In this document: piece by piece, positions 1 to 30,751 of the stretch | Position numbering within the stretch: position 1 is the stretch's first letter | How the letters are laid out: the number at the start of each line of letters is the position of its first letter | Assembly (NCBI GenBank): GCA_964428755.1 | Contig: CAYRYX010000001.1 | Coordinates: 533-31,283, forward strand | DNA: 30,751 nucleotides | Direction: 5' to 3' | Origin: an uncultured Bdellovibrionales bacterium | Lineage (GTDB): Bacteria > Patescibacteriota > Minisyncoccia > Moranbacterales > UBA1568 | The notes under the pieces: generated by a model | What the model saw: only the letters and a program-made list of their open reading frames with translations | Database searches by the model: none | Told to the model about the DNA's origin: nothing | Position numbers and translations under genes: made by a program

Positions 1-108
1 GCAAAACGGGGACTGGCACCCTCGTATTGCTATATTCCCCGGTTTTTTTGACAAAATCGGGAACCGGTGGGAAAGTGAATGCGGTTCTTTCGGAAAAGGA
101 GACCTGTC

Positions 109-444
109 ATGATGTCCGACTATATCCTGGTCACGGTTCGACATCGGAAACTGTTCGTACTTCGTATCCGGATATTCGATCCTGGTGACACATCGGAGGA
201 GACGGATGATCTGAGGGATCCATACGAATTCTCGGAGGATGCCTCGGCGTATACGGAACACGGGATACCTCTCCGGAAGGGAAAATATCCATGGGGAGAT
301 GACGGGGATCTCTTCCCGTATTCCGATGAGGTATACTACCGGCTCAGTCTGTTCGGACGGAAGAACGATATCGAAGGATATGACGCTTTTTCCAGACAGG
401 AGACGGGAGAATATATCCCAGGTATAATCTACGGAGATGAGTGA
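109..444 (+). CDS. hypothetical acidic protein (~111 aa)
   Basis: ORF 79..444; AAGGAG RBS just upstream of ATG 109; followed by a terminator-like hairpin; no family motif recognised. Confidence 0.5.
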   Translation: MMSDYILVTVRHRKLFVLRIRIFDPGDTSEETDDLRDPYEFSEDASAYTEHGIPLRKGKYPWGDDGDLFPYSDEVYYRLSLFGRKNDIEGYDAFSRQETGEYIPGIIYGDE

Positions 445-446
445 TG

Positions 447-477
447 GCCGGCTTTCGTAATGAATGCCGGCTTTTTG
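447..477 (+). terminator. probable intrinsic terminator
   Basis: gccggc-tttc-gtaat-gaat-gccggc hairpin followed by ttttt just after the 444 stop. Confidence 0.5.
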
Positions 478-512
478 TTGCCTTTTCCCGGGCGTTTGCT
501 ACACTCGGACTT

Positions 513-1073
513 ATGAACGAGCACAAGCTTTTTTTTGGCATACCGCTTTCCGGCAGGCTTAGGAAGCGTCTTGCGCAGGATGCCAAAGAGTGGGAGAAAT
601 ACCCGCTCTTCCTGACGCGTCCGGATAATCTTCATGTGACGGTGCTTTTCCTCGGGTTCGTGAAACCTGAGGCGATCGCGGATATTTCCGAGACGGCCCG
701 TGAGGCATGTGCCGGTATCGAGCCGTTCGACATGCTGTTTTCGGAAATCGCGCTCGCGCCGGAATCTTCCGACGCGAAGATGATCTGGCTTTCTGGCGAG
801 CCGAGCGAGGAACTGCGGCTTCTTCGTACGGCGTTCGAACGCGCGTTCTCCGAAAAGCTCGCCGAGAACAAGAGCTTCCGTCCGCATGTCACGCTCGCCC
901 GTATCCGCCGGAACCTATGGAACGAACTTCCCGAGGAATCGAAGCCGGCGTTTCCGATGCCGGTCGCCTTCGCGGAACCGGTGTCCTCGGTCGTGCTCTT
1001 CGAGAGCGTCTCGTCCGGCGTGAACCGGCAGTACCTACCGATGGAGGAATTTTTTCTTGGGGAAGCGGCGTGA
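513..1073 (+). CDS. thpR: RNA 2',3'-cyclic phosphodiesterase (2H phosphoesterase, 2'-5' RNA ligase family)
   Basis: Two HxT motifs (LHVTV, PHVTL); N-terminal KLFFGIPL; start moved to ATG 513 within ORF 441..1073. Confidence 0.9.
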   Translation: MNEHKLFFGIPLSGRLRKRLAQDAKEWEKYPLFLTRPDNLHVTVLFLGFVKPEAIADISETAREACAGIEPFDMLFSEIALAPESSDAKMIWLSGEPSEELRLLRTAFERAFSEKLAENKSFRPHVTLARIRRNLWNELPEESKPAFPMPVAFAEPVSSVVLFESVSSGVNRQYLPMEEFFLGEAA

Positions 1074-1216
1074 TCATTTTGCTGAAAATGAATTCTTTCG
1101 TCGTGATCCATAGCCTGGCTATCGGAAATGGAAAATGCAAAAATCAAGTATAAAAATGGTCGTGTCCACTTTTTGCGGACTCCACATTTTTCCATTTTGA
1201 GATTTTCATTTTTCGT

Positions 1217-1936
1217 ATGAACATCCTCGGTATCGATATCGACGAATCTTCGCGCGATGAAATCCATGCCCGCGTGGACGGGTTTCTTCGTGGGAATCGT
1301 TTTCGCCGTATCGCGACCGTGAATTCGGAATTTCTCGTCGAGGCGGATCGGAACCCGCCGTTCCACGATGCGCTTTCGGCCGCGGACTTCCGGGTCACGG
1401 ACGGGATCGGTATCGTGCTTGCCGGTCTCTTCCGTGGTCGGCGTATCACCCGGTACCCCGGTGCGGACCTGCTCCTCCATATCCTCGCGAAAGCCGAGGA
1501 GGAGAATGTTCCTATTTTTCTTGCAGTACGAAAGGACGGGCTGAGTGCGTATAAGGAGATTCGGCAGGCTATTCTTGTTCATTATCCGAAAATCCATGTT
1601 TTTGGGCGCGACATCCGAATCGGAGAAATTGGAAATTGGAAATTGGAAATTGGAAATTCCGCGATCGTTCTCTGCAATTTCGGTGCTCCAGAACAGGAAT
1701 ATTTCTTGGAGGGACTGAGAAAAGAGGGAATTCCATCGCGGTTGGGGATGGGGGTCGGCGGCGCATTCGATTTTCTCACGGGAAAAAGAAGGCGCGCACC
1801 GGTGTGGATGCGCGCGATCGGGTTCGAATGGCTGTGGCGACTTGTCCATGAACCGCGTCGCGCCAGACGAATCTGGAATGCGACCGTGGTATTTTTATGG
1901 AAAATTTTACTGGAAAAAAAGAAAACGACCCATTGA
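1217..1936 (+). CDS. WecB/TagA/CpsF family glycosyltransferase
   Basis: Motifs TVNSE, DGIG, RYPGADL, FGAPEQE, GVGGAFDF, RAPVWMRAIGFEWLWRL. Confidence 0.92.
   Translation: MNILGIDIDESSRDEIHARVDGFLRGNRFRRIATVNSEFLVEADRNPPFHDALSAADFRVTDGIGIVLAGLFRGRRITRYPGADLLLHILAKAEEENVPIFLAVRKDGLSAYKEIRQAILVHYPKIHVFGRDIRIGEIGNWKLEIGNSAIVLCNFGAPEQEYFLEGLRKEGIPSRLGMGVGGAFDFLTGKRRRAPVWMRAIGFEWLWRLVHEPRRARRIWNATVVFLWKILLEKKKTTH
1625..1658 (+). repeat. heptamer tandem repeat (GGAAATT)x4 plus one partial unit, inside the glycosyltransferase CDS
   Basis: gaaatt ggaaatt ggaaatt ggaaatt ggaaatt read directly; encodes EIGNWKLEIGN. Confidence 0.95.
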
Positions 1937-1968
1937 ATCGAAATGGGTCGTCCGCGATGCTGAGGGTA

Positions 1969-2445
1969 TCAGCGGAGATTCGTCTGTCGATAGATACGTC
2001 CGAATTGCCGGAAGAATGTCTCCTTCAGTCTCCAATATTCATCGATCCCGAGGAGTGATGCTTTTTCCAGGCCGCAGCCGAAATAGATGAGGCGTCGTCC
2101 CGTTTCAGCCTCGAAGTCATTGAGGAGGATGAAGCAGTGCTGATTGGATCCGATCCGCGTGTCTCTTCGCCAGCGGTCGGCGTCACGGGAATCTTCCGTG
2201 ATCCTGAGGCGGTTTGAGAGCTCTTCCTTGATGTCTCGGTAGACATCTTGGACGCCGTTGTCGAGCCGCGGCCTGTTCCACAGTGTCAGGATGAGATCGA
2301 GCGTCACATCGCCGTTGCCCATCTGCTTGGTGATGACGGTGGCCGATTGATCCAGCCTTTGGAGGTCGCTTTCGAATCGTGTGTTCTGGGCGAAAGCGGG
2401 GAGATGCATGGAAACGAACAGCAGGGCAAGCAGATACTTGAGCAT
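1969..2445 (-). CDS. hypothetical secreted protein
   Basis: 158 aa ORF; signal peptide MLKYLLALLFVSMHLPAFA; AAGGAG RBS. Confidence 0.7.
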   Translation of the reverse strand: MLKYLLALLFVSMHLPAFAQNTRFESDLQRLDQSATVITKQMGNGDVTLDLILTLWNRPRLDNGVQDVYRDIKEELSNRLRITEDSRDADRWRRDTRIGSNQHCFILLNDFEAETGRRLIYFGCGLEKASLLGIDEYWRLKETFFRQFGRIYRQTNLR

Positions 2446-2526
2446 AGCGCTCTCCTTGGTCGGGTTGTAAAAGAAGTCTCACTATGGAACCACTTCCGGG
2501 TGCCGTTGTCAATCGTCCAAAAATGA

Positions 2527-2561
2527 AAAACCGTCCGGCTCCGGAGAGTATGGACGGTTTT
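2527..2561. other. stem-loop in divergent intergenic region
   Basis: aaaaccgtcc (2527-2536) pairs with ggacggtttt (2552-2561); inner ctc-cgga-gag. Confidence 0.5.
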
Positions 2562-2654
2562 GATCAGGCGTGCCTTTTTTTGGCTTCGGGATTTTTCCCT
2601 CAGGAATCCTGATCTCGGATGCGCGAGGCCCTATTTTAGTCATCCTGTCAAGTG

Positions 2655-2683
2655 TTGCGATAAGTGCATAAGGATGCCATAAT
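2655..2683 (+). promoter_or_regulatory. sigma70-type promoter for gltX
   Basis: TTGCGA-17 bp-CATAAT, about 40 bp upstream of ATG 2726. Confidence 0.6.
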
Positions 2684-2725
2684 AAAGCCATAAATCAGGC
2701 GCTTGGTCTGAAGAACAATGAAACT

Positions 2726-4213
2726 ATGAAACAATCCAGCAATGAAGTAAGGGTCCGGTTCGCACCTTCGCCGACGGGGTATCTGCACGTCGGGGGGCTG
2801 CGCACCGCGCTCTATAACTACCTCTTCGCGAAAAAGCACGGCGGTACGTTCATCCTGCGCATCGAGGATACGGATCGGACGCGGCTCGTTCCCAATGCGA
2901 TGGAGAGTCTGATCGATGTTCTCCAAAAAATGGGGCTTGCTCATGACGAAGGTCCGTATATCCAGTCGGAGCGGCTCGAGGTGTATCGGAAACATGCCGA
3001 GGAACTCTTGGCAGCCGGCAAGGCGTATCGCTGCTTCTGTTCCGCCGAACGATTGGAGGAGATGCGCGCCGGACAGACCGCGGCAAAGACGATGCCGAAG
3101 TACGATCGGCAGTGCCTCGCACTTTCTCCGGAGGAAGTGTCGGTCAAGCTTGCAGCGGGAGAGTCGCATGTGATTCGGATGAAGGTTCCGGATGATCGCG
3201 AAGTCGCATTTGATGATCTTGTCCGCGGAAAGGTTTCTTTCAAGACCGGGACGATCGACGATCAGGTGCTGCTCAAGTCCGACGGTTTTCCGACGTATCA
3301 TCTCGCGAATGTCGTGGATGATCATCTCATGGATATTACCCACGTGATCCGCGCCGAAGAATGGCTTCCGTCCACTCCGAAGCACATCCTCCTCTATGAG
3401 GCGTTCGGATGGGAGGCTCCGACCTATGCACACCTTCCGCTTCTTCTTAATCCTGATCGGTCGAAACTTTCGAAACGACAAGGCGATGTCGCCGTCGAGG
3501 ATTATCTTGCGAAAGGATATCTTCCGGAAGCGCTCATCAACTTCGTCGCGCTTCTCGGCTGGAATCCGGGGGAGGGGAATACGCAGGAACTGTTTTCACT
3601 TTCGGAACTTGTCGATCGATTCGATTTGTCCGCTGTCCACAAGGCGGGAGCGGTCTTCGATCTTGGGAAGCTCGACTGGATGAACGGGGAGTATATCAAG
3701 CGGCTTTCGGCGGATGAGCTCTTTGCAAGAACACTCCCGTTTCTTTCGGAAAAAGAGTTTTTTAAGGAATGGAGAACGGCGAATGGAGAATGGAGCGATA
3801 CGGATGCCGACTTATTTGTGAAGAGGGTGCTCTCGGTCGAACAGGATCGCCTTGTGAAACTCGCGGACGTCGGCGACGGGAGCCCGTTCTTCTTCGCAGG
3901 GCCGGCGGTTGAAAAGGCGACGCTTCCCTGGAAGAAGAGCACGGAAGATGGCGCGAGGGAGGCGCTCGGACGTGCGCTTGGTGTCATCGAGGCTGTTTCC
4001 GATGAGGATTGGACCCGTGAGAAGCTCAGCGAAATCCTGCTCGAAGCCGCAGGTGACGACCGCGGCGGGTTCCTTTGGCCGCTTCGGGTCGCGCTAACGG
4101 GCGCAGAAAAATCCCCGCCGCCCTCGGATATCGCCTGGGTTATCGGCAAAGAACAGACTCTTTCCCGCGTTCACGCCGCTCTTAATATACTTAGCGGTGA
4201 AACCGCTAAGTAA
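2726..4213 (+). CDS. gltX: glutamate--tRNA ligase
   Basis: RFAPSPTGYLHVGG (HIGH), FILRIEDTD, KLSKR (KMSKS), Zn site CFC...YDRQC. Confidence 0.98.
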   Translation: MKQSSNEVRVRFAPSPTGYLHVGGLRTALYNYLFAKKHGGTFILRIEDTDRTRLVPNAMESLIDVLQKMGLAHDEGPYIQSERLEVYRKHAEELLAAGKAYRCFCSAERLEEMRAGQTAAKTMPKYDRQCLALSPEEVSVKLAAGESHVIRMKVPDDREVAFDDLVRGKVSFKTGTIDDQVLLKSDGFPTYHLANVVDDHLMDITHVIRAEEWLPSTPKHILLYEAFGWEAPTYAHLPLLLNPDRSKLSKRQGDVAVEDYLAKGYLPEALINFVALLGWNPGEGNTQELFSLSELVDRFDLSAVHKAGAVFDLGKLDWMNGEYIKRLSADELFARTLPFLSEKEFFKEWRTANGEWSDTDADLFVKRVLSVEQDRLVKLADVGDGSPFFFAGPAVEKATLPWKKSTEDGAREALGRALGVIEAVSDEDWTREKLSEILLEAAGDDRGGFLWPLRVALTGAEKSPPPSDIAWVIGKEQTLSRVHAALNILSGETAK

Positions 4214-4260
4214 AGTTCCCTTTTCCTTGTCATTGCATGGTTTTTTATAGTACGAATTCG

Positions 4261-4269
4261 TGCTATACT
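4261..4269 (+). promoter_or_regulatory. extended -10 promoter for the M23 gene
   Basis: TGcTATACT immediately upstream of ATG 4277. Confidence 0.5.
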
Positions 4270-4276
4270 GAGGTCA

Positions 4277-5542
4277 ATGGCTACAAAAAACGGAAAAAAA
4301 TATTTCCTCCTGTTTTTCGTCCTCGGGATCGTCGTTTCCGGCGGTCTTTTCGCGTCTTCGGCATACGGTGCGGATACGGTGGAAGAGTATGCGAACGATC
4401 TGAAGGACGACCTCAAGGAGATAAACGCGAAGATAAAGGCATACAGACAGATCGTCGATCTCAAGGAAAAACAGAGCGACACGCTCGAAAGTCAGCTTTC
4501 GACACTCGAGACGCAGGCGCAGAAGCTCGAACGGGAGATACGTGAGAACGAGCAGGCGCTCTCCGACCTCGGCCGTGAGCTCCGCGATACGGAGATCGGC
4601 ATCTCGGAAAAGGAGCGGTTCATCCTCCGTGAGAAGCAGGTGCTCTCCGGACTGATCCGCGAGTATCATGCCGCGACCGTGGACGGCGCCGACGTGCTCT
4701 TTGCACTCGGTGGTGACGACGGAATGCCGATGAAGCGCGAGGACTGGATTTCCGAGACGGGTGGACGTATCGGCACCATGTTACGGAGTCTGGAAGAGAC
4801 CAAGAAAGCGCTCCTTTCGGGCAAGGAGGTGCTCGACAAGAAGAAACTCGAAGCCGATACGCTCCAAGAGCAGCTTGATAAGCGGAACGAATATCTCGCA
4901 GGATCGAGACAGAGCAAGGCGACGCTGCTCGCGAAGACCGAGGCCGAAAAACAGAAGTATACGACGCTCGTCCGGACGCTCGAGGAGGAACAGAAGGATA
5001 TCGAGAACGAGATCAATAACCTCGAATCCGGGAAGATCGGCGTGCTTGATCTCGGAAAGATTCCGAAATACCAGAAGGGATTGCTCTCCTATCCCGTGAA
5101 GAAAGTCGTCATCACCCAGGGGTATGGCATGACCTCGTATGCGAAGAAGGGCGCATACGGCGGCGGTCCGCACAACGGCGTCGATTTCGGTGCCGGTACC
5201 GGAACGCCGGTCTATGCCGCGATGGGCGGCAAGGTCGCCGCTATCGGAAGCATGACCAAGAACGGGAAATGGTACGGGTACGGCAGGTGGATCGCGATCG
5301 ATCACGGAAACGGACTCCTGACACTCTACGGGCACCTCTCGAAGCAGAATGTGAAGAAGGGCGAGAAAGTGGACGAGGGCGAACAGATCGGTCTGTCCGG
5401 GAACACCGGGTATTCGACCGGCCCGCACCTCCATTTCTCCGTATTCTCTTCCGATTCGTTCGAGGTCGTCCCGTCGAGCAAAGTGTCTGGAATTTCCGTC
5501 CCGATCGGTGCGCACGTGAACCCGACGAAATACCTTCCGTAG
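4277..5542 (+). CDS. coiled-coil plus M23 family metallopeptidase (EnvC/murein hydrolase-like)
   Basis: N-terminal TM/signal, long coiled coil, HNGVD (HxxxD), YGHL, GPHLHF, VNP. Confidence 0.92.
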   Translation: MATKNGKKYFLLFFVLGIVVSGGLFASSAYGADTVEEYANDLKDDLKEINAKIKAYRQIVDLKEKQSDTLESQLSTLETQAQKLEREIRENEQALSDLGRELRDTEIGISEKERFILREKQVLSGLIREYHAATVDGADVLFALGGDDGMPMKREDWISETGGRIGTMLRSLEETKKALLSGKEVLDKKKLEADTLQEQLDKRNEYLAGSRQSKATLLAKTEAEKQKYTTLVRTLEEEQKDIENEINNLESGKIGVLDLGKIPKYQKGLLSYPVKKVVITQGYGMTSYAKKGAYGGGPHNGVDFGAGTGTPVYAAMGGKVAAIGSMTKNGKWYGYGRWIAIDHGNGLLTLYGHLSKQNVKKGEKVDEGEQIGLSGNTGYSTGPHLHFSVFSSDSFEVVPSSKVSGISVPIGAHVNPTKYLP

Positions 5543-5573
5543 GAGACGAACGGATGATCGTGAATCACGGATT

Positions 5574-6992
5574 ATGAATGATAAGAAGAATCAGATAGGC
5601 GTGGTTGGTCTGGCGGCGATGGGATCCAATCTCGCGATGAACCTCGCGGATCACGGGTTTCGCACGGCGGTCTATAACCGTTCTCCCGAACGGACGGGGG
5701 CGCTTCTTTCGGAATATGGGAGCGGCAAGGGTCTTGATCCGACGTATACGCCGGAATCGTTCGTCTTGTCCATCGAGACTCCTCGGAAAATCATCCTCAT
5801 GGTGAAGGCGGGTGATGCGACGGATGCGGTCATCGCGCAGTTCGCACAGCTTCTCGAGCCGGGTGACATTCTTATTGACGGTGGAAACTCGTTCTTCCGG
5901 GACACGATACGTCGTGCAGAGTCGCTCCGGGAGAAGGGGATCCGGTTCGTCGGGATAGGGATTTCCGGCGGCGAGGAAGGCGCACGTCGCGGTCCGTCCA
6001 TGATGCCCGGTGCGACCGGTGATCTGTGGACCGAACTTCGACCGATGCTCGAGGCGATCACGGCCTCGGACTTCGACGGGAATCCGTGCGTGGCTCCGAT
6101 CGGAGAGGGTGGAGCGGGTCATTTCGTGAAGATGGTGCACAACGGTATCGAGTATGCCGATATGCAGCTCATCGCCGAAGCTTATTTTCTCATGAAGAGC
6201 GGCCTCGGGCTTTCGAACGATGAGATTGCCGATGCATTCGAAAAGTGGAACAGCGGTCGGTTGGAGTCTTATCTCATCGAGATTACCGCGAGTATCCTCC
6301 GTGTGAAGGAACAGGATGGCGGTCGCATCATCGACCGGATTCTCGACACGGCCGGATCAAAGGGTACGGGAAAGTGGACGACCGACCAGGCGCTCGAACT
6401 GGGGGCTCCTTCGTTTTCCATCGCAGCGGCGGTATTCGCCCGTTCCGCATCGGCCGATAAGGCGATGCGCGTCCGGCTCTCGGATATTTTTGAGGAATCG
6501 GAAACATCGTCTGCCAGAAATCTCACGCTCGACGATGTCGAAAATGCGCTCTATGCCGCGAAACTCCTCTCGTACGCGCAGGGGTACGAACTCCTGTCGC
6601 TTGCGGCGAAGGAATACGGCTGGAATCTTGATTTCCGAGAAATCTCGCGTATCTGGCAGGGCGGATGCATCATCCGGGCGCGGTTCCTCCGGGAGCTGAC
6701 GCTCGTGTATACGGAAAACCCTGACCTCTCGCACCTGCTCCTCTCCTCGTTCGCGCAAGGTGCGATCAAGGAAAATATCGGCGCACTCCGGAAAGTTTCC
6801 GGGGCGGCGGTAGCGACGGGAATTCCTATTCCTGGATTTCTCTCGGGTCTATCGTACTTTGATACCATGCGTACGGCACAAGGATCGGCGAATCTTATCC
6901 AGGCGCAGCGCGACTATTTTGGTGCGCATACGTTCCAGCGTGAGCTTGGCGGAGAGCCGGAGCACTTCGATTGGAATTTTGAAAGTCTATGA
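5574..6992 (+). CDS. gndA: NADP-dependent 6-phosphogluconate dehydrogenase, decarboxylating
   Basis: GLAAMG, YNRS, IDGGNS, VKMVHNGIEY, KGTGKWT, IWQGGCIIRA, LIQAQRDYFGAHTF. Confidence 0.98.
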   Translation: MNDKKNQIGVVGLAAMGSNLAMNLADHGFRTAVYNRSPERTGALLSEYGSGKGLDPTYTPESFVLSIETPRKIILMVKAGDATDAVIAQFAQLLEPGDILIDGGNSFFRDTIRRAESLREKGIRFVGIGISGGEEGARRGPSMMPGATGDLWTELRPMLEAITASDFDGNPCVAPIGEGGAGHFVKMVHNGIEYADMQLIAEAYFLMKSGLGLSNDEIADAFEKWNSGRLESYLIEITASILRVKEQDGGRIIDRILDTAGSKGTGKWTTDQALELGAPSFSIAAAVFARSASADKAMRVRLSDIFEESETSSARNLTLDDVENALYAAKLLSYAQGYELLSLAAKEYGWNLDFREISRIWQGGCIIRARFLRELTLVYTENPDLSHLLLSSFAQGAIKENIGALRKVSGAAVATGIPIPGFLSGLSYFDTMRTAQGSANLIQAQRDYFGAHTFQRELGGEPEHFDWNFESL

Positions 6993-7378
6993 TAAAAGAT
7001 TTTGATACATGGAATGATCAAAAAAAGTCGCTCGATGTGAGGGCGGAGAGATTCTTCTTCAAGTCCGGGGAAGTGTGGTGGTGCGCGCTTGGAACGAATG
7101 TCGGCCACGAATCATGCGGAAAAGGAGAGACGTTCCGTCGCCCGGTCCTTATCTTGAAGAAACTTTCTCGTGAGAGCTGTATCGTGATTCCGCTGACTTC
7201 GAAAGAAAAATCCGGATCATGGTTCGCGGATATCACCCTTCATGGAGAGAAAAGGGTTGCGCTTCTTTCACAGCTACGCATGGTTAGCTCAAACCGTTTT
7301 CAGCGGAGACTTGCCGTGCTTGATGAAGGGGATTTTTCTTCGGTAAAGCGAAAGCTCGAGGAACTCCTCGAGCTTTGA
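6989..7378 (+). CDS. PemK/MazF family endoribonuclease toxin, no adjacent protein antitoxin
   Basis: GEVWWCALGTNVGHE...RRPVLIL...VIPLTS PemK pattern; ATGA overlap with the gnd stop. Confidence 0.85.
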   Translation: MIKDFDTWNDQKKSLDVRAERFFFKSGEVWWCALGTNVGHESCGKGETFRRPVLILKKLSRESCIVIPLTSKEKSGSWFADITLHGEKRVALLSQLRMVSSNRFQRRLAVLDEGDFSSVKRKLEELLEL

Positions 7379-7425
7379 AATCATCACCCCGCTTTCGCGG
7401 GGATCGGTGGGTAACCCCAAAAGTA
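7345..7425 (-). ncRNA. candidate antisense small RNA overlapping the toxin 3' end
   Basis: Lies downstream of a perfect - strand promoter; ccccgc-GAAA-gcgggg GNRA hairpin on - strand (7387-7402); 12-bp stem at 7351-7376 followed by U-rich nucleotides; ends estimated. Confidence 0.4.
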
Positions 7426-7430
7426 CTTCT

Positions 7431-7458
7431 ATTATAAATCATTTCATTGATTTGTCAA
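7431..7458 (-). promoter_or_regulatory. perfect-consensus sigma70 promoter, antisense to the toxin gene
   Basis: - strand reads TTGACA (7458-7453), 16 bp, TATAAT (7436-7431). Confidence 0.75.
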
Positions 7459-7462
7459 GCTG

Positions 7463-8254
7463 ATGCTTGTAAACATATCCGTATCATCCGAGGAAGCGAA
7501 ACGGGCTACGGCGGAAAGTATTTCGAGTAGCCTACTCGAACTCAAGAAAGAGGGAACTCCCGTTCTCTTTCTTTTTTCCGGTGGATCCGCACTGTCCGTT
7601 CTTGATATGATCGATCCCTCCTGTCTCGGAGGAAATCTGATAATGGCACCCGTCGATGAGCGGTTCGACCCGACCGGCGAGGCGAGCAACTTCGCCGCGT
7701 TCATGAGCACCGATTTTTTCCGGAAAGCGGAATCGGCTGGTGTGCGCTTCATCGACACTCGCGTGAAAGAAGGGCAGGGGAGAGGCGACCTTGCAAACGA
7801 ATTCGAAACCGCGATCCGAAAATGGATGGCGGATTTCGTTACTCCGACCGAATCTTCCTACCTTGTCATTCCGAGCGTAGTCGAGGAATCTCGTCCGTGC
7901 CCCATGGGCAAAGTCATCGCCATCCTCGGCATGGGTCCGGACGGGCACACTGCGGGAATATTTCCCGATGCCGATGAAAAGGCGTTCCATGATCGTTTCG
8001 AGGGCAATCGTCTTGTCGTCGGGTACCGCGCACCGGAATATGCTACCTGTCCGGAGCGCGTCACCGTGACGCTTTCATTCCTCGAAAAGAACGTCGACCA
8101 GGCGTTCGTCTTCGTTTCAGGGGAAGAGAAGCATACTGCCTGGGAGCGCGTCCTTCGCAATGACGAGCCGATCCATCTTCTTCCCGCTGGGATATTCCAG
8201 AGACTCTCGAAAGTGCAAATATTCACGGATTTGGATCGAAAAATCACGATATGA
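7463..8254 (+). CDS. pgl: 6-phosphogluconolactonase with an in-frame palindromic insertion
   Basis: LFSGGS, PVDERF, LGMGPDGHTAGIFP, RVTVT, VSGEEK; downstream of gnd. Confidence 0.88.
   Translation: MLVNISVSSEEAKRATAESISSSLLELKKEGTPVLFLFSGGSALSVLDMIDPSCLGGNLIMAPVDERFDPTGEASNFAAFMSTDFFRKAESAGVRFIDTRVKEGQGRGDLANEFETAIRKWMADFVTPTESSYLVIPSVVEESRPCPMGKVIAILGMGPDGHTAGIFPDADEKAFHDRFEGNRLVVGYRAPEYATCPERVTVTLSFLEKNVDQAFVFVSGEEKHTAWERVLRNDEPIHLLPAGIFQRLSKVQIFTDLDRKITI
7865..7891 (+). repeat. REP/RPE-like element half inside the pgl CDS
   Basis: gtcattccgagcgtagtcgaggaatct (VIPSVVEES) matches the intergenic GTCATT..GAG..GAAG(C/A)ATC family at 8808, 8843, 12384, 12476, 13685. Confidence 0.8.
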
Positions 8255-8263
8255 AAGGAGATT

Positions 8264-8291
8264 TTGACGTGTCGAGCCCGGGTGGTATACT
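8264..8291 (+). promoter_or_regulatory. sigma70 promoter for the small coiled-coil gene
   Basis: TTGACG-16 bp-TATACT with extended TG. Confidence 0.6.
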
Positions 8292-8300
8292 TATGCGCAT

Positions 8301-15407: not shown

Positions 15408-16565
15408 ATGCGTATCTCTTATTCCGCCCTCGACACGTACCAGACGTGTCCGCTCAAGTACAAATACCGGGAAATCGACCGTATCAAAGAGCCGAAATCC
15501 AAGGAGGCCGTCTTCGGAACGCTTCTCCATTCGGTCATGCACTACATTCACTCCCCGGCTCTCGTATTGCCGACACTCGAGGAAGCGTTGAATTTCTTTT
15601 CACAAAATTGGAATGCCGATATCTGGGCGAGCGAGCTCGAGGAGCGCGCCGCTTTTTCACAGGGAGTGAAGATCATCCAGGACTACTATGCGAAACACGA
15701 CCCAGCTGATTTTACCATCGTCGATCTGGAGAGCCGATTCTCGATAGAGATCGGTGACGAGAAAAGCGGCACGCATATAATCGCCGGCATCATCGACCGG
15801 ATCGACAAGACCGCGGACGGGTACGAGATCATCGACTACAAGACCGCCAAGAAGATGCCGTCTCAGGAGACCGTAGATACCAACCTCCAGCTTTCGATCT
15901 ATCTCAAGGCGTTTCTTGATCGGTATCCGAAGGAGCGGGAGAACCTGGACAGCATCACCGTCTCGCTCTACTTCCTCAAGCACGGCGCCAAACTTTCGGC
16001 GACACGGACCGAGGAACAACTTGCCGAGCTCGACCGGATATTCCTCGAAGTGATCGCTTCGATCGAGGCGGGAAAGTTCGACCCGGTGCTTTCCCCGCTC
16101 TGCGATTGGTGCGGATATCAGAAACTCTGTCCGCTTTGGAAACACAAATTCGCAGAGGAGCGGAAGATGGACTCAATCGAAGCGCGTGCCGCCATCGACG
16201 ACTACATCGCCGCCAAAGAGGAGGCCGGCTCCGTGAAGCGGAAACTCGCCGAGCTCCAGGAGCGGATCTTCTCCTATATGGAAAACGAGGGGGTCGACCG
16301 GGTGTTCGGTGAACGGGGTATCGTCGGGAAATCGGTCCGGAAGACGTACAAGTACGACGAGGCGCGTCTCAAGGAAATCCTTGCGCCGCTCGGCCGGCTC
16401 GACGATGTCATGAAGATCGACGGTATCGCGCTCAAGAAAGTCTCAGGGGAACTTCCGCCGGCCGCGAAAAAGGAAATAGAGGAGGCGCGTGTCCTCGATA
16501 AGGAAAGCGTTTCTCTTTCGGTGAAGAAGGGATCGTTTCTCGATGAGGAGGATATCGTCCTATGA
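15408..16565 (+). CDS. PD-(D/E)XK nuclease, RecB/AddB/Cas4-like, with probable Fe-S cysteines
   Basis: SYSALDTYQTCPLKY, FGTLLH, GIIDRID, IIDYKT, QLSIY, CDWCGYQKLCP; C-terminal helical extension. Confidence 0.9.
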   Translation: MRISYSALDTYQTCPLKYKYREIDRIKEPKSKEAVFGTLLHSVMHYIHSPALVLPTLEEALNFFSQNWNADIWASELEERAAFSQGVKIIQDYYAKHDPADFTIVDLESRFSIEIGDEKSGTHIIAGIIDRIDKTADGYEIIDYKTAKKMPSQETVDTNLQLSIYLKAFLDRYPKERENLDSITVSLYFLKHGAKLSATRTEEQLAELDRIFLEVIASIEAGKFDPVLSPLCDWCGYQKLCPLWKHKFAEERKMDSIEARAAIDDYIAAKEEAGSVKRKLAELQERIFSYMENEGVDRVFGERGIVGKSVRKTYKYDEARLKEILAPLGRLDDVMKIDGIALKKVSGELPPAAKKEIEEARVLDKESVSLSVKKGSFLDEEDIVL

Positions 16566-16573
16566 TATGAAAA

Positions 16574-16603
16574 ACCGGAAGGGCGCATTGCGTCTCTTCC
16601 GGT
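16574..16603. terminator. hairpin between convergent genes
   Basis: accggaag-ggcgc-att-gcgtc-t-cttccggt. Confidence 0.6.
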
Positions 16604-16613
16604 ATCACGCGTA

Positions 16614-16967
16614 TCAGACGCTTCCTATGGAAAACGATCTGAAGTCGTCCTCTCCGTCGTCGTGTCGACCGTCTTCGTATAGCATCTCATACGTCCTTTC
16701 GATGCGGCCGAGAATCGTTTCCAGTCTGAGAATCAGGGAGATTTCTCCCATCATGGTCGAGAAGACCGCCACGTCACAGATGTGGTCGCTACGAGTGAAG
16801 CCGTTTTCCCTGTCGAGCGCCGCGATCGTTTTCGGATCCGACACATAGACGAATTCCCCTCCTCCGACCGATTCGGGGACACATATGGCGATGTCGAAAG
16901 CGCGTAACTCCGCCTTTTTCAGGGCATGCTTCCGCTCATCGGTGATGAGAATCCTTCTCACTTCCAT
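16614..16967 (-). CDS. hypothetical protein (~117 aa)
   Basis: AAGGAG RBS before MEVRRIL; no family recognised. Confidence 0.6.
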   Translation of the reverse strand: MEVRRILITDERKHALKKAELRAFDIAICVPESVGGGEFVYVSDPKTIAALDRENGFTRSDHICDVAVFSTMMGEISLILRLETILGRIERTYEMLYEDGRHDDGEDDFRSFSIGSV

Positions 16968-17066
16968 GGTAAGACACTCCTTTCCTGATTTGAAAAAACA
17001 AAAAACGGGAATCCCGATATTTCCATGATACCACATCCGCTTCCTCTCCGCTTTCTCGGTGTCGCG

Positions 17067-17861
17067 TCAGTCTTTCTCCGATTTCTCCGTCCGGGGAATG
17101 ACGATGATGTTCTTTTGCGGAATGTCGGTCGTCTTGAGGTGATATCCGGTCCCATAATCCCGGATCGCATCGAAAAGAACGGCCTCGTCGTACCGGTACG
17201 AGGCACCGCGACGGGTTCCCGGGTCGTTCGTGACGAATTCCCCCGTTTCGGCGTCGTATCCGATGATGACGAGCATGTGATAGACCGGTCCGGGAGGCGT
17301 GTAATTCGGGTTCCCGAGTTTTCGTCCGTCGAACGGTGCGATCACGATGTTCCCTCTCCGGATCGCGTTCGTGACATCGTCCCGCGTCACATCGTGGCGG
17401 ACGTTCGCCTCCACTTTGGAATACTCCCGGAAGAGAGTCGCGGTGTCTTCGGCGGAGGTGTCGTAGGCGTTTTCCCCGAACCGCTTTTCCGCGTCTGCCG
17501 AAATCGAACGGATACCCAGTTCGACGACCGTTTTTTCCGGAAGCGTTTCTTCGTTTCTCGCCCATGCGGCCGCCATGAGGATCGACGCTTCCTCGCAGGC
17601 ATTCTGGAAAACCGGATCGGACCACTGTGCCGAGGGCGCCTGCGAGGTGAACGGGACGACGTGCGTTATCGACTCCGGAAGTTCGGGTTCCACCTCCGGA
17701 ACGACCGGTTCATCCGGAATCCGGAGCGGTGCGACGGCGATCGGGTTCTCGATGGTAACCGACTGCTCCCATGTGACTTTCGGCGTATCCTCGCGAATCG
17801 GCCAAAACCACGCGACAGAAATCGCGGCGGAGGCGACGACGATCGATAAGAGTATCTTCAT
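17067..17861 (-). CDS. membrane-anchored C39-like cysteine peptidase
   Basis: N-terminal TM; VPFTSQAP, NACEEAS (Cys), YHMLVIIGYD (His), NDPG (Asp). Confidence 0.85.
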   Translation of the reverse strand: MKILLSIVVASAAISVAWFWPIREDTPKVTWEQSVTIENPIAVAPLRIPDEPVVPEVEPELPESITHVVPFTSQAPSAQWSDPVFQNACEEASILMAAAWARNEETLPEKTVVELGIRSISADAEKRFGENAYDTSAEDTATLFREYSKVEANVRHDVTRDDVTNAIRRGNIVIAPFDGRKLGNPNYTPPGPVYHMLVIIGYDAETGEFVTNDPGTRRGASYRYDEAVLFDAIRDYGTGYHLKTTDIPQKNIIVIPRTEKSEKD

Positions 17862-17921
17862 AGGATGTGATAGGATATCGCGACAGTATACACCCGATTC
17901 CCTCATCTCGGAAAATGAAAA

Positions 17922-17949
17922 GCCGCCAGGATACGATATATCCGGCGGC
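17922..17949 (-). terminator. intrinsic terminator after the small Zn-finger genes
   Basis: gccgcc-a-ggata...tatcc-ggcggc stem followed by tttt on the - strand. Confidence 0.6.
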
Positions 17950-17955
17950 GGTCCC

Positions 17956-18144
17956 TCAATAGGCGATTTTTTCCGGCATAAGGAGACTGCCGTCGCAGTG
18001 TTCGCCGTGCGGATCGTTGTGATCTTCGACGACGATATGCGTTTTTTCCCCGTGAATGGCGGCATCATCGATTTCGGTATTCCCCTTCCGATCCGAATCG
18101 ATGAGGTCGAGTTCTTTGCCGCACACCTGGCATATTCCTTTCAT
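17956..18144 (-). CDS. small putative Zn-binding protein (62 aa)
   Basis: MKGICQVCGK...HNDPHGEHCDGS; GGAG RBS; ATGA overlap with the upstream ORF stop. Confidence 0.65.
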   Translation of the reverse strand: MKGICQVCGKELDLIDSDRKGNTEIDDAAIHGEKTHIVVEDHNDPHGEHCDGSLLMPEKIAY

Positions 18145-18518
18145 GATCCCCTCCTGTTCGCGAAACGTTGTGATCGTGATTCCTTCTTTTTCCTCTTTTT
18201 GACTTTCATCTGGACGGATGAACCGGAGGAGCTCTTCTTCGCGGGGGATCCCATCCCGTTGTGCCTTCGGTCCTCCATGACGGCTTGTGCGGCGCGTTCT
18301 CCCAGGGGCGGTGAACGGTTGGCACTCTCGATCAATGTCTGAGCAACAAGAGGTGTCGTCTGCATCGTGAAGATACGTCTTGGATGTGACGGCTTTTCCG
18401 GCCCCATTGAAACGTTGATTTTTTTCAGACAGGCGTCGCAAAGCCATTGTCCGTCATTGAATCCATTGCCGTCTTCCTGTTCGCAGGCCTCGCATGCGCG
18501 TGGGAATGAGCAGTCCAT
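18141..18518 (-). CDS. putative Zn-ribbon protein with basic disordered tail (125 aa)
   Basis: AAGGAG RBS; CEAC...CDAC; the tail is low-complexity, so its frame is less certain. Confidence 0.5.
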   Translation of the reverse strand: MDCSFPRACEACEQEDGNGFNDGQWLCDACLKKINVSMGPEKPSHPRRIFTMQTTPLVAQTLIESANRSPPLGERAAQAVMEDRRHNGMGSPAKKSSSGSSVQMKVKKRKKKESRSQRFANRRGS

Positions 18519-18647
18519 GTGTTTCTCCTTCGCTCGGTTGTAAAAGAAAAGAATAGGATATCTGTACCAGGAAATCGCTCTTTTCGCAAGCCCGACTTGC
18601 CAAATGACGGTTTTCATGGCAGAATGGAGCTTCGTAAACAAGAGCAT

Positions 18648-19373
18648 ATGGAGAACAAGTCGGAGCGCGAAGCCATCCCTTTCCCCGTCCGTATCAATCG
18701 GTACCTTGCGCTGCGGGGTGTCGCGACCCGTCGCGCCGCCGAGAAGTTCATCGAGGAAGGAAAAGTGATCATCAATGGCAGGAAAGCGGTTCTGACCGAT
18801 CGCGTCCAGGAGGACGATGTCGTGACCGTGAAATCCATTCCGAAGCGCACGTATCGATACTTCGCCTACTGTAAGCCGCGCGGGATACTGACGCATTCTC
18901 CCCAATCGAAGACGGAGCGGGCGATAGCCGATGTCATAAACATTCCTGGTATATTCCCGATCGGTCGGCTCGACAAGGATACCGAGGGGCTGCTCATCCT
19001 GACCGACGATGGTCGTGTGACCGATCGGTTGCTTTCCCCGCGTTTCGACCATGAGAAGGAGTACGTCGCGACGATACAGGAGCGGGTCCGTCCGGACATG
19101 ATAGCCCGTCTTGCCGCGGGGCCGGATCTCGAAGACGGTCCGAGCAAGCCGTGTCAGGCATTTTCCCGCGGAGCGCATAGAGTGACGATCGTCCTCACCG
19201 AGGGTCGCAAGCACCAGGTGCGGCGCATGCTTTCGGCGGTCGGCGGTACGGTGACGGAGCTCGAGCGGGTCCGGGTCATGAATATCGAACTCGGCAGTCT
19301 CTCCTCCGGGGAATATCGTGCGATCACCGGCGCGGAAAAGGAGGAATTTCTCTCCGCGCTCGGTCTCCGGTAA
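18648..19373 (+). CDS. rRNA pseudouridine synthase, RsuA/RluB/RluF family, with S4 domain
   Basis: RINRYLA...RRAAEKFIEEGKVIING (S4), KPRG, GRLDKDTEGL, HEKEY, LTEGRKHQVRRM. Confidence 0.93.
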   Translation: MENKSEREAIPFPVRINRYLALRGVATRRAAEKFIEEGKVIINGRKAVLTDRVQEDDVVTVKSIPKRTYRYFAYCKPRGILTHSPQSKTERAIADVINIPGIFPIGRLDKDTEGLLILTDDGRVTDRLLSPRFDHEKEYVATIQERVRPDMIARLAAGPDLEDGPSKPCQAFSRGAHRVTIVLTEGRKHQVRRMLSAVGGTVTELERVRVMNIELGSLSSGEYRAITGAEKEEFLSALGLR

Positions 19374-19410
19374 AAACGGATCAAGAATAAAACGCTCTAT
19401 CAGAAAAGCT

Positions 19411-20871
19411 ATGGCAAAAGACCAGGTCGTCCTCCGGTTCGACAACGTCTCATTCGAATATGTCCATGACAAACCGATCCTCGACGGGGTCAGTTTCTCG
19501 ATGCGTACCGGATCGAAGTTTACGCTCATGGGACAGAATGGTGCGGGAAAAAGTTCGCTCTTCACGCTTATCACCGGAGAGGCACGCCCGCAGCAGGGGC
19601 GCATCTCAATCGACAAGGGAGCGACCGTCGCCATCGGTCGTCAGGTCATCCCTCGCGATGAGCTCGACTTGTCCATTTCGGATTTCTTCGCCCGATACTA
19701 TCGCGGCAAGGAGTGGGATCTTCCGAAGCATATCGCGGAGGTGCTTGAGGCGGTCAATCTTCCGCTTCCCCCGCTCAAGAAGAAGATCCGGGAATTTTCC
19801 GGTGGTCAGCAGGCGCGATTGCTTCTCGCTTCCGCGCTCATTCAGGACCCGGACATACTCCTCCTCGACGAGCCGACGAACAATCTGGATGCGGACGGCG
19901 TCGCGCACCTCACCTCGTTTCTCATGATGTATGACAAGACCGTGCTCGTCATCTCGCACGATGCGGATTTCCTGAACGCCTTTACTGAAGGCGTGCTCTA
20001 CCTCGATGTCCATACGCACAAGCTCGAGCAGTACGCCGGCGACTACTACGACGTGGTGGCGGAGATAGAGCGACGCATCGAGAAGGCGGAAAGCGAGAAC
20101 GTCCGTCTCGAGCGGACCATTCGCGAGAAGAAGGATCAGGCGAACGTCTTCGCGAACAAGGGCGGGAAGCTCCGTGCCGTGGCGAAACGGATGCGCGACC
20201 TGGCGGAAGAACTCGAGGAAAACAAGGTGGACGTCCGTCGTGAGGACAAGACGCTTCCCGCTTTCACTATTCCCTGTCCCGAGACGGTCGGACCGATCGT
20301 CACGATAAGGACCGTTTCCGTCATGGGACACTTCGGTCCGAGTATCGTCCCGGTGAACATCGAGCTCCGCAAGAACACGCACATGCTCATCTCCGGTCCG
20401 AACGGCATCGGGAAGAGCACCTTCCTCGAGTCGCTTGCCTCCGGGGACCCGGAGCGGGTCACGCTCGCGCCCGGCACGAAGATCGGTTACTACCGTCAGG
20501 ATTTCTCGACGCTTGATTTCGACCGGACCGCCTTCGAGGCGATAGAGGAAGTCATGGAAAAAGGAGAGAAGGAGGACGTGTATAAGGTCGCGACGCGGTT
20601 CCTGCTCCCCGCCGAACTCCTCAAGAACAAGGTGGCGAGCCTTTCCGAAGGACAGAAGGGACTGCTCCTCTTCGCGCGGCTCGTGGTGGAGGAGCCGAAT
20701 CTGCTCATCCTCGACGAACCGACGAACCATATCAACTTCCGTCACATCCCCGTCATCGCCGAGGCGCTCGACGCATACAAAGGTGCGATGATTCTCGTTT
20801 CGCATGTGCCGGACTTCGTCTCCCAGATCCGCATCGACGAGGAACTCGATCTCGGAAAGTATGCAGGATAA
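19411..20871 (+). CDS. ABC-F family ATPase
   Basis: Two ABC cassettes (GQNGAGKS/FSGGQ/LDEPTNNLD and GPNGIGKS/LSEGQ/LDEPTNH); no TM segments. Confidence 0.93.
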   Translation: MAKDQVVLRFDNVSFEYVHDKPILDGVSFSMRTGSKFTLMGQNGAGKSSLFTLITGEARPQQGRISIDKGATVAIGRQVIPRDELDLSISDFFARYYRGKEWDLPKHIAEVLEAVNLPLPPLKKKIREFSGGQQARLLLASALIQDPDILLLDEPTNNLDADGVAHLTSFLMMYDKTVLVISHDADFLNAFTEGVLYLDVHTHKLEQYAGDYYDVVAEIERRIEKAESENVRLERTIREKKDQANVFANKGGKLRAVAKRMRDLAEELEENKVDVRREDKTLPAFTIPCPETVGPIVTIRTVSVMGHFGPSIVPVNIELRKNTHMLISGPNGIGKSTFLESLASGDPERVTLAPGTKIGYYRQDFSTLDFDRTAFEAIEEVMEKGEKEDVYKVATRFLLPAELLKNKVASLSEGQKGLLLFARLVVEEPNLLILDEPTNHINFRHIPVIAEALDAYKGAMILVSHVPDFVSQIRIDEELDLGKYAG

Positions 20872-22117
20872 CTCGATACGATACGACGTGGCGGTCATCG
20901 GTGGCGGACCCGCCGGCATGATGGCGGCGGGACGGGCGGCTGCGCTCGGCGCGCGCGTCGTGCTTCTCGAAAAGAACGCCTCGCTCGGCGAGAAACTGCT
21001 CATCACCGGCGGCGGTCGGTCCAACATCACGAATGCGGAATTCGACCGGAACATCTTCCTCCGGAAATTCGGTCGTGCCTCGAAATTCCTCTTCTCCCCG
21101 CTCGCGCGATTCGGCGTGCAGGATACACTCGACTTTTTCGATGTACTCGGAATGCCGACAAAGATCGAAGCCGAGAAACGTGTTTTCCCGGTGAGTGACA
21201 GATCGCAGTCCGTCTTCGACGCGCTCTTGCGATATATGGATCAGGGTGACGTGACGGTGCTTCCTGGAGCGGAGGTGACCGGATTGGATGTTTCGGACGG
21301 AATGGTTTCCGGTATCCGCCTCAAGGCGGGTGGCGTGGTGCAGGCACGTTCGTATGTACTCGCGACCGGCGGGAAATCGCATCCGGAGACCGGATCGACC
21401 GGTGACGGATTCCGGTGGCTCGAAAAGATAGGACACACCGTCATCAATCCACGTCCGTCGCTTGTGCCGCTGCGCGTACGCGAGCGGTGGGTACGCGAGC
21501 TTTCCGGCGTCAGTTTCCCGGATGCCAAACTTACGGTCTTTCAGGATGGCAAGAAACAGGAGAGCCGGAGAGGAAAACTTCTCTTCACGCATTTCGGGCT
21601 TTCCGGTCCTCTAGCGCTCAACATGAGCCGCGGTATCGATGAGCTTCTGAAACAAGGAGCCGTGACCGTTTCGGTGGATCTGTTTCCCGGTCAGGATATC
21701 GGCGCGCTCGACAAGGAGCTGCAGATCATCTTCGATTCCCGGAAGAACAAACAGATACGGAACGGTCTGGATGGCTTTGTTGTTCCGTCGCTTGTTCCGG
21801 CGCTTCTTGAAATCACGGGTATCGATCCGGACAAACAGATAAACGCCGTGACACGCGAGGAGCGACTTGGATTGATACATGCCCTGAAAGACCTCCCGAT
21901 GACCGTGGAGGGGCTTCTGGGGGCTGATAAGGCGATTGTGACGAGTGGTGGCGTCGCGCTTTCGGAAGTGGATTTCAAATACATGCGGTCACGGCTTTTC
22001 CCGAATCTCTATCTCGTCGGAGACATCCTTGATATCGACCGTCCTTCCGGCGGCTACAGCCTCCAGCTCTGCTGGACGACCGGATTCGTCGCCGGAACCT
22101 CCGCTGCGGAAAAATAA
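20861..22117 (+). CDS. HI0933/YhiN/BaiN-family FAD-dependent oxidoreductase
   Basis: IGGGPAGMMAA, KLLITGGGRSNITN, ATGGKSHPETGSTGDG, FTHFGLSGP, VTSGGV, GGYSLQLCWTTG. Confidence 0.93.
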   Translation: MQDNSIRYDVAVIGGGPAGMMAAGRAAALGARVVLLEKNASLGEKLLITGGGRSNITNAEFDRNIFLRKFGRASKFLFSPLARFGVQDTLDFFDVLGMPTKIEAEKRVFPVSDRSQSVFDALLRYMDQGDVTVLPGAEVTGLDVSDGMVSGIRLKAGGVVQARSYVLATGGKSHPETGSTGDGFRWLEKIGHTVINPRPSLVPLRVRERWVRELSGVSFPDAKLTVFQDGKKQESRRGKLLFTHFGLSGPLALNMSRGIDELLKQGAVTVSVDLFPGQDIGALDKELQIIFDSRKNKQIRNGLDGFVVPSLVPALLEITGIDPDKQINAVTREERLGLIHALKDLPMTVEGLLGADKAIVTSGGVALSEVDFKYMRSRLFPNLYLVGDILDIDRPSGGYSLQLCWTTGFVAGTSAAEK

Positions 22118-22118
22118 A

Positions 22119-22145
22119 ACGCGCATCCTATTGGAGGATGCGCGT
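22119..22145. terminator. terminator hairpin between convergent genes
   Basis: acgcgcatcct-attgg-aggatgcgcgt (11-bp stem); T-run on the - strand. Confidence 0.7.
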
Positions 22146-22162
22146 CGCGCGAAGATGCTCGC

Positions 22163-23446
22163 CTAACCTGCGACTGCCCGGAACCCTTCCAGTGAGGCGA
22201 ATCGTCCGTCGTGAGCGTGACGGATTGTCGGCTCACTCTCGGTTACGGCGGAGGCGTTGCGTTTTGCGTCCTGTCGAATCTTCTGACAGCGCGGCAGTCC
22301 GTACATGAAATACGGACAATGTTTTTTTGCACTCAATGGACATGAATGTCCGTCGCAGGCGAATCCCTCTTTCGCCGTGCAGAAACGCTTCTCGTCGAGC
22401 GTCAACCTGGCGAGTTCGACGATCTGCGCGAACGAGAGATCCGTCGCCGGAACGAACGGAGCCGATGGCGACCCGTTGAGGATGCACATCAGATCCGGCT
22501 GGAACGACCAGACACTCCCGGGGACGCTTCCGGTCGGACTGAGGTCGCCGAATCGCCGTTCCTGCCGTTCACCACGGAGGAAGAGCTCCTCGCGGTTCAA
22601 GGCGCGCACGAGACCGGTGAGGTCCGTCCGCGTCTTGGCGTTGGTCAGGACGACGACATTTCCGGAAGGTTTCCGGACGATGGCGACATCCGCCTTCGCC
22701 CACGAAACGATGGCTTTCCCCATCATCGGGTTATCGCTTTCTATGGCGACGAGATCCCGTTTCCTCCCAAGCCGGTCGGTGAAATGAATCGTCTTCCGGC
22801 CCTGTTTCAGGGTTTCGACGGCTTCCTGGAACTTCGTCTTCTCCCATTCGACCGCTTCAAGGCCCTTGAGGAGCCAGGTGGTCTTGGTGTCCCCGTCCAA
22901 CATGAGGGCACCGATCGACTCGACTTCGAACGACGAATCCTTCGGGTCGCCGCGGTCGAGATAGGTCATGAGACCGAGAACGATCCAAAGAAGAGTCTCT
23001 TCCTGCCCGCCGAGCCAGTTCATATTCTTGACGATGTTCGCCAGAGAATATTTCGTGGCGCCGCCCTCGAGGTCGATCCGCGTCGCATAGGCGACGAGGG
23101 TTTCGGCTCTCGGGTCGTCGAATTCGGTGATGTGTTCTTTCAGGAATCGAAGCGCGAGACTCGCGGCGCATTCATTGTGTTTGCGCGCATGAGTCGGATC
23201 CGGGTGTTCATCGAATAAGCCTCCCCAAACACCGATCGGTATCAGGGCCGTGTCGCGCCAATGTTTCAACGCGATGCATGCGGGAACGCTGCTCCCGGCA
23301 TCATCGAAGAGGACTTGGGCGTTCCGGGCTCCACGGATACCGGCCTTTTCGCCGTACAACCAGAGGAGGACCATCGCGACGTATTCGTCGAAATGGGCCC
23401 AAAAATGTGTAACGAAAAACTTCCGTTGCTCGCGATTCGATTTCAT
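22163..23446 (-). CDS. hypothetical protein, possibly MYG1/DHH-like metallo-phosphoesterase, with Cys-rich C-terminus
   Basis: THFWAHFDE and GVWGGLFDEH resemble MYG1-type THxxxxHxDE and VGGxxDHH motifs; five Cys in the last ~60 aa. Confidence 0.55.
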   Translation of the reverse strand: MKSNREQRKFFVTHFWAHFDEYVAMVLLWLYGEKAGIRGARNAQVLFDDAGSSVPACIALKHWRDTALIPIGVWGGLFDEHPDPTHARKHNECAASLALRFLKEHITEFDDPRAETLVAYATRIDLEGGATKYSLANIVKNMNWLGGQEETLLWIVLGLMTYLDRGDPKDSSFEVESIGALMLDGDTKTTWLLKGLEAVEWEKTKFQEAVETLKQGRKTIHFTDRLGRKRDLVAIESDNPMMGKAIVSWAKADVAIVRKPSGNVVVLTNAKTRTDLTGLVRALNREELFLRGERQERRFGDLSPTGSVPGSVWSFQPDLMCILNGSPSAPFVPATDLSFAQIVELARLTLDEKRFCTAKEGFACDGHSCPLSAKKHCPYFMYGLPRCQKIRQDAKRNASAVTESEPTIRHAHDGRFASLEGFRAVAG

Positions 23447-23548
23447 GACAAAGCTCCTTGAAATGAGGAATCTTTCGATTCCTCGGGTGGGATGTTGCTT
23501 GTAAAGGCACTACGTCCGCCAATGTTCAGACATTGAAACAGACAGCGA

Positions 23549-23577
23549 ATAATAGCAGAGAAAGTGCTTTTTGTCAA
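23549..23577 (-). promoter_or_regulatory. sigma70 promoter
   Basis: TTGACA-17 bp-TATTAT with extended TG, upstream of ATG 23446. Confidence 0.7.
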
Positions 23578-23601
23578 TACTGAAGACGGCTTTTCTAAGC
23601 C

Positions 23602-23952
23602 TTACATGTTGTCTTTTCGTTGCACTTCGGATTCGCGCTCTGGTGAGAGATCCATCATTTCTCGGACATTCCAACCCTCGGCTTTCATGTCGCGCATGAT
23701 GTCCGTGATGCCCGCCTGATTCTCGCCATATATTTTGAAAGTCTGCTTGGAGCCGTTCACCACGACCACCATCTCGAATGTTTTGTCATTCAGCTTCTTG
23801 AGCTTCACGCTTTTCCCGCGAGCGCCGACATTCGCTTCGATGACCCCGGGAGCTGTCTCGACCCCGATCCTCCGGAACGCCTTCAATATATCTTTCGCGC
23901 CTTCGATGACCGTCGTGTGCGCTCCCCGTTCGTTGATATGCATCTTTTCCAT
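23602..23952 (-). CDS. hypothetical protein, DUF2103-like
   Basis: HTTVIEG...APGVI...SKQTFKIY pattern; family call is from memory. Confidence 0.6.
   Translation of the reverse strand: MEKMHINERGAHTTVIEGAKDILKAFRRIGVETAPGVIEANVGARGKSVKLKKLNDKTFEMVVVVNGSKQTFKIYGENQAGITDIMRDMKAEGWNVREMMDLSPERESEVQRKDNM
23906..23952. repeat. 47-bp direct repeat, copy 1 (5' end of the DUF2103-like gene)
   Basis: atgaccgtcgtgtgcgctccccgttcgttgatatgcatcttttccat, identical to 24807-24853. Confidence 0.95.
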
Positions 23953-24092
23953 AGTTTGAAAACCTGAAAATATCCGACTCTCTCCAAATCACGGTAGCAT
24001 GGAAAAGAAAAACAATCGATATCGCCGTCATCGTTTCAATCGATTCTTGATCGGTCAAAAAAAACGAGGAGAAAAGATCTCCCCGTGCATGC

Positions 24093-24701
24093 TCAGTCCC
24101 CAACAAATGCTGAGCGGAATCCATCCTCTGTCCAATATCCGGCGAAGAATCCACCGGATGGACAACAGTCCCAGCGGAGACATCCGACACAAGACTCCCC
24201 GACGCGAGCCGCCACCGCTTTGTGCCTGAGTTCGCGACTCGATTCGTGATACAGGGCGACGCTATCCCCGGGGAAAATCGGAAGCCCGCAAAGAGAACAT
24301 CTTGTGACATACCTACGGATATAGTTCATAAGACAAACTGGGCACATTTTCTTGTCGGCTATTCTGATGGTGGGAACCCCGTAGGCATCGAGCTGGTACC
24401 ACTTCGGTCCGTCGTGGCCGCATTCATTCCGAACAGTGCCTGCTGATCGTTCGATGATCCGTATCTCGTCGTTCGGTTTCGGCAAGGGATTTCGCTTCGG
24501 TCCTACGGACACGAATATTTTCTCACCGTCGGGACCGCAGACATCCGGAAGCTCCGATCCGGTTGACTCGTCCGTCTGTGGAGTATCGTTCCGAGTCGCG
24601 GATCTTTTCTTGAGGAATATCCAGAATGCCCTGAGGACAAAGAAGAGGAACGAGAATGCGGAGATGGCGAAAAGGAGATAAGCGAAATAATTGGCTTCCA
24701 T
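24093..24701 (-). CDS. membrane-anchored Cys-rich (multi Zn-finger-like) hypothetical protein
   Basis: N-terminal TM; CGH, CPVC, CSLC, CVGC-x4-CC. Confidence 0.75.
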   Translation of the reverse strand: MEANYFAYLLFAISAFSFLFFVLRAFWIFLKKRSATRNDTPQTDESTGSELPDVCGPDGEKIFVSVGPKRNPLPKPNDEIRIIERSAGTVRNECGHDGPKWYQLDAYGVPTIRIADKKMCPVCLMNYIRRYVTRCSLCGLPIFPGDSVALYHESSRELRHKAVAARVGESCVGCLRWDCCPSGGFFAGYWTEDGFRSAFVGD

Positions 24702-24806
24702 GATGTTTCCTTGGGTTGTGAAAGGACGAAACGGATCCTATTGAAAGGATGGAAAAATCTTGATTGAAATATGGCGTTTTGTCAATACCGGAAACAGTTG
24801 TTCTCA

Positions 24807-24853
24807 ATGACCGTCGTGTGCGCTCCCCGTTCGTTGATATGCATCTTTTCCAT
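24807..24853. repeat. 47-bp direct repeat, copy 2 (truncated gene start)
   Basis: Reads MEKMHINERGAHTTVIENNCFRY-stop on the - strand. Confidence 0.95.
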
Positions 24854-24870
24854 GCGGGTGATGTAGTTCC

Positions 24871-24941
24871 TTTCACTCCCCTCATTCTCTCAAAATTGCT
24901 CGAAAATGGGAAAGGGTTGGAGGGTGTCTTCGAAAGAATCA
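24871..24941. repeat. 71-bp direct repeat, copy 1
   Basis: 67/71 identical to 29289-29359. Confidence 0.95.
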
Positions 24942-24965
24942 GACTAATTCTTTCTTCACGATAAT

Positions 24966-25448
24966 CTACAGTATCCGCGCAACGACCTTGATATAGTTGT
25001 CGCTAAGCTCGTGATCCGTATCGGGCACCAGGATATCGCCTGGCTCGTCCTCCCGATCACCGTAGAGCACTGTCTGTTTCTTGGCACGGTGTTCCGGCGC
25101 GAGGTTGTCGACAATATCTTTAATAAATTTTGATCCTGCCAGATCGACCAGTGCCTTCTTGATCTTGTGATCGGTGAAACTGTAATGAGGAGTCATGGAT
25201 GCCAGGATGACGTGGCGACAAGGATGCTGCTGCGCCGTAAGCCACCCGAGAATCGCGCCAAGTGAGAAACCGAAAACAACGGCGTCCTTGTGTACGGGAA
25301 ATACCTGCGGTGACAGAGGCTTCTTCCAATCGACATTATTGAATACGACCTCGTACCCTTTTTTTCTCGCGACATCCGCCAATTTCCTGTACGCCTTTCG
25401 GCGACAGGTGTCTTCCCATCCCGGGATGATATGGAGAATCTTTTTCAT
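24966..25448 (-). CDS. minimal alpha/beta hydrolase
   Basis: HIIPGW oxyanion region, GFSLG nucleophile elbow, GDRED, TDHEL. Confidence 0.75.
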   Translation of the reverse strand: MKKILHIIPGWEDTCRRKAYRKLADVARKKGYEVVFNNVDWKKPLSPQVFPVHKDAVVFGFSLGAILGWLTAQQHPCRHVILASMTPHYSFTDHKIKKALVDLAGSKFIKDIVDNLAPEHRAKKQTVLYGDREDEPGDILVPDTDHELSDNYIKVVARIL

Positions 25449-25488
25449 GGTTGCGAGCAGAAAAGATGGCGAGCACCTTTTCTATAAA

Positions 25489-25520
25489 TGCTGCGGCTAT
25501 GGGACGAAGTGGGAACGTAT
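25489..25520. repeat. 32-bp direct repeat, copy 1 (att-like)
   Basis: tgctgcggctatgggacgaagtgggaacgtat, 28/32 identical to 28549-28580. Confidence 0.85.
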
Positions 25521-25553
25521 CTATTCTATCATACCGTGGGGGAAAGCCATCCA

Positions 25554-25583
25554 TTGACACGGGAAACAGATTCCTGGTATCGT
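25554..25583 (+). promoter_or_regulatory. probable promoter for the second M23 gene
   Basis: TTGACA-18 bp-TATCGT with extended TG. Confidence 0.45.
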
Positions 25584-25686
25584 TCCCCTGTCCCTTAACA
25601 ATGAAAGGAGTCCATCTTCTCCATCAAATCGAAGGAAAGCAACACCCCTCGTGCTGTTTTTTTTTGTCTTCTCCAAGGAGTCTGAA

Positions 25687-26913
25687 ATGAAGAATGCTAT
25701 CTTGGCACCACTCTTTTTCCTGCTGATACTCTTTTCCGGAAAGTCGTCGGCATCAATGGTCGAACCGGAAGCCGTCCCCTACGCCTACAATGGAAACACG
25801 TATACCAGCGTGATTGCGACGTTCTGCGCCTCAATCGGATACACGAACCACCTGTATTGCACCGGGGACGTGTACGCCGGAACGAACGACGATACGAGTT
25901 TTTCCTATCGTTGCGGAAAAGATTTGGAATACAACCATATGCTCGTCCACACCTACGATCCCGACGGCATCAAGGTCTATGATCAGGAAATGGGAAGTTG
26001 GTGGACTTTCTTCTCTTCCGGAAATACCTGCTCGGGATTTTCTGAAAGCACCCTTCTTACCAGTGAGCCTATCTATTACCAGCCGGTCTACGGTGAGTAC
26101 CCGACTGATACGGTACGCTTTGCTGCAAACTGGAGTTTGCCGCCCGACACGCCGTTTGGATTTCCGCTGCAAACGACGTGCAGCGGCGACCCTTGTACGG
26201 CTTACACGGCGGAAGTGTCGTCAGTGATGGATCAGTCGACGCTGGGGACAGGAGCGACGTACGAGTCCGGAGAAGACGGAGAAGTTGAGAGTTTCGAGGG
26301 AGAAATCGGGGATGTCGGCCCATATGCCAACAGTACATGTTACGCCAAATTCGACAGTTCTGCGTTCGGATCAAGCATAACTTACGTTGGCACAACGGGC
26401 ACGGGCAACGGATACTACCTGTGCTACAATAGCCATCCTGGCTACGACTATCCCGCCCCTCTACAGGAAGGAGAACGCATTGATATCAACGCGCCAGAAA
26501 GTGGAACCCTGTGCATTGCCACAACCGCTACCGAACCGGATGACCCTCCCGTGCTGTGGCGTGACACGACACGTTGTCCGCACGCGACAGCTGGTGGTAC
26601 GTCCTGGTCTGGCTACCACACTTTCTATATCATCCATGATGGATTGCAGATGAATGGAGTGGCAGGCAAGTACATGACGGTATTCCTGCACAACGACAGT
26701 CTGTCGAGCACCGTGCAAAGCGCCATTGAACAGAATGGCTACGCGGAGGTTTCGAAAGGTGACTTCATTGCCAAAGCAGGAGGATGGGGACCAAGTGGAG
26801 CAAATCACTATTCCTTGCACATGCATTTTGAGGTATATAAATGGAATGGCAGCAGCTGGGACCGCGTCGATCCATACGGGGATGGCGCGAACAACATCCT
26901 ATGGGCACATTGA
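25687..26913 (+). CDS. secreted Cys-rich protein with C-terminal M23 peptidase domain
   Basis: Signal peptide MKNAILAPLFFLLILFSGKSSA; HPGYD (HxxxD), FLHND, HMHFEV, VDPYG. Confidence 0.82.
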   Translation: MKNAILAPLFFLLILFSGKSSASMVEPEAVPYAYNGNTYTSVIATFCASIGYTNHLYCTGDVYAGTNDDTSFSYRCGKDLEYNHMLVHTYDPDGIKVYDQEMGSWWTFFSSGNTCSGFSESTLLTSEPIYYQPVYGEYPTDTVRFAANWSLPPDTPFGFPLQTTCSGDPCTAYTAEVSSVMDQSTLGTGATYESGEDGEVESFEGEIGDVGPYANSTCYAKFDSSAFGSSITYVGTTGTGNGYYLCYNSHPGYDYPAPLQEGERIDINAPESGTLCIATTATEPDDPPVLWRDTTRCPHATAGGTSWSGYHTFYIIHDGLQMNGVAGKYMTVFLHNDSLSSTVQSAIEQNGYAEVSKGDFIAKAGGWGPSGANHYSLHMHFEVYKWNGSSWDRVDPYGDGANNILWAH

Positions 26914-26941
26914 TTGTTGAATGGCGGCAACGACCGTAAAC

Positions 26942-26977
26942 AAAATCGTCTCTCCAGATGCCTGGAGAGACGATTTT
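26942..26977. terminator. bidirectional intrinsic terminator
   Basis: aaaatcgtctctccag-atgc-ctggagagacgatttt, 16-bp perfect stem between convergent genes. Confidence 0.85.
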
Positions 26978-27175
26978 TCTTATTATATCAAATAAGAGAC
27001 GGCTACTTAAGAAATTTAAAAGTGGAAAGGAAGCTGCCAAAAGTCTGATCAGAAACATTTTTCATATCGTCCTGTCCTCTCTCATACAGCCACACGAAGG
27101 CTCCCGCCGTAATAGCGATGATGACGAGGATTATGGTTCCTGGTAAGGCGGGGATTTTTAGATTGGCCATTTTTT

Positions 27176-28468
27176 TTAAAATGCATTATATAGAAAAGCA
27201 TTATCAATTATAAGTCTCAATTCCTTTGTCTTGGGATATAATCGCCAAATCGTAGGAGATTGGTGACCGATCGAAGAATAATTTACTTTATACAAAGAAA
27301 AAATCAAAGAATTATCAGGTAACCACTTATGTTCTGCAATAAAAGACTTTGTTCCTATGTTCATATCTGGAAATAGTGATGAAATCGTATACGAATCACC
27401 ATTATTTCTATCTCGCAATGTTAAATCATAATCAATACTTACTGTATTAATAGCGCCTGATGGATATATAAAAAAATTCTTATCTGGAGACAATTCAATA
27501 AATCCATACCAATTGAGTTGATTTGGAATAAAAACTTCATTTTCTTTATTTGTGCCTAATCTATTTTTAACAATCGTAACATCACCAGTTTTTTGTAATC
27601 CCCTGGGATAAATAATTGTTGAATTATCAAGCCAATCAGCAAAGAAAACATATCCATCATTGAATGGTTTGCTTACTTCTGATGATGAAATATCTACCAA
27701 CCGAAAAGCGTATGCGTTGGAAATCAAAATCTGATCATCGTTCGGTGACCATTTTATGATTTTAAAACTGGCATACGGGCCGCTATTTAGAAAAGTTTTT
27801 TTTACTTCTAAAGAATCATTTACTTTTTCAAGAAGTACCAATTTTTGTCCCATGACTGCGGCCGCGATTTTATCACCATTGTTTGACCATTGAAAATTTG
27901 TTATGCTTGTCGGCAACGAAAATACTTGTTGCTGCTCCGAATTCATATCCATCAAACATAAATCATACTTTGGTTCGATGGCTTGATTTGGAAGATTATT
28001 TTGATTATTTGCTTCAGCTATTTTCTGTAGCGTAACTTCTGAAAGACACAGGTAAGCTATGGTGTTATAAGCCGGATCTATTTCAGGACGTGAATAAAAA
28101 TTTTCATCAAAATTTGCTTCAATTTGAGGGCAGCCAGATCGAAAACAATCATTGTAATTATACCTAGTTGATACGTGGTTTGTTATTTGTTTTATTGAGT
28201 CTTTTTTTGATAGATCTAATAACCAAACATTACCATCTCTTACAAATGTCATTAGTGGTTTATCTTTAAAACGTTGTGTTATTTGATTCGTTCTGTCTTG
28301 CTCATTATTTTGTTTTAATTGACTGCTGATAGAGTTCTCTTGAATGGTTGTATTTTGAATTTCTAGTTGACCTTTTTCATACACCCACACAAATACACAA
28401 ACCGTCACTGCGATAGTAACAAGGATTATTGTCCCCGCCAGCGTCCCAACTTGTTCATTGAATTTCAT
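27176..28468 (-). CDS. membrane-anchored TolB/WD40-like beta-propeller protein in an AT-rich segment
   Basis: N-terminal TM; repeated WSxD/LSPD/WLPD blade motifs; visibly much more AT-rich than the flanks. Confidence 0.8.
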   Translation of the reverse strand: MKFNEQVGTLAGTIILVTIAVTVCVFVWVYEKGQLEIQNTTIQENSISSQLKQNNEQDRTNQITQRFKDKPLMTFVRDGNVWLLDLSKKDSIKQITNHVSTRYNYNDCFRSGCPQIEANFDENFYSRPEIDPAYNTIAYLCLSEVTLQKIAEANNQNNLPNQAIEPKYDLCLMDMNSEQQQVFSLPTSITNFQWSNNGDKIAAAVMGQKLVLLEKVNDSLEVKKTFLNSGPYASFKIIKWSPNDDQILISNAYAFRLVDISSSEVSKPFNDGYVFFADWLDNSTIIYPRGLQKTGDVTIVKNRLGTNKENEVFIPNQLNWYGFIELSPDKNFFIYPSGAINTVSIDYDLTLRDRNNGDSYTISSLFPDMNIGTKSFIAEHKWLPDNSLIFSLYKVNYSSIGHQSPTIWRLYPKTKELRLIIDNAFLYNAF

Positions 28469-28524
28469 AGGATTTCATTTTTTCTTACACGACAAATATT
28501 ATCATGAAAGCAAGTAATAAAAAA

Positions 28525-28540
28525 CCGCCTCGAAAGGCGG
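28525..28540 (-). terminator. intrinsic terminator
   Basis: ccgcct-ttcg-aggcgg followed by a T-run on the - strand. Confidence 0.7.
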
Positions 28541-28548
28541 AATTTATG

Positions 28549-28580
28549 TGCTGAGGCTCTGGGACGAAGTTGGAACATAT
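28549..28580. repeat. 32-bp direct repeat, copy 2 (att-like)
   Basis: tgctgaggctctgggacgaagttggaacatat. Confidence 0.85.
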
Positions 28581-28597
28581 TTTATGTAAAAGTTTCT

Positions 28598-29248
28598 TTA
28601 GTTGAAACTCAGCGACTGTATGATAGTTTGACCTATAGGTAAATTTTTCCACTCACTATCCATCATATCACCTGGAAGACGTTGAATGATCCAGAGTATC
28701 GTTTCATCAGACAAAGATATTGCGTAGGCATAATCTATTACGCCGCCATTCCCTGATTCTTTGCCGAGGTAGACTCGGTGGCCATTGATAGTTGTTTCAA
28801 GAGTTTGTATTATTTCTCCTGGGGCAGCTCCACCCACGAGATACTCATAAAGTTCTTGAGGAGCTTTGTATCCTTCAAATACGCCCATGCTCATCCAGAA
28901 GTTTTCTGTCGGAAAGTTTTTTGATCCCAACGTTATTCCTCTTTCCCCTCCAGCATCTGAGTATGATGAACTTAGGCCAAGCTCTAAATCATTCGGATAT
29001 CGAAATTGAAAACCATATTTCTTATCGGTGTACACTTTCCAGCTTTTAGTATCAATATTATTGTCTTGGACAGAAAAAAATTCTTCTTCACTGATCTTTC
29101 CCTCGCTTTGAACTATTGGGAATGAAAAAGAGACAGAGTCGATTTCATGATTAACGCGTTCAATTTTTCGAATAAGAAACAGCGAAGCAGCAGCGGCAAT
29201 AGTCGTGAGAAATATAAAAGCGATAAAAGGTCGAATCGTTTGTTGCAT
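28598..29248 (-). CDS. membrane-anchored PsbP-like hypothetical protein
   Basis: N-terminal TM; DTKSWKVYTDKKYGFQFRYP motif typical of PsbP-like surface proteins. Confidence 0.75.
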   Translation of the reverse strand: MQQTIRPFIAFIFLTTIAAAASLFLIRKIERVNHEIDSVSFSFPIVQSEGKISEEEFFSVQDNNIDTKSWKVYTDKKYGFQFRYPNDLELGLSSSYSDAGGERGITLGSKNFPTENFWMSMGVFEGYKAPQELYEYLVGGAAPGEIIQTLETTINGHRVYLGKESGNGGVIDYAYAISLSDETILWIIQRLPGDMMDSEWKNLPIGQTIIQSLSFN

Positions 29249-29288
29249 AGATTTATTTGCTGGGACGGAAGGTCATTTCATCGAACGA

Positions 29289-29359
29289 TTTCACTCCTCT
29301 CATTCTCTCAAAATTGCTGGAAAATGGGAATGAGTTGGAGGGTGTCTTCGAAAGAATCA
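29289..29359. repeat. 71-bp direct repeat, copy 2
   Basis: Begins, on the - strand, at the methyltransferase TGA stop. Confidence 0.95.
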
Positions 29360-29887
29360 CGCGGCTGGTTTCTTTGCGATGATCCACACTTCATGGAATG
29401 TATGCGGTCCGAGTTTGCGATGCATTCCATCATAGGAGGACGTCTCCTGTTTGACGATTTCCAAACCACCGAGCGCCCCGACTATTTCTTCGGCCGTATA
29501 TTTTGTCGGAACATCCAGTGTTTCTTCCGGGGAAAACGTAAAGATCTCCAATACTCCGCCAGGATTCAATGCATCACGAAGACGCGGAAGAAGTTTTCCG
29601 AGTGCGTACTCCTTCGGGAGAAACTGGATACTGTGCTGAGCGATGATGATGTCGTACGTTCCTGTCGGATTCCAGTCCTTGAGATCCGCTGAAACGTAGT
29701 TGATATTTTCGATATCTTGAAGTGGCGCCGGAGTTTCCTTTTCGATGTCGACTGCTTCCGCTTTCAACCCGCGTGCGGCGGCATAGAGAGAAACTAATCC
29801 CTGACCGCAGCCGAGATCAAGAAACTTTTTCGCGCCAGGGTTGAGTTTGAACAGGTGCGGATATGAATACAGCATACGGTATATCAT
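29357..29887 (-). CDS. class I SAM-dependent methyltransferase (TehB-like)
   Basis: FLDLGCGQG motif I, AVDI, YDIII, LNPGG; start may be 29875. Confidence 0.9.
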   Translation of the reverse strand: MIYRMLYSYPHLFKLNPGAKKFLDLGCGQGLVSLYAAARGLKAEAVDIEKETPAPLQDIENINYVSADLKDWNPTGTYDIIIAQHSIQFLPKEYALGKLLPRLRDALNPGGVLEIFTFSPEETLDVPTKYTAEEIVGALGGLEIVKQETSSYDGMHRKLGPHTFHEVWIIAKKPAA

Positions 29888-29900
29888 GTAAAAAATAAGT

Positions 29901-29931
29901 CGCCCTCCTGGTAGTGTAACCCAGGAGGGCG
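29901..29931 (-). terminator. intrinsic terminator
   Basis: cgccctcctgg/ccaggagggcg 11-bp stem followed by a T-rich tail on the - strand. Confidence 0.7.
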
Positions 29932-29969
29932 GTTTGTGAAAGGCTTTTTAGCTCTTTCGGAACAGCGTG

Positions 29970-30491
29970 CTATTGCGTCGCTTCCCGGCCAAGCGTCAAT
30001 TTGGCATCGACGCCGAGGTTGCTTTTGCAATTGCAGGTGCAACCCTTGTTGGTGCAGGAACAGCTGCCGGCGTTGGCAAGAGACGGCTCGGGCCACGCGA
30101 ACTCGTCGAGCGGACCAAAGAGCTGCTCGGCAAATGCCTTGGTGCGGGTGTAGCCTTCGAGCTCCGGCTTGTCGGACGGCGTGTGGTCGATGAATTCGCC
30201 GTTGAAGTCGTTGCAGAAAAAGCGATAGTGCACGGTATGGCAAATGAATTCATGCCACATGTCGTCAACGACCTTCGAAGGCGAACACGGCTCTTGCGAG
30301 ACCATGGCCACGTACAGGAAGCGCTTCATTTCCATGAACACAGCGCTGGCTTGGTCGAGGCTCATGCCGTATTTCTCGGCGAACCTTGCACAAAGACCAT
30401 GATGCTGATACTCTCCGATCCGACGCCACGCGTTCAGATCATGGGAAGGCACCCCTTGTTGCTGGGGAATTACTTCGCTACTCGTTTGCAT
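29970..30491 (-). CDS. glycine-rich-domain (GRDP)-like protein with Cys-rich tail
   Basis: EMKRFL...PSKVVDDMWHEFICHTVHYRFFC...FIDHTP family pattern; tail CSCTNKGCTCNC; GAGGAG RBS before ATG 30491. Confidence 0.75.
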   Translation of the reverse strand: MQTSSEVIPQQQGVPSHDLNAWRRIGEYQHHGLCARFAEKYGMSLDQASAVFMEMKRFLYVAMVSQEPCSPSKVVDDMWHEFICHTVHYRFFCNDFNGEFIDHTPSDKPELEGYTRTKAFAEQLFGPLDEFAWPEPSLANAGSCSCTNKGCTCNCKSNLGVDAKLTLGREATQ

Positions 30492-30573
30492 AAAAGAACT
30501 CCTCTTCGAGAAAAATATCAATGGGCCCATTGATATTGAGACAGAAGGACTCTCGTTCTTCAAGCCTCAAGAC

Positions 30574-30602
30574 ATCATAACCGGAATGCGATCTGCTGTC
30601 AA
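30574..30602 (-). promoter_or_regulatory. sigma70 promoter
   Basis: TTGACA-17 bp-TATGAT on the - strand. Confidence 0.7.
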
Positions 30603-30644
30603 TAGGAATCCGTGTTCGATCCCTACTATCCCTATACGAAAAAA

Positions 30645-30662
30645 GAGGCTCCGGAGAGCCTC
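30645..30662 (-). terminator. terminator of the tRNA gene
   Basis: gaggctc/gagcctc stem followed by 6 T on the - strand. Confidence 0.75.
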
Positions 30663-30672
30663 GATTTCAATG

Positions 30673-30745
30673 CTGGGGAGGTAGGGATCGAACCTACGGA
30701 ATGCCGCGTCCAGAGCGCGGTGCCTTACCACTTGGCTACTCCCCA
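30673..30745 (-). tRNA. tRNA-Gln (anticodon CTG), CCA not encoded
   Basis: Cloverleaf: acceptor TGGGGAG/CTCCCCA, D-stem GCC/GGC, anticodon stem CCGCG-CTCTGGA-CGCGG, T-arm GTAGG-TTCGATC-CCTAC. Confidence 0.97.
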
Positions 30746-30751
30746 AAATCA

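Follow-up and report, generated by a model that had tools for sequence, protein, structure and literature searches.

The window, that is, the whole stretch of 30,751 nucleotides that was analysed, carries a short gene for a PemK/MazF-like toxin between the genes gnd and pgl. The features around it are as follows:

4277 to 5542, upstream of gnd: M23 peptidase (domain identification).
5574 to 6992, plus strand: gnd, 6-phosphogluconate dehydrogenase (NCBIfam TIGR00873, 610 bits).
6989 to 6992, plus strand: ATGA overlap of the pemK start and the gnd stop (the sequence itself).
6989 to 7378, plus strand: pemK/mazF-like toxin gene, 129 aa (Pfam PF02452, AF2, Foldseek, profile alignment).
7463 to 8254, plus strand: pgl, 6-phosphogluconolactonase (Pfam PF01182 Glucosamine_iso, 71.6 bits; TIGR01198 under its cut-off).
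6975 to 7462, no strand assigned: approximate extent of an inserted two-gene module of pemK and a small RNA (sRNA) gene (tblastn synteny in four genomes, G001-G004, and junction alignment).

The start codon of pemK (ATG, 6989-6991) shares bases with the stop codon of gnd (TGA, 6990-6992), which bears out an earlier reading of the sequence alone (the sequence-only reading), in which the toxin was described as translationally coupled to gnd through an ATGA overlap. A promoter scan over 3 kb gave pemK no promoter of its own. The same scan found no plus-strand promoter for pgl in the 84-nt gap (7379-7462), so pgl would be read through from gnd-pemK, against a convergent sRNA promoter. In this regard, gnd is the host gene, and its transcript and translation feed pemK.

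The assignment of 6989-7378 to the PemK/MazF toxins, also made in the sequence-only reading, was confirmed by the Pfam search that had been suggested for it. The ORF matched PemK_toxin (PF02452) with E = 1.2e-14 and 54.8 bits (cut-off 23.1), and the match spanned the whole profile, positions 1-109 of 109. With the AF2 model (pLDDT 86.6, pTM 0.80) as the query, the top 50 Foldseek matches in the PDB were MazF-type chains (MazF, YdcE/EndoA, MoxT; prob 1.0, TM 0.62-0.81), including MazF-mt1 and the MazF proteins of S. aureus, B. subtilis and E. coli. Profile alignment to 4MDX placed R51, T70 and E41 of the toxin opposite R25, T48 and E20 of B. subtilis MazF; R51-P52 stands opposite R25-P26, and both residues are invariant in 26 homologs. 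We take the catalytic residues of MazF to be an Arg (B. subtilis R25, E. coli R29) and a Thr/Ser (T48 and T52, respectively), and R51 and T70 are the putative catalytic residues of the toxin. The MazF core is preceded by an N-terminal FDxWNxxKK helix, in which F5, W8 and K12 are invariant in the homolog alignment. The 129-aa ORF is a genuine PemK/MazF-fold protein of a distinct subfamily marked by this helix, and its residues and model suggest that it is probably an active endoribonuclease of this fold.

Since MazF/PemK proteins are textbook protein-neutralised (type II) toxins, a protein antitoxin would be expected next door. The immediate neighbours are gnd upstream, with a 4-nt overlap, and pgl downstream, and neither supplies the adjacent protein antitoxin of the type II MazEF/PemIK systems. 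We extended the neighbourhood survey to 82 homologous loci, collected with 13 closer sequences as seeds. All-against-all BLAST of ORFs of at least 35 aa within 1.2 kb found no conserved neighbour protein outside pemK itself; the only clusters that formed consisted of shadow ORFs within pemK and of a few pemK paralogs in tandem, and these were rejected as candidates. Pfam detected no MazE/AbrB or other antitoxin domain in small upstream ORFs. The earlier claim that a neighbouring protein antitoxin is missing thus held for this locus and for about 80 homologous ones, and the survey of homolog neighbourhoods that had been proposed with it gave no conserved protein partner.

A protein antitoxin could instead be encoded elsewhere in the same genome. 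The genome-wide search for MazE/AbrB proposed in the earlier reading did return one ORF, a 62-aa MazE/AbrB/SpoVT-domain protein on another contig (C106, 620 to 808, minus strand). Its PF04014 score of 26.6 bits is barely over the cut-off, and it is the sole such match in the 1.04-Mb assembly, whose 92% completeness bounds the search for a protein partner. Two other pemK-carrying genomes, G003 and G024, also have a MazE/AbrB-like ORF. Against this, the family has members in 18 of the 41 relatives, often with 2-5 copies per genome, and does not co-occur with pemK: it is present in 3 of 6 pemK-positive and 15 of 35 pemK-negative genomes, and in G009, G016 and G018 pemK stands without any such protein. 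Moreover, the ORF overlaps an M23-like peptidase gene in the same orientation rather than a toxin gene. We regard a trans-acting protein antitoxin as most improbable.

The synteny data indicate how pemK came to lie here. In four genomes of the same genus (G001-G004), tblastn recovered the order gltX-M23-gnd-pgl, with pgl directly after gnd and no pemK between them. The last five codons of gnd in the window (NFESL) are new sequence from the insertion, while gnd of the congeners ends in ...HFDW. The pemK gene is an insertion between gnd and pgl. Its homologs were found in only 6 of 41 relatives and at different sites in different genomes; the homolog from the same genus is 47% identical and occupies a different site, and the upstream neighbours of pemK homologs are mostly large, unrelated housekeeping genes. 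With this patchy, site-variable distribution, pemK behaves as a mobile accessory module, unlike a housekeeping enzyme. Terminal repeats of the insert were limited to short repeats at chance level, no integrase or transposase was found near it, and no joints skipping pemK, as expected of empty-site alleles, were present in two metagenomic DNA runs (X1, X2). In activated-sludge samples, the genome reaches a DNA depth of about 6x.

These observations also bear on the possibility that PemK is harmless, being inactive, narrowly specific, a domesticated RNA processor or kept inactive by its own N-terminal DFDxWN helix, in which case the convergent RNA described below would be only a terminator/insulator or a regulator of expression level. 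The N-terminal extension is acidic, contains a Trp and loosely resembles the C-terminal toxin-binding segment of MazE; solo MazF homologs are on record in the literature, and in many genomes the gene tolerates expression from housekeeping operons. The catalytic residues and the fold are nevertheless intact, and the distribution is that of a selfish module. The suggestion in the sequence-only reading that the toxin is domesticated or inactive is not supported, given the retention of R51 and T70, the restriction to 6 of 41 relatives, the empty site in four congeners and the variation of sites, and we consider a harmless PemK very unlikely.

The second gene of the module was found on the opposite strand:

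7431 to 7458, minus strand: sigma-70 promoter of the sRNA (-35 TTGACA at 7458-7453, 16-nt spacer, -10 TATAAT at 7436-7431).
7343 to 7424, minus strand: convergent sRNA of about 81 nt with three hairpins, candidate RNA antitoxin (covariance model R1, fold, covariation).
7408 to 7419, minus strand: P1 hairpin UGGG-GUUA-CCCA (sequence nearly invariant in the family).
7384 to 7405, minus strand: P2 hairpin CCCCGC-GAAA-GCGGGG (7387-7402) with its flanks (compensatory changes, invariant columns).
7343 to 7375, minus strand: P3 terminator hairpin (7352-7375) and U tract (7343-7351) (fold, inverted repeat, kept in homologs).

The promoter agrees with the consensus at 12 of 12 positions and is the sole perfect site in the 3 kb scanned, with the predicted transcription start at the A at 7424 (minus strand); the 3' end is expected at about 7343-7346. 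The sRNA is laid out as 5'-ACUUUU-P1-ACCGAU-P2-UGAUGAUU-(pemK stop)-P3-U tract. Model R1 matched the window at 7343-7426 (minus strand) with 81.4 bits and E = 4.7e-20, and the predicted fold has a free energy of -37 kcal/mol (z = -4.0). The sRNA crosses the pemK stop codon and overlaps about 35 nt of the ORF; its terminator P3, a perfect 12-nt inverted repeat (7351-7362 and 7365-7376), lies antisense within the last 8-11 codons of pemK (KRKLEELLEL). P2 is flanked by invariant 5'-GAU and UGA-3', which could form tandem G.A and U.U pairs in a k-turn-like arrangement. The 84-bp gap had been described as holding no antitoxin-sized ORF. This part stood, as 7379-7462 contains none in an orientation or frame conserved elsewhere, but the gap is not empty, for it carries the sRNA promoter and the 5' half of the sRNA on the minus strand. 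From its sequence, we infer that the minus-strand sRNA is transcribed in the organism of the window; contigs from four metatranscriptomes covered the 3' end of gnd only, up to 6998, and are uninformative on small RNA.

The sRNA is conserved well beyond this locus. In about 70 loci, the stretch behind the pemK stop codon contains a conserved block, and about 75 of 79 loci with this toxin subfamily have the sRNA. The sequence-only reading had argued that another neutralising mechanism is needed, and this convergent structured sRNA is the candidate to which our analysis points. A minus-strand promoter matching at least 10 of 12 consensus positions was present in 46 of 70 homologous loci, where the plus strand and the shuffled controls each gave such a site in 2 of 70, and the promoters of the homologs align with each other (alignment A4). 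In the three helices, 91.7% of the cells were paired (75.4% in shuffles) and 131 cells carried double changes (42 in shuffles); none of 500 shuffles reached the observed values, and slid structures paired at most 50%. P2 showed compensatory changes in six of its seven pairs, and its G.U to A.C counts were 20 versus 1. This G.U bias across homologs assigns the RNA to the minus strand; since the hairpins in the window are all Watson-Crick paired, the strand call rests on the homologs. Consistently, the minus-strand fold was the more stable one in 51 of 60 loci (p = 7.5e-8), and the P3 hairpin with its T-run was kept, with covariation, in divergent homologs. Model R1 returned 80 matches in 590 kb, all of them at the 3' end of pemK on the strand that converges with it, and 35 of the loci matched lay outside its seed. 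Outside the ORF the sRNA is near-invariant in sequence (UUUUGGGG..CCCACCGAUCC..GGUGAU) across toxins that are only 40-65% identical, and the promoter, the covarying hairpins and the invariant linkers are conserved across phyla. These observations establish the existence of the sRNA gene, its strand, its structure and its strict co-occurrence with pemK. They also argue against the harmless PemK with a bare terminator or insulator, which would have no need of a consensus promoter, or of two covarying hairpins and invariant linkers conserved across phyla.

Two protein readings of the element were considered and rejected. The minus-strand ORFs at 7284-7442 and 7289-7420 begin at the predicted transcription start or before it, overrun the terminator and show no conservation. 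Homologs of 146-147 aa do read through the element (...GSVGNPKS), whereas the window DNA is out of frame there and past the stop codon, which places the conservation of this tail at the nucleic-acid level. The element was not found in Rfam 15 either. The best match in the window (E of at most 10) scored 18 bits with E = 3.6 to an unrelated family, and 17 homologous loci gave no match at the sRNA element at gathering score; identity with Plasmid_RNAIII was discarded as noise, its 18 bits lying below the gathering score of 60. Rfam also lists a pemK RNA motif, from the set of Weinberg et al. 2017, which owes its name to an association with pemK genes; its model matched neither the window sRNA nor, at gathering score, the element in the 17 homologous loci.

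The closest precedent is plasmid pVir of Campylobacter jejuni 81-176, on which the PemK-like pVir0047 faces the sRNA CJpv3. pVir0047 belongs to the same toxin subfamily as the window toxin (34% identity by tblastn, N-terminal FDEWNxVKK), no adjacent protein antitoxin is annotated for it, and, as in the window, the module sits on a mobile element with a strong convergent promoter about 85 nt past the toxin stop codon. A type I pair named CjrA/CjpT was reportedly described by Shen et al. in 2016 (Mol Microbiol 101:909). CJpv3 is 77 nt long and Northern-positive (Dugar et al. 2013, PMC3656092, Tables S5 and S12), its transcription start at 31119 (minus strand) exceeds in strength all others on that part of pVir (PMC3656092), and the promoter that we read from the pVir DNA is the one listed for it in PMC3656092. 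Passages on pVir in PMC10470494 and PMC7826846, which cite Shen 2016, report the antisense sRNA CjrA as a type I RNA antitoxin. We consider that pVir0047/CJpv3 is probably the published CjrA/CjpT pair. From tblastn and PMC3656092 together, a homologous PemK-like toxin is faced by an expressed convergent sRNA that abuts its stop codon, and the type I system with an RNA antitoxin reported for this plasmid is a further point against a harmless PemK. Transcription of such a convergent sRNA has been shown for the Campylobacter homolog only.

The two RNAs are both short and structured, and in both the final GC-rich hairpin lies directly against the stop codon (GAUUAUCCCCGC...GCGGGG in pVir and AAUCAUCACCCCGC...GCGGGG in the window). 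By eye, they share only this stop-proximal hairpin and a GAUUAUC/AAUCAUC motif; model R1 scored 9.8 bits (E = 0.36) on the pVir region, and the RNAs are not alignable beyond the hairpin. In contrast to the window RNA, which reaches about 35 nt into the ORF, with its terminator in coding sequence, CJpv3 has its end 5 nt beyond the stop codon, and the pVir toxin gene has its own transcription start, whereas the window toxin is promoter-less and coupled to gnd.

Overall, we think it probable that the locus is a mobile pemK module with the convergent sRNA as its antitoxin, in a type I-like manner. In this explanation, a compact module of about 470 bp would have arrived and inserted exactly between gnd and pgl, its second gene being not a protein gene but that of the ~81-nt RNA made from the opposite-strand sigma-70 promoter. 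We infer from these features both that the sRNA neutralises the toxin and the route by which it does so. Most likely, to judge from its position and sequence, it would be an RNA antitoxin acting by antisense pairing, perhaps also by protein binding. The entire sRNA has its complement in the 3' end of the gnd-pemK-pgl transcript; such complementarity is automatic for any overlapping gene and is alone no proof of function. An abundant sRNA may pair with the 3' end of the toxin mRNA, and the duplex may trigger cleavage or decay or block the completion of translation, so that toxin output would stay low despite the housekeeping operon driving pemK. At the pemK translation start region, cognate sRNA-toxin pairs scored no better than non-cognate ones (p = 0.37), which leaves an SR4/bsrG-like effect on the ribosome-binding site without support.

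Additionally, or instead, the sRNA may bind the toxin protein directly, in a type III-like manner. In the strongest form of this alternative, P1, P2 and the linkers would bind the PemK dimer and occlude its RNA groove, and the antisense overlap would be incidental. ToxN, a toxin neutralised by RNA, has a MazF/Kid-like fold. In G009, G016 and G018, the four divergent copies of pemK face divergent convergent sRNAs that end at or before the pemK stop codon, and this arrangement, with its little or no overlap of the ORF as in CJpv3, weakens a purely antisense model. Together with these short RNAs, the near-invariant non-coding half, which simple antisense pairing does not need, and the k-turn-like GA motif formed by the invariant GAU/UGA around P2, a possible protein platform, suggest direct binding of the toxin. 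On the other side, the tandem repeats and the same-strand upstream layout of ToxIN, CptIN and TenpIN are missing, the conserved sequence may be kept for RNA stability, for an RNase site or for a host factor, and the placement of the terminator within the ORF, seen in most loci, suggests selection for the overlap. An sRNA that is mainly a type III-like binder is thus conceivable but, in our judgement, unlikely, and antisense pairing remains our preferred reading.

The module was compared with the known types. Among type I systems, txpA/RatA and bsrG/SR4 of B. subtilis and fst/RNA II of the E. faecalis pAD1 par locus are convergent antisense systems that overlap at the 3' end. Like them, the window has a small cis-encoded convergent RNA (here a candidate antitoxin) that overlaps the 3' end of the toxin transcript at 7343-7424 (minus strand) from its own strong, constitutive-type promoter, with shared or bidirectional terminator sequences. 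The toxins of these systems are membrane peptides of 30-60 aa, whereas the window toxin is not a small hydrophobic peptide but, by its model, a 129-aa soluble MazF-fold RNase; SymE and RalR are enzyme toxins among the type I exceptions. The window sRNA further differs in having no detectable interaction at the 5' end or ribosome-binding site and a primary sequence conserved beyond the needs of pairing. With type II MazEF, PemIK and Kid-Kis, the toxin has the fold, the Pfam family and the catalytic residues in common, but the module lacks an upstream MazE/PemI/AbrB or RHH gene and has an extra N-terminal helix and an RNA partner gene. As in type III ToxIN, CptIN and TenpIN, an RNA is likely the antidote of an endoribonuclease with a MazF/Kid-like fold, and the modules are mobile. 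ToxI-type antitoxins, though, are same-strand upstream tandem repeats processed by the toxin, while the window RNA is single-copy and convergent and has its own promoter; Tandem Repeats Finder gave 0 arrays in 6300-7800, with no ToxI-like repeats, and the toxin belongs to PF02452 rather than to the ToxN family.

If a MazF subfamily is systematically paired with a small RNA, 'orphan' MazF genes are to be read differently, such genes are misleadingly annotated as 'type II toxin-antitoxin system PemK/MazF family toxin', and a sizeable RNA family absent from Rfam would be added. The 470-bp module would be a compact test case for a MazF RNase restrained by antisense RNA, direct binding or both, and for a selfish module that, in a reduced genome of 1 Mb, has settled within an essential metabolic operon, from which it borrows transcription and translation. 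More speculatively, and with a good deal of doubt, the loci may represent a large uncatalogued toxin-antitoxin class centred on Patescibacteria/CPR and extending to plasmids and prophages of Campylobacterota. In such a class, a single-copy convergent RNA, not MazE, would restrain the MazF-fold RNase as a type I/III hybrid, combining pairing at the 3' end with k-turn-like toxin binding, and the promoter-less toxin would parasitise housekeeping operons. Among the 41 relatives, model R1 placed the sRNA beside pemK in G000, G003 and G024, and it also gave one orphan match and one weak partial match.

The sequence-only reading had called the gene between gnd and pgl, pemK, a PemK/MazF toxin, and the Pfam PemK_toxin profile bears this out over its whole length (E=1.2e-14, 54.8 bits versus a cut-off of 23.1). 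The overlap of toxin start and gnd stop, the gnd-pgl placement and the upstream M23 peptidase were also found in the window as that reading had described them. Specifically, the ATG of pemK lies on the TGA of gnd (ATGA), and the gene 5' of gnd encodes a coiled-coil M23 peptidase.

5574..6992: gnd, preceding pemK (NCBIfam TIGR00873, 610 bits)
6989..7378, plus strand: pemK, 129-aa ORF
7463..8254: divergent 6-phosphogluconolactonase gene (pgl), next after pemK (Pfam Glucosamine_iso, 71.6 bits)

The AlphaFold2 model of PemK, for which 26 homologs were used as input, was confident (pLDDT 86.6, pTM 0.80) and shows a MazF-type barrel preceded by a helix (residues 5-17) and followed by another at the C-terminus. 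In a Foldseek search against the PDB the top matches were all MazF proteins, namely MazF-mt1, S. aureus MazF, B. subtilis YdcE/EndoA and E. coli MazF (probability 1.0, TM 0.62-0.81). Aligning the family profile with B. subtilis MazF (4MDX) placed R51-P52 on R25-P26, T70 on T48 and E41 on E20, positions which we take to include the catalytic Arg and Thr. Residues R51, P52, F5, W8, K12 and W30-W31 are invariant in the family. No sign of an inactivated enzyme was seen in the model, the Foldseek matches or the aligned residues; the earlier suggestion of an inactive toxin is thus disfavoured, as the predicted fold and putative catalytic residues appear intact.

A pemK homolog occurs in 6 of the 41 related genomes, the same-genus one being 47% identical. 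The 4 remaining genomes from the genus all have the gltX-M23-gnd-pgl synteny, with gnd 60-86% identical and pgl directly after it, and no pemK there. In the junction alignment the gnd of these congeners ends in ...HFDW; relative to them, the insertion lengthened gnd in the window by five C-terminal codons (NFESL, 6975-6992) that run into the pemK start, and homology returns about 8 codons into pgl, at SEEAK. Since homology breaks at the gnd end and restarts in pgl, we place the insert at ~6975-7462. The congener G003 has its own pemK at another site, behind an epimerase gene. No recombinase or terminal repeats were found for the insert, and the pemK module resembles a small mobile accessory element in its behaviour. 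The short gnd-pgl spacer of G003 (L108, ~3660-3712) holds a REP-like GTCATTCTGAGCGTAGCGAAGAATCC element at the place of the module in the window, which may mark an insertion hot spot.

For the search of a protein antitoxin, we collected 287 pemK homologs, essentially all from Patescibacteria/CPR (best 68% identity), and applied a simple gene model to each of 80 loci from species-representative genomes and to further contigs. In most loci the next gene upstream is large, unrelated and co-oriented with pemK, such as murB, a tRNA-synthetase subunit gene or, in the window, gnd; it lies within 10 nt of pemK in 13 loci and within 25 nt in 21. When all ORFs of 35-200 aa lying up to 1.2 kb from pemK in 82 loci were compared by all-against-all BLAST, no conserved neighbour family emerged, only frames overlapping pemK and a few tandem pemK paralogs, and the handful of small ORFs upstream of pemK lacked a MazE/AbrB domain. 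This survey, with no conserved partner ORF in 82 loci, upholds the claim that the toxin has no neighbouring protein antitoxin. The 1.04-Mb assembly of the window contains exactly one PF02452 gene and, in a genome-wide search, one ORF with a MazE/AbrB domain:

620-808 of contig C106 (L112), minus strand: 62-aa MazE/AbrB/SpoVT-domain ORF, sharing 35 nt with the start of an M23-like peptidase gene

Members of its family occur in 18 of the 41 related genomes, commonly as multiple copies (up to 5). The family is present in 3/6 genomes with pemK versus 15/35 without, and because these frequencies are similar, its presence is unlinked to pemK and the protein is not credible as the cognate antitoxin.

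The 84-bp gap behind pemK, which had been described as having no antitoxin-sized ORF, holds a predicted convergent sRNA promoter and part of the sRNA gene. When the DNA 3' of the last conserved PemK residue was compared across ~70 loci, a conserved block appeared: AATCATCACC, a variable hairpin, GGATCGGTGGGTAACCCCAAAAGTA, N, TATTATAG, ~17 nt and TTGTCAAG. On the minus strand this block reads TTGACA, a spacer of 16-17 nt, TATAAT and then the RNA. Promoters matching at least 10/12 positions were found within 125 nt after pemK on the minus strand in 46/70 loci, versus 2/70 on the plus strand and 2/70 in shuffles. The 146-147-aa homologs continue their toxin ORF across the block (tail ...GSVGNPKS); the window has these bases beyond the stop codon and not in frame, and therefore the block is conserved at the nucleic-acid level. 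Many homologs (L011, L013, L015, L020, L023, L024, L027, L031 and others) lack the stop codon and have an ORF through the sRNA gene with a ...SNHQ..GSVGNPKS tail, and the pemK ORF continues for 380 aa in L026 (1011-2153) and 476 aa in L084 (3992-5422).

7458-7431, minus strand: predicted sRNA promoter, 12/12 consensus match, the sole one within 3 kb
7424 to ~7343, minus strand: predicted sRNA (fold -37 kcal/mol, z=-4.0)

The predicted sRNA reads 5'-ACUUUU-[UGGG GUUA CCCA]-CCGAU-[CCCCGC GAAA GCGGGG]-UGAUGAUU-UCA(stop)-[AAGCUCGAGG AGUU CCUCGAGCUU]-UCGCUUU. Three helices are supported by an unguided MAFFT alignment (A5, 45 loci): P1, an almost invariant UGGG/CCCA; P2, of 6-7 bp and variable sequence; and P3, a hairpin with a U tract after it, which makes it an intrinsic terminator. 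Helix cells were paired in 91.7% of cases versus 75.4% in column shuffles, and 131 cells versus 42 in the control were altered on both sides; none of 500 shuffles attained the observed values. Compensatory changes occur in 14 of the 18 helix pairs, and sliding the partners by 1-3 columns reduced pairing to 50% or less. We read the sRNA from the minus strand because P2 contains 20 G.U cells versus 1 A.C cell; in a second strand-assigning test, the minus-strand fold was more stable than the plus-strand one in 51/60 loci (p=7.5e-8). P2 has invariant flanks, 5'-GAU and UGA-3'; G.A, A.G and U.U pairing between them, resembling that of k-turn and box C/D motifs, would be possible. The last 11 pemK codons (KRKLEELLEL) carry P3 and its U tract in antisense, and the LExLLEL tail is conserved because CTCGAG (Leu-Glu) reads the same on both strands; in divergent homologs with a different C-terminus, the hairpin and T-run are maintained by covariation.

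Searching homologous loci totalling 590 kb with R1, a covariance model built from A5, gave 80 matches, including 35 loci outside the seed, all at the pemK 3' end and on the convergent strand. Second matches (L035 4623-4702, L059 4890-4988, L079 3254-3328, L083 2419-2511) stand, at least in L059 and L079, beside tandem second pemK paralogs, so the toxin-plus-sRNA module has been duplicated in some genomes. Across the 41 related whole genomes, R1 matches adjoin pemK in G000, G003 and G024, with one weak partial match and one orphan besides. Four more distant pemK copies (G009, G016, G018) face a recognisably related but divergent convergent sRNA with a promoter and two hairpins, one of them GGCUUCGGCC. 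Rfam 15 gave no family match, for the window at E<=10 or for 17 loci at gathering scores. That the sRNA gene is real and partnered with pemK we consider very likely.

681-764 of L123 (G024 C41:1480-1563), plus strand of L123: orphan sRNA copy without pemK (R1 46 bits, E=1.7e-11)

The orphan could have been left behind when a pemK was lost, or serve alone as an 'anti-addiction' RNA. On one side of it is a membrane-protein gene and on the other, convergent, a Fic/DOC-family toxin gene (148 aa, Pfam Fic 42.8 bits), which has a small ORF of its own upstream.

By tblastn, pemK homologs of 31-38% identity with the same N-terminal motif were found on Campylobacter, Helicobacter and Nitratiruptor plasmids and in Campylobacter CJIE4 prophages. 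The homolog on plasmid pVir of C. jejuni 81-176 is pVir0047 (405 nt), with no antitoxin annotated. We presume that it is CjpT, the toxin of a pair reported from pVir. Behind the Nitratiruptor and Helicobacter plasmid homologs lies a convergent promoter, and the two or three hairpins after it reach right up to the stop codon. The sequence behind pVir0047 contains hairpins and, in convergent orientation, a TTGATT-17-TGATATAAT promoter, in exact agreement with the tables of Dugar et al. 2013 (PMC3656092). The dRNA-seq tables there list a start site at 31119(-) whose height, 16164, far exceeds that of its neighbours, and the Northern blot-detected sRNA CJpv3 (31119 to 31043, 77 nt) between pVir0047 and pVir0048. 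The antisense sRNA CjrA is described as a type I RNA antitoxin on pVir in PMC10470494 and PMC7826846, which cite Shen et al. 2016.

The sRNA is probably the antitoxin of pemK. In the simplest, type I-like model, its consensus promoter would yield the sRNA in excess, for pairing with the toxin mRNA at its 3' end. The stop codon and the last pemK codons would lie in the duplex, and the outcome would be cleavage or decay, or else unproductive translation. Three points count against antisense action alone: the primary sequence of the sRNA hardly varies in its non-coding half, in variant loci and pVir the sRNA end lies at the ORF or short of it, and the sRNA has no detectable cognate pairing with the translation start region. 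We therefore keep direct, type III-like binding of the toxin as a serious alternative or additional route, although a rather unlikely one. With the sRNA as the probable antitoxin, the earlier inference stands where it called for another neutralising mechanism, most likely this convergent gene, and lacks support where it allowed for an inactive enzyme. The candidate pairing of a MazF-type toxin with an RNA antitoxin is a new, CPR-wide form of a barely documented kind.

In the window, no promoter of pemK was found and the gene is translationally coupled to gnd. No plus-strand terminator precedes pgl either, and therefore the operon transcript must contain the full sRNA complement. Sludge metatranscriptome contigs cover gnd alone, up to 6998, and thus indicate transcription across the gnd/pemK junction. 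Since the gap (7379-7462) holds no recognisable plus-strand promoter for pgl, this gene must be read through the strong convergent consensus sRNA promoter, and the insertion may lower its expression through transcriptional interference. Many homologs (e.g. L016, L019, L057, L062, L064, L065, L069, L085) have a TGnTAnnnT extended -10 element 7-12 nt upstream of the pemK ATG, which implies leaderless or near-leaderless toxin mRNAs. Toxin expression appears to have two modes: from its own extended -10, or promoterless and abutting the stop of a housekeeping gene, as in the window.

Follow-up and report, generated by a model that had tools for sequence, protein, structure and literature searches.

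The toxins MazF and PemK are textbook members of type II toxin-antitoxin systems, which are defined by a protein antidote. The stretch of DNA analysed here, referred to as the window, comprises 30,751 nucleotides of a Patescibacteria chromosome. It contains a gene for a protein of this family, directly after which a perfect promoter lies on the opposite strand and points back at the toxin gene. The question raised by this locus is what such a promoter serves, and whether its product may act as the antidote to the toxin.

The toxin gene and the facing RNA gene

The toxin gene (6989..7378, + strand) encodes a PemK/MazF-fold protein of 129 aa. It lies between the 6-phosphogluconate dehydrogenase gene gnd (5574-6992, + strand) and a 6-phosphogluconolactonase-like gene, pgl (7463-8254, + strand). 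The three genes are tightly packed on the + strand, with the ATG of the toxin overlapping the stop codon of gnd (ATGA). The gap between toxin and pgl measures 84 nt; the locus of the predicted small RNA (sRNA) is made up of this gap and the terminal part of the toxin gene. No plus-strand terminator was found between the toxin stop and the sRNA gene, so that a gnd-toxin-pgl transcript would be complementary to the entire RNA. No credible minus-strand ORF was found in the sRNA region. Frames of 52 aa and 43 aa were rejected as they either start upstream of the predicted sRNA start or cross stems that evolve in a compensatory manner, and the small minus-strand ORFs of the window, considered as a hidden antitoxin, are not conserved.

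On its profile matches and predicted structure, the toxin is a true MazF-fold protein. The sole Pfam match is PemK (PF02452; residues 25-127, E 1.2e-14), and profile matches were obtained to MazF/EndoA of B. subtilis (4mdx, E 2e-7) and to 1ne8. The Arg and Thr that are catalytic in MazF (4MDX) align with R51 and T70 of the toxin. When the AlphaFold model (pLDDT 86.5) was compared with the PDB by Foldseek, the best 50 matches were all MazF (TM 0.61-0.72), with no ToxN among these 50. PADLOC returned no match for the toxin. An N-terminal helix with the motif FDxWNxxKK (residues 5-16) lies outside the Pfam domain and is an extra, branch-specific feature.

The promoter on the minus strand consists of a -35 hexamer TTGACA (7453..7458), an exact consensus match, and a -10 hexamer TATAAT (7431..7436) after a 16-nt spacer. 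The sequence-only reading of this DNA had reported an exact promoter here (TTGACA-16-TATAAT, 7458-7431), which is borne out by a score of 12/12. The site is unique within the 30.7-kb window, and none of 100 dinucleotide shuffles gives such a site; a chance match is ruled out by these shuffles and by the fixed position of the promoter in relatives. An inverted repeat in the promoter spacer of the window, AAATCA-n6-TGATTT, was considered as an operator and rejected, as it is not conserved in the alignment of relatives.

The predicted sRNA is ~80 nt in length (7345..7424, minus strand). It is predicted to start at a conserved A (in ‘UAC’) 7 nt past the -10 box and to end in the U-tract beyond the third hairpin. 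The window matches covariance model R1 at 7366-7426 on the minus strand (70 bits, E 8e-18). The folding energy of a 95-nt RNA from the minus strand is -37.5 kcal/mol (z = -3.97), and none of 200 shuffles is equally stable.

Three hairpins follow one another on the minus strand. Hairpin 1 (7408..7419), absent from the earlier description, has a U-GGG / CCC-A stem with a GUUA loop (UGGG-GUUA-CCCA). It is joined by the linker CCGAU (7403..7407), of which the G and A are invariant and the U nearly so in the alignment of relatives, to hairpin 2 (CCCCGC-GAAA-GCGGGG, 7387..7402), a covarying stem that is present as previously described. A second linker, UGAUGAUUUC (7377..7386), contains a U-G-A that is invariant or nearly so in the same alignment. 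This U-G-A and the GAU on the 5′ side could extend hairpin 2 through U·U and tandem G·A pairs. Hairpin 3 (7351..7376), AAAGCUCGAGG-AGUU-CCUCGAGCUUU, is the terminator stem and lies inside the toxin codons, being encoded by the last eight codons (K-L-E-E-L-L-E-L) and the first base of the TGA stop (7376-7378). A stem over the last codons and stop had been recognised at 7351-7376; the length given then, 12 bp, is revised to 11 bp with a 4-nt loop. Beyond hairpin 3, the tail CGCUUUACC (7342..7350) is a degraded U-tract in the window copy.

Conservation of the RNA gene across relatives

At least 490 related loci occur among the species-representative genomes scanned, almost all of them in Patescibacteria. 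A sample of 80 toxin loci from such genomes was analysed; all sampled loci derive from Patescibacteria/CPR metagenome-assembled genomes except for a few contigs binned elsewhere. A shared layout directly after the toxin stop is found in 77 of the 79 assessable PemK/MazF homologues. A promoter stands at a fixed distance on the minus strand, and after it come a hairpin of 4 bp, a second hairpin of 6-7 bp that covaries and has a UNCG or GNRA loop, and an intrinsic terminator formed by the C-terminal codons of the toxin. By inspection, loci L044 and L076 have no clear copy; in L034 and L041 the contig breaks off.

Antisense to the toxin, the conserved block begins with TTGAC(A/T), a spacer of 16-17 nt, TATA(A/C)T and about 6 nt. 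It continues with (U)AC-UUUUGGG-loop-CCCAC(C/U)GAU, a variable stem-loop and UGAU(G/A)AU, and it ends with a hairpin and U-run within the last codons of the toxin. In more distant homologues the layout is unchanged but the core differs, being ACAAAUGGCC-loop-GGCC followed by a GC-rich hairpin.

Both features that the earlier reading had proposed to look for in the 150 bp downstream of homologous PemK genes, an antisense promoter and covarying stems, are present. At the fixed offset the promoter has a mean score of 9.8/12 (48 loci), against 6.3 for 1,920 random sites, and scores of at least 9/12 are reached by 39 of the 48 relatives and by 2.1% of control sites. Position counts in the 48 relatives are T47 T44 G44 A37 C36 (A23/T22) for the -35 box and T45 A45 T41 A34 (A29/C15) T47 for the -10 box, which stands at a fixed 4-nt offset from the start of the covariance-model match in 38/48. 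Most of the low promoter scores come from loci that contain two RNA modules and have their promoter at a greater distance upstream.

Among 33 sequences aligned with MAFFT, pairing in the two 5′ hairpins reaches 99.4%, compared with 32-57% in slid controls. Compensatory changes occur in six of the seven pairs of hairpin 2, with 99.6% of cells paired and none of 500 shuffles matching this; one example pair has the composition CG:13, AU:10, GC:7, GU:2, UA:1. All seven pairs covary in the model-fitted alignment of 50 sequences, and the same pairs are recovered independently by RNAalifold. The three G-C pairs of hairpin 1 are invariant and its U-A pair is kept in 31/33, and hairpin 1 is thus without covariation support. 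The covariance-model search gave 50 matches in 81 sources, every one of them antisense to a PemK-like gene and abutting its 3′ end; two extra matches (L068, L080) lie behind second PemK paralogues. The conserved minus-strand gene for a structured RNA of ~80 nt directly after the toxin is real.

The minus strand is the RNA strand, as indicated by the G·U pairs, the loop types, the promoter and the terminator. The minus strand has 17 G·U pairs, each of which the plus strand would read as an A·C mismatch, and no pair of the converse type (0 A·C) was counted; in hairpin 2, G·U pairs are confined to the minus strand. UNCG or GNRA loops are formed by 23/50 sequences on the minus strand and by 3/50 on the plus strand, so that the argument for the minus strand drawn earlier from the single GNRA loop of the window generalises.

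The terminator was scanned for from the anchor of the covariance-model matches. A hairpin and U-run at the same distance are found in 45/48 relatives, as opposed to 13% of control windows. The U-rich bases noted earlier after the stem are a clean U-run in the relatives (45/48) and weak in the window (UUU-CGC-UUU), which is one of the three copies that fail as a U-run terminator. The U-tract of the window is degraded because the toxin has K-R-K in place of K-E-K.

The stem of the terminator is written in protein codons. Within the last 10 codons CTC accounts for 42/77 Leu codons (55%), compared with 29/221 (13%; p = 3e-12) over the remainder of the gene, and GAG accounts for 35/49 Glu codons compared with 52/150 elsewhere (p = 1e-5). 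In L003, L016 and L021, a GAG to AAG change (Glu to Lys) in one arm is paired with a silent CTC to CTT change in the other. The codon bias and these compensatory changes show that the choice of codon serves the stem. A caveat of the sequence-only reading, that the stem could arise from CTC GAG codon use in KLEELLEL, is answered, since the codons themselves are selected.

The RNA is not represented among known families. A search of the whole window with Rfam 15 at the gathering threshold found only tRNA; in E-value mode the best match to 7300-7480 was 15.5 bits against a 90-bit threshold, and Campylobacter-type loci gave no Rfam match. Weak matches to C/D-box snoRNA are due only to a UGAUGA string and fall far under threshold, and this assignment was rejected. 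The RNA was not found described in Patescibacteria in a literature search. What is new is a large, phylogenetically deep RNA family with a terminator-in-codons design, not in Rfam 15.

Linkage of RNA and toxin, and a counterpart in Campylobacter

All ORFs of at least 40 aa within 2 kb in 81 loci were clustered. There is no conserved protein neighbour and no MazE/PemI gene, the largest ORF cluster occurring in 6/81 loci, and the flanking genes and their orientation vary from locus to locus. The conserved unit is therefore exactly the toxin and the RNA.

The linkage was also approached from the RNA. Metagenome contigs were searched with a 21-nt core pattern and the matches filtered by the covariance model, which accepted 29 of 80 pattern-matched loci as true. 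A convergent PemK gene is present in 21 of the 29, two of these genes being frameshift-split, and another 2 lie at contig ends. Stubs are all that is left of the toxin in 3 loci: in L128, an internal deletion fuses residues 1-28 to the last ~12, while L173 and L157 retain C-terminal codons only. In the remaining 3 there is no toxin. The chance pattern matches, which serve as the control, have a PemK ORF in 0/51; that they make up the majority is in keeping with the information content of so short a pattern.

There is thus an asymmetry, as the RNA persists beside deleted toxins and intact toxins are almost never without the RNA (77/79 have it). An RNA that outlives its toxin while intact toxins keep the RNA is the pattern expected of an antidote. 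From these sequence patterns, the RNA gene and the facing MazF-fold toxin gene would probably form a self-contained toxin-antitoxin cassette of ~500 bp, with the RNA as antitoxin. A large branch of MazF/PemK toxins, present in hundreds of CPR bacteria, is in this way tied essentially one to one to an RNA, without a protein antitoxin.

Relatives of the toxin also occur outside Patescibacteria. Proteins 30-42% identical to it are found on IMG/VR contigs, in CJIE4, a prophage of Campylobacter (between the genes for terminase and portal), and on plasmids of Campylobacter, Helicobacter and Nitratiruptor, including pVir of C. jejuni 81-176. In all of these loci the stop is directly followed by hairpins and a strong -10 box on the minus strand. 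The PemK/MazF-family gene of pVir (30634-31038, with its stop at 31038) encodes a protein with 34% identity to the window toxin over 102 aa (BLASTP, E 2e-19) that has the N-terminal FDxWNxxKK too. Directly after the toxin stop, the minus strand of pVir carries TTGATT-17-(TG)TATAAT, pointing back at the gene. No adjacent protein antitoxin is annotated on pVir.

An sRNA, CJpv3, has been detected by Northern blot at this place, on the minus strand of pVir at 31119-31043 (77 nt; Dugar et al. 2013, PMC3656092, Table S12). Its start is 7 nt after the -10 box, and the published probe sequence matches the pVir locus. As mapped, CJpv3 stops 5 nt short of the toxin coding sequence; the toxin stop codon is adjoined by a GC-rich hairpin with GAUAAU after it. 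Two papers that cite Shen et al. 2016 (Mol Microbiol 101:909) report an RNA, CjrA, as the antisense antitoxin of a type I pair, cjrA/cjpT, on pVir. By our own reasoning, CjrA is probably CJpv3 and CjpT the PemK-like gene of pVir. In PLSDB the cassette matches only pVir plasmids of the 81-176 type at near-identity, which fits this equation.

The general arrangement therefore likely has one experimental precedent, in Campylobacter. The earlier reader did not know of this arrangement being described; this holds for Patescibacteria in the literature searched and fails for CJpv3 beside the homologous pVir toxin. The two share a homologous toxin, a convergent sRNA gene and a promoter directly after the toxin stop, whereas the sequence and structure of the pVir RNA have no detectable relation to the Patescibacteria RNA. 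When model R1 was run with filters off on L096, L097 and L081-L094, no match was obtained at the expected place, the best (E 0.2) lying elsewhere. As the model misses the Campylobacter RNAs, homology of the RNA between the branches is no more than possible. The RNAs also differ in where they end, which for CJpv3 is ahead of the coding sequence and for the Patescibacteria RNAs within it. The pVir-type pair is carried by a plasmid or prophage in a pathogen, whereas the window cassette is chromosomal. A CJpv3-like RNA gene is found alone, without a toxin, on small Campylobacter plasmids such as pCJ419.

Proposed mode of action and relation to known toxin-antitoxin types

In the proposed mechanism, the near-consensus sigma-70 promoter would fire toward the toxin gene. 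The transcript would fold into a small hairpin at its 5′ end and a GC-rich, tetraloop-capped one between the invariant GAU and UGA, and would end at the intrinsic terminator, the stem and U-tract of which are written in the last ~12 codons of the toxin. The toxin of the window would ride on the gnd transcript. No conserved -35/-10 promoter of the toxin was found across the loci (best 8.3 vs background 8.0). With a toxin that lacks a conserved promoter of its own and rides on the gnd transcript, the RNA should be in excess and the nuclease silent. A -10 box lies 6 nt ahead of the toxin ATG in about one third of copies, and this closeness to the ATG suggests that such toxin mRNAs may be leaderless.

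As to how the RNA would silence the toxin, the mode tentatively favoured over antisense action, with confidence slightly short of even, is one in the manner of type III, in which the RNA would bind the MazF dimer directly and serve as its decoy or pseudo-substrate. The unpaired linkers (the GAU…UGA flanks of hairpin 2, and CCCAC) are invariant among proteins that are only 45-69% identical. In L043, the module of hairpins 1 and 2 occurs in tandem, as shown by a repeat search (45 nt, 91% identical, 64-nt spacing), and in L017/L019 it is likewise tandemly duplicated; a single promoter and a single terminator serve the duplicated modules. No arrays were detected by Tandem Repeats Finder, the window included. 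The invariance of the linkers, the compensated hairpin, the tandem modules and the non-overlap in Campylobacter lean toward direct recognition by a protein, most simply the MazF dimer. The linker conservation could also reflect another partner, such as an RNase or a chaperone. Pairing of the RNA with the 3′ end of the toxin mRNA would be geometrically unavoidable, and may form a second layer of control.

A wider version of direct binding can be put forward with more reserve, as a possibility. It would have a single-module convergent sRNA with a dual-coded terminator hold the MazF-fold nuclease by direct contact as the standard arrangement across Patescibacteria, with distant cousins on plasmids and prophages of Campylobacterota, and the FDxWNxxKK helix as an RNA-binding replacement of MazE.

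Purely antisense action similar to type I, in which the sRNA pairs with the 3′ end or 3′ UTR of the toxin mRNA and leads to RNase III decay or a block of expression with no contact to the protein, is rather unlikely to be the whole explanation. Complementarity is built in, as the RNA overlaps the last ~10 toxin codons, and the overlap could reach the full ~80 nt given that there is no plus-strand terminator before the sRNA gene. Antitoxin RNAs that are convergent and overlap at the 3′ end are known from Bacillus (RatA/txpA, SR4/bsrG). The RNA antitoxin of pVir, the sole published relative, is moreover described as type I. However, complementarity in cis survives any mutation, which leaves the invariant GAU/UGA and CCCAC and the covarying hairpin unexplained, and tandem arrays of the module contribute nothing to pairing. 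The mapped 77-nt RNA of C. jejuni ends 5 nt before the coding sequence, and the toxin is a soluble MazF-fold protein of 129 aa and not a small membrane peptide.

It is improbable that the RNA is a genuine sRNA with a role other than antitoxin, namely a convergent insulator or roadblock, a substrate or cofactor of the nuclease in a housekeeping ribonucleoprotein, or a hitch-hiking regulator in trans. Such roles would suit the position of the cassette inside operons (here gnd-pgl), where a head-on promoter would affect downstream expression, and the very wide distribution of the family in small Patescibacteria genomes, which is unusual for selfish toxin-antitoxin modules. They do not account for the retention of the RNA next to deleted or truncated toxins, the near absence of intact toxins without it, the orphan RNA copies on small Campylobacter plasmids or the free variation of flanking genes and orientation. 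Finally, it is highly improbable that the block acts on the plus strand, as an element in the 3′ UTR of the toxin mRNA, or as DNA, at the border of a mobile element or as a site of recombination, with the promoter match incidental. Such readings would fit a mobile cassette seen in many genomic contexts, on plasmid and prophage, and hairpins that fold on either strand. Against them stand the 17 pairs that would mismatch as A·C if the plus strand were the RNA, with 0 in reverse, the stable tetraloops favouring the minus strand, the promoter and terminator conserved in minus orientation and, for the C. jejuni homologue, a Northern-detected transcript whose strand and start are as predicted.

The cassette shares with the type II systems MazEF, PemIK and Kid-Kis the fold of the toxin and probably the chemistry, as the catalytic Arg and Thr align. 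It differs from them in having no MazE/PemI gene and in the extra N-terminal helix of its toxin.

Type I antitoxins affect how the toxin mRNA is translated or how stable it is, and type I toxins are usually small hydrophobic peptides, with SymE and RalR as exceptions. The cassette resembles type I in that its RNA has its own promoter and, in silico, would be complementary to the last ~10 codons of the toxin mRNA; its toxin, a soluble MazF-fold protein of 129 aa, is not a small hydrophobic peptide. The txpA/RatA and bsrG/SR4 pairs of B. subtilis are similar in their strong antitoxin promoter, convergent orientation, 3′ overlap and facing terminator hairpins. Their toxins are membrane peptides of <60 aa, in contrast to the MazF fold of the Patescibacteria toxin, and their RNAs, of about 180-220 nt, are without a deeply conserved core, whereas the core of the Patescibacteria RNA is conserved across phylum-level distances.

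Similar to the type III systems (ToxIN, CptIN, TenpIN), the cassette has an endoribonuclease toxin with RNA as sole partner and no protein antitoxin, and the RNA is structured, modular and occasionally repeated in tandem (L043, L017/L019). In type III, the RNA inhibits the toxin by binding to it and is itself processed by the toxin. It forms a repeat array that precedes the toxin within one operon, with a terminator between the two, whereas the cassette RNA is mostly a single module with its own promoter, downstream and convergent. The toxins also differ, being ToxN/AbiQ, CptN and TenpN in type III and a protein of Pfam PemK here. The cassette is a possible bridge between types I, II and III, and if a MazF-fold enzyme can be inhibited by RNA, the boundaries between these types would blur.

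To our knowledge, hardly any non-coding RNA is known from Patescibacteria, and a well-supported RNA family is gained for a phylum poor in them. The family also provides a clear case of dual coding, with the terminator of an RNA placed in the codons of a protein. Database homologues of the toxin often carry odd C-terminal tails (…LELSSNHQSRSLGSVGNPKSN). Translated in the toxin frame, the window gap gives LEL-stop-NHHPAFAGIGG-stop-PQK and resembles these tails apart from its two in-frame stops, so that the conservation lies in the nucleic acid and not in the protein. The tails (…LELSSNHQSRS.GSVGNPKS…) were rejected as a protein feature, being read-through of the complement of the sRNA gene, and a recurrent annotation error, spurious C-terminal tails on PemK-like proteins, is thereby corrected.

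Duplicated modules, paired cassettes and toxin remnants

The two 5′ stem-loops of the sRNA, hairpin-1 and hairpin-2, are present as two tandem modules in three of the PemK homologue loci, each pair being served by a single promoter and a single terminator. The modules of L043 (400-520) are 45 nt in length, share 91% identity and have a spacing of 64 nt. Those of L017 and L019 (3380-3500) have diverged from each other. The toxin and sRNA cassette can also be paired as a whole, with two complete cassettes in the same genome within ~1.5 kb of one another in L068 (1801-2328 and 3001-3448) and L080 (990-1511 and 3001-3401).

Orphaned sRNA copies adjoin toxin remnants in three metagenome loci. In L128 (9400-9670), the toxin gene has undergone an internal deletion, so that residues 1-28 are fused directly to the final ~12 codons. 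In L173 and L157 the only toxin sequence left is the C-terminal codons, which encode the sRNA terminator.

Relatives in Campylobacter

The gene for CJpv3, the sRNA of Campylobacter jejuni plasmid pVir, has a 93%-identical copy, complete with promoter, on small cryptic plasmids lacking the toxin gene. This toxin-less copy is located at 1150-1300 of pCJ419 (NC_004997.1) and occurs on four more Campylobacter plasmids (3.8-5.2-kb); it could serve as an anti-addiction element against pVir. In the 2486-3080 region of Campylobacter phage CJIE4-3, a homologous ‘toxin MazF’ gene forms a stand-alone insert between the gene for the large subunit of the terminase and the portal gene. The 160-nt gap following this gene contains a convergent promoter and hairpins.

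Start and end of the toxin genes

Among the PemK homologues of L001-L080, 24/68 have a good -10 box in the 30 nt before the toxin start codon, compared with 4.3% of random ATGs. The box is frequently TGnTATAAT and its end is separated from the ATG by 5-9 nt, in most cases 6, with no Shine-Dalgarno sequence being evident. From this spacing, many of these homologues may be expressed from leaderless mRNAs. The toxin copy of the window is not among them.

At the opposite end, PemK ORFs are often extended by gene callers across the complement of the sRNA gene. The resulting C-terminal read-through tails (…SNHHQSRS.GSVGNPKS…) are spurious, though conserved in appearance, and are a systematic annotation artefact of database proteins such as P0002, P0004, P0006, P0007, P0047 and P0060.

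The sRNA promoter and pgl-like ORF of the window

The spacer of the sRNA promoter contains a perfect inverted repeat, AAATCA-n6-TGATTT (7436-7453). As promoter spacers are not conserved among relatives, this repeat is probably due to chance rather than an operator. The ATG of the pgl-like ORF (7463) lies just 4 nt past the -35 hexamer of the sRNA, with no Shine-Dalgarno sequence visible before it (7453-7465). Therefore, either transcription of pgl proceeds head-on through the sRNA promoter or pgl starts elsewhere.

A short motif, GTCATTCYGAGYG, occurs four times in the window (7865-7877, 8843-8855, 12384-12396 and 13685-13697) against 0.22 expected. One copy lies within the pgl-like ORF, translated there as …LVIPSVVEES…, and the motif could represent a small dispersed repeat that was inserted in frame.

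Follow-up and report, generated by a model that had tools for sequence, protein, structure and literature searches.

In-frame REP sequences of the CGTC/TGTC type in the 6-phosphogluconolactonase gene of a Patescibacteria genome

We analyzed the 6-phosphogluconolactonase gene (pgl) of a Patescibacteria bacterium and found that it very probably carries, in frame, a short repeat of the TGTC/CGTC-tagged REP type, which is most likely translated as a disordered loop in an otherwise intact enzyme. This reading was based on sequence comparison and structure modelling. The window, that is, the whole stretch of DNA that was analyzed, comprised 30,751 nt (contig C1, positions 533-31283), and the assembly to which it belongs consisted of 1.04 Mb in 137 contigs and was 92% complete. 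The same sequence was also present in metagenomes from activated sludge, wastewater and freshwater sediment.

The repeat block in pgl and its sequence family

The gene was identified from the list of open reading frames, Pfam, its homologs and structure matches. The reading frame at 7463-8254 matched PF01182 (Glucosamine_iso/6PGL) with an E-value of 1e-19 (238 residues on 215 profile positions), and TIGR01198 (pgl) was matched partially. Among 92 Pgl homologs, the closest named protein was a 6-phosphogluconolactonase from Candidatus Moranbacteria (CPR/Patescibacteria). In 28 Pgl homologs, 40 columns were invariant, including those of the GxGxDGH motif (G156, G158, D160 and H162). Upstream of pgl are gnd (5574-6992) and then a MazF-like gene (6989-7378). 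Rfam, searched at the gathering threshold over the whole window, revealed one tRNA and nothing else. In two metatranscriptomes of a related study, pgl had no covering RNA contig, and an exact 190-nt contig was found on gnd. The gene and the parts of its repeat block are as follows.

7463-8254, + strand: pgl, 263 aa, 6-phosphogluconolactonase (PF01182)
7835-7897, + strand: inserted block of 63 nt or 21 codons (F125-P145), from protein and codon alignments
7838-7855, + strand: left copy GTTACTCCGACCGAATCT in decayed form, likely a REP that has lost 9 internal nt and differs by two substitutions
7864-7892, + strand: intact TGTC-tagged REP, an exact match with a twin copy on contig C95
7864-7867, + strand: TGTC tag of the intact REP
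7868-7872, + strand: left arm of the intact REP, ATTCC
7873-7884, + strand: centre of the intact REP, GAGCGTAGTCGA
7885-7889, + strand: right arm of the intact REP, GGAAT
7890-7892, + strand: tail of the intact REP, CTC

The initial annotation had placed a palindromic 27-mer within this gene, and its position was confirmed: GTCATTCCGAGCGTAGTCGAGGAATCT occupies 7865-7891 on the + strand, in frame in pgl, and was matched in 0 of 100 shuffles. Codons 126-146 read VTPTESSYLVIPSVVEESRPC, as had been stated, and GMGPDGHTA begins at residue 156, 10 residues further on. The 63-nt block is made up of the decayed copy, a 9-nt spacer, the intact 27-nt copy and six more bases. The frame is kept across 7835-7897 and stop codons are absent, so that transcription and translation of the block along with the gene are most likely. 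The degenerate left unit, which had also been proposed, is plausible, as 7838-7855 corresponds to the element GTCATTCCGACCGTAGTCGAGGAATCT of the homolog P0005 minus nine internal bases and with two substitutions; this match was recognized post hoc and carries no statistical result. The sequence of the left unit was unique within the genome.

The pgl copy has 5-bp Watson-Crick arms (ATTCC/GGAAT). In a 9-position stem, the pairs are A-T, T-A, T-A, C-G, C-G, G.A, A.G, G-C and C.T, six of nine being Watson-Crick, with GTAG as a 4-nt loop; counting the five perfect pairs alone gives a loop of 12 nt. The DNA fold of the copy had an energy of -3.1 kcal/mol with a z-score of -0.6, and the minimum-energy fold leaves the arms unused. 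The palindromic character that had been claimed is thus supported by family membership and arm covariation, while the pgl copy itself is weakly palindromic; because this copy folds no better than shuffles, the term palindromic element does not rest on thermodynamics.

The twin on contig C95 of the same genome was identical to the pgl copy at 27/27 bases. Additionally, the exact 26-mer GTCATTCCGAGCGWAGTCGAGGAATC of the copy was found in many phyla, in at least 120 stretches; among the matches listed, the hosts were Verrucomicrobiota, Bacteroidota, Acidobacteriota, Gemmatimonadota, Clostridia, Chloroflexota, Planctomycetota, Kiritimatiellae and Patescibacteria. The copy had been assigned to the same family as the intergenic elements of the window, and we found the following family members there.

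8808-8833, + strand: intergenic copy GTCATTCCCGCGAAGGCGGGAATCCA with an 8-bp stem, GAAG loop and CCA tail, dRS3/CGTC-1-like
8843-8869, + strand: intergenic copy GTCATTCTGAGTGCAACGAAGAATCCA
12384-12412, + strand: intergenic copy GTCATTGCGAGCGTAGCGAAGCAATCCAG, family D19
12430-12459, - strand: family copy
12476-12509, + strand: intergenic long-loop copy GTCATTGCGAGGAGTCTTCGACGAAGCAATCCAG
12535-12572, - strand: intergenic copy in opposite orientation, GTCATCGCGAGGGTCGTTTCGACCCGTGGCGATCCAGG
13685-13711, + strand: intergenic copy GTCATTCTGAGCGAAGTGAAGAATCTC

The copy at 12384-12412 was the nearest relative of the pgl copy in the window (78% over 32 nt). The copy at 8808 formed a strong hairpin (-8.9 kcal/mol, z = -3.7), and truncated left halves, with GTCAT starting at 8771 and at 8788, were located on its 5' side.

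In the 1.04-Mb genome as a whole, 84 high-confidence copies were found on many contigs, compared with 0-4 in order-1 Markov shuffles. To be counted, a copy had to have the tag Y-GTC, then an arm of 5 nt of the form A[TC][TC]SS plus a typical first triplet, and, after a spacer of 6-39 nt, a perfectly complementary second arm followed by C. This strict definition was used in place of looser regular expressions, which were too noisy (184 matches against ~88 expected and 235 against ~136 expected). At least six sub-types were present in the genome; those seen include GTCATTGCGAGCGWAGCGMRGCAATCCAG, GTCATTCCCGCGAAGGCGGGAATCCAG, GTCATCCCGGGCTTGACCCGGGATCCAG, GTCATTCCGAGCTTGTCGAGGAATCT and long forms with an inner hairpin. 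Free copies had any length from 23 to 45 nt. The base before GTC was nearly always T or C, with TGTC in the pgl copy. The pgl copy and other copies with ATTCC arms ended in CTN, and copies of the ATTGC, ATCCC and ATTCCCGC types ended in CCAG. In the GAGCGNAG sub-family of this genome, the arms were complementary in 16 of 17 copies with five arm types, and the arm pairs ATTCC/GGAAT, ATTGC/GCAAT, ATCCC/GGGAT and ATCGC/GCGAT were found to covary. When 31 related genomes were searched with a degenerate pattern that did not demand complementarity, the arms were complementary in all 61 sub-family matches, and there were 0 matches to the reversed pattern, which served as a control.

Filled, empty and replaced alleles at the pgl site

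Close Pgl homologs had been predicted to show a gap of ~20 aa at this position. We found a gap of ~21 aa in all seven outgroups and in most ingroup sequences; the outcome named as contrary to an insertion, an aligned segment of the same length in homologs, was not seen. In particular, the block was absent from 19 of the 28 ingroup sequences in the alignment, and most homologs had 235-237 aa. The seven outgroups (35-40% identity) read W-x-x-x followed directly by H/N-P-x-G, with no extra residues, and G004 and G002, which belong to the same GTDB genus, have an empty site in which …EWMTE is followed directly by HPDGR…. The block was identical and ungapped in contigs of four independent metagenomes, so it is no assembly artefact, and it was also found in P0002 and P0003.

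A maximum-likelihood tree was calculated with the insert columns removed and with the outgroups as root. Of the nine insert-bearing Pgl sequences, seven fell into one clade of ten, P0012 was nested in a well-supported insert-free clade, and P0008 had no resolved position. The well-supported branches forced at least four state changes, and, as judged from this tree, the block was shown to be a derived state.

The seven alleles at the site add 36, 36, 60, 63, 63, 69 and 78 nt, all of which are multiples of three and free of stop codons. The codon-aware DNA alignment revealed the following alleles in homologs.

P0005: single GTCATTCCGACCGTAGTCGAGGAATCT
P0006: decayed GCCGTTGCGAGCGAAGCGCGCCAATCC
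P0007: truncated left half TGTCATTCCGAGC…, then GTCATTGCGAGCGCCTGCCCGCCTCTGGAGGGAAGCGAGAAATCT
P0008: GTCATTGCGAGTCCGCCAAAGGCGGATAAACTCCGCGAGGAATCT
P0009: ATCATTGCACTCCCGCCAAGGCGGGAGCGGCAATCC
P0012: truncated left half, then GTCATCCCTATCCGCCAGCTAGCGGACAAGGGATCT

The insert of P0008 matched an intergenic copy on contig C45 of the window's genome at ~38 of 44 bases. Since the site alleles are distinct sub-families that are also present free, simple point divergence in place does not explain them. In P0004 and P0011, which are insert-free, native codons were replaced by a different palindrome of nearly equal length. The palindrome of P0004, CTTAGAGGCTCAACCTCTAAG, had a fold energy of -8.6 kcal/mol (z = -4.1), and P0004 was nested inside the clade of the window sequence (WIN), P0002 and P0003 with a support of 100/97. 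P0010, which reads WMTDF-AKEGR, looks to be derived by deletion. In P0012, the sequence on both sides of the insert (WMVDF…DPRHCGK) resembled that of the main insert-bearing clade and not that of P0020, the sister of P0012, and this insert could be either an independent insertion or an imported segment. As read from these alignments, the history of the site shows the apparent replacement of one hairpin by another, beyond a single insertion.

The segment might instead be a lineage-specific loop of the ordinary kind whose likeness to the repeat is due to chance or convergence, or an ancestral loop that was lost elsewhere. A native motif can indeed mimic the repeat peptide, as evident from the conserved VISPLVEESE of RecG, which was rejected as a false positive in our scan. 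However, the agreement at 27/27 bases with another genomic copy and the matches at 120 or more loci in other phyla have a chance expectation of 0, the segment is missing from the outgroups, and other recognizable family members, such as that of P0008, occupy the same codon in homologs. Such an origin is effectively refuted by the matches, the outgroups and the site alleles, and we assign it almost no probability.

The two-unit block is common to WIN, P0002 and P0003, whose pgl genes are 79-88% identical in DNA. Upon comparison of these genes, identity over the block was perfect for 60 nt between WIN and P0003 (genes 79% identical) and for ~88 nt between WIN and P0002; for these two runs, the genes were 79-80% identical with a third-position divergence of 36%, and the next longest identical run was 28 nt. 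A 60-nt run was reached in 0 of 20,000 permutations, and a codon-position-aware estimate gave a P of about 3e-4. Such uniformity is unexpected of a neutral, anciently inherited loop and points to either recent exchange of the segment between lineages or a constraint at the DNA/RNA level.

If such a constraint applied, the block could be kept for a function of the DNA or RNA in the gnd-mazF-pgl cluster, and the extra amino acids would be a by-product. Candidate functions would include the binding of a protein, recombination at the site, pausing of transcription, and the processing or stability of the mRNA. The runs of perfect identity with P0003 and P0002 coincide with the block, and the exact 26-mer is conserved in many phyla, both of which are consistent with this function, as is the suggestion of Di Nocera, De Gregorio and Rocco (2013, BMC Genomics 14:522, PMC3733652) that many REPs act as RNA elements. 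However, the pgl copy is a weak hairpin, relatives do well with an empty site, other family members or an unrelated palindrome, and the family is present in many unrelated genes in both orientations; furthermore, the identity is equally explicable by recent lateral exchange. We consider a nucleotide-level function rather improbable. The sequences tend to favour exchange of a short cassette at the pgl site, because the palindrome of P0004 and P0011 crosses the gene tree and the P0012 insert is flanked by sequence like that of the insert clade.

The protein loop and in-frame copies in other genes

The initial annotation expected the insert to form a surface loop, and in the structure model the block was a loop of low confidence that follows helix 107-125 and precedes strand 150-156. 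The AlphaFold2 model, calculated on the 28-sequence alignment, had a mean pLDDT of 89.7 and a pTM of 0.87, and residues 131-145 were the sole internal stretch with a pLDDT below 50. Strand 150-156 of the model leads to the GMGPDGH loop. The best PDB matches of the model identified by Foldseek were 6-phosphogluconolactonases (3tx2, 3ico, 4tm8, 1pbt and 2j0e). An active enzyme with a disordered surface loop is the most economical reading of the model. Frame and stop-codon conservation argue for translation of the block, and we infer that it is nearly neutral and mobile.

Precedents exist for the skipping of coding sequence, namely the short GC-rich byp elements of yeast mitochondria and the bypass in phage T4 gene 60, and the pgl block might likewise remain untranslated, by excision from the mRNA or by ribosomal skipping. 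This idea has no direct support and was raised in view of the nature of the block, which is short, structured and inserted into a conserved enzyme. The seven site alleles and all intragenic copies are in frame and stop-free, a constraint that would be unexpected if the segment were removed, and we found no take-off/landing codon pairs, splice-like boundaries or Rfam match at the block. Excision or skipping is accordingly very improbable.

Repeat peptides had been predicted to occur elsewhere in the proteome, and the genome scan indeed found in-frame copies in at least 12 other real genes. At least 19 of the 84 high-confidence copies were in frame in 12 real genes, and imperfect in-frame copies were present in ArgS and the second RT paralog. 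At each repeat position, the host protein exceeded the length of the Pfam profile. The proteins are as follows.

MnmA: Pfam match divided between two stretches
MiaA: 271 residues on 242 profile positions
Sua5/TsaC: 194 residues on 177 profile positions
ArgS DALR domain: 129 residues on 117 profile positions
DGR-type RT paralogs (two): 222-229 residues on ~197 profile positions
DUF2142: three copies
Tgt: 117 residues on 78 profile positions
QueA: 107 residues on 94 profile positions
LeuS editing domain: two sites
FemAB-like protein: in-frame copy
Wzy_C-like membrane protein: weak, under the Pfam cut-off

Many inserts were opposite-orientation pairs, including those in the Tgt, MnmA, Sua5, RT and Wzy-like genes, and the insert peptides were of the types VIP/VIA-S…, CH(S/P)… and …R(N/D)D(K/G/N). 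Long ORFs antisense to real genes (on C33, C133 and C84) were discarded as false positives.

The Sua5 insert was absent from G003, a member of the same genus, and from G001, G009 and G013; the Sua5 insertion is young. The MnmA site was empty in G001, G002, G004 and G013, and in G005 as well, as judged from a 15-nt gap between matches; it was filled by a REP dimer in G000, and in G003 and G009 by a palindromic element that was different and much longer. Within the genus, the GAGCGNAG sub-family had 13, 0, 0, 15 and 1 copies (13-15 in G000 and G003, 0-1 in G001, G002 and G004). In these comparisons the insertion events look dynamic, and the genus-level presence and absence suggests that CGTC repeats still form or did so recently.

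Neither a RAYT/Y1 transposase (PF01797) nor a member of the IS110 family (PF01548, PF02371) was found in the 92%-complete assembly, and the control genomes were matched. A REPIN-RAYT or IS110 explanation is unsupported, as both enzyme families are absent from the assembly. No target-site duplication was visible at the copies. The broader proposal of a selfish element that adds loops to housekeeping enzymes was borne out with respect to the genome-wide in-frame copies; the words selfish and inserting go beyond this observation, because no mobilizing enzyme or target duplication was found. Separately, the presence of a DGR-type RT correlated with REP presence in 31 relatives (odds ratio of 6, one-sided Fisher P = 0.024), which is a weak lead only, since the Fisher test was uncorrected for phylogeny.

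In the reading that we prefer, that of a translated REP, a TGTC/CGTC-tagged REP would have entered pgl where helix 107-125 meets the strand that runs into the catalytic GMGPDGH loop. The block would be transcribed and translated with pgl, adding the disordered 21-residue surface loop FVTPTESSYLVIPSVVEESRP, and would probably persist because selection spares only in-frame, stop-free copies in tolerant loops. The hairpin content at the pgl codon has probably been exchanged repeatedly between lineages, with short-tract recombination, gene conversion and re-insertion into existing copies as the likely routes.

As a tentative extension, which we consider possible without expecting it, hairpins might still be written into Patescibacteria genomes by a transposase-independent, hairpin-directed process that targets existing copies. 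Template switching or gene conversion at extruded hairpins would be candidate processes. Protein loops would act as cassette sites in which palindromes are overwritten and truncated left halves pile up, and the cassettes would pass from one lineage to another independently of their host gene. Such a process, if true, would resolve the question, left open by Di Nocera et al. (PMC3733652), of whether CGTC repeats still form.

In-frame REP decoration of housekeeping enzymes has been seen in Rickettsia and a few Proteobacteria, and these results extend it to the CPR/Patescibacteria, which are ultra-small; the phenomenon is known, and the host group is new. The genomes of CPR/Patescibacteria are usually regarded as streamlined. 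About one quarter of the copies lie inside genes, many of which function in tRNA modification or aminoacylation, so that such loops will be met regularly by gene callers and in the domain models and predicted structures of CPR proteins. The alleles of a single codon in one genus are filled, empty or replaced, and together with the young Sua5 insertion they provide a natural system for the study of CGTC mobility. Three features merit attention: one hairpin is replaced by another at a fixed codon, the block is conserved to the nucleotide, and truncated left halves are stacked.

Comparison with known repeat systems

GTAG REPs and REPINs are mobilized by RAYT, a Y1 transposase of the IS200/IS605 type. 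The repeats described here are similar to them in that they are short dispersed hairpins, often arranged as dimers and sometimes located in genes. In contrast, their tag is TGTC/CGTC and not GTAG, and the genome had no PF01797 match. When Neisseria dRS3 was compared, its ATTCCC-N8-GGGAAT core was identical in the window copy at 8808-8833. The dRS3 repeat is an intergenic element and integration target, and to our knowledge it has no role within coding sequences comparable to the pgl case.

Classical RPE-1 elements of Rickettsia have a length of ~100-150 bp, whereas the pgl core has 27 nt and the block 63 nt, both below the RPE-1 length. As in Rickettsia RPEs, the pgl case is a palindromic repeat in frame in genes for conserved proteins; the host, in contrast, is a free-living or episymbiotic CPR bacterium of sludge and sediment and not an obligate intracellular alphaproteobacterium. 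RPEs are dispersed palindromes in frame in functional housekeeping proteins (Ogata et al. 2000, 2002, cited in PMC3733652).

The closest comparison was with the CGTC-tagged REPs, families CGTC-1 to -4, of Di Nocera et al. (PMC3733652). According to that paper, these repeats have a CGTC tag (TGTC in many), a stem of 8-9 bp that starts with A-T and T-A, a loop of 4-5 nt and an unpaired 3-nt 3' tail, which is mostly CCA. They occur as several sub-types per genome and as head-to-head dimers, have no dedicated transposase and, when intragenic, encode 20-30 extra residues. The paper places Neisseria dRS3 (CGTC-1) and Rickettsia RPE-6 (CGTC-1) and RPE-4 (CGTC-4) in the superfamily and reports CGTC repeats in five phyla; text searches of it returned no mention of Patescibacteria. 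Full-text literature searches likewise found no paper linking CGTC REPs or in-frame palindromes to CPR/Patescibacteria.

The pgl family and the CGTC REPs are alike in the TGTC tag, the A-T/T-A start of the stem, the presence of a short 3' tail, the sub-types, the opposite-orientation pairs, the in-gene copies and the lack of a transposase match, and the window copy at 8808 fits CGTC-1 exactly (8-bp stem, 4-nt loop and CCA tail). There were also differences: the pgl copy has six of nine Watson-Crick pairs with tandem G.A and a CTC tail instead of CCA, and the replacement of family members at a single codon is not described in PMC3733652 beyond a remark on different REPs at about one site in Xanthomonas recB. 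Overall, judged by its sequence features, the pgl repeat family fits the CGTC/TGTC-tagged REP superfamily and not the 100-150-bp RPE-1 type.

The pgl locus and its repeat copies

The open reading frame of pgl in the window (7463-8254, forward strand) encodes a 6-phosphogluconolactonase of 263 residues. The protein database entry for this interval, P0001, is a 203-aa product that corresponds to 77% of the ORF. The public gene call probably begins too late, because the alignments of all Pgl homologs start at residue 1 of the 263-aa ORF. Upstream of the gene, the gnd-pgl spacer of the closest relatives (loci L001, L002 and L132) was found to be approximately 50 nt long and to contain the REP TGTCATTCTGAGCGTAGCGAAGAATCCAG; at this position, the genome studied, G000, carries a MazF-like gene and its downstream region (window 6989-7462).

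We also observed that truncated left halves of the repeat (TGTCATYYC…) were stacked upstream of one complete REP copy, both in intergenic DNA and inside pgl, as follows:

Window 8771-8833: intergenic stack, with left halves at 8771 and 8788, then a full copy at 8808
Window 7838-7891, L005 and L008: stack inside pgl, in three lineages

These arrangements hint that existing REP copies were sites of insertion or of recombination. A scan of genome contigs revealed the exact 26-mer of the pgl REP copy at no fewer than 120 loci (L012-L131) in at least nine phyla; among the matches listed, Verrucomicrobiota (Udaeobacter, Chthoniobacterales) were the commonest hosts.

A second palindrome family

A second short palindrome family was present, with the structure CTTAGNGGC-N3-5-GCCNCTAAG and an encoded peptide of LSGLATK or LRGSTSK. 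It was found in the following genes:

L002:3001-3711: pgl of homolog P0004, native codons replaced, length nearly equal
L009:1001-1708: pgl of homolog P0011, native codons replaced, length nearly equal
C29:10806: QueA of G000, in frame
L138: Sua5 of the same-genus genome G003, in frame

The family looks as if it overwrites coding sequence rather than being inserted into it.

Inserts in MnmA and a mimic in RecG

A dimer of the REP occupied one codon position in the MnmA gene of G000. In MnmA of G003 (L145) and G009 (L149), this position was taken by another palindromic insert, which is richer in AT, adds 55-72 aa and reads …SPSRLINxFxxRKNxLxQRQPxxFFRT…. The site was empty in G001, G002, G004 and G013. 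In the RecG ORF of G000 (contig C72), the native RecG motif F-VISPLVEESE-A resembled the peptide that the REP encodes, and the resemblance extended to the DNA (GTCATTTCCCCGCTCGTCGAGGAATC). This match was discarded, and such a false positive calls for caution in peptide-based scans.

Reverse transcriptases

In two paralogous reverse transcriptases (RVT_1) of G000, a pair of REPs lay in frame, and its position was shared by both genes:

C23:7830-8912: first paralog
C73, reverse strand: second paralog

Among relatives, several had other inserts at this site and others had none. Across 31 relatives, the presence of the reverse transcriptase was weakly correlated with that of the REP (odds ratio of 6, Fisher P=0.024, uncorrected for phylogeny). 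The motif GLPLGNLTSQ…YADDF of the G000 paralogs is DGR-like.

Follow-up and report, generated by a model that had tools for sequence, protein, structure and literature searches.

What brought two imperfect direct repeats, a methyltransferase gene and a block of unrelated genes together on a contig of an ultra-small Moraniibacteriota bacterium (candidate phyla radiation, CPR)? The window, by which we mean the whole stretch of 30,751 nt that was analysed, holds an 8.5-kb variable array (22118–30671) behind a tRNA-Gln(CTG) gene. We read this array as a fast-changing row of accessory-gene cassettes that accumulates behind the tRNA gene. CPR bacteria, or Patescibacteria, have genomes of roughly 1 Mb in which mobile elements are thought to be few, and a search of the literature on such arrays in CPR found no relevant description. 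With a probability of about 60%, we propose that site-specific recombination at the tRNA 3′ end added the cassettes one after another and that they were later reshuffled. The features are as follows; A and B denote two conserved motifs, and MT the methyltransferase.

30672–30745, minus strand: tRNA-Gln(CTG) (ARAGORN; Rfam tRNA, 60 bits)
30614–30662, minus strand: terminator hairpin (30662–30645), then an inverted copy of the tRNA T-arm, AGGGATCGAAC, at 30624–30614
29357–30602, minus strand: island 1 cargo, with promoter TTGACA-17-TATGAT, a 173-aa gene (29970–30491) and the 176-aa SAM methyltransferase gene (29357–29887)
29289–29388, minus strand: repeat copy 2, the last 29 nt of the MT gene and then the 71-mer, composed of TGA, 26 nt, motif A (29330–29302) and GAGAGGAGTGAAA
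29258–29287, minus strand: tail2, CGTTCGATGAAATGACCTTCCGTCCCAGC(A), a mimic of the tRNA-Gln 3′ end (putative att-type site) that closes island 1
28549–29248, minus strand: 216-aa cassette, a gene for a membrane-anchored protein (28598–29248, 40% GC) and site B, GTTCCAACTTCGTCCCAGAGCCTCAGCA (28576–28549)
25517–28548, mixed strands: module of a terminator, a 430-aa gene, a bidirectional terminator (26942–26977) and a 420-aa gene
27176–28468, minus strand: the 430-aa beta-propeller-like gene, 33% GC
25651–26913, plus strand: the 420-aa weakly M23-like gene, within the same module
24966–25516, minus strand: second B site, GTTCCCACTTCGTCCCATAGCCGCAGCA (25516–25489), and a 160-aa gene (24966–25448)
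24871–24970, minus strand: repeat copy 1, a decayed 3′ remnant of an MT gene (24970–24942) and then the 71-mer, with motif A at 24912–24884
23602–24853, minus strand: distal group of a 50-nt fragment of the 116-aa gene (24853–24804), a 202-aa Cys-rich cassette (24093–24701), a terminator and the intact 116-aa gene (23602–23952)

The tRNA-Gln gene ends in ...CCTCCCCAGC(A), and the contig stops 6 nt past its 5′ end; the gene anchors the array, and its 3′ end is presumed to be the primary attachment site. The inverted T-arm copy is the truncated 5′ end of a structured element X, which is complete in relatives. Transcript contigs span 29965–30555 of island 1, and the 216-aa gene opens with its ATG 9 nt beyond tail2. 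Homologues of the 430-aa protein sit in the arrays of two relatives (G001 and G055), and a 202-aa homologue in G054 stands directly behind a B site. The 160-aa protein yielded Pfam matches at chance level only; exact-protein look-ups for it and for two candidate starts of the 420-aa protein found none on record.

The repeats at 24871–24970 and 29289–29388 form a direct pair of 100 nt with 85% identity. An earlier note on this DNA had described their 71-nt section (24871–24941 and 29289–29359) as 67/71 identical, with copy 2 starting at the methyltransferase stop codon and a duplicated gene start 17 bp past copy 1, and realignment and a recount bear this description out. Read on the minus strand, copy 2 starts at the TGA of the 176-aa MT gene. 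Copy 1 carries no tail; 17 nt (GGAACTACATCACCCGC) connect it to the ATG that opens a duplicated 5′ piece of the 116-aa gene (24804–24853 versus 23903–23952; 50 nt, 98% identical). A 29-nt core of the repeat occurs twice in the window and in none of 100 shuffles. As for the further copies of the 71-mer that the note had envisaged, the genome's own 1.04-Mb assembly has no third one; the core, motif A, was found again in 8 of the 107 genomes of the family.

Repeats of this kind invite the suspicion of a chimeric MAG contig in which two co-existing strains were joined through the repeat. The MAG comprises 137 contigs, a number of related contigs end at tRNA-Gln, and public samples contain co-occurring strain variants of the locus. 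However, single contigs of X2, another public run, cross both repeat copies with their flanks (24824–25290 and 27236–29681) with 0–1 differences, and runs from two different studies each contain about 90% of the sampled words. Moreover, the longest exact run common to both copies is about 26 nt, under the usual final k-mer sizes. The assembly looks sound across both junctions, and we consider an artefact extremely improbable.

Homology between the copies extends 29 nt upstream of the 71-mer, into the last nine codons of the MT gene. The intact C-terminus reads VWIIAKKPAA* and the remnant in copy 1 reads L*IIVKKELV* (18/29 nt identical, binomial P = 3e-5); the TAG of the remnant doubles as the stop of the 160-aa ORF. 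This reach into coding sequence would fit a plain segmental duplication in cis of the MT gene and its downstream sequence, after which one MT decayed to a 29-nt stump, with unrelated genes in between and no cassette machinery involved. A parallel exists on contig C29 of G013, where two MT 3′ ends, one from an internally deleted MT, flank genes of 219 aa and 180 aa. Uniform neutral decay, however, does not match the fall in identity from 94% to 62% precisely at the MT stop codon, and motif A is kept in other genera that have no MT at all. The genes enclosed by the two copies are also of foreign GC (33–40% for the 430-aa and 216-aa genes versus 51–53% elsewhere in the block) and bounded by B sites, and the same block was found in different contexts in other metagenomes. 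We therefore rate a segmental duplication as quite unlikely. The 71-mer is no target duplication of a spacer; it copies a boundary module that is conserved in genera lacking the MT as well. A transposon with target-site duplication was rejected: the repeat is 71–100 bp long and imperfect, no terminal inverted repeats were found at the block ends, and Pfam detected no transposase.

The same note had taken the 4.35-kb block for one insert and had proposed that deleting both repeat-bounded blocks rebuilds an ancestral junction of methyltransferase, spacer and a "DUF2103-like" gene, the spacer being an insertion hotspot. Within the genomes searched, this reconstruction fails. Pfam gives no DUF2103 match for the 116-aa protein, even at E ≤ 10, except for one at chance level. 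The MT adjoins the 116-aa gene in none of the four other carriers of that gene among the 107 family genomes, and no genome searched has the empty locus, the outcome that the note had named as its refutation. In the same-genus genome G003, which is colinear with window 14076–22119, the 116-aa gene lies about 95 bp from tRNA-Gln and is the only gene between it and the flank; the counterpart of 23962–30664, MT included, is missing. Upstream of tRNA-Gln, G003 carries prfB-, ftsE- and ftsX-like genes and one for an HD-domain protein (translations read by eye). In G099 and G002 the 116-aa gene comes after an unrelated gene. The MT, which matches Pfam Methyltransf_23/25, has its sole full orthologue among 41 relatives searched in G005, behind a tRNA with an anticodon read by eye as Ala. 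The MT is therefore cargo itself and no fixed neighbour of the locus, and the repeat is a functional boundary module, not a scar. The block, split internally by two copies of motif B, combines three modules or more in a mosaic and is not one insert. What survives of the hotspot is a site of insertion and rearrangement with many hits; the scar of one insertion in an MT/DUF spacer does not.

Motif A, TTCCCA-17 nt-TGaGAGAAT, is present in four genera, and a reversed-pattern control gave 0 matches. Wherever the same stretch also has a tRNA-Gln gene, motif A stands downstream of that gene in the same orientation. Behind motif A comes a tail of 28 nt whose end, CCCAGC, resembles the tRNA 3′ end. Neither the 71-mer nor motif A has an Rfam match. 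A structured RNA was rejected, as RNAalifold (17 and 8 copies) returned only a 6–10-bp hairpin (−1.8 and −4.9 kcal/mol) in which no pair was compensatory. The conserved parts of the motif are two hexamers plus TG, a promoter-like arrangement, and motif A may be an outward-reading promoter of extended −10-like type. It agrees with the sigma-70 consensus at 8/12 positions only, and a promoter scan gave no call; apart from the 173-aa gene, the contigs assembled from metatranscriptomes represent few genes, with no transcript downstream of motif A among them.

Site B, 22–28 nt long and related to the tail of motif A, is far more widespread: it was observed in 51/107 family genomes and in 74/301 genomes of the order (27/104 genera), with 0 in controls. 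The sites cluster on one strand, and in relatives 14 arrays lie downstream of a co-oriented tRNA-Gln (CTG or TTG), and an opposite orientation was never seen. B sites and tails together span 22–29 nt and contain no internal inverted repeat. Their 3′ parts follow the tRNA: tail2 (29258–29287) ends in CCGTCCCAGCA versus CCTCCCCAGCA at the tRNA end, and the variants of B that follow tRNA-Asp and tRNA-Ser have TCCCCGCCA and CTCTCCGCA, respectively, as their last letters, matching the 3′ ends of their own tRNAs.

The breakpoints of homology fall at the same place. In common cassettes, homology is lost immediately past the CAGC core. Across three genera, members of the 116-aa cassette family share homology that starts about 20 nt ahead of the ATG, continues through B and stops where B ends, and in the 165-aa family homology begins right behind CCCAGC. 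One downstream sequence was observed behind different left partners, with homology setting in 1–5 nt after CAGC. The sequence downstream of the window's tRNA and that downstream of a B site in G056 are 100% identical over 29 nt; in G001, the sequences following CCCAGC at tail2 and at the tRNA are 100% identical over 35 nt. To the right of the core the sequence is not conserved, so that the two-fold symmetry typical of core sites for classical serine or tyrosine recombinases is missing, which speaks against the proposal.

B is placed past one gene's stop codon and ahead of the following start codon; outside arrays a terminator sometimes follows it. An opposite-strand coding sequence was discarded as an explanation of B, as no ORF of the window covers it. 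Its position, the likeness of the unfolded motif A to an extended −10 promoter and the fact that most arrays have no linked recombinase are compatible with A (promoter) and B (3′-UTR or leader) being regulatory repeats, the variation arising by homologous recombination between them and by natural transformation. This would leave unexplained the exclusive polarity and tRNA-Gln anchoring, the match of B-variant 3′ parts to the upstream tRNA, and the duplication of tRNA-downstream sequence beginning exactly after the core. Homology of 22–28 nt is also very short for RecA-driven exchange. We consider regulatory repeats unlikely and infer site-specific rather than homologous recombination.

Natural variants of the array were observed in relatives and in other samples; among the contigs, the level at which these data were analysed, no excised or circular forms appeared. 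G001 has tRNA-Gln, a 1.8-kb island, motif A with tail2 (90% identical to that of the window), motif A with B, a propeller gene and a 427-aa gene. Runs X7 and X8 lack 28716–30467, with zero depth over the entire island 1 segment (29357–30602) and the 216-aa cassette missing. In X8, motif A is joined straight to a B site and then to 28553, and copy 1 continues instead into tail2-like sequence, CCCAGCA and the terminator that otherwise stands downstream of the tRNA.

Pfam detected no recombinase or integrase in the window array (22118–30671), nor in the other array ORFs scanned. In five relatives (G008, G019, G055, G011 and G052), the array opens with a serine recombinase gene of 500–590 aa that directly adjoins the 3′ end of tRNA-Gln, and in G120 such a gene is the first of a B array that reaches a contig end. 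An element of about 10.5 kb common to G011 and G052 has a B-like tail at its distal end; an A-like motif seen there by eye failed on alignment. The only serine recombinase of the genome under study is encoded on another contig, beside a tRNA-Asp fragment (read by eye), and across the family presence of such genes does not correlate with B (33/51 B-positive versus 36/56 B-negative genomes). Tyrosine recombinases were set aside as array enzymes: the Xer-like one, single in each family genome, is located away from arrays, and a second type of about 378 aa, in about 10 genomes, lies mostly beside tRNA-Ala(cgc). The large serine recombinases abutting tRNA-Gln in relatives are the lead candidates and would act in trans.

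Under the proposed mechanism, small elements without a recombinase of their own would integrate repeatedly behind tRNA-Gln(CTG) and then be reshuffled. Each element would end in an att-type site composed of a conserved arm (the B body GTTCYAACTTCGTCCCAG or a "tail" starting with GTTC) and 7–10 nt that match the 3′ acceptor strand of the tRNA being targeted (for Gln, ..CCCAGC), with crossover at the core or just after it. Some elements would add motif A, conserved and unstructured, about 15 nt upstream of the tail. The 71-bp repeats would then be two copies of one version of the right-end module, the version that joins motif A to the methyltransferase stop. Copy 2 would close the tRNA-proximal island (the 173-aa gene and the MT), and copy 1, with the stump of a diverged MT, the distal cassette group, its tail having been lost. 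As copy 1 has no recognisable tail, at least that junction would have arisen by another event.

We tentatively extend this to a broader possibility, on present sequences somewhat doubtful: that Moraniibacteriota, and probably Patescibacteria more widely, own a gene-capture platform analogous to integrons yet unrelated to them. It would use tRNA-matched sites of 22–28 nt at tRNA-Gln (with variants at tRNA-Asp and tRNA-Ser) and a recombinase in trans, perhaps the large serine recombinases encoded by genes that overlap those tRNAs, with motif A as a mobile promoter driving the next cassette. If so, an order-wide, compact, tRNA-anchored cassette system would be a main route by which accessory genes (methyltransferases, hydrolases, toxin-like and surface proteins) are gained and swapped. 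A short recombination site of defined sequence, perhaps together with its recombinase, would also become available for testing as a genetic tool.

Among known systems, integrons (IntI/attI/attC, including CALINs, the attC clusters without an integrase) share with the array the polar order on one strand of cassettes that mostly carry a single gene, differ in function and end in a conserved site. In both, additions apparently occur at one fixed chromosomal site, cassettes are reordered between genera, and noncoding or promoter-like cassettes occur. Co-oriented single-gene cassettes bounded by the site are found mainly in relatives; the window is mixed, with two B sites, two A modules and one plus-strand gene. 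Unlike an integron, the array has no IntI beside the first cassette (none by Pfam in the array ORFs scanned). Integron attC sites are imperfect palindromes of 57–141 bp with RYYYAAC/GTTRRRY boxes, whereas the array site is 22–28 nt, non-palindromic and conserved in sequence. In addition, the array's landing site is a tRNA 3′ end, several cassettes have promoters and terminators of their own, and part of the genes are encoded on the other strand.

tRNA-targeting integrative islands, their non-autonomous derivatives (CIMEs) and tandem accretions at tRNA or tmRNA genes resemble the array in their location at a tRNA 3′ end, the partial tRNA 3′ copy at the distal boundary and the tandem arrangement of elements. 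Such a partial copy at the far boundary of an insertion is seen with tail2, in G001 and in the tRNA-Asp and tRNA-Ser variants. Integrase-bearing relatives at the same tRNA occur in other genomes, namely the five listed above, whereas the window array has no integrase. The array units are far smaller (0.5–2 kb, often one gene), the arm is common to the whole order, and the junction sites are highly conserved, without decay.

The third comparison is with the composite SCC/SCCmec islands of staphylococci (large serine recombinases CcrAB/CcrC; 3′ end of rlmH). Here the target is tRNA-Gln instead, the elements are much smaller, and the putative link to a serine recombinase is one of adjacency in relatives. 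In both, insertions follow one another at a conserved gene's 3′ end, with short direct repeats between units, and both include many cassettes without a recombinase, presumably moved in trans by a large serine recombinase.

The two 71-nt direct repeats described in the earlier note are 67/71 identical on recounting, and a within-window repeat search extends the pair to 100 nt at 85% identity (copy 1, distal, 24871–24970; copy 2, tRNA-proximal, 29289–29388). Two copies of a 29-nt core are present in the window versus 0/100 shuffles, and the whole assembly (1.04 Mb, 137 contigs) has no third. Read on the - strand, copy 2 opens with the TGA stop of the gene for a 176-aa SAM methyltransferase (MT; 29357–29887; Pfam), and copy 1 ends 17 nt short of an ATG, the first codon of a 50-nt duplicate (98% identical) of the 5′ end of a 116-aa gene (23602–23952). 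The label "DUF2103-like" proposed for this gene found no support in Pfam. Homology between the repeats continues, unnoticed before, for 29 nt into the MT coding sequence (18/29 identical, P = 3e-5), where the true end VWIIAKKPAA* is paired with a remnant L*IIVKKELV*. Copy-to-copy identity therefore changes precisely at the MT stop codon, 94% in the 71-mer against 62% in the coding part, a sharp step suggesting that the distal copy arrived with a diverged MT. We read the two 71-mers as copies of one specific right-end module, "MT end + motif A" (motif A denoting the 71-mer core), in which the motif A part would be the crossover region or else be kept by selection. Assembly error as the source of this arrangement is unlikely: in sequencing run X2 each copy with both flanks is crossed by single contigs (24824–25290 and 27236–29681), and about 90% of sampled words are present in each of the runs from two different studies.

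Order of features in the window, - strand reading
1, tRNA-Gln
2, terminator and truncated element X (a conserved noncoding element)
3, promoter, 173-aa gene, MT, motif A (copy 2), tail2 (att-type sequence)
4, 216-aa gene and B site (second, shorter motif)
5, terminator, 430-aa gene, 420-aa gene (the latter on the + strand)
6, B site, 160-aa gene, MT stump, motif A (copy 1)
7, 17 nt, then the 50-nt gene fragment
8, 202-aa cassette
9, 116-aa gene
10, 427-aa gene
11, conserved flank, HI0933-like, 20804–22117

The 4.35-kb block between the repeats is, as also went unnoticed before, a mosaic with a GC content of 40% in the 216-aa gene, 33% in the 430-aa gene and 51–53% in the remainder, and it contains two B copies (28549–28576 and 25489–25516). 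The 50-nt duplication (23903–23952 / 24804–24853) covers codons 1–16 of the 116-aa gene and flanks the Cys-rich 202-aa cassette, a homologue of which lies directly behind a B site in the relative G054; the sequence after the fragment (24774–24804) resembles 23566–23596, the promoter region that follows the intact 116-aa gene. The 173-aa gene (29970–30491), with a Cys-rich tail CSCTNKGCTCNC, is by far the dominant transcript here: in two metatranscriptomes of activated sludge, contigs over 29965–30555 reach a depth of 29–59 versus 2–5 for its neighbours, with transcript ends consistent with its TTGACA-17-TATGAT promoter.

Motif A (TTCCCATTTTCNAGCAATYTTGAGAGAAT) was found in 8/107 family genomes (4 genera; reversed control 0), often twice per contig on the same strand, and lies downstream of tRNA-Gln, in the same orientation, on every stretch holding both. 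About 15 nt past it comes a 28–29-nt "tail", starting with GTTC, ending in CCCAGC(A) and resembling the tRNA's ...CCTCCCCAGCA. The tail is present after copy 2 (29258–29287) and missing after copy 1; its loss and the 50-nt gene duplication probably require extra illegitimate events. Neither a convincing fold nor an Rfam match was found for motif A. Its invariant positions (TT.CCA, 17-nt spacer, TGaGAG.AT) follow an extended -10 promoter pattern, and it may act as a promoter, although it scores only 8/12 against the consensus and the promoter scanner made no call. We read the 71-mer as a conserved boundary module. On a metagenome contig (L071, 450–691), a full-length motif-A element directly follows tRNA-Arg(TCT), its tail ending in CCTCCCCGCA.

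Motif B (GTTCYAACTTCGTCCCAGAGCC+TCAGCA) is a short form of the same junction as motif A plus tail. Placed between a stop codon and the next ATG, which comes 8–17 nt later, it occurs in 51/107 family genomes and 74/301 order genomes (27/104 genera), with none in the reversed control, and its sites form same-strand clusters. Fourteen arrays have their B sites behind a tRNA-Gln(CTG) or tRNA-Gln(TTG) of the same orientation, and none has them in the opposite orientation. Isolated B-type sites outside these arrays (G000:C13:11583–11604 in the own genome, equal to L058 7584–7611; L059 7990–8019; L057 13704–13732) each have an accessory-gene stop codon before them and a terminator after.

Several observations suggest that these sites are recombination junctions. 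Across genera, homology in the 116-aa cassette family begins about 20 nt ahead of the ATG and is lost where B ends, and in the 165-aa family it starts right after CCCAGC; the same downstream sequence is found behind different left partners, with homology setting in 1–5 nt past CAGC. In G056 a B site is followed, at 100% identity, by the same 29-nt sequence TGAAATCGAGGCTCTCCGGAGCCTC as the window tRNA-Gln. In G001, an identical 35 nt follows both the tRNA and an A+tail2 module, an attL/attR-like arrangement flanking a 1.8-kb island whose left and right ends match the tRNA-proximal island of the window at 83% and 90%. B variants behind tRNA-Asp(GTC) in G008 and tRNA-Ser(GGA) in G003 retain the body of B and end in TCCCCGCCA and CTCTCCGCA, respectively, matching the 3′ ends of those tRNAs. 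Natural variants also occur: runs X7 and X8 lack 28716–30467 (216-aa gene, MT and 173-aa gene). In X8, AGCAAAAAG links motif A to a B variant and then to 28553, and behind copy 1 come a sequence resembling tail2, CCCAGCA and the terminator located after the tRNA in the window.

The earlier note held that deleting both repeat-bounded blocks rebuilds an MT–spacer–"DUF2103" junction, the spacer being an insertion hotspot hit at least twice. The hotspot idea was right. MT adjoins the 116-aa gene in no genome examined; the reconstructed ancestral junction is unsupported, and MT is cargo itself. The same-genus G003 is colinear with window 14076–22119, lacks 23962–30664 and the 427-aa gene, and starts its 116-aa gene about 95 bp after tRNA-Gln(CTG); in G099 and G002 an unrelated gene precedes it. 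Among 41 relatives searched, a full MT orthologue was found only in G005 (70% identity), behind a tRNA whose anticodon was read by eye as Ala. In L017 (G013:C29, 10728–12440), genes for a 219-aa anchored and a 180-aa secreted protein are bracketed by two methyltransferase 3′ ends, one MT being internally deleted (LDLGCGHG motif fused to the C-terminus) and the other truncated where the contig stops, an arrangement like the MT/MT-stump layout of the window but without motif A.

Pfam identified no recombinase among the scanned array ORFs. One Xer-like tyrosine recombinase is encoded in nearly every genome, away from the arrays, and about 10 genomes carry a second type of ~378 aa, mostly beside tRNA-Ala. 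This diverged ~378-aa enzyme is encoded ~1.8 kb away from tRNA-Ala(CGC) in five genomes (L076, L077, L078, L080, L082); in G011 and G052 it sits between tRNA-Gln and the B array, inside the recombinase-bearing element. As a lead, the array enzyme may be a large serine recombinase, present in 69/107 genomes, with no overall correlation between its presence and that of B. In G008, G019, G055, G011 and G052 its gene converges on tRNA-Gln and overlaps the tRNA 3′ end at the array head, and in G120 it heads a B array at the contig end. These enzymes form two clades (54–78% identity within one, 88% within the other), and the ~10.5-kb element common to G011 and G052 has a B-like tail at its distal end. 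Antisense 3′-end overlap with a tRNA was observed at seven loci: tRNA-Gln at L056 (G008:C9), L053 (G019:C17), L093 (G055:C2), L074 (G011:C2) and L075 (G052:C77), tRNA-Ser(GCT) at L091 (G003:C20), and, for the single serine recombinase of the own genome, a 3′ fragment at the C19 contig edge, judged by eye to be tRNA-Asp (L089, G000:C19).

An inverted T-arm box after the tRNA terminator (30614–30627) is the 5′ end of element X (~130–200 nt), whose terminal part copies the tRNA-Gln 3′ end almost exactly. Full copies occur at L027, L041, L042, L046, L049, L050, L051, L055 and L060; the window copy is truncated by the 173-aa gene promoter. The fold of X is supported by 30 pairs with 93% of cells paired and compensatory changes in 12 pairs (shuffles 6.2 ± 1.3), and Rfam gave no match. 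Position 30751 is the contig end, and the contigs of L027, L042 and L047 likewise break within or beside tRNA-Gln, consistent with array strain heterogeneity fragmenting the assemblies of several family MAGs.

The best explanation, to which we assign a probability of roughly 60%, is a cassette/island array anchored at tRNA-Gln with site-specific junctions. Such arrays were not found described for CPR in the literature searched. The layout works similarly to an SCC-type composite island and to an integron, but with neither IntI nor attC palindromes it lacks the defining integron features. Position and att-type repeats are those of tRNA-targeting islands, from which the array differs in unit size, in having no integrase of its own and in a site conserved across an order.
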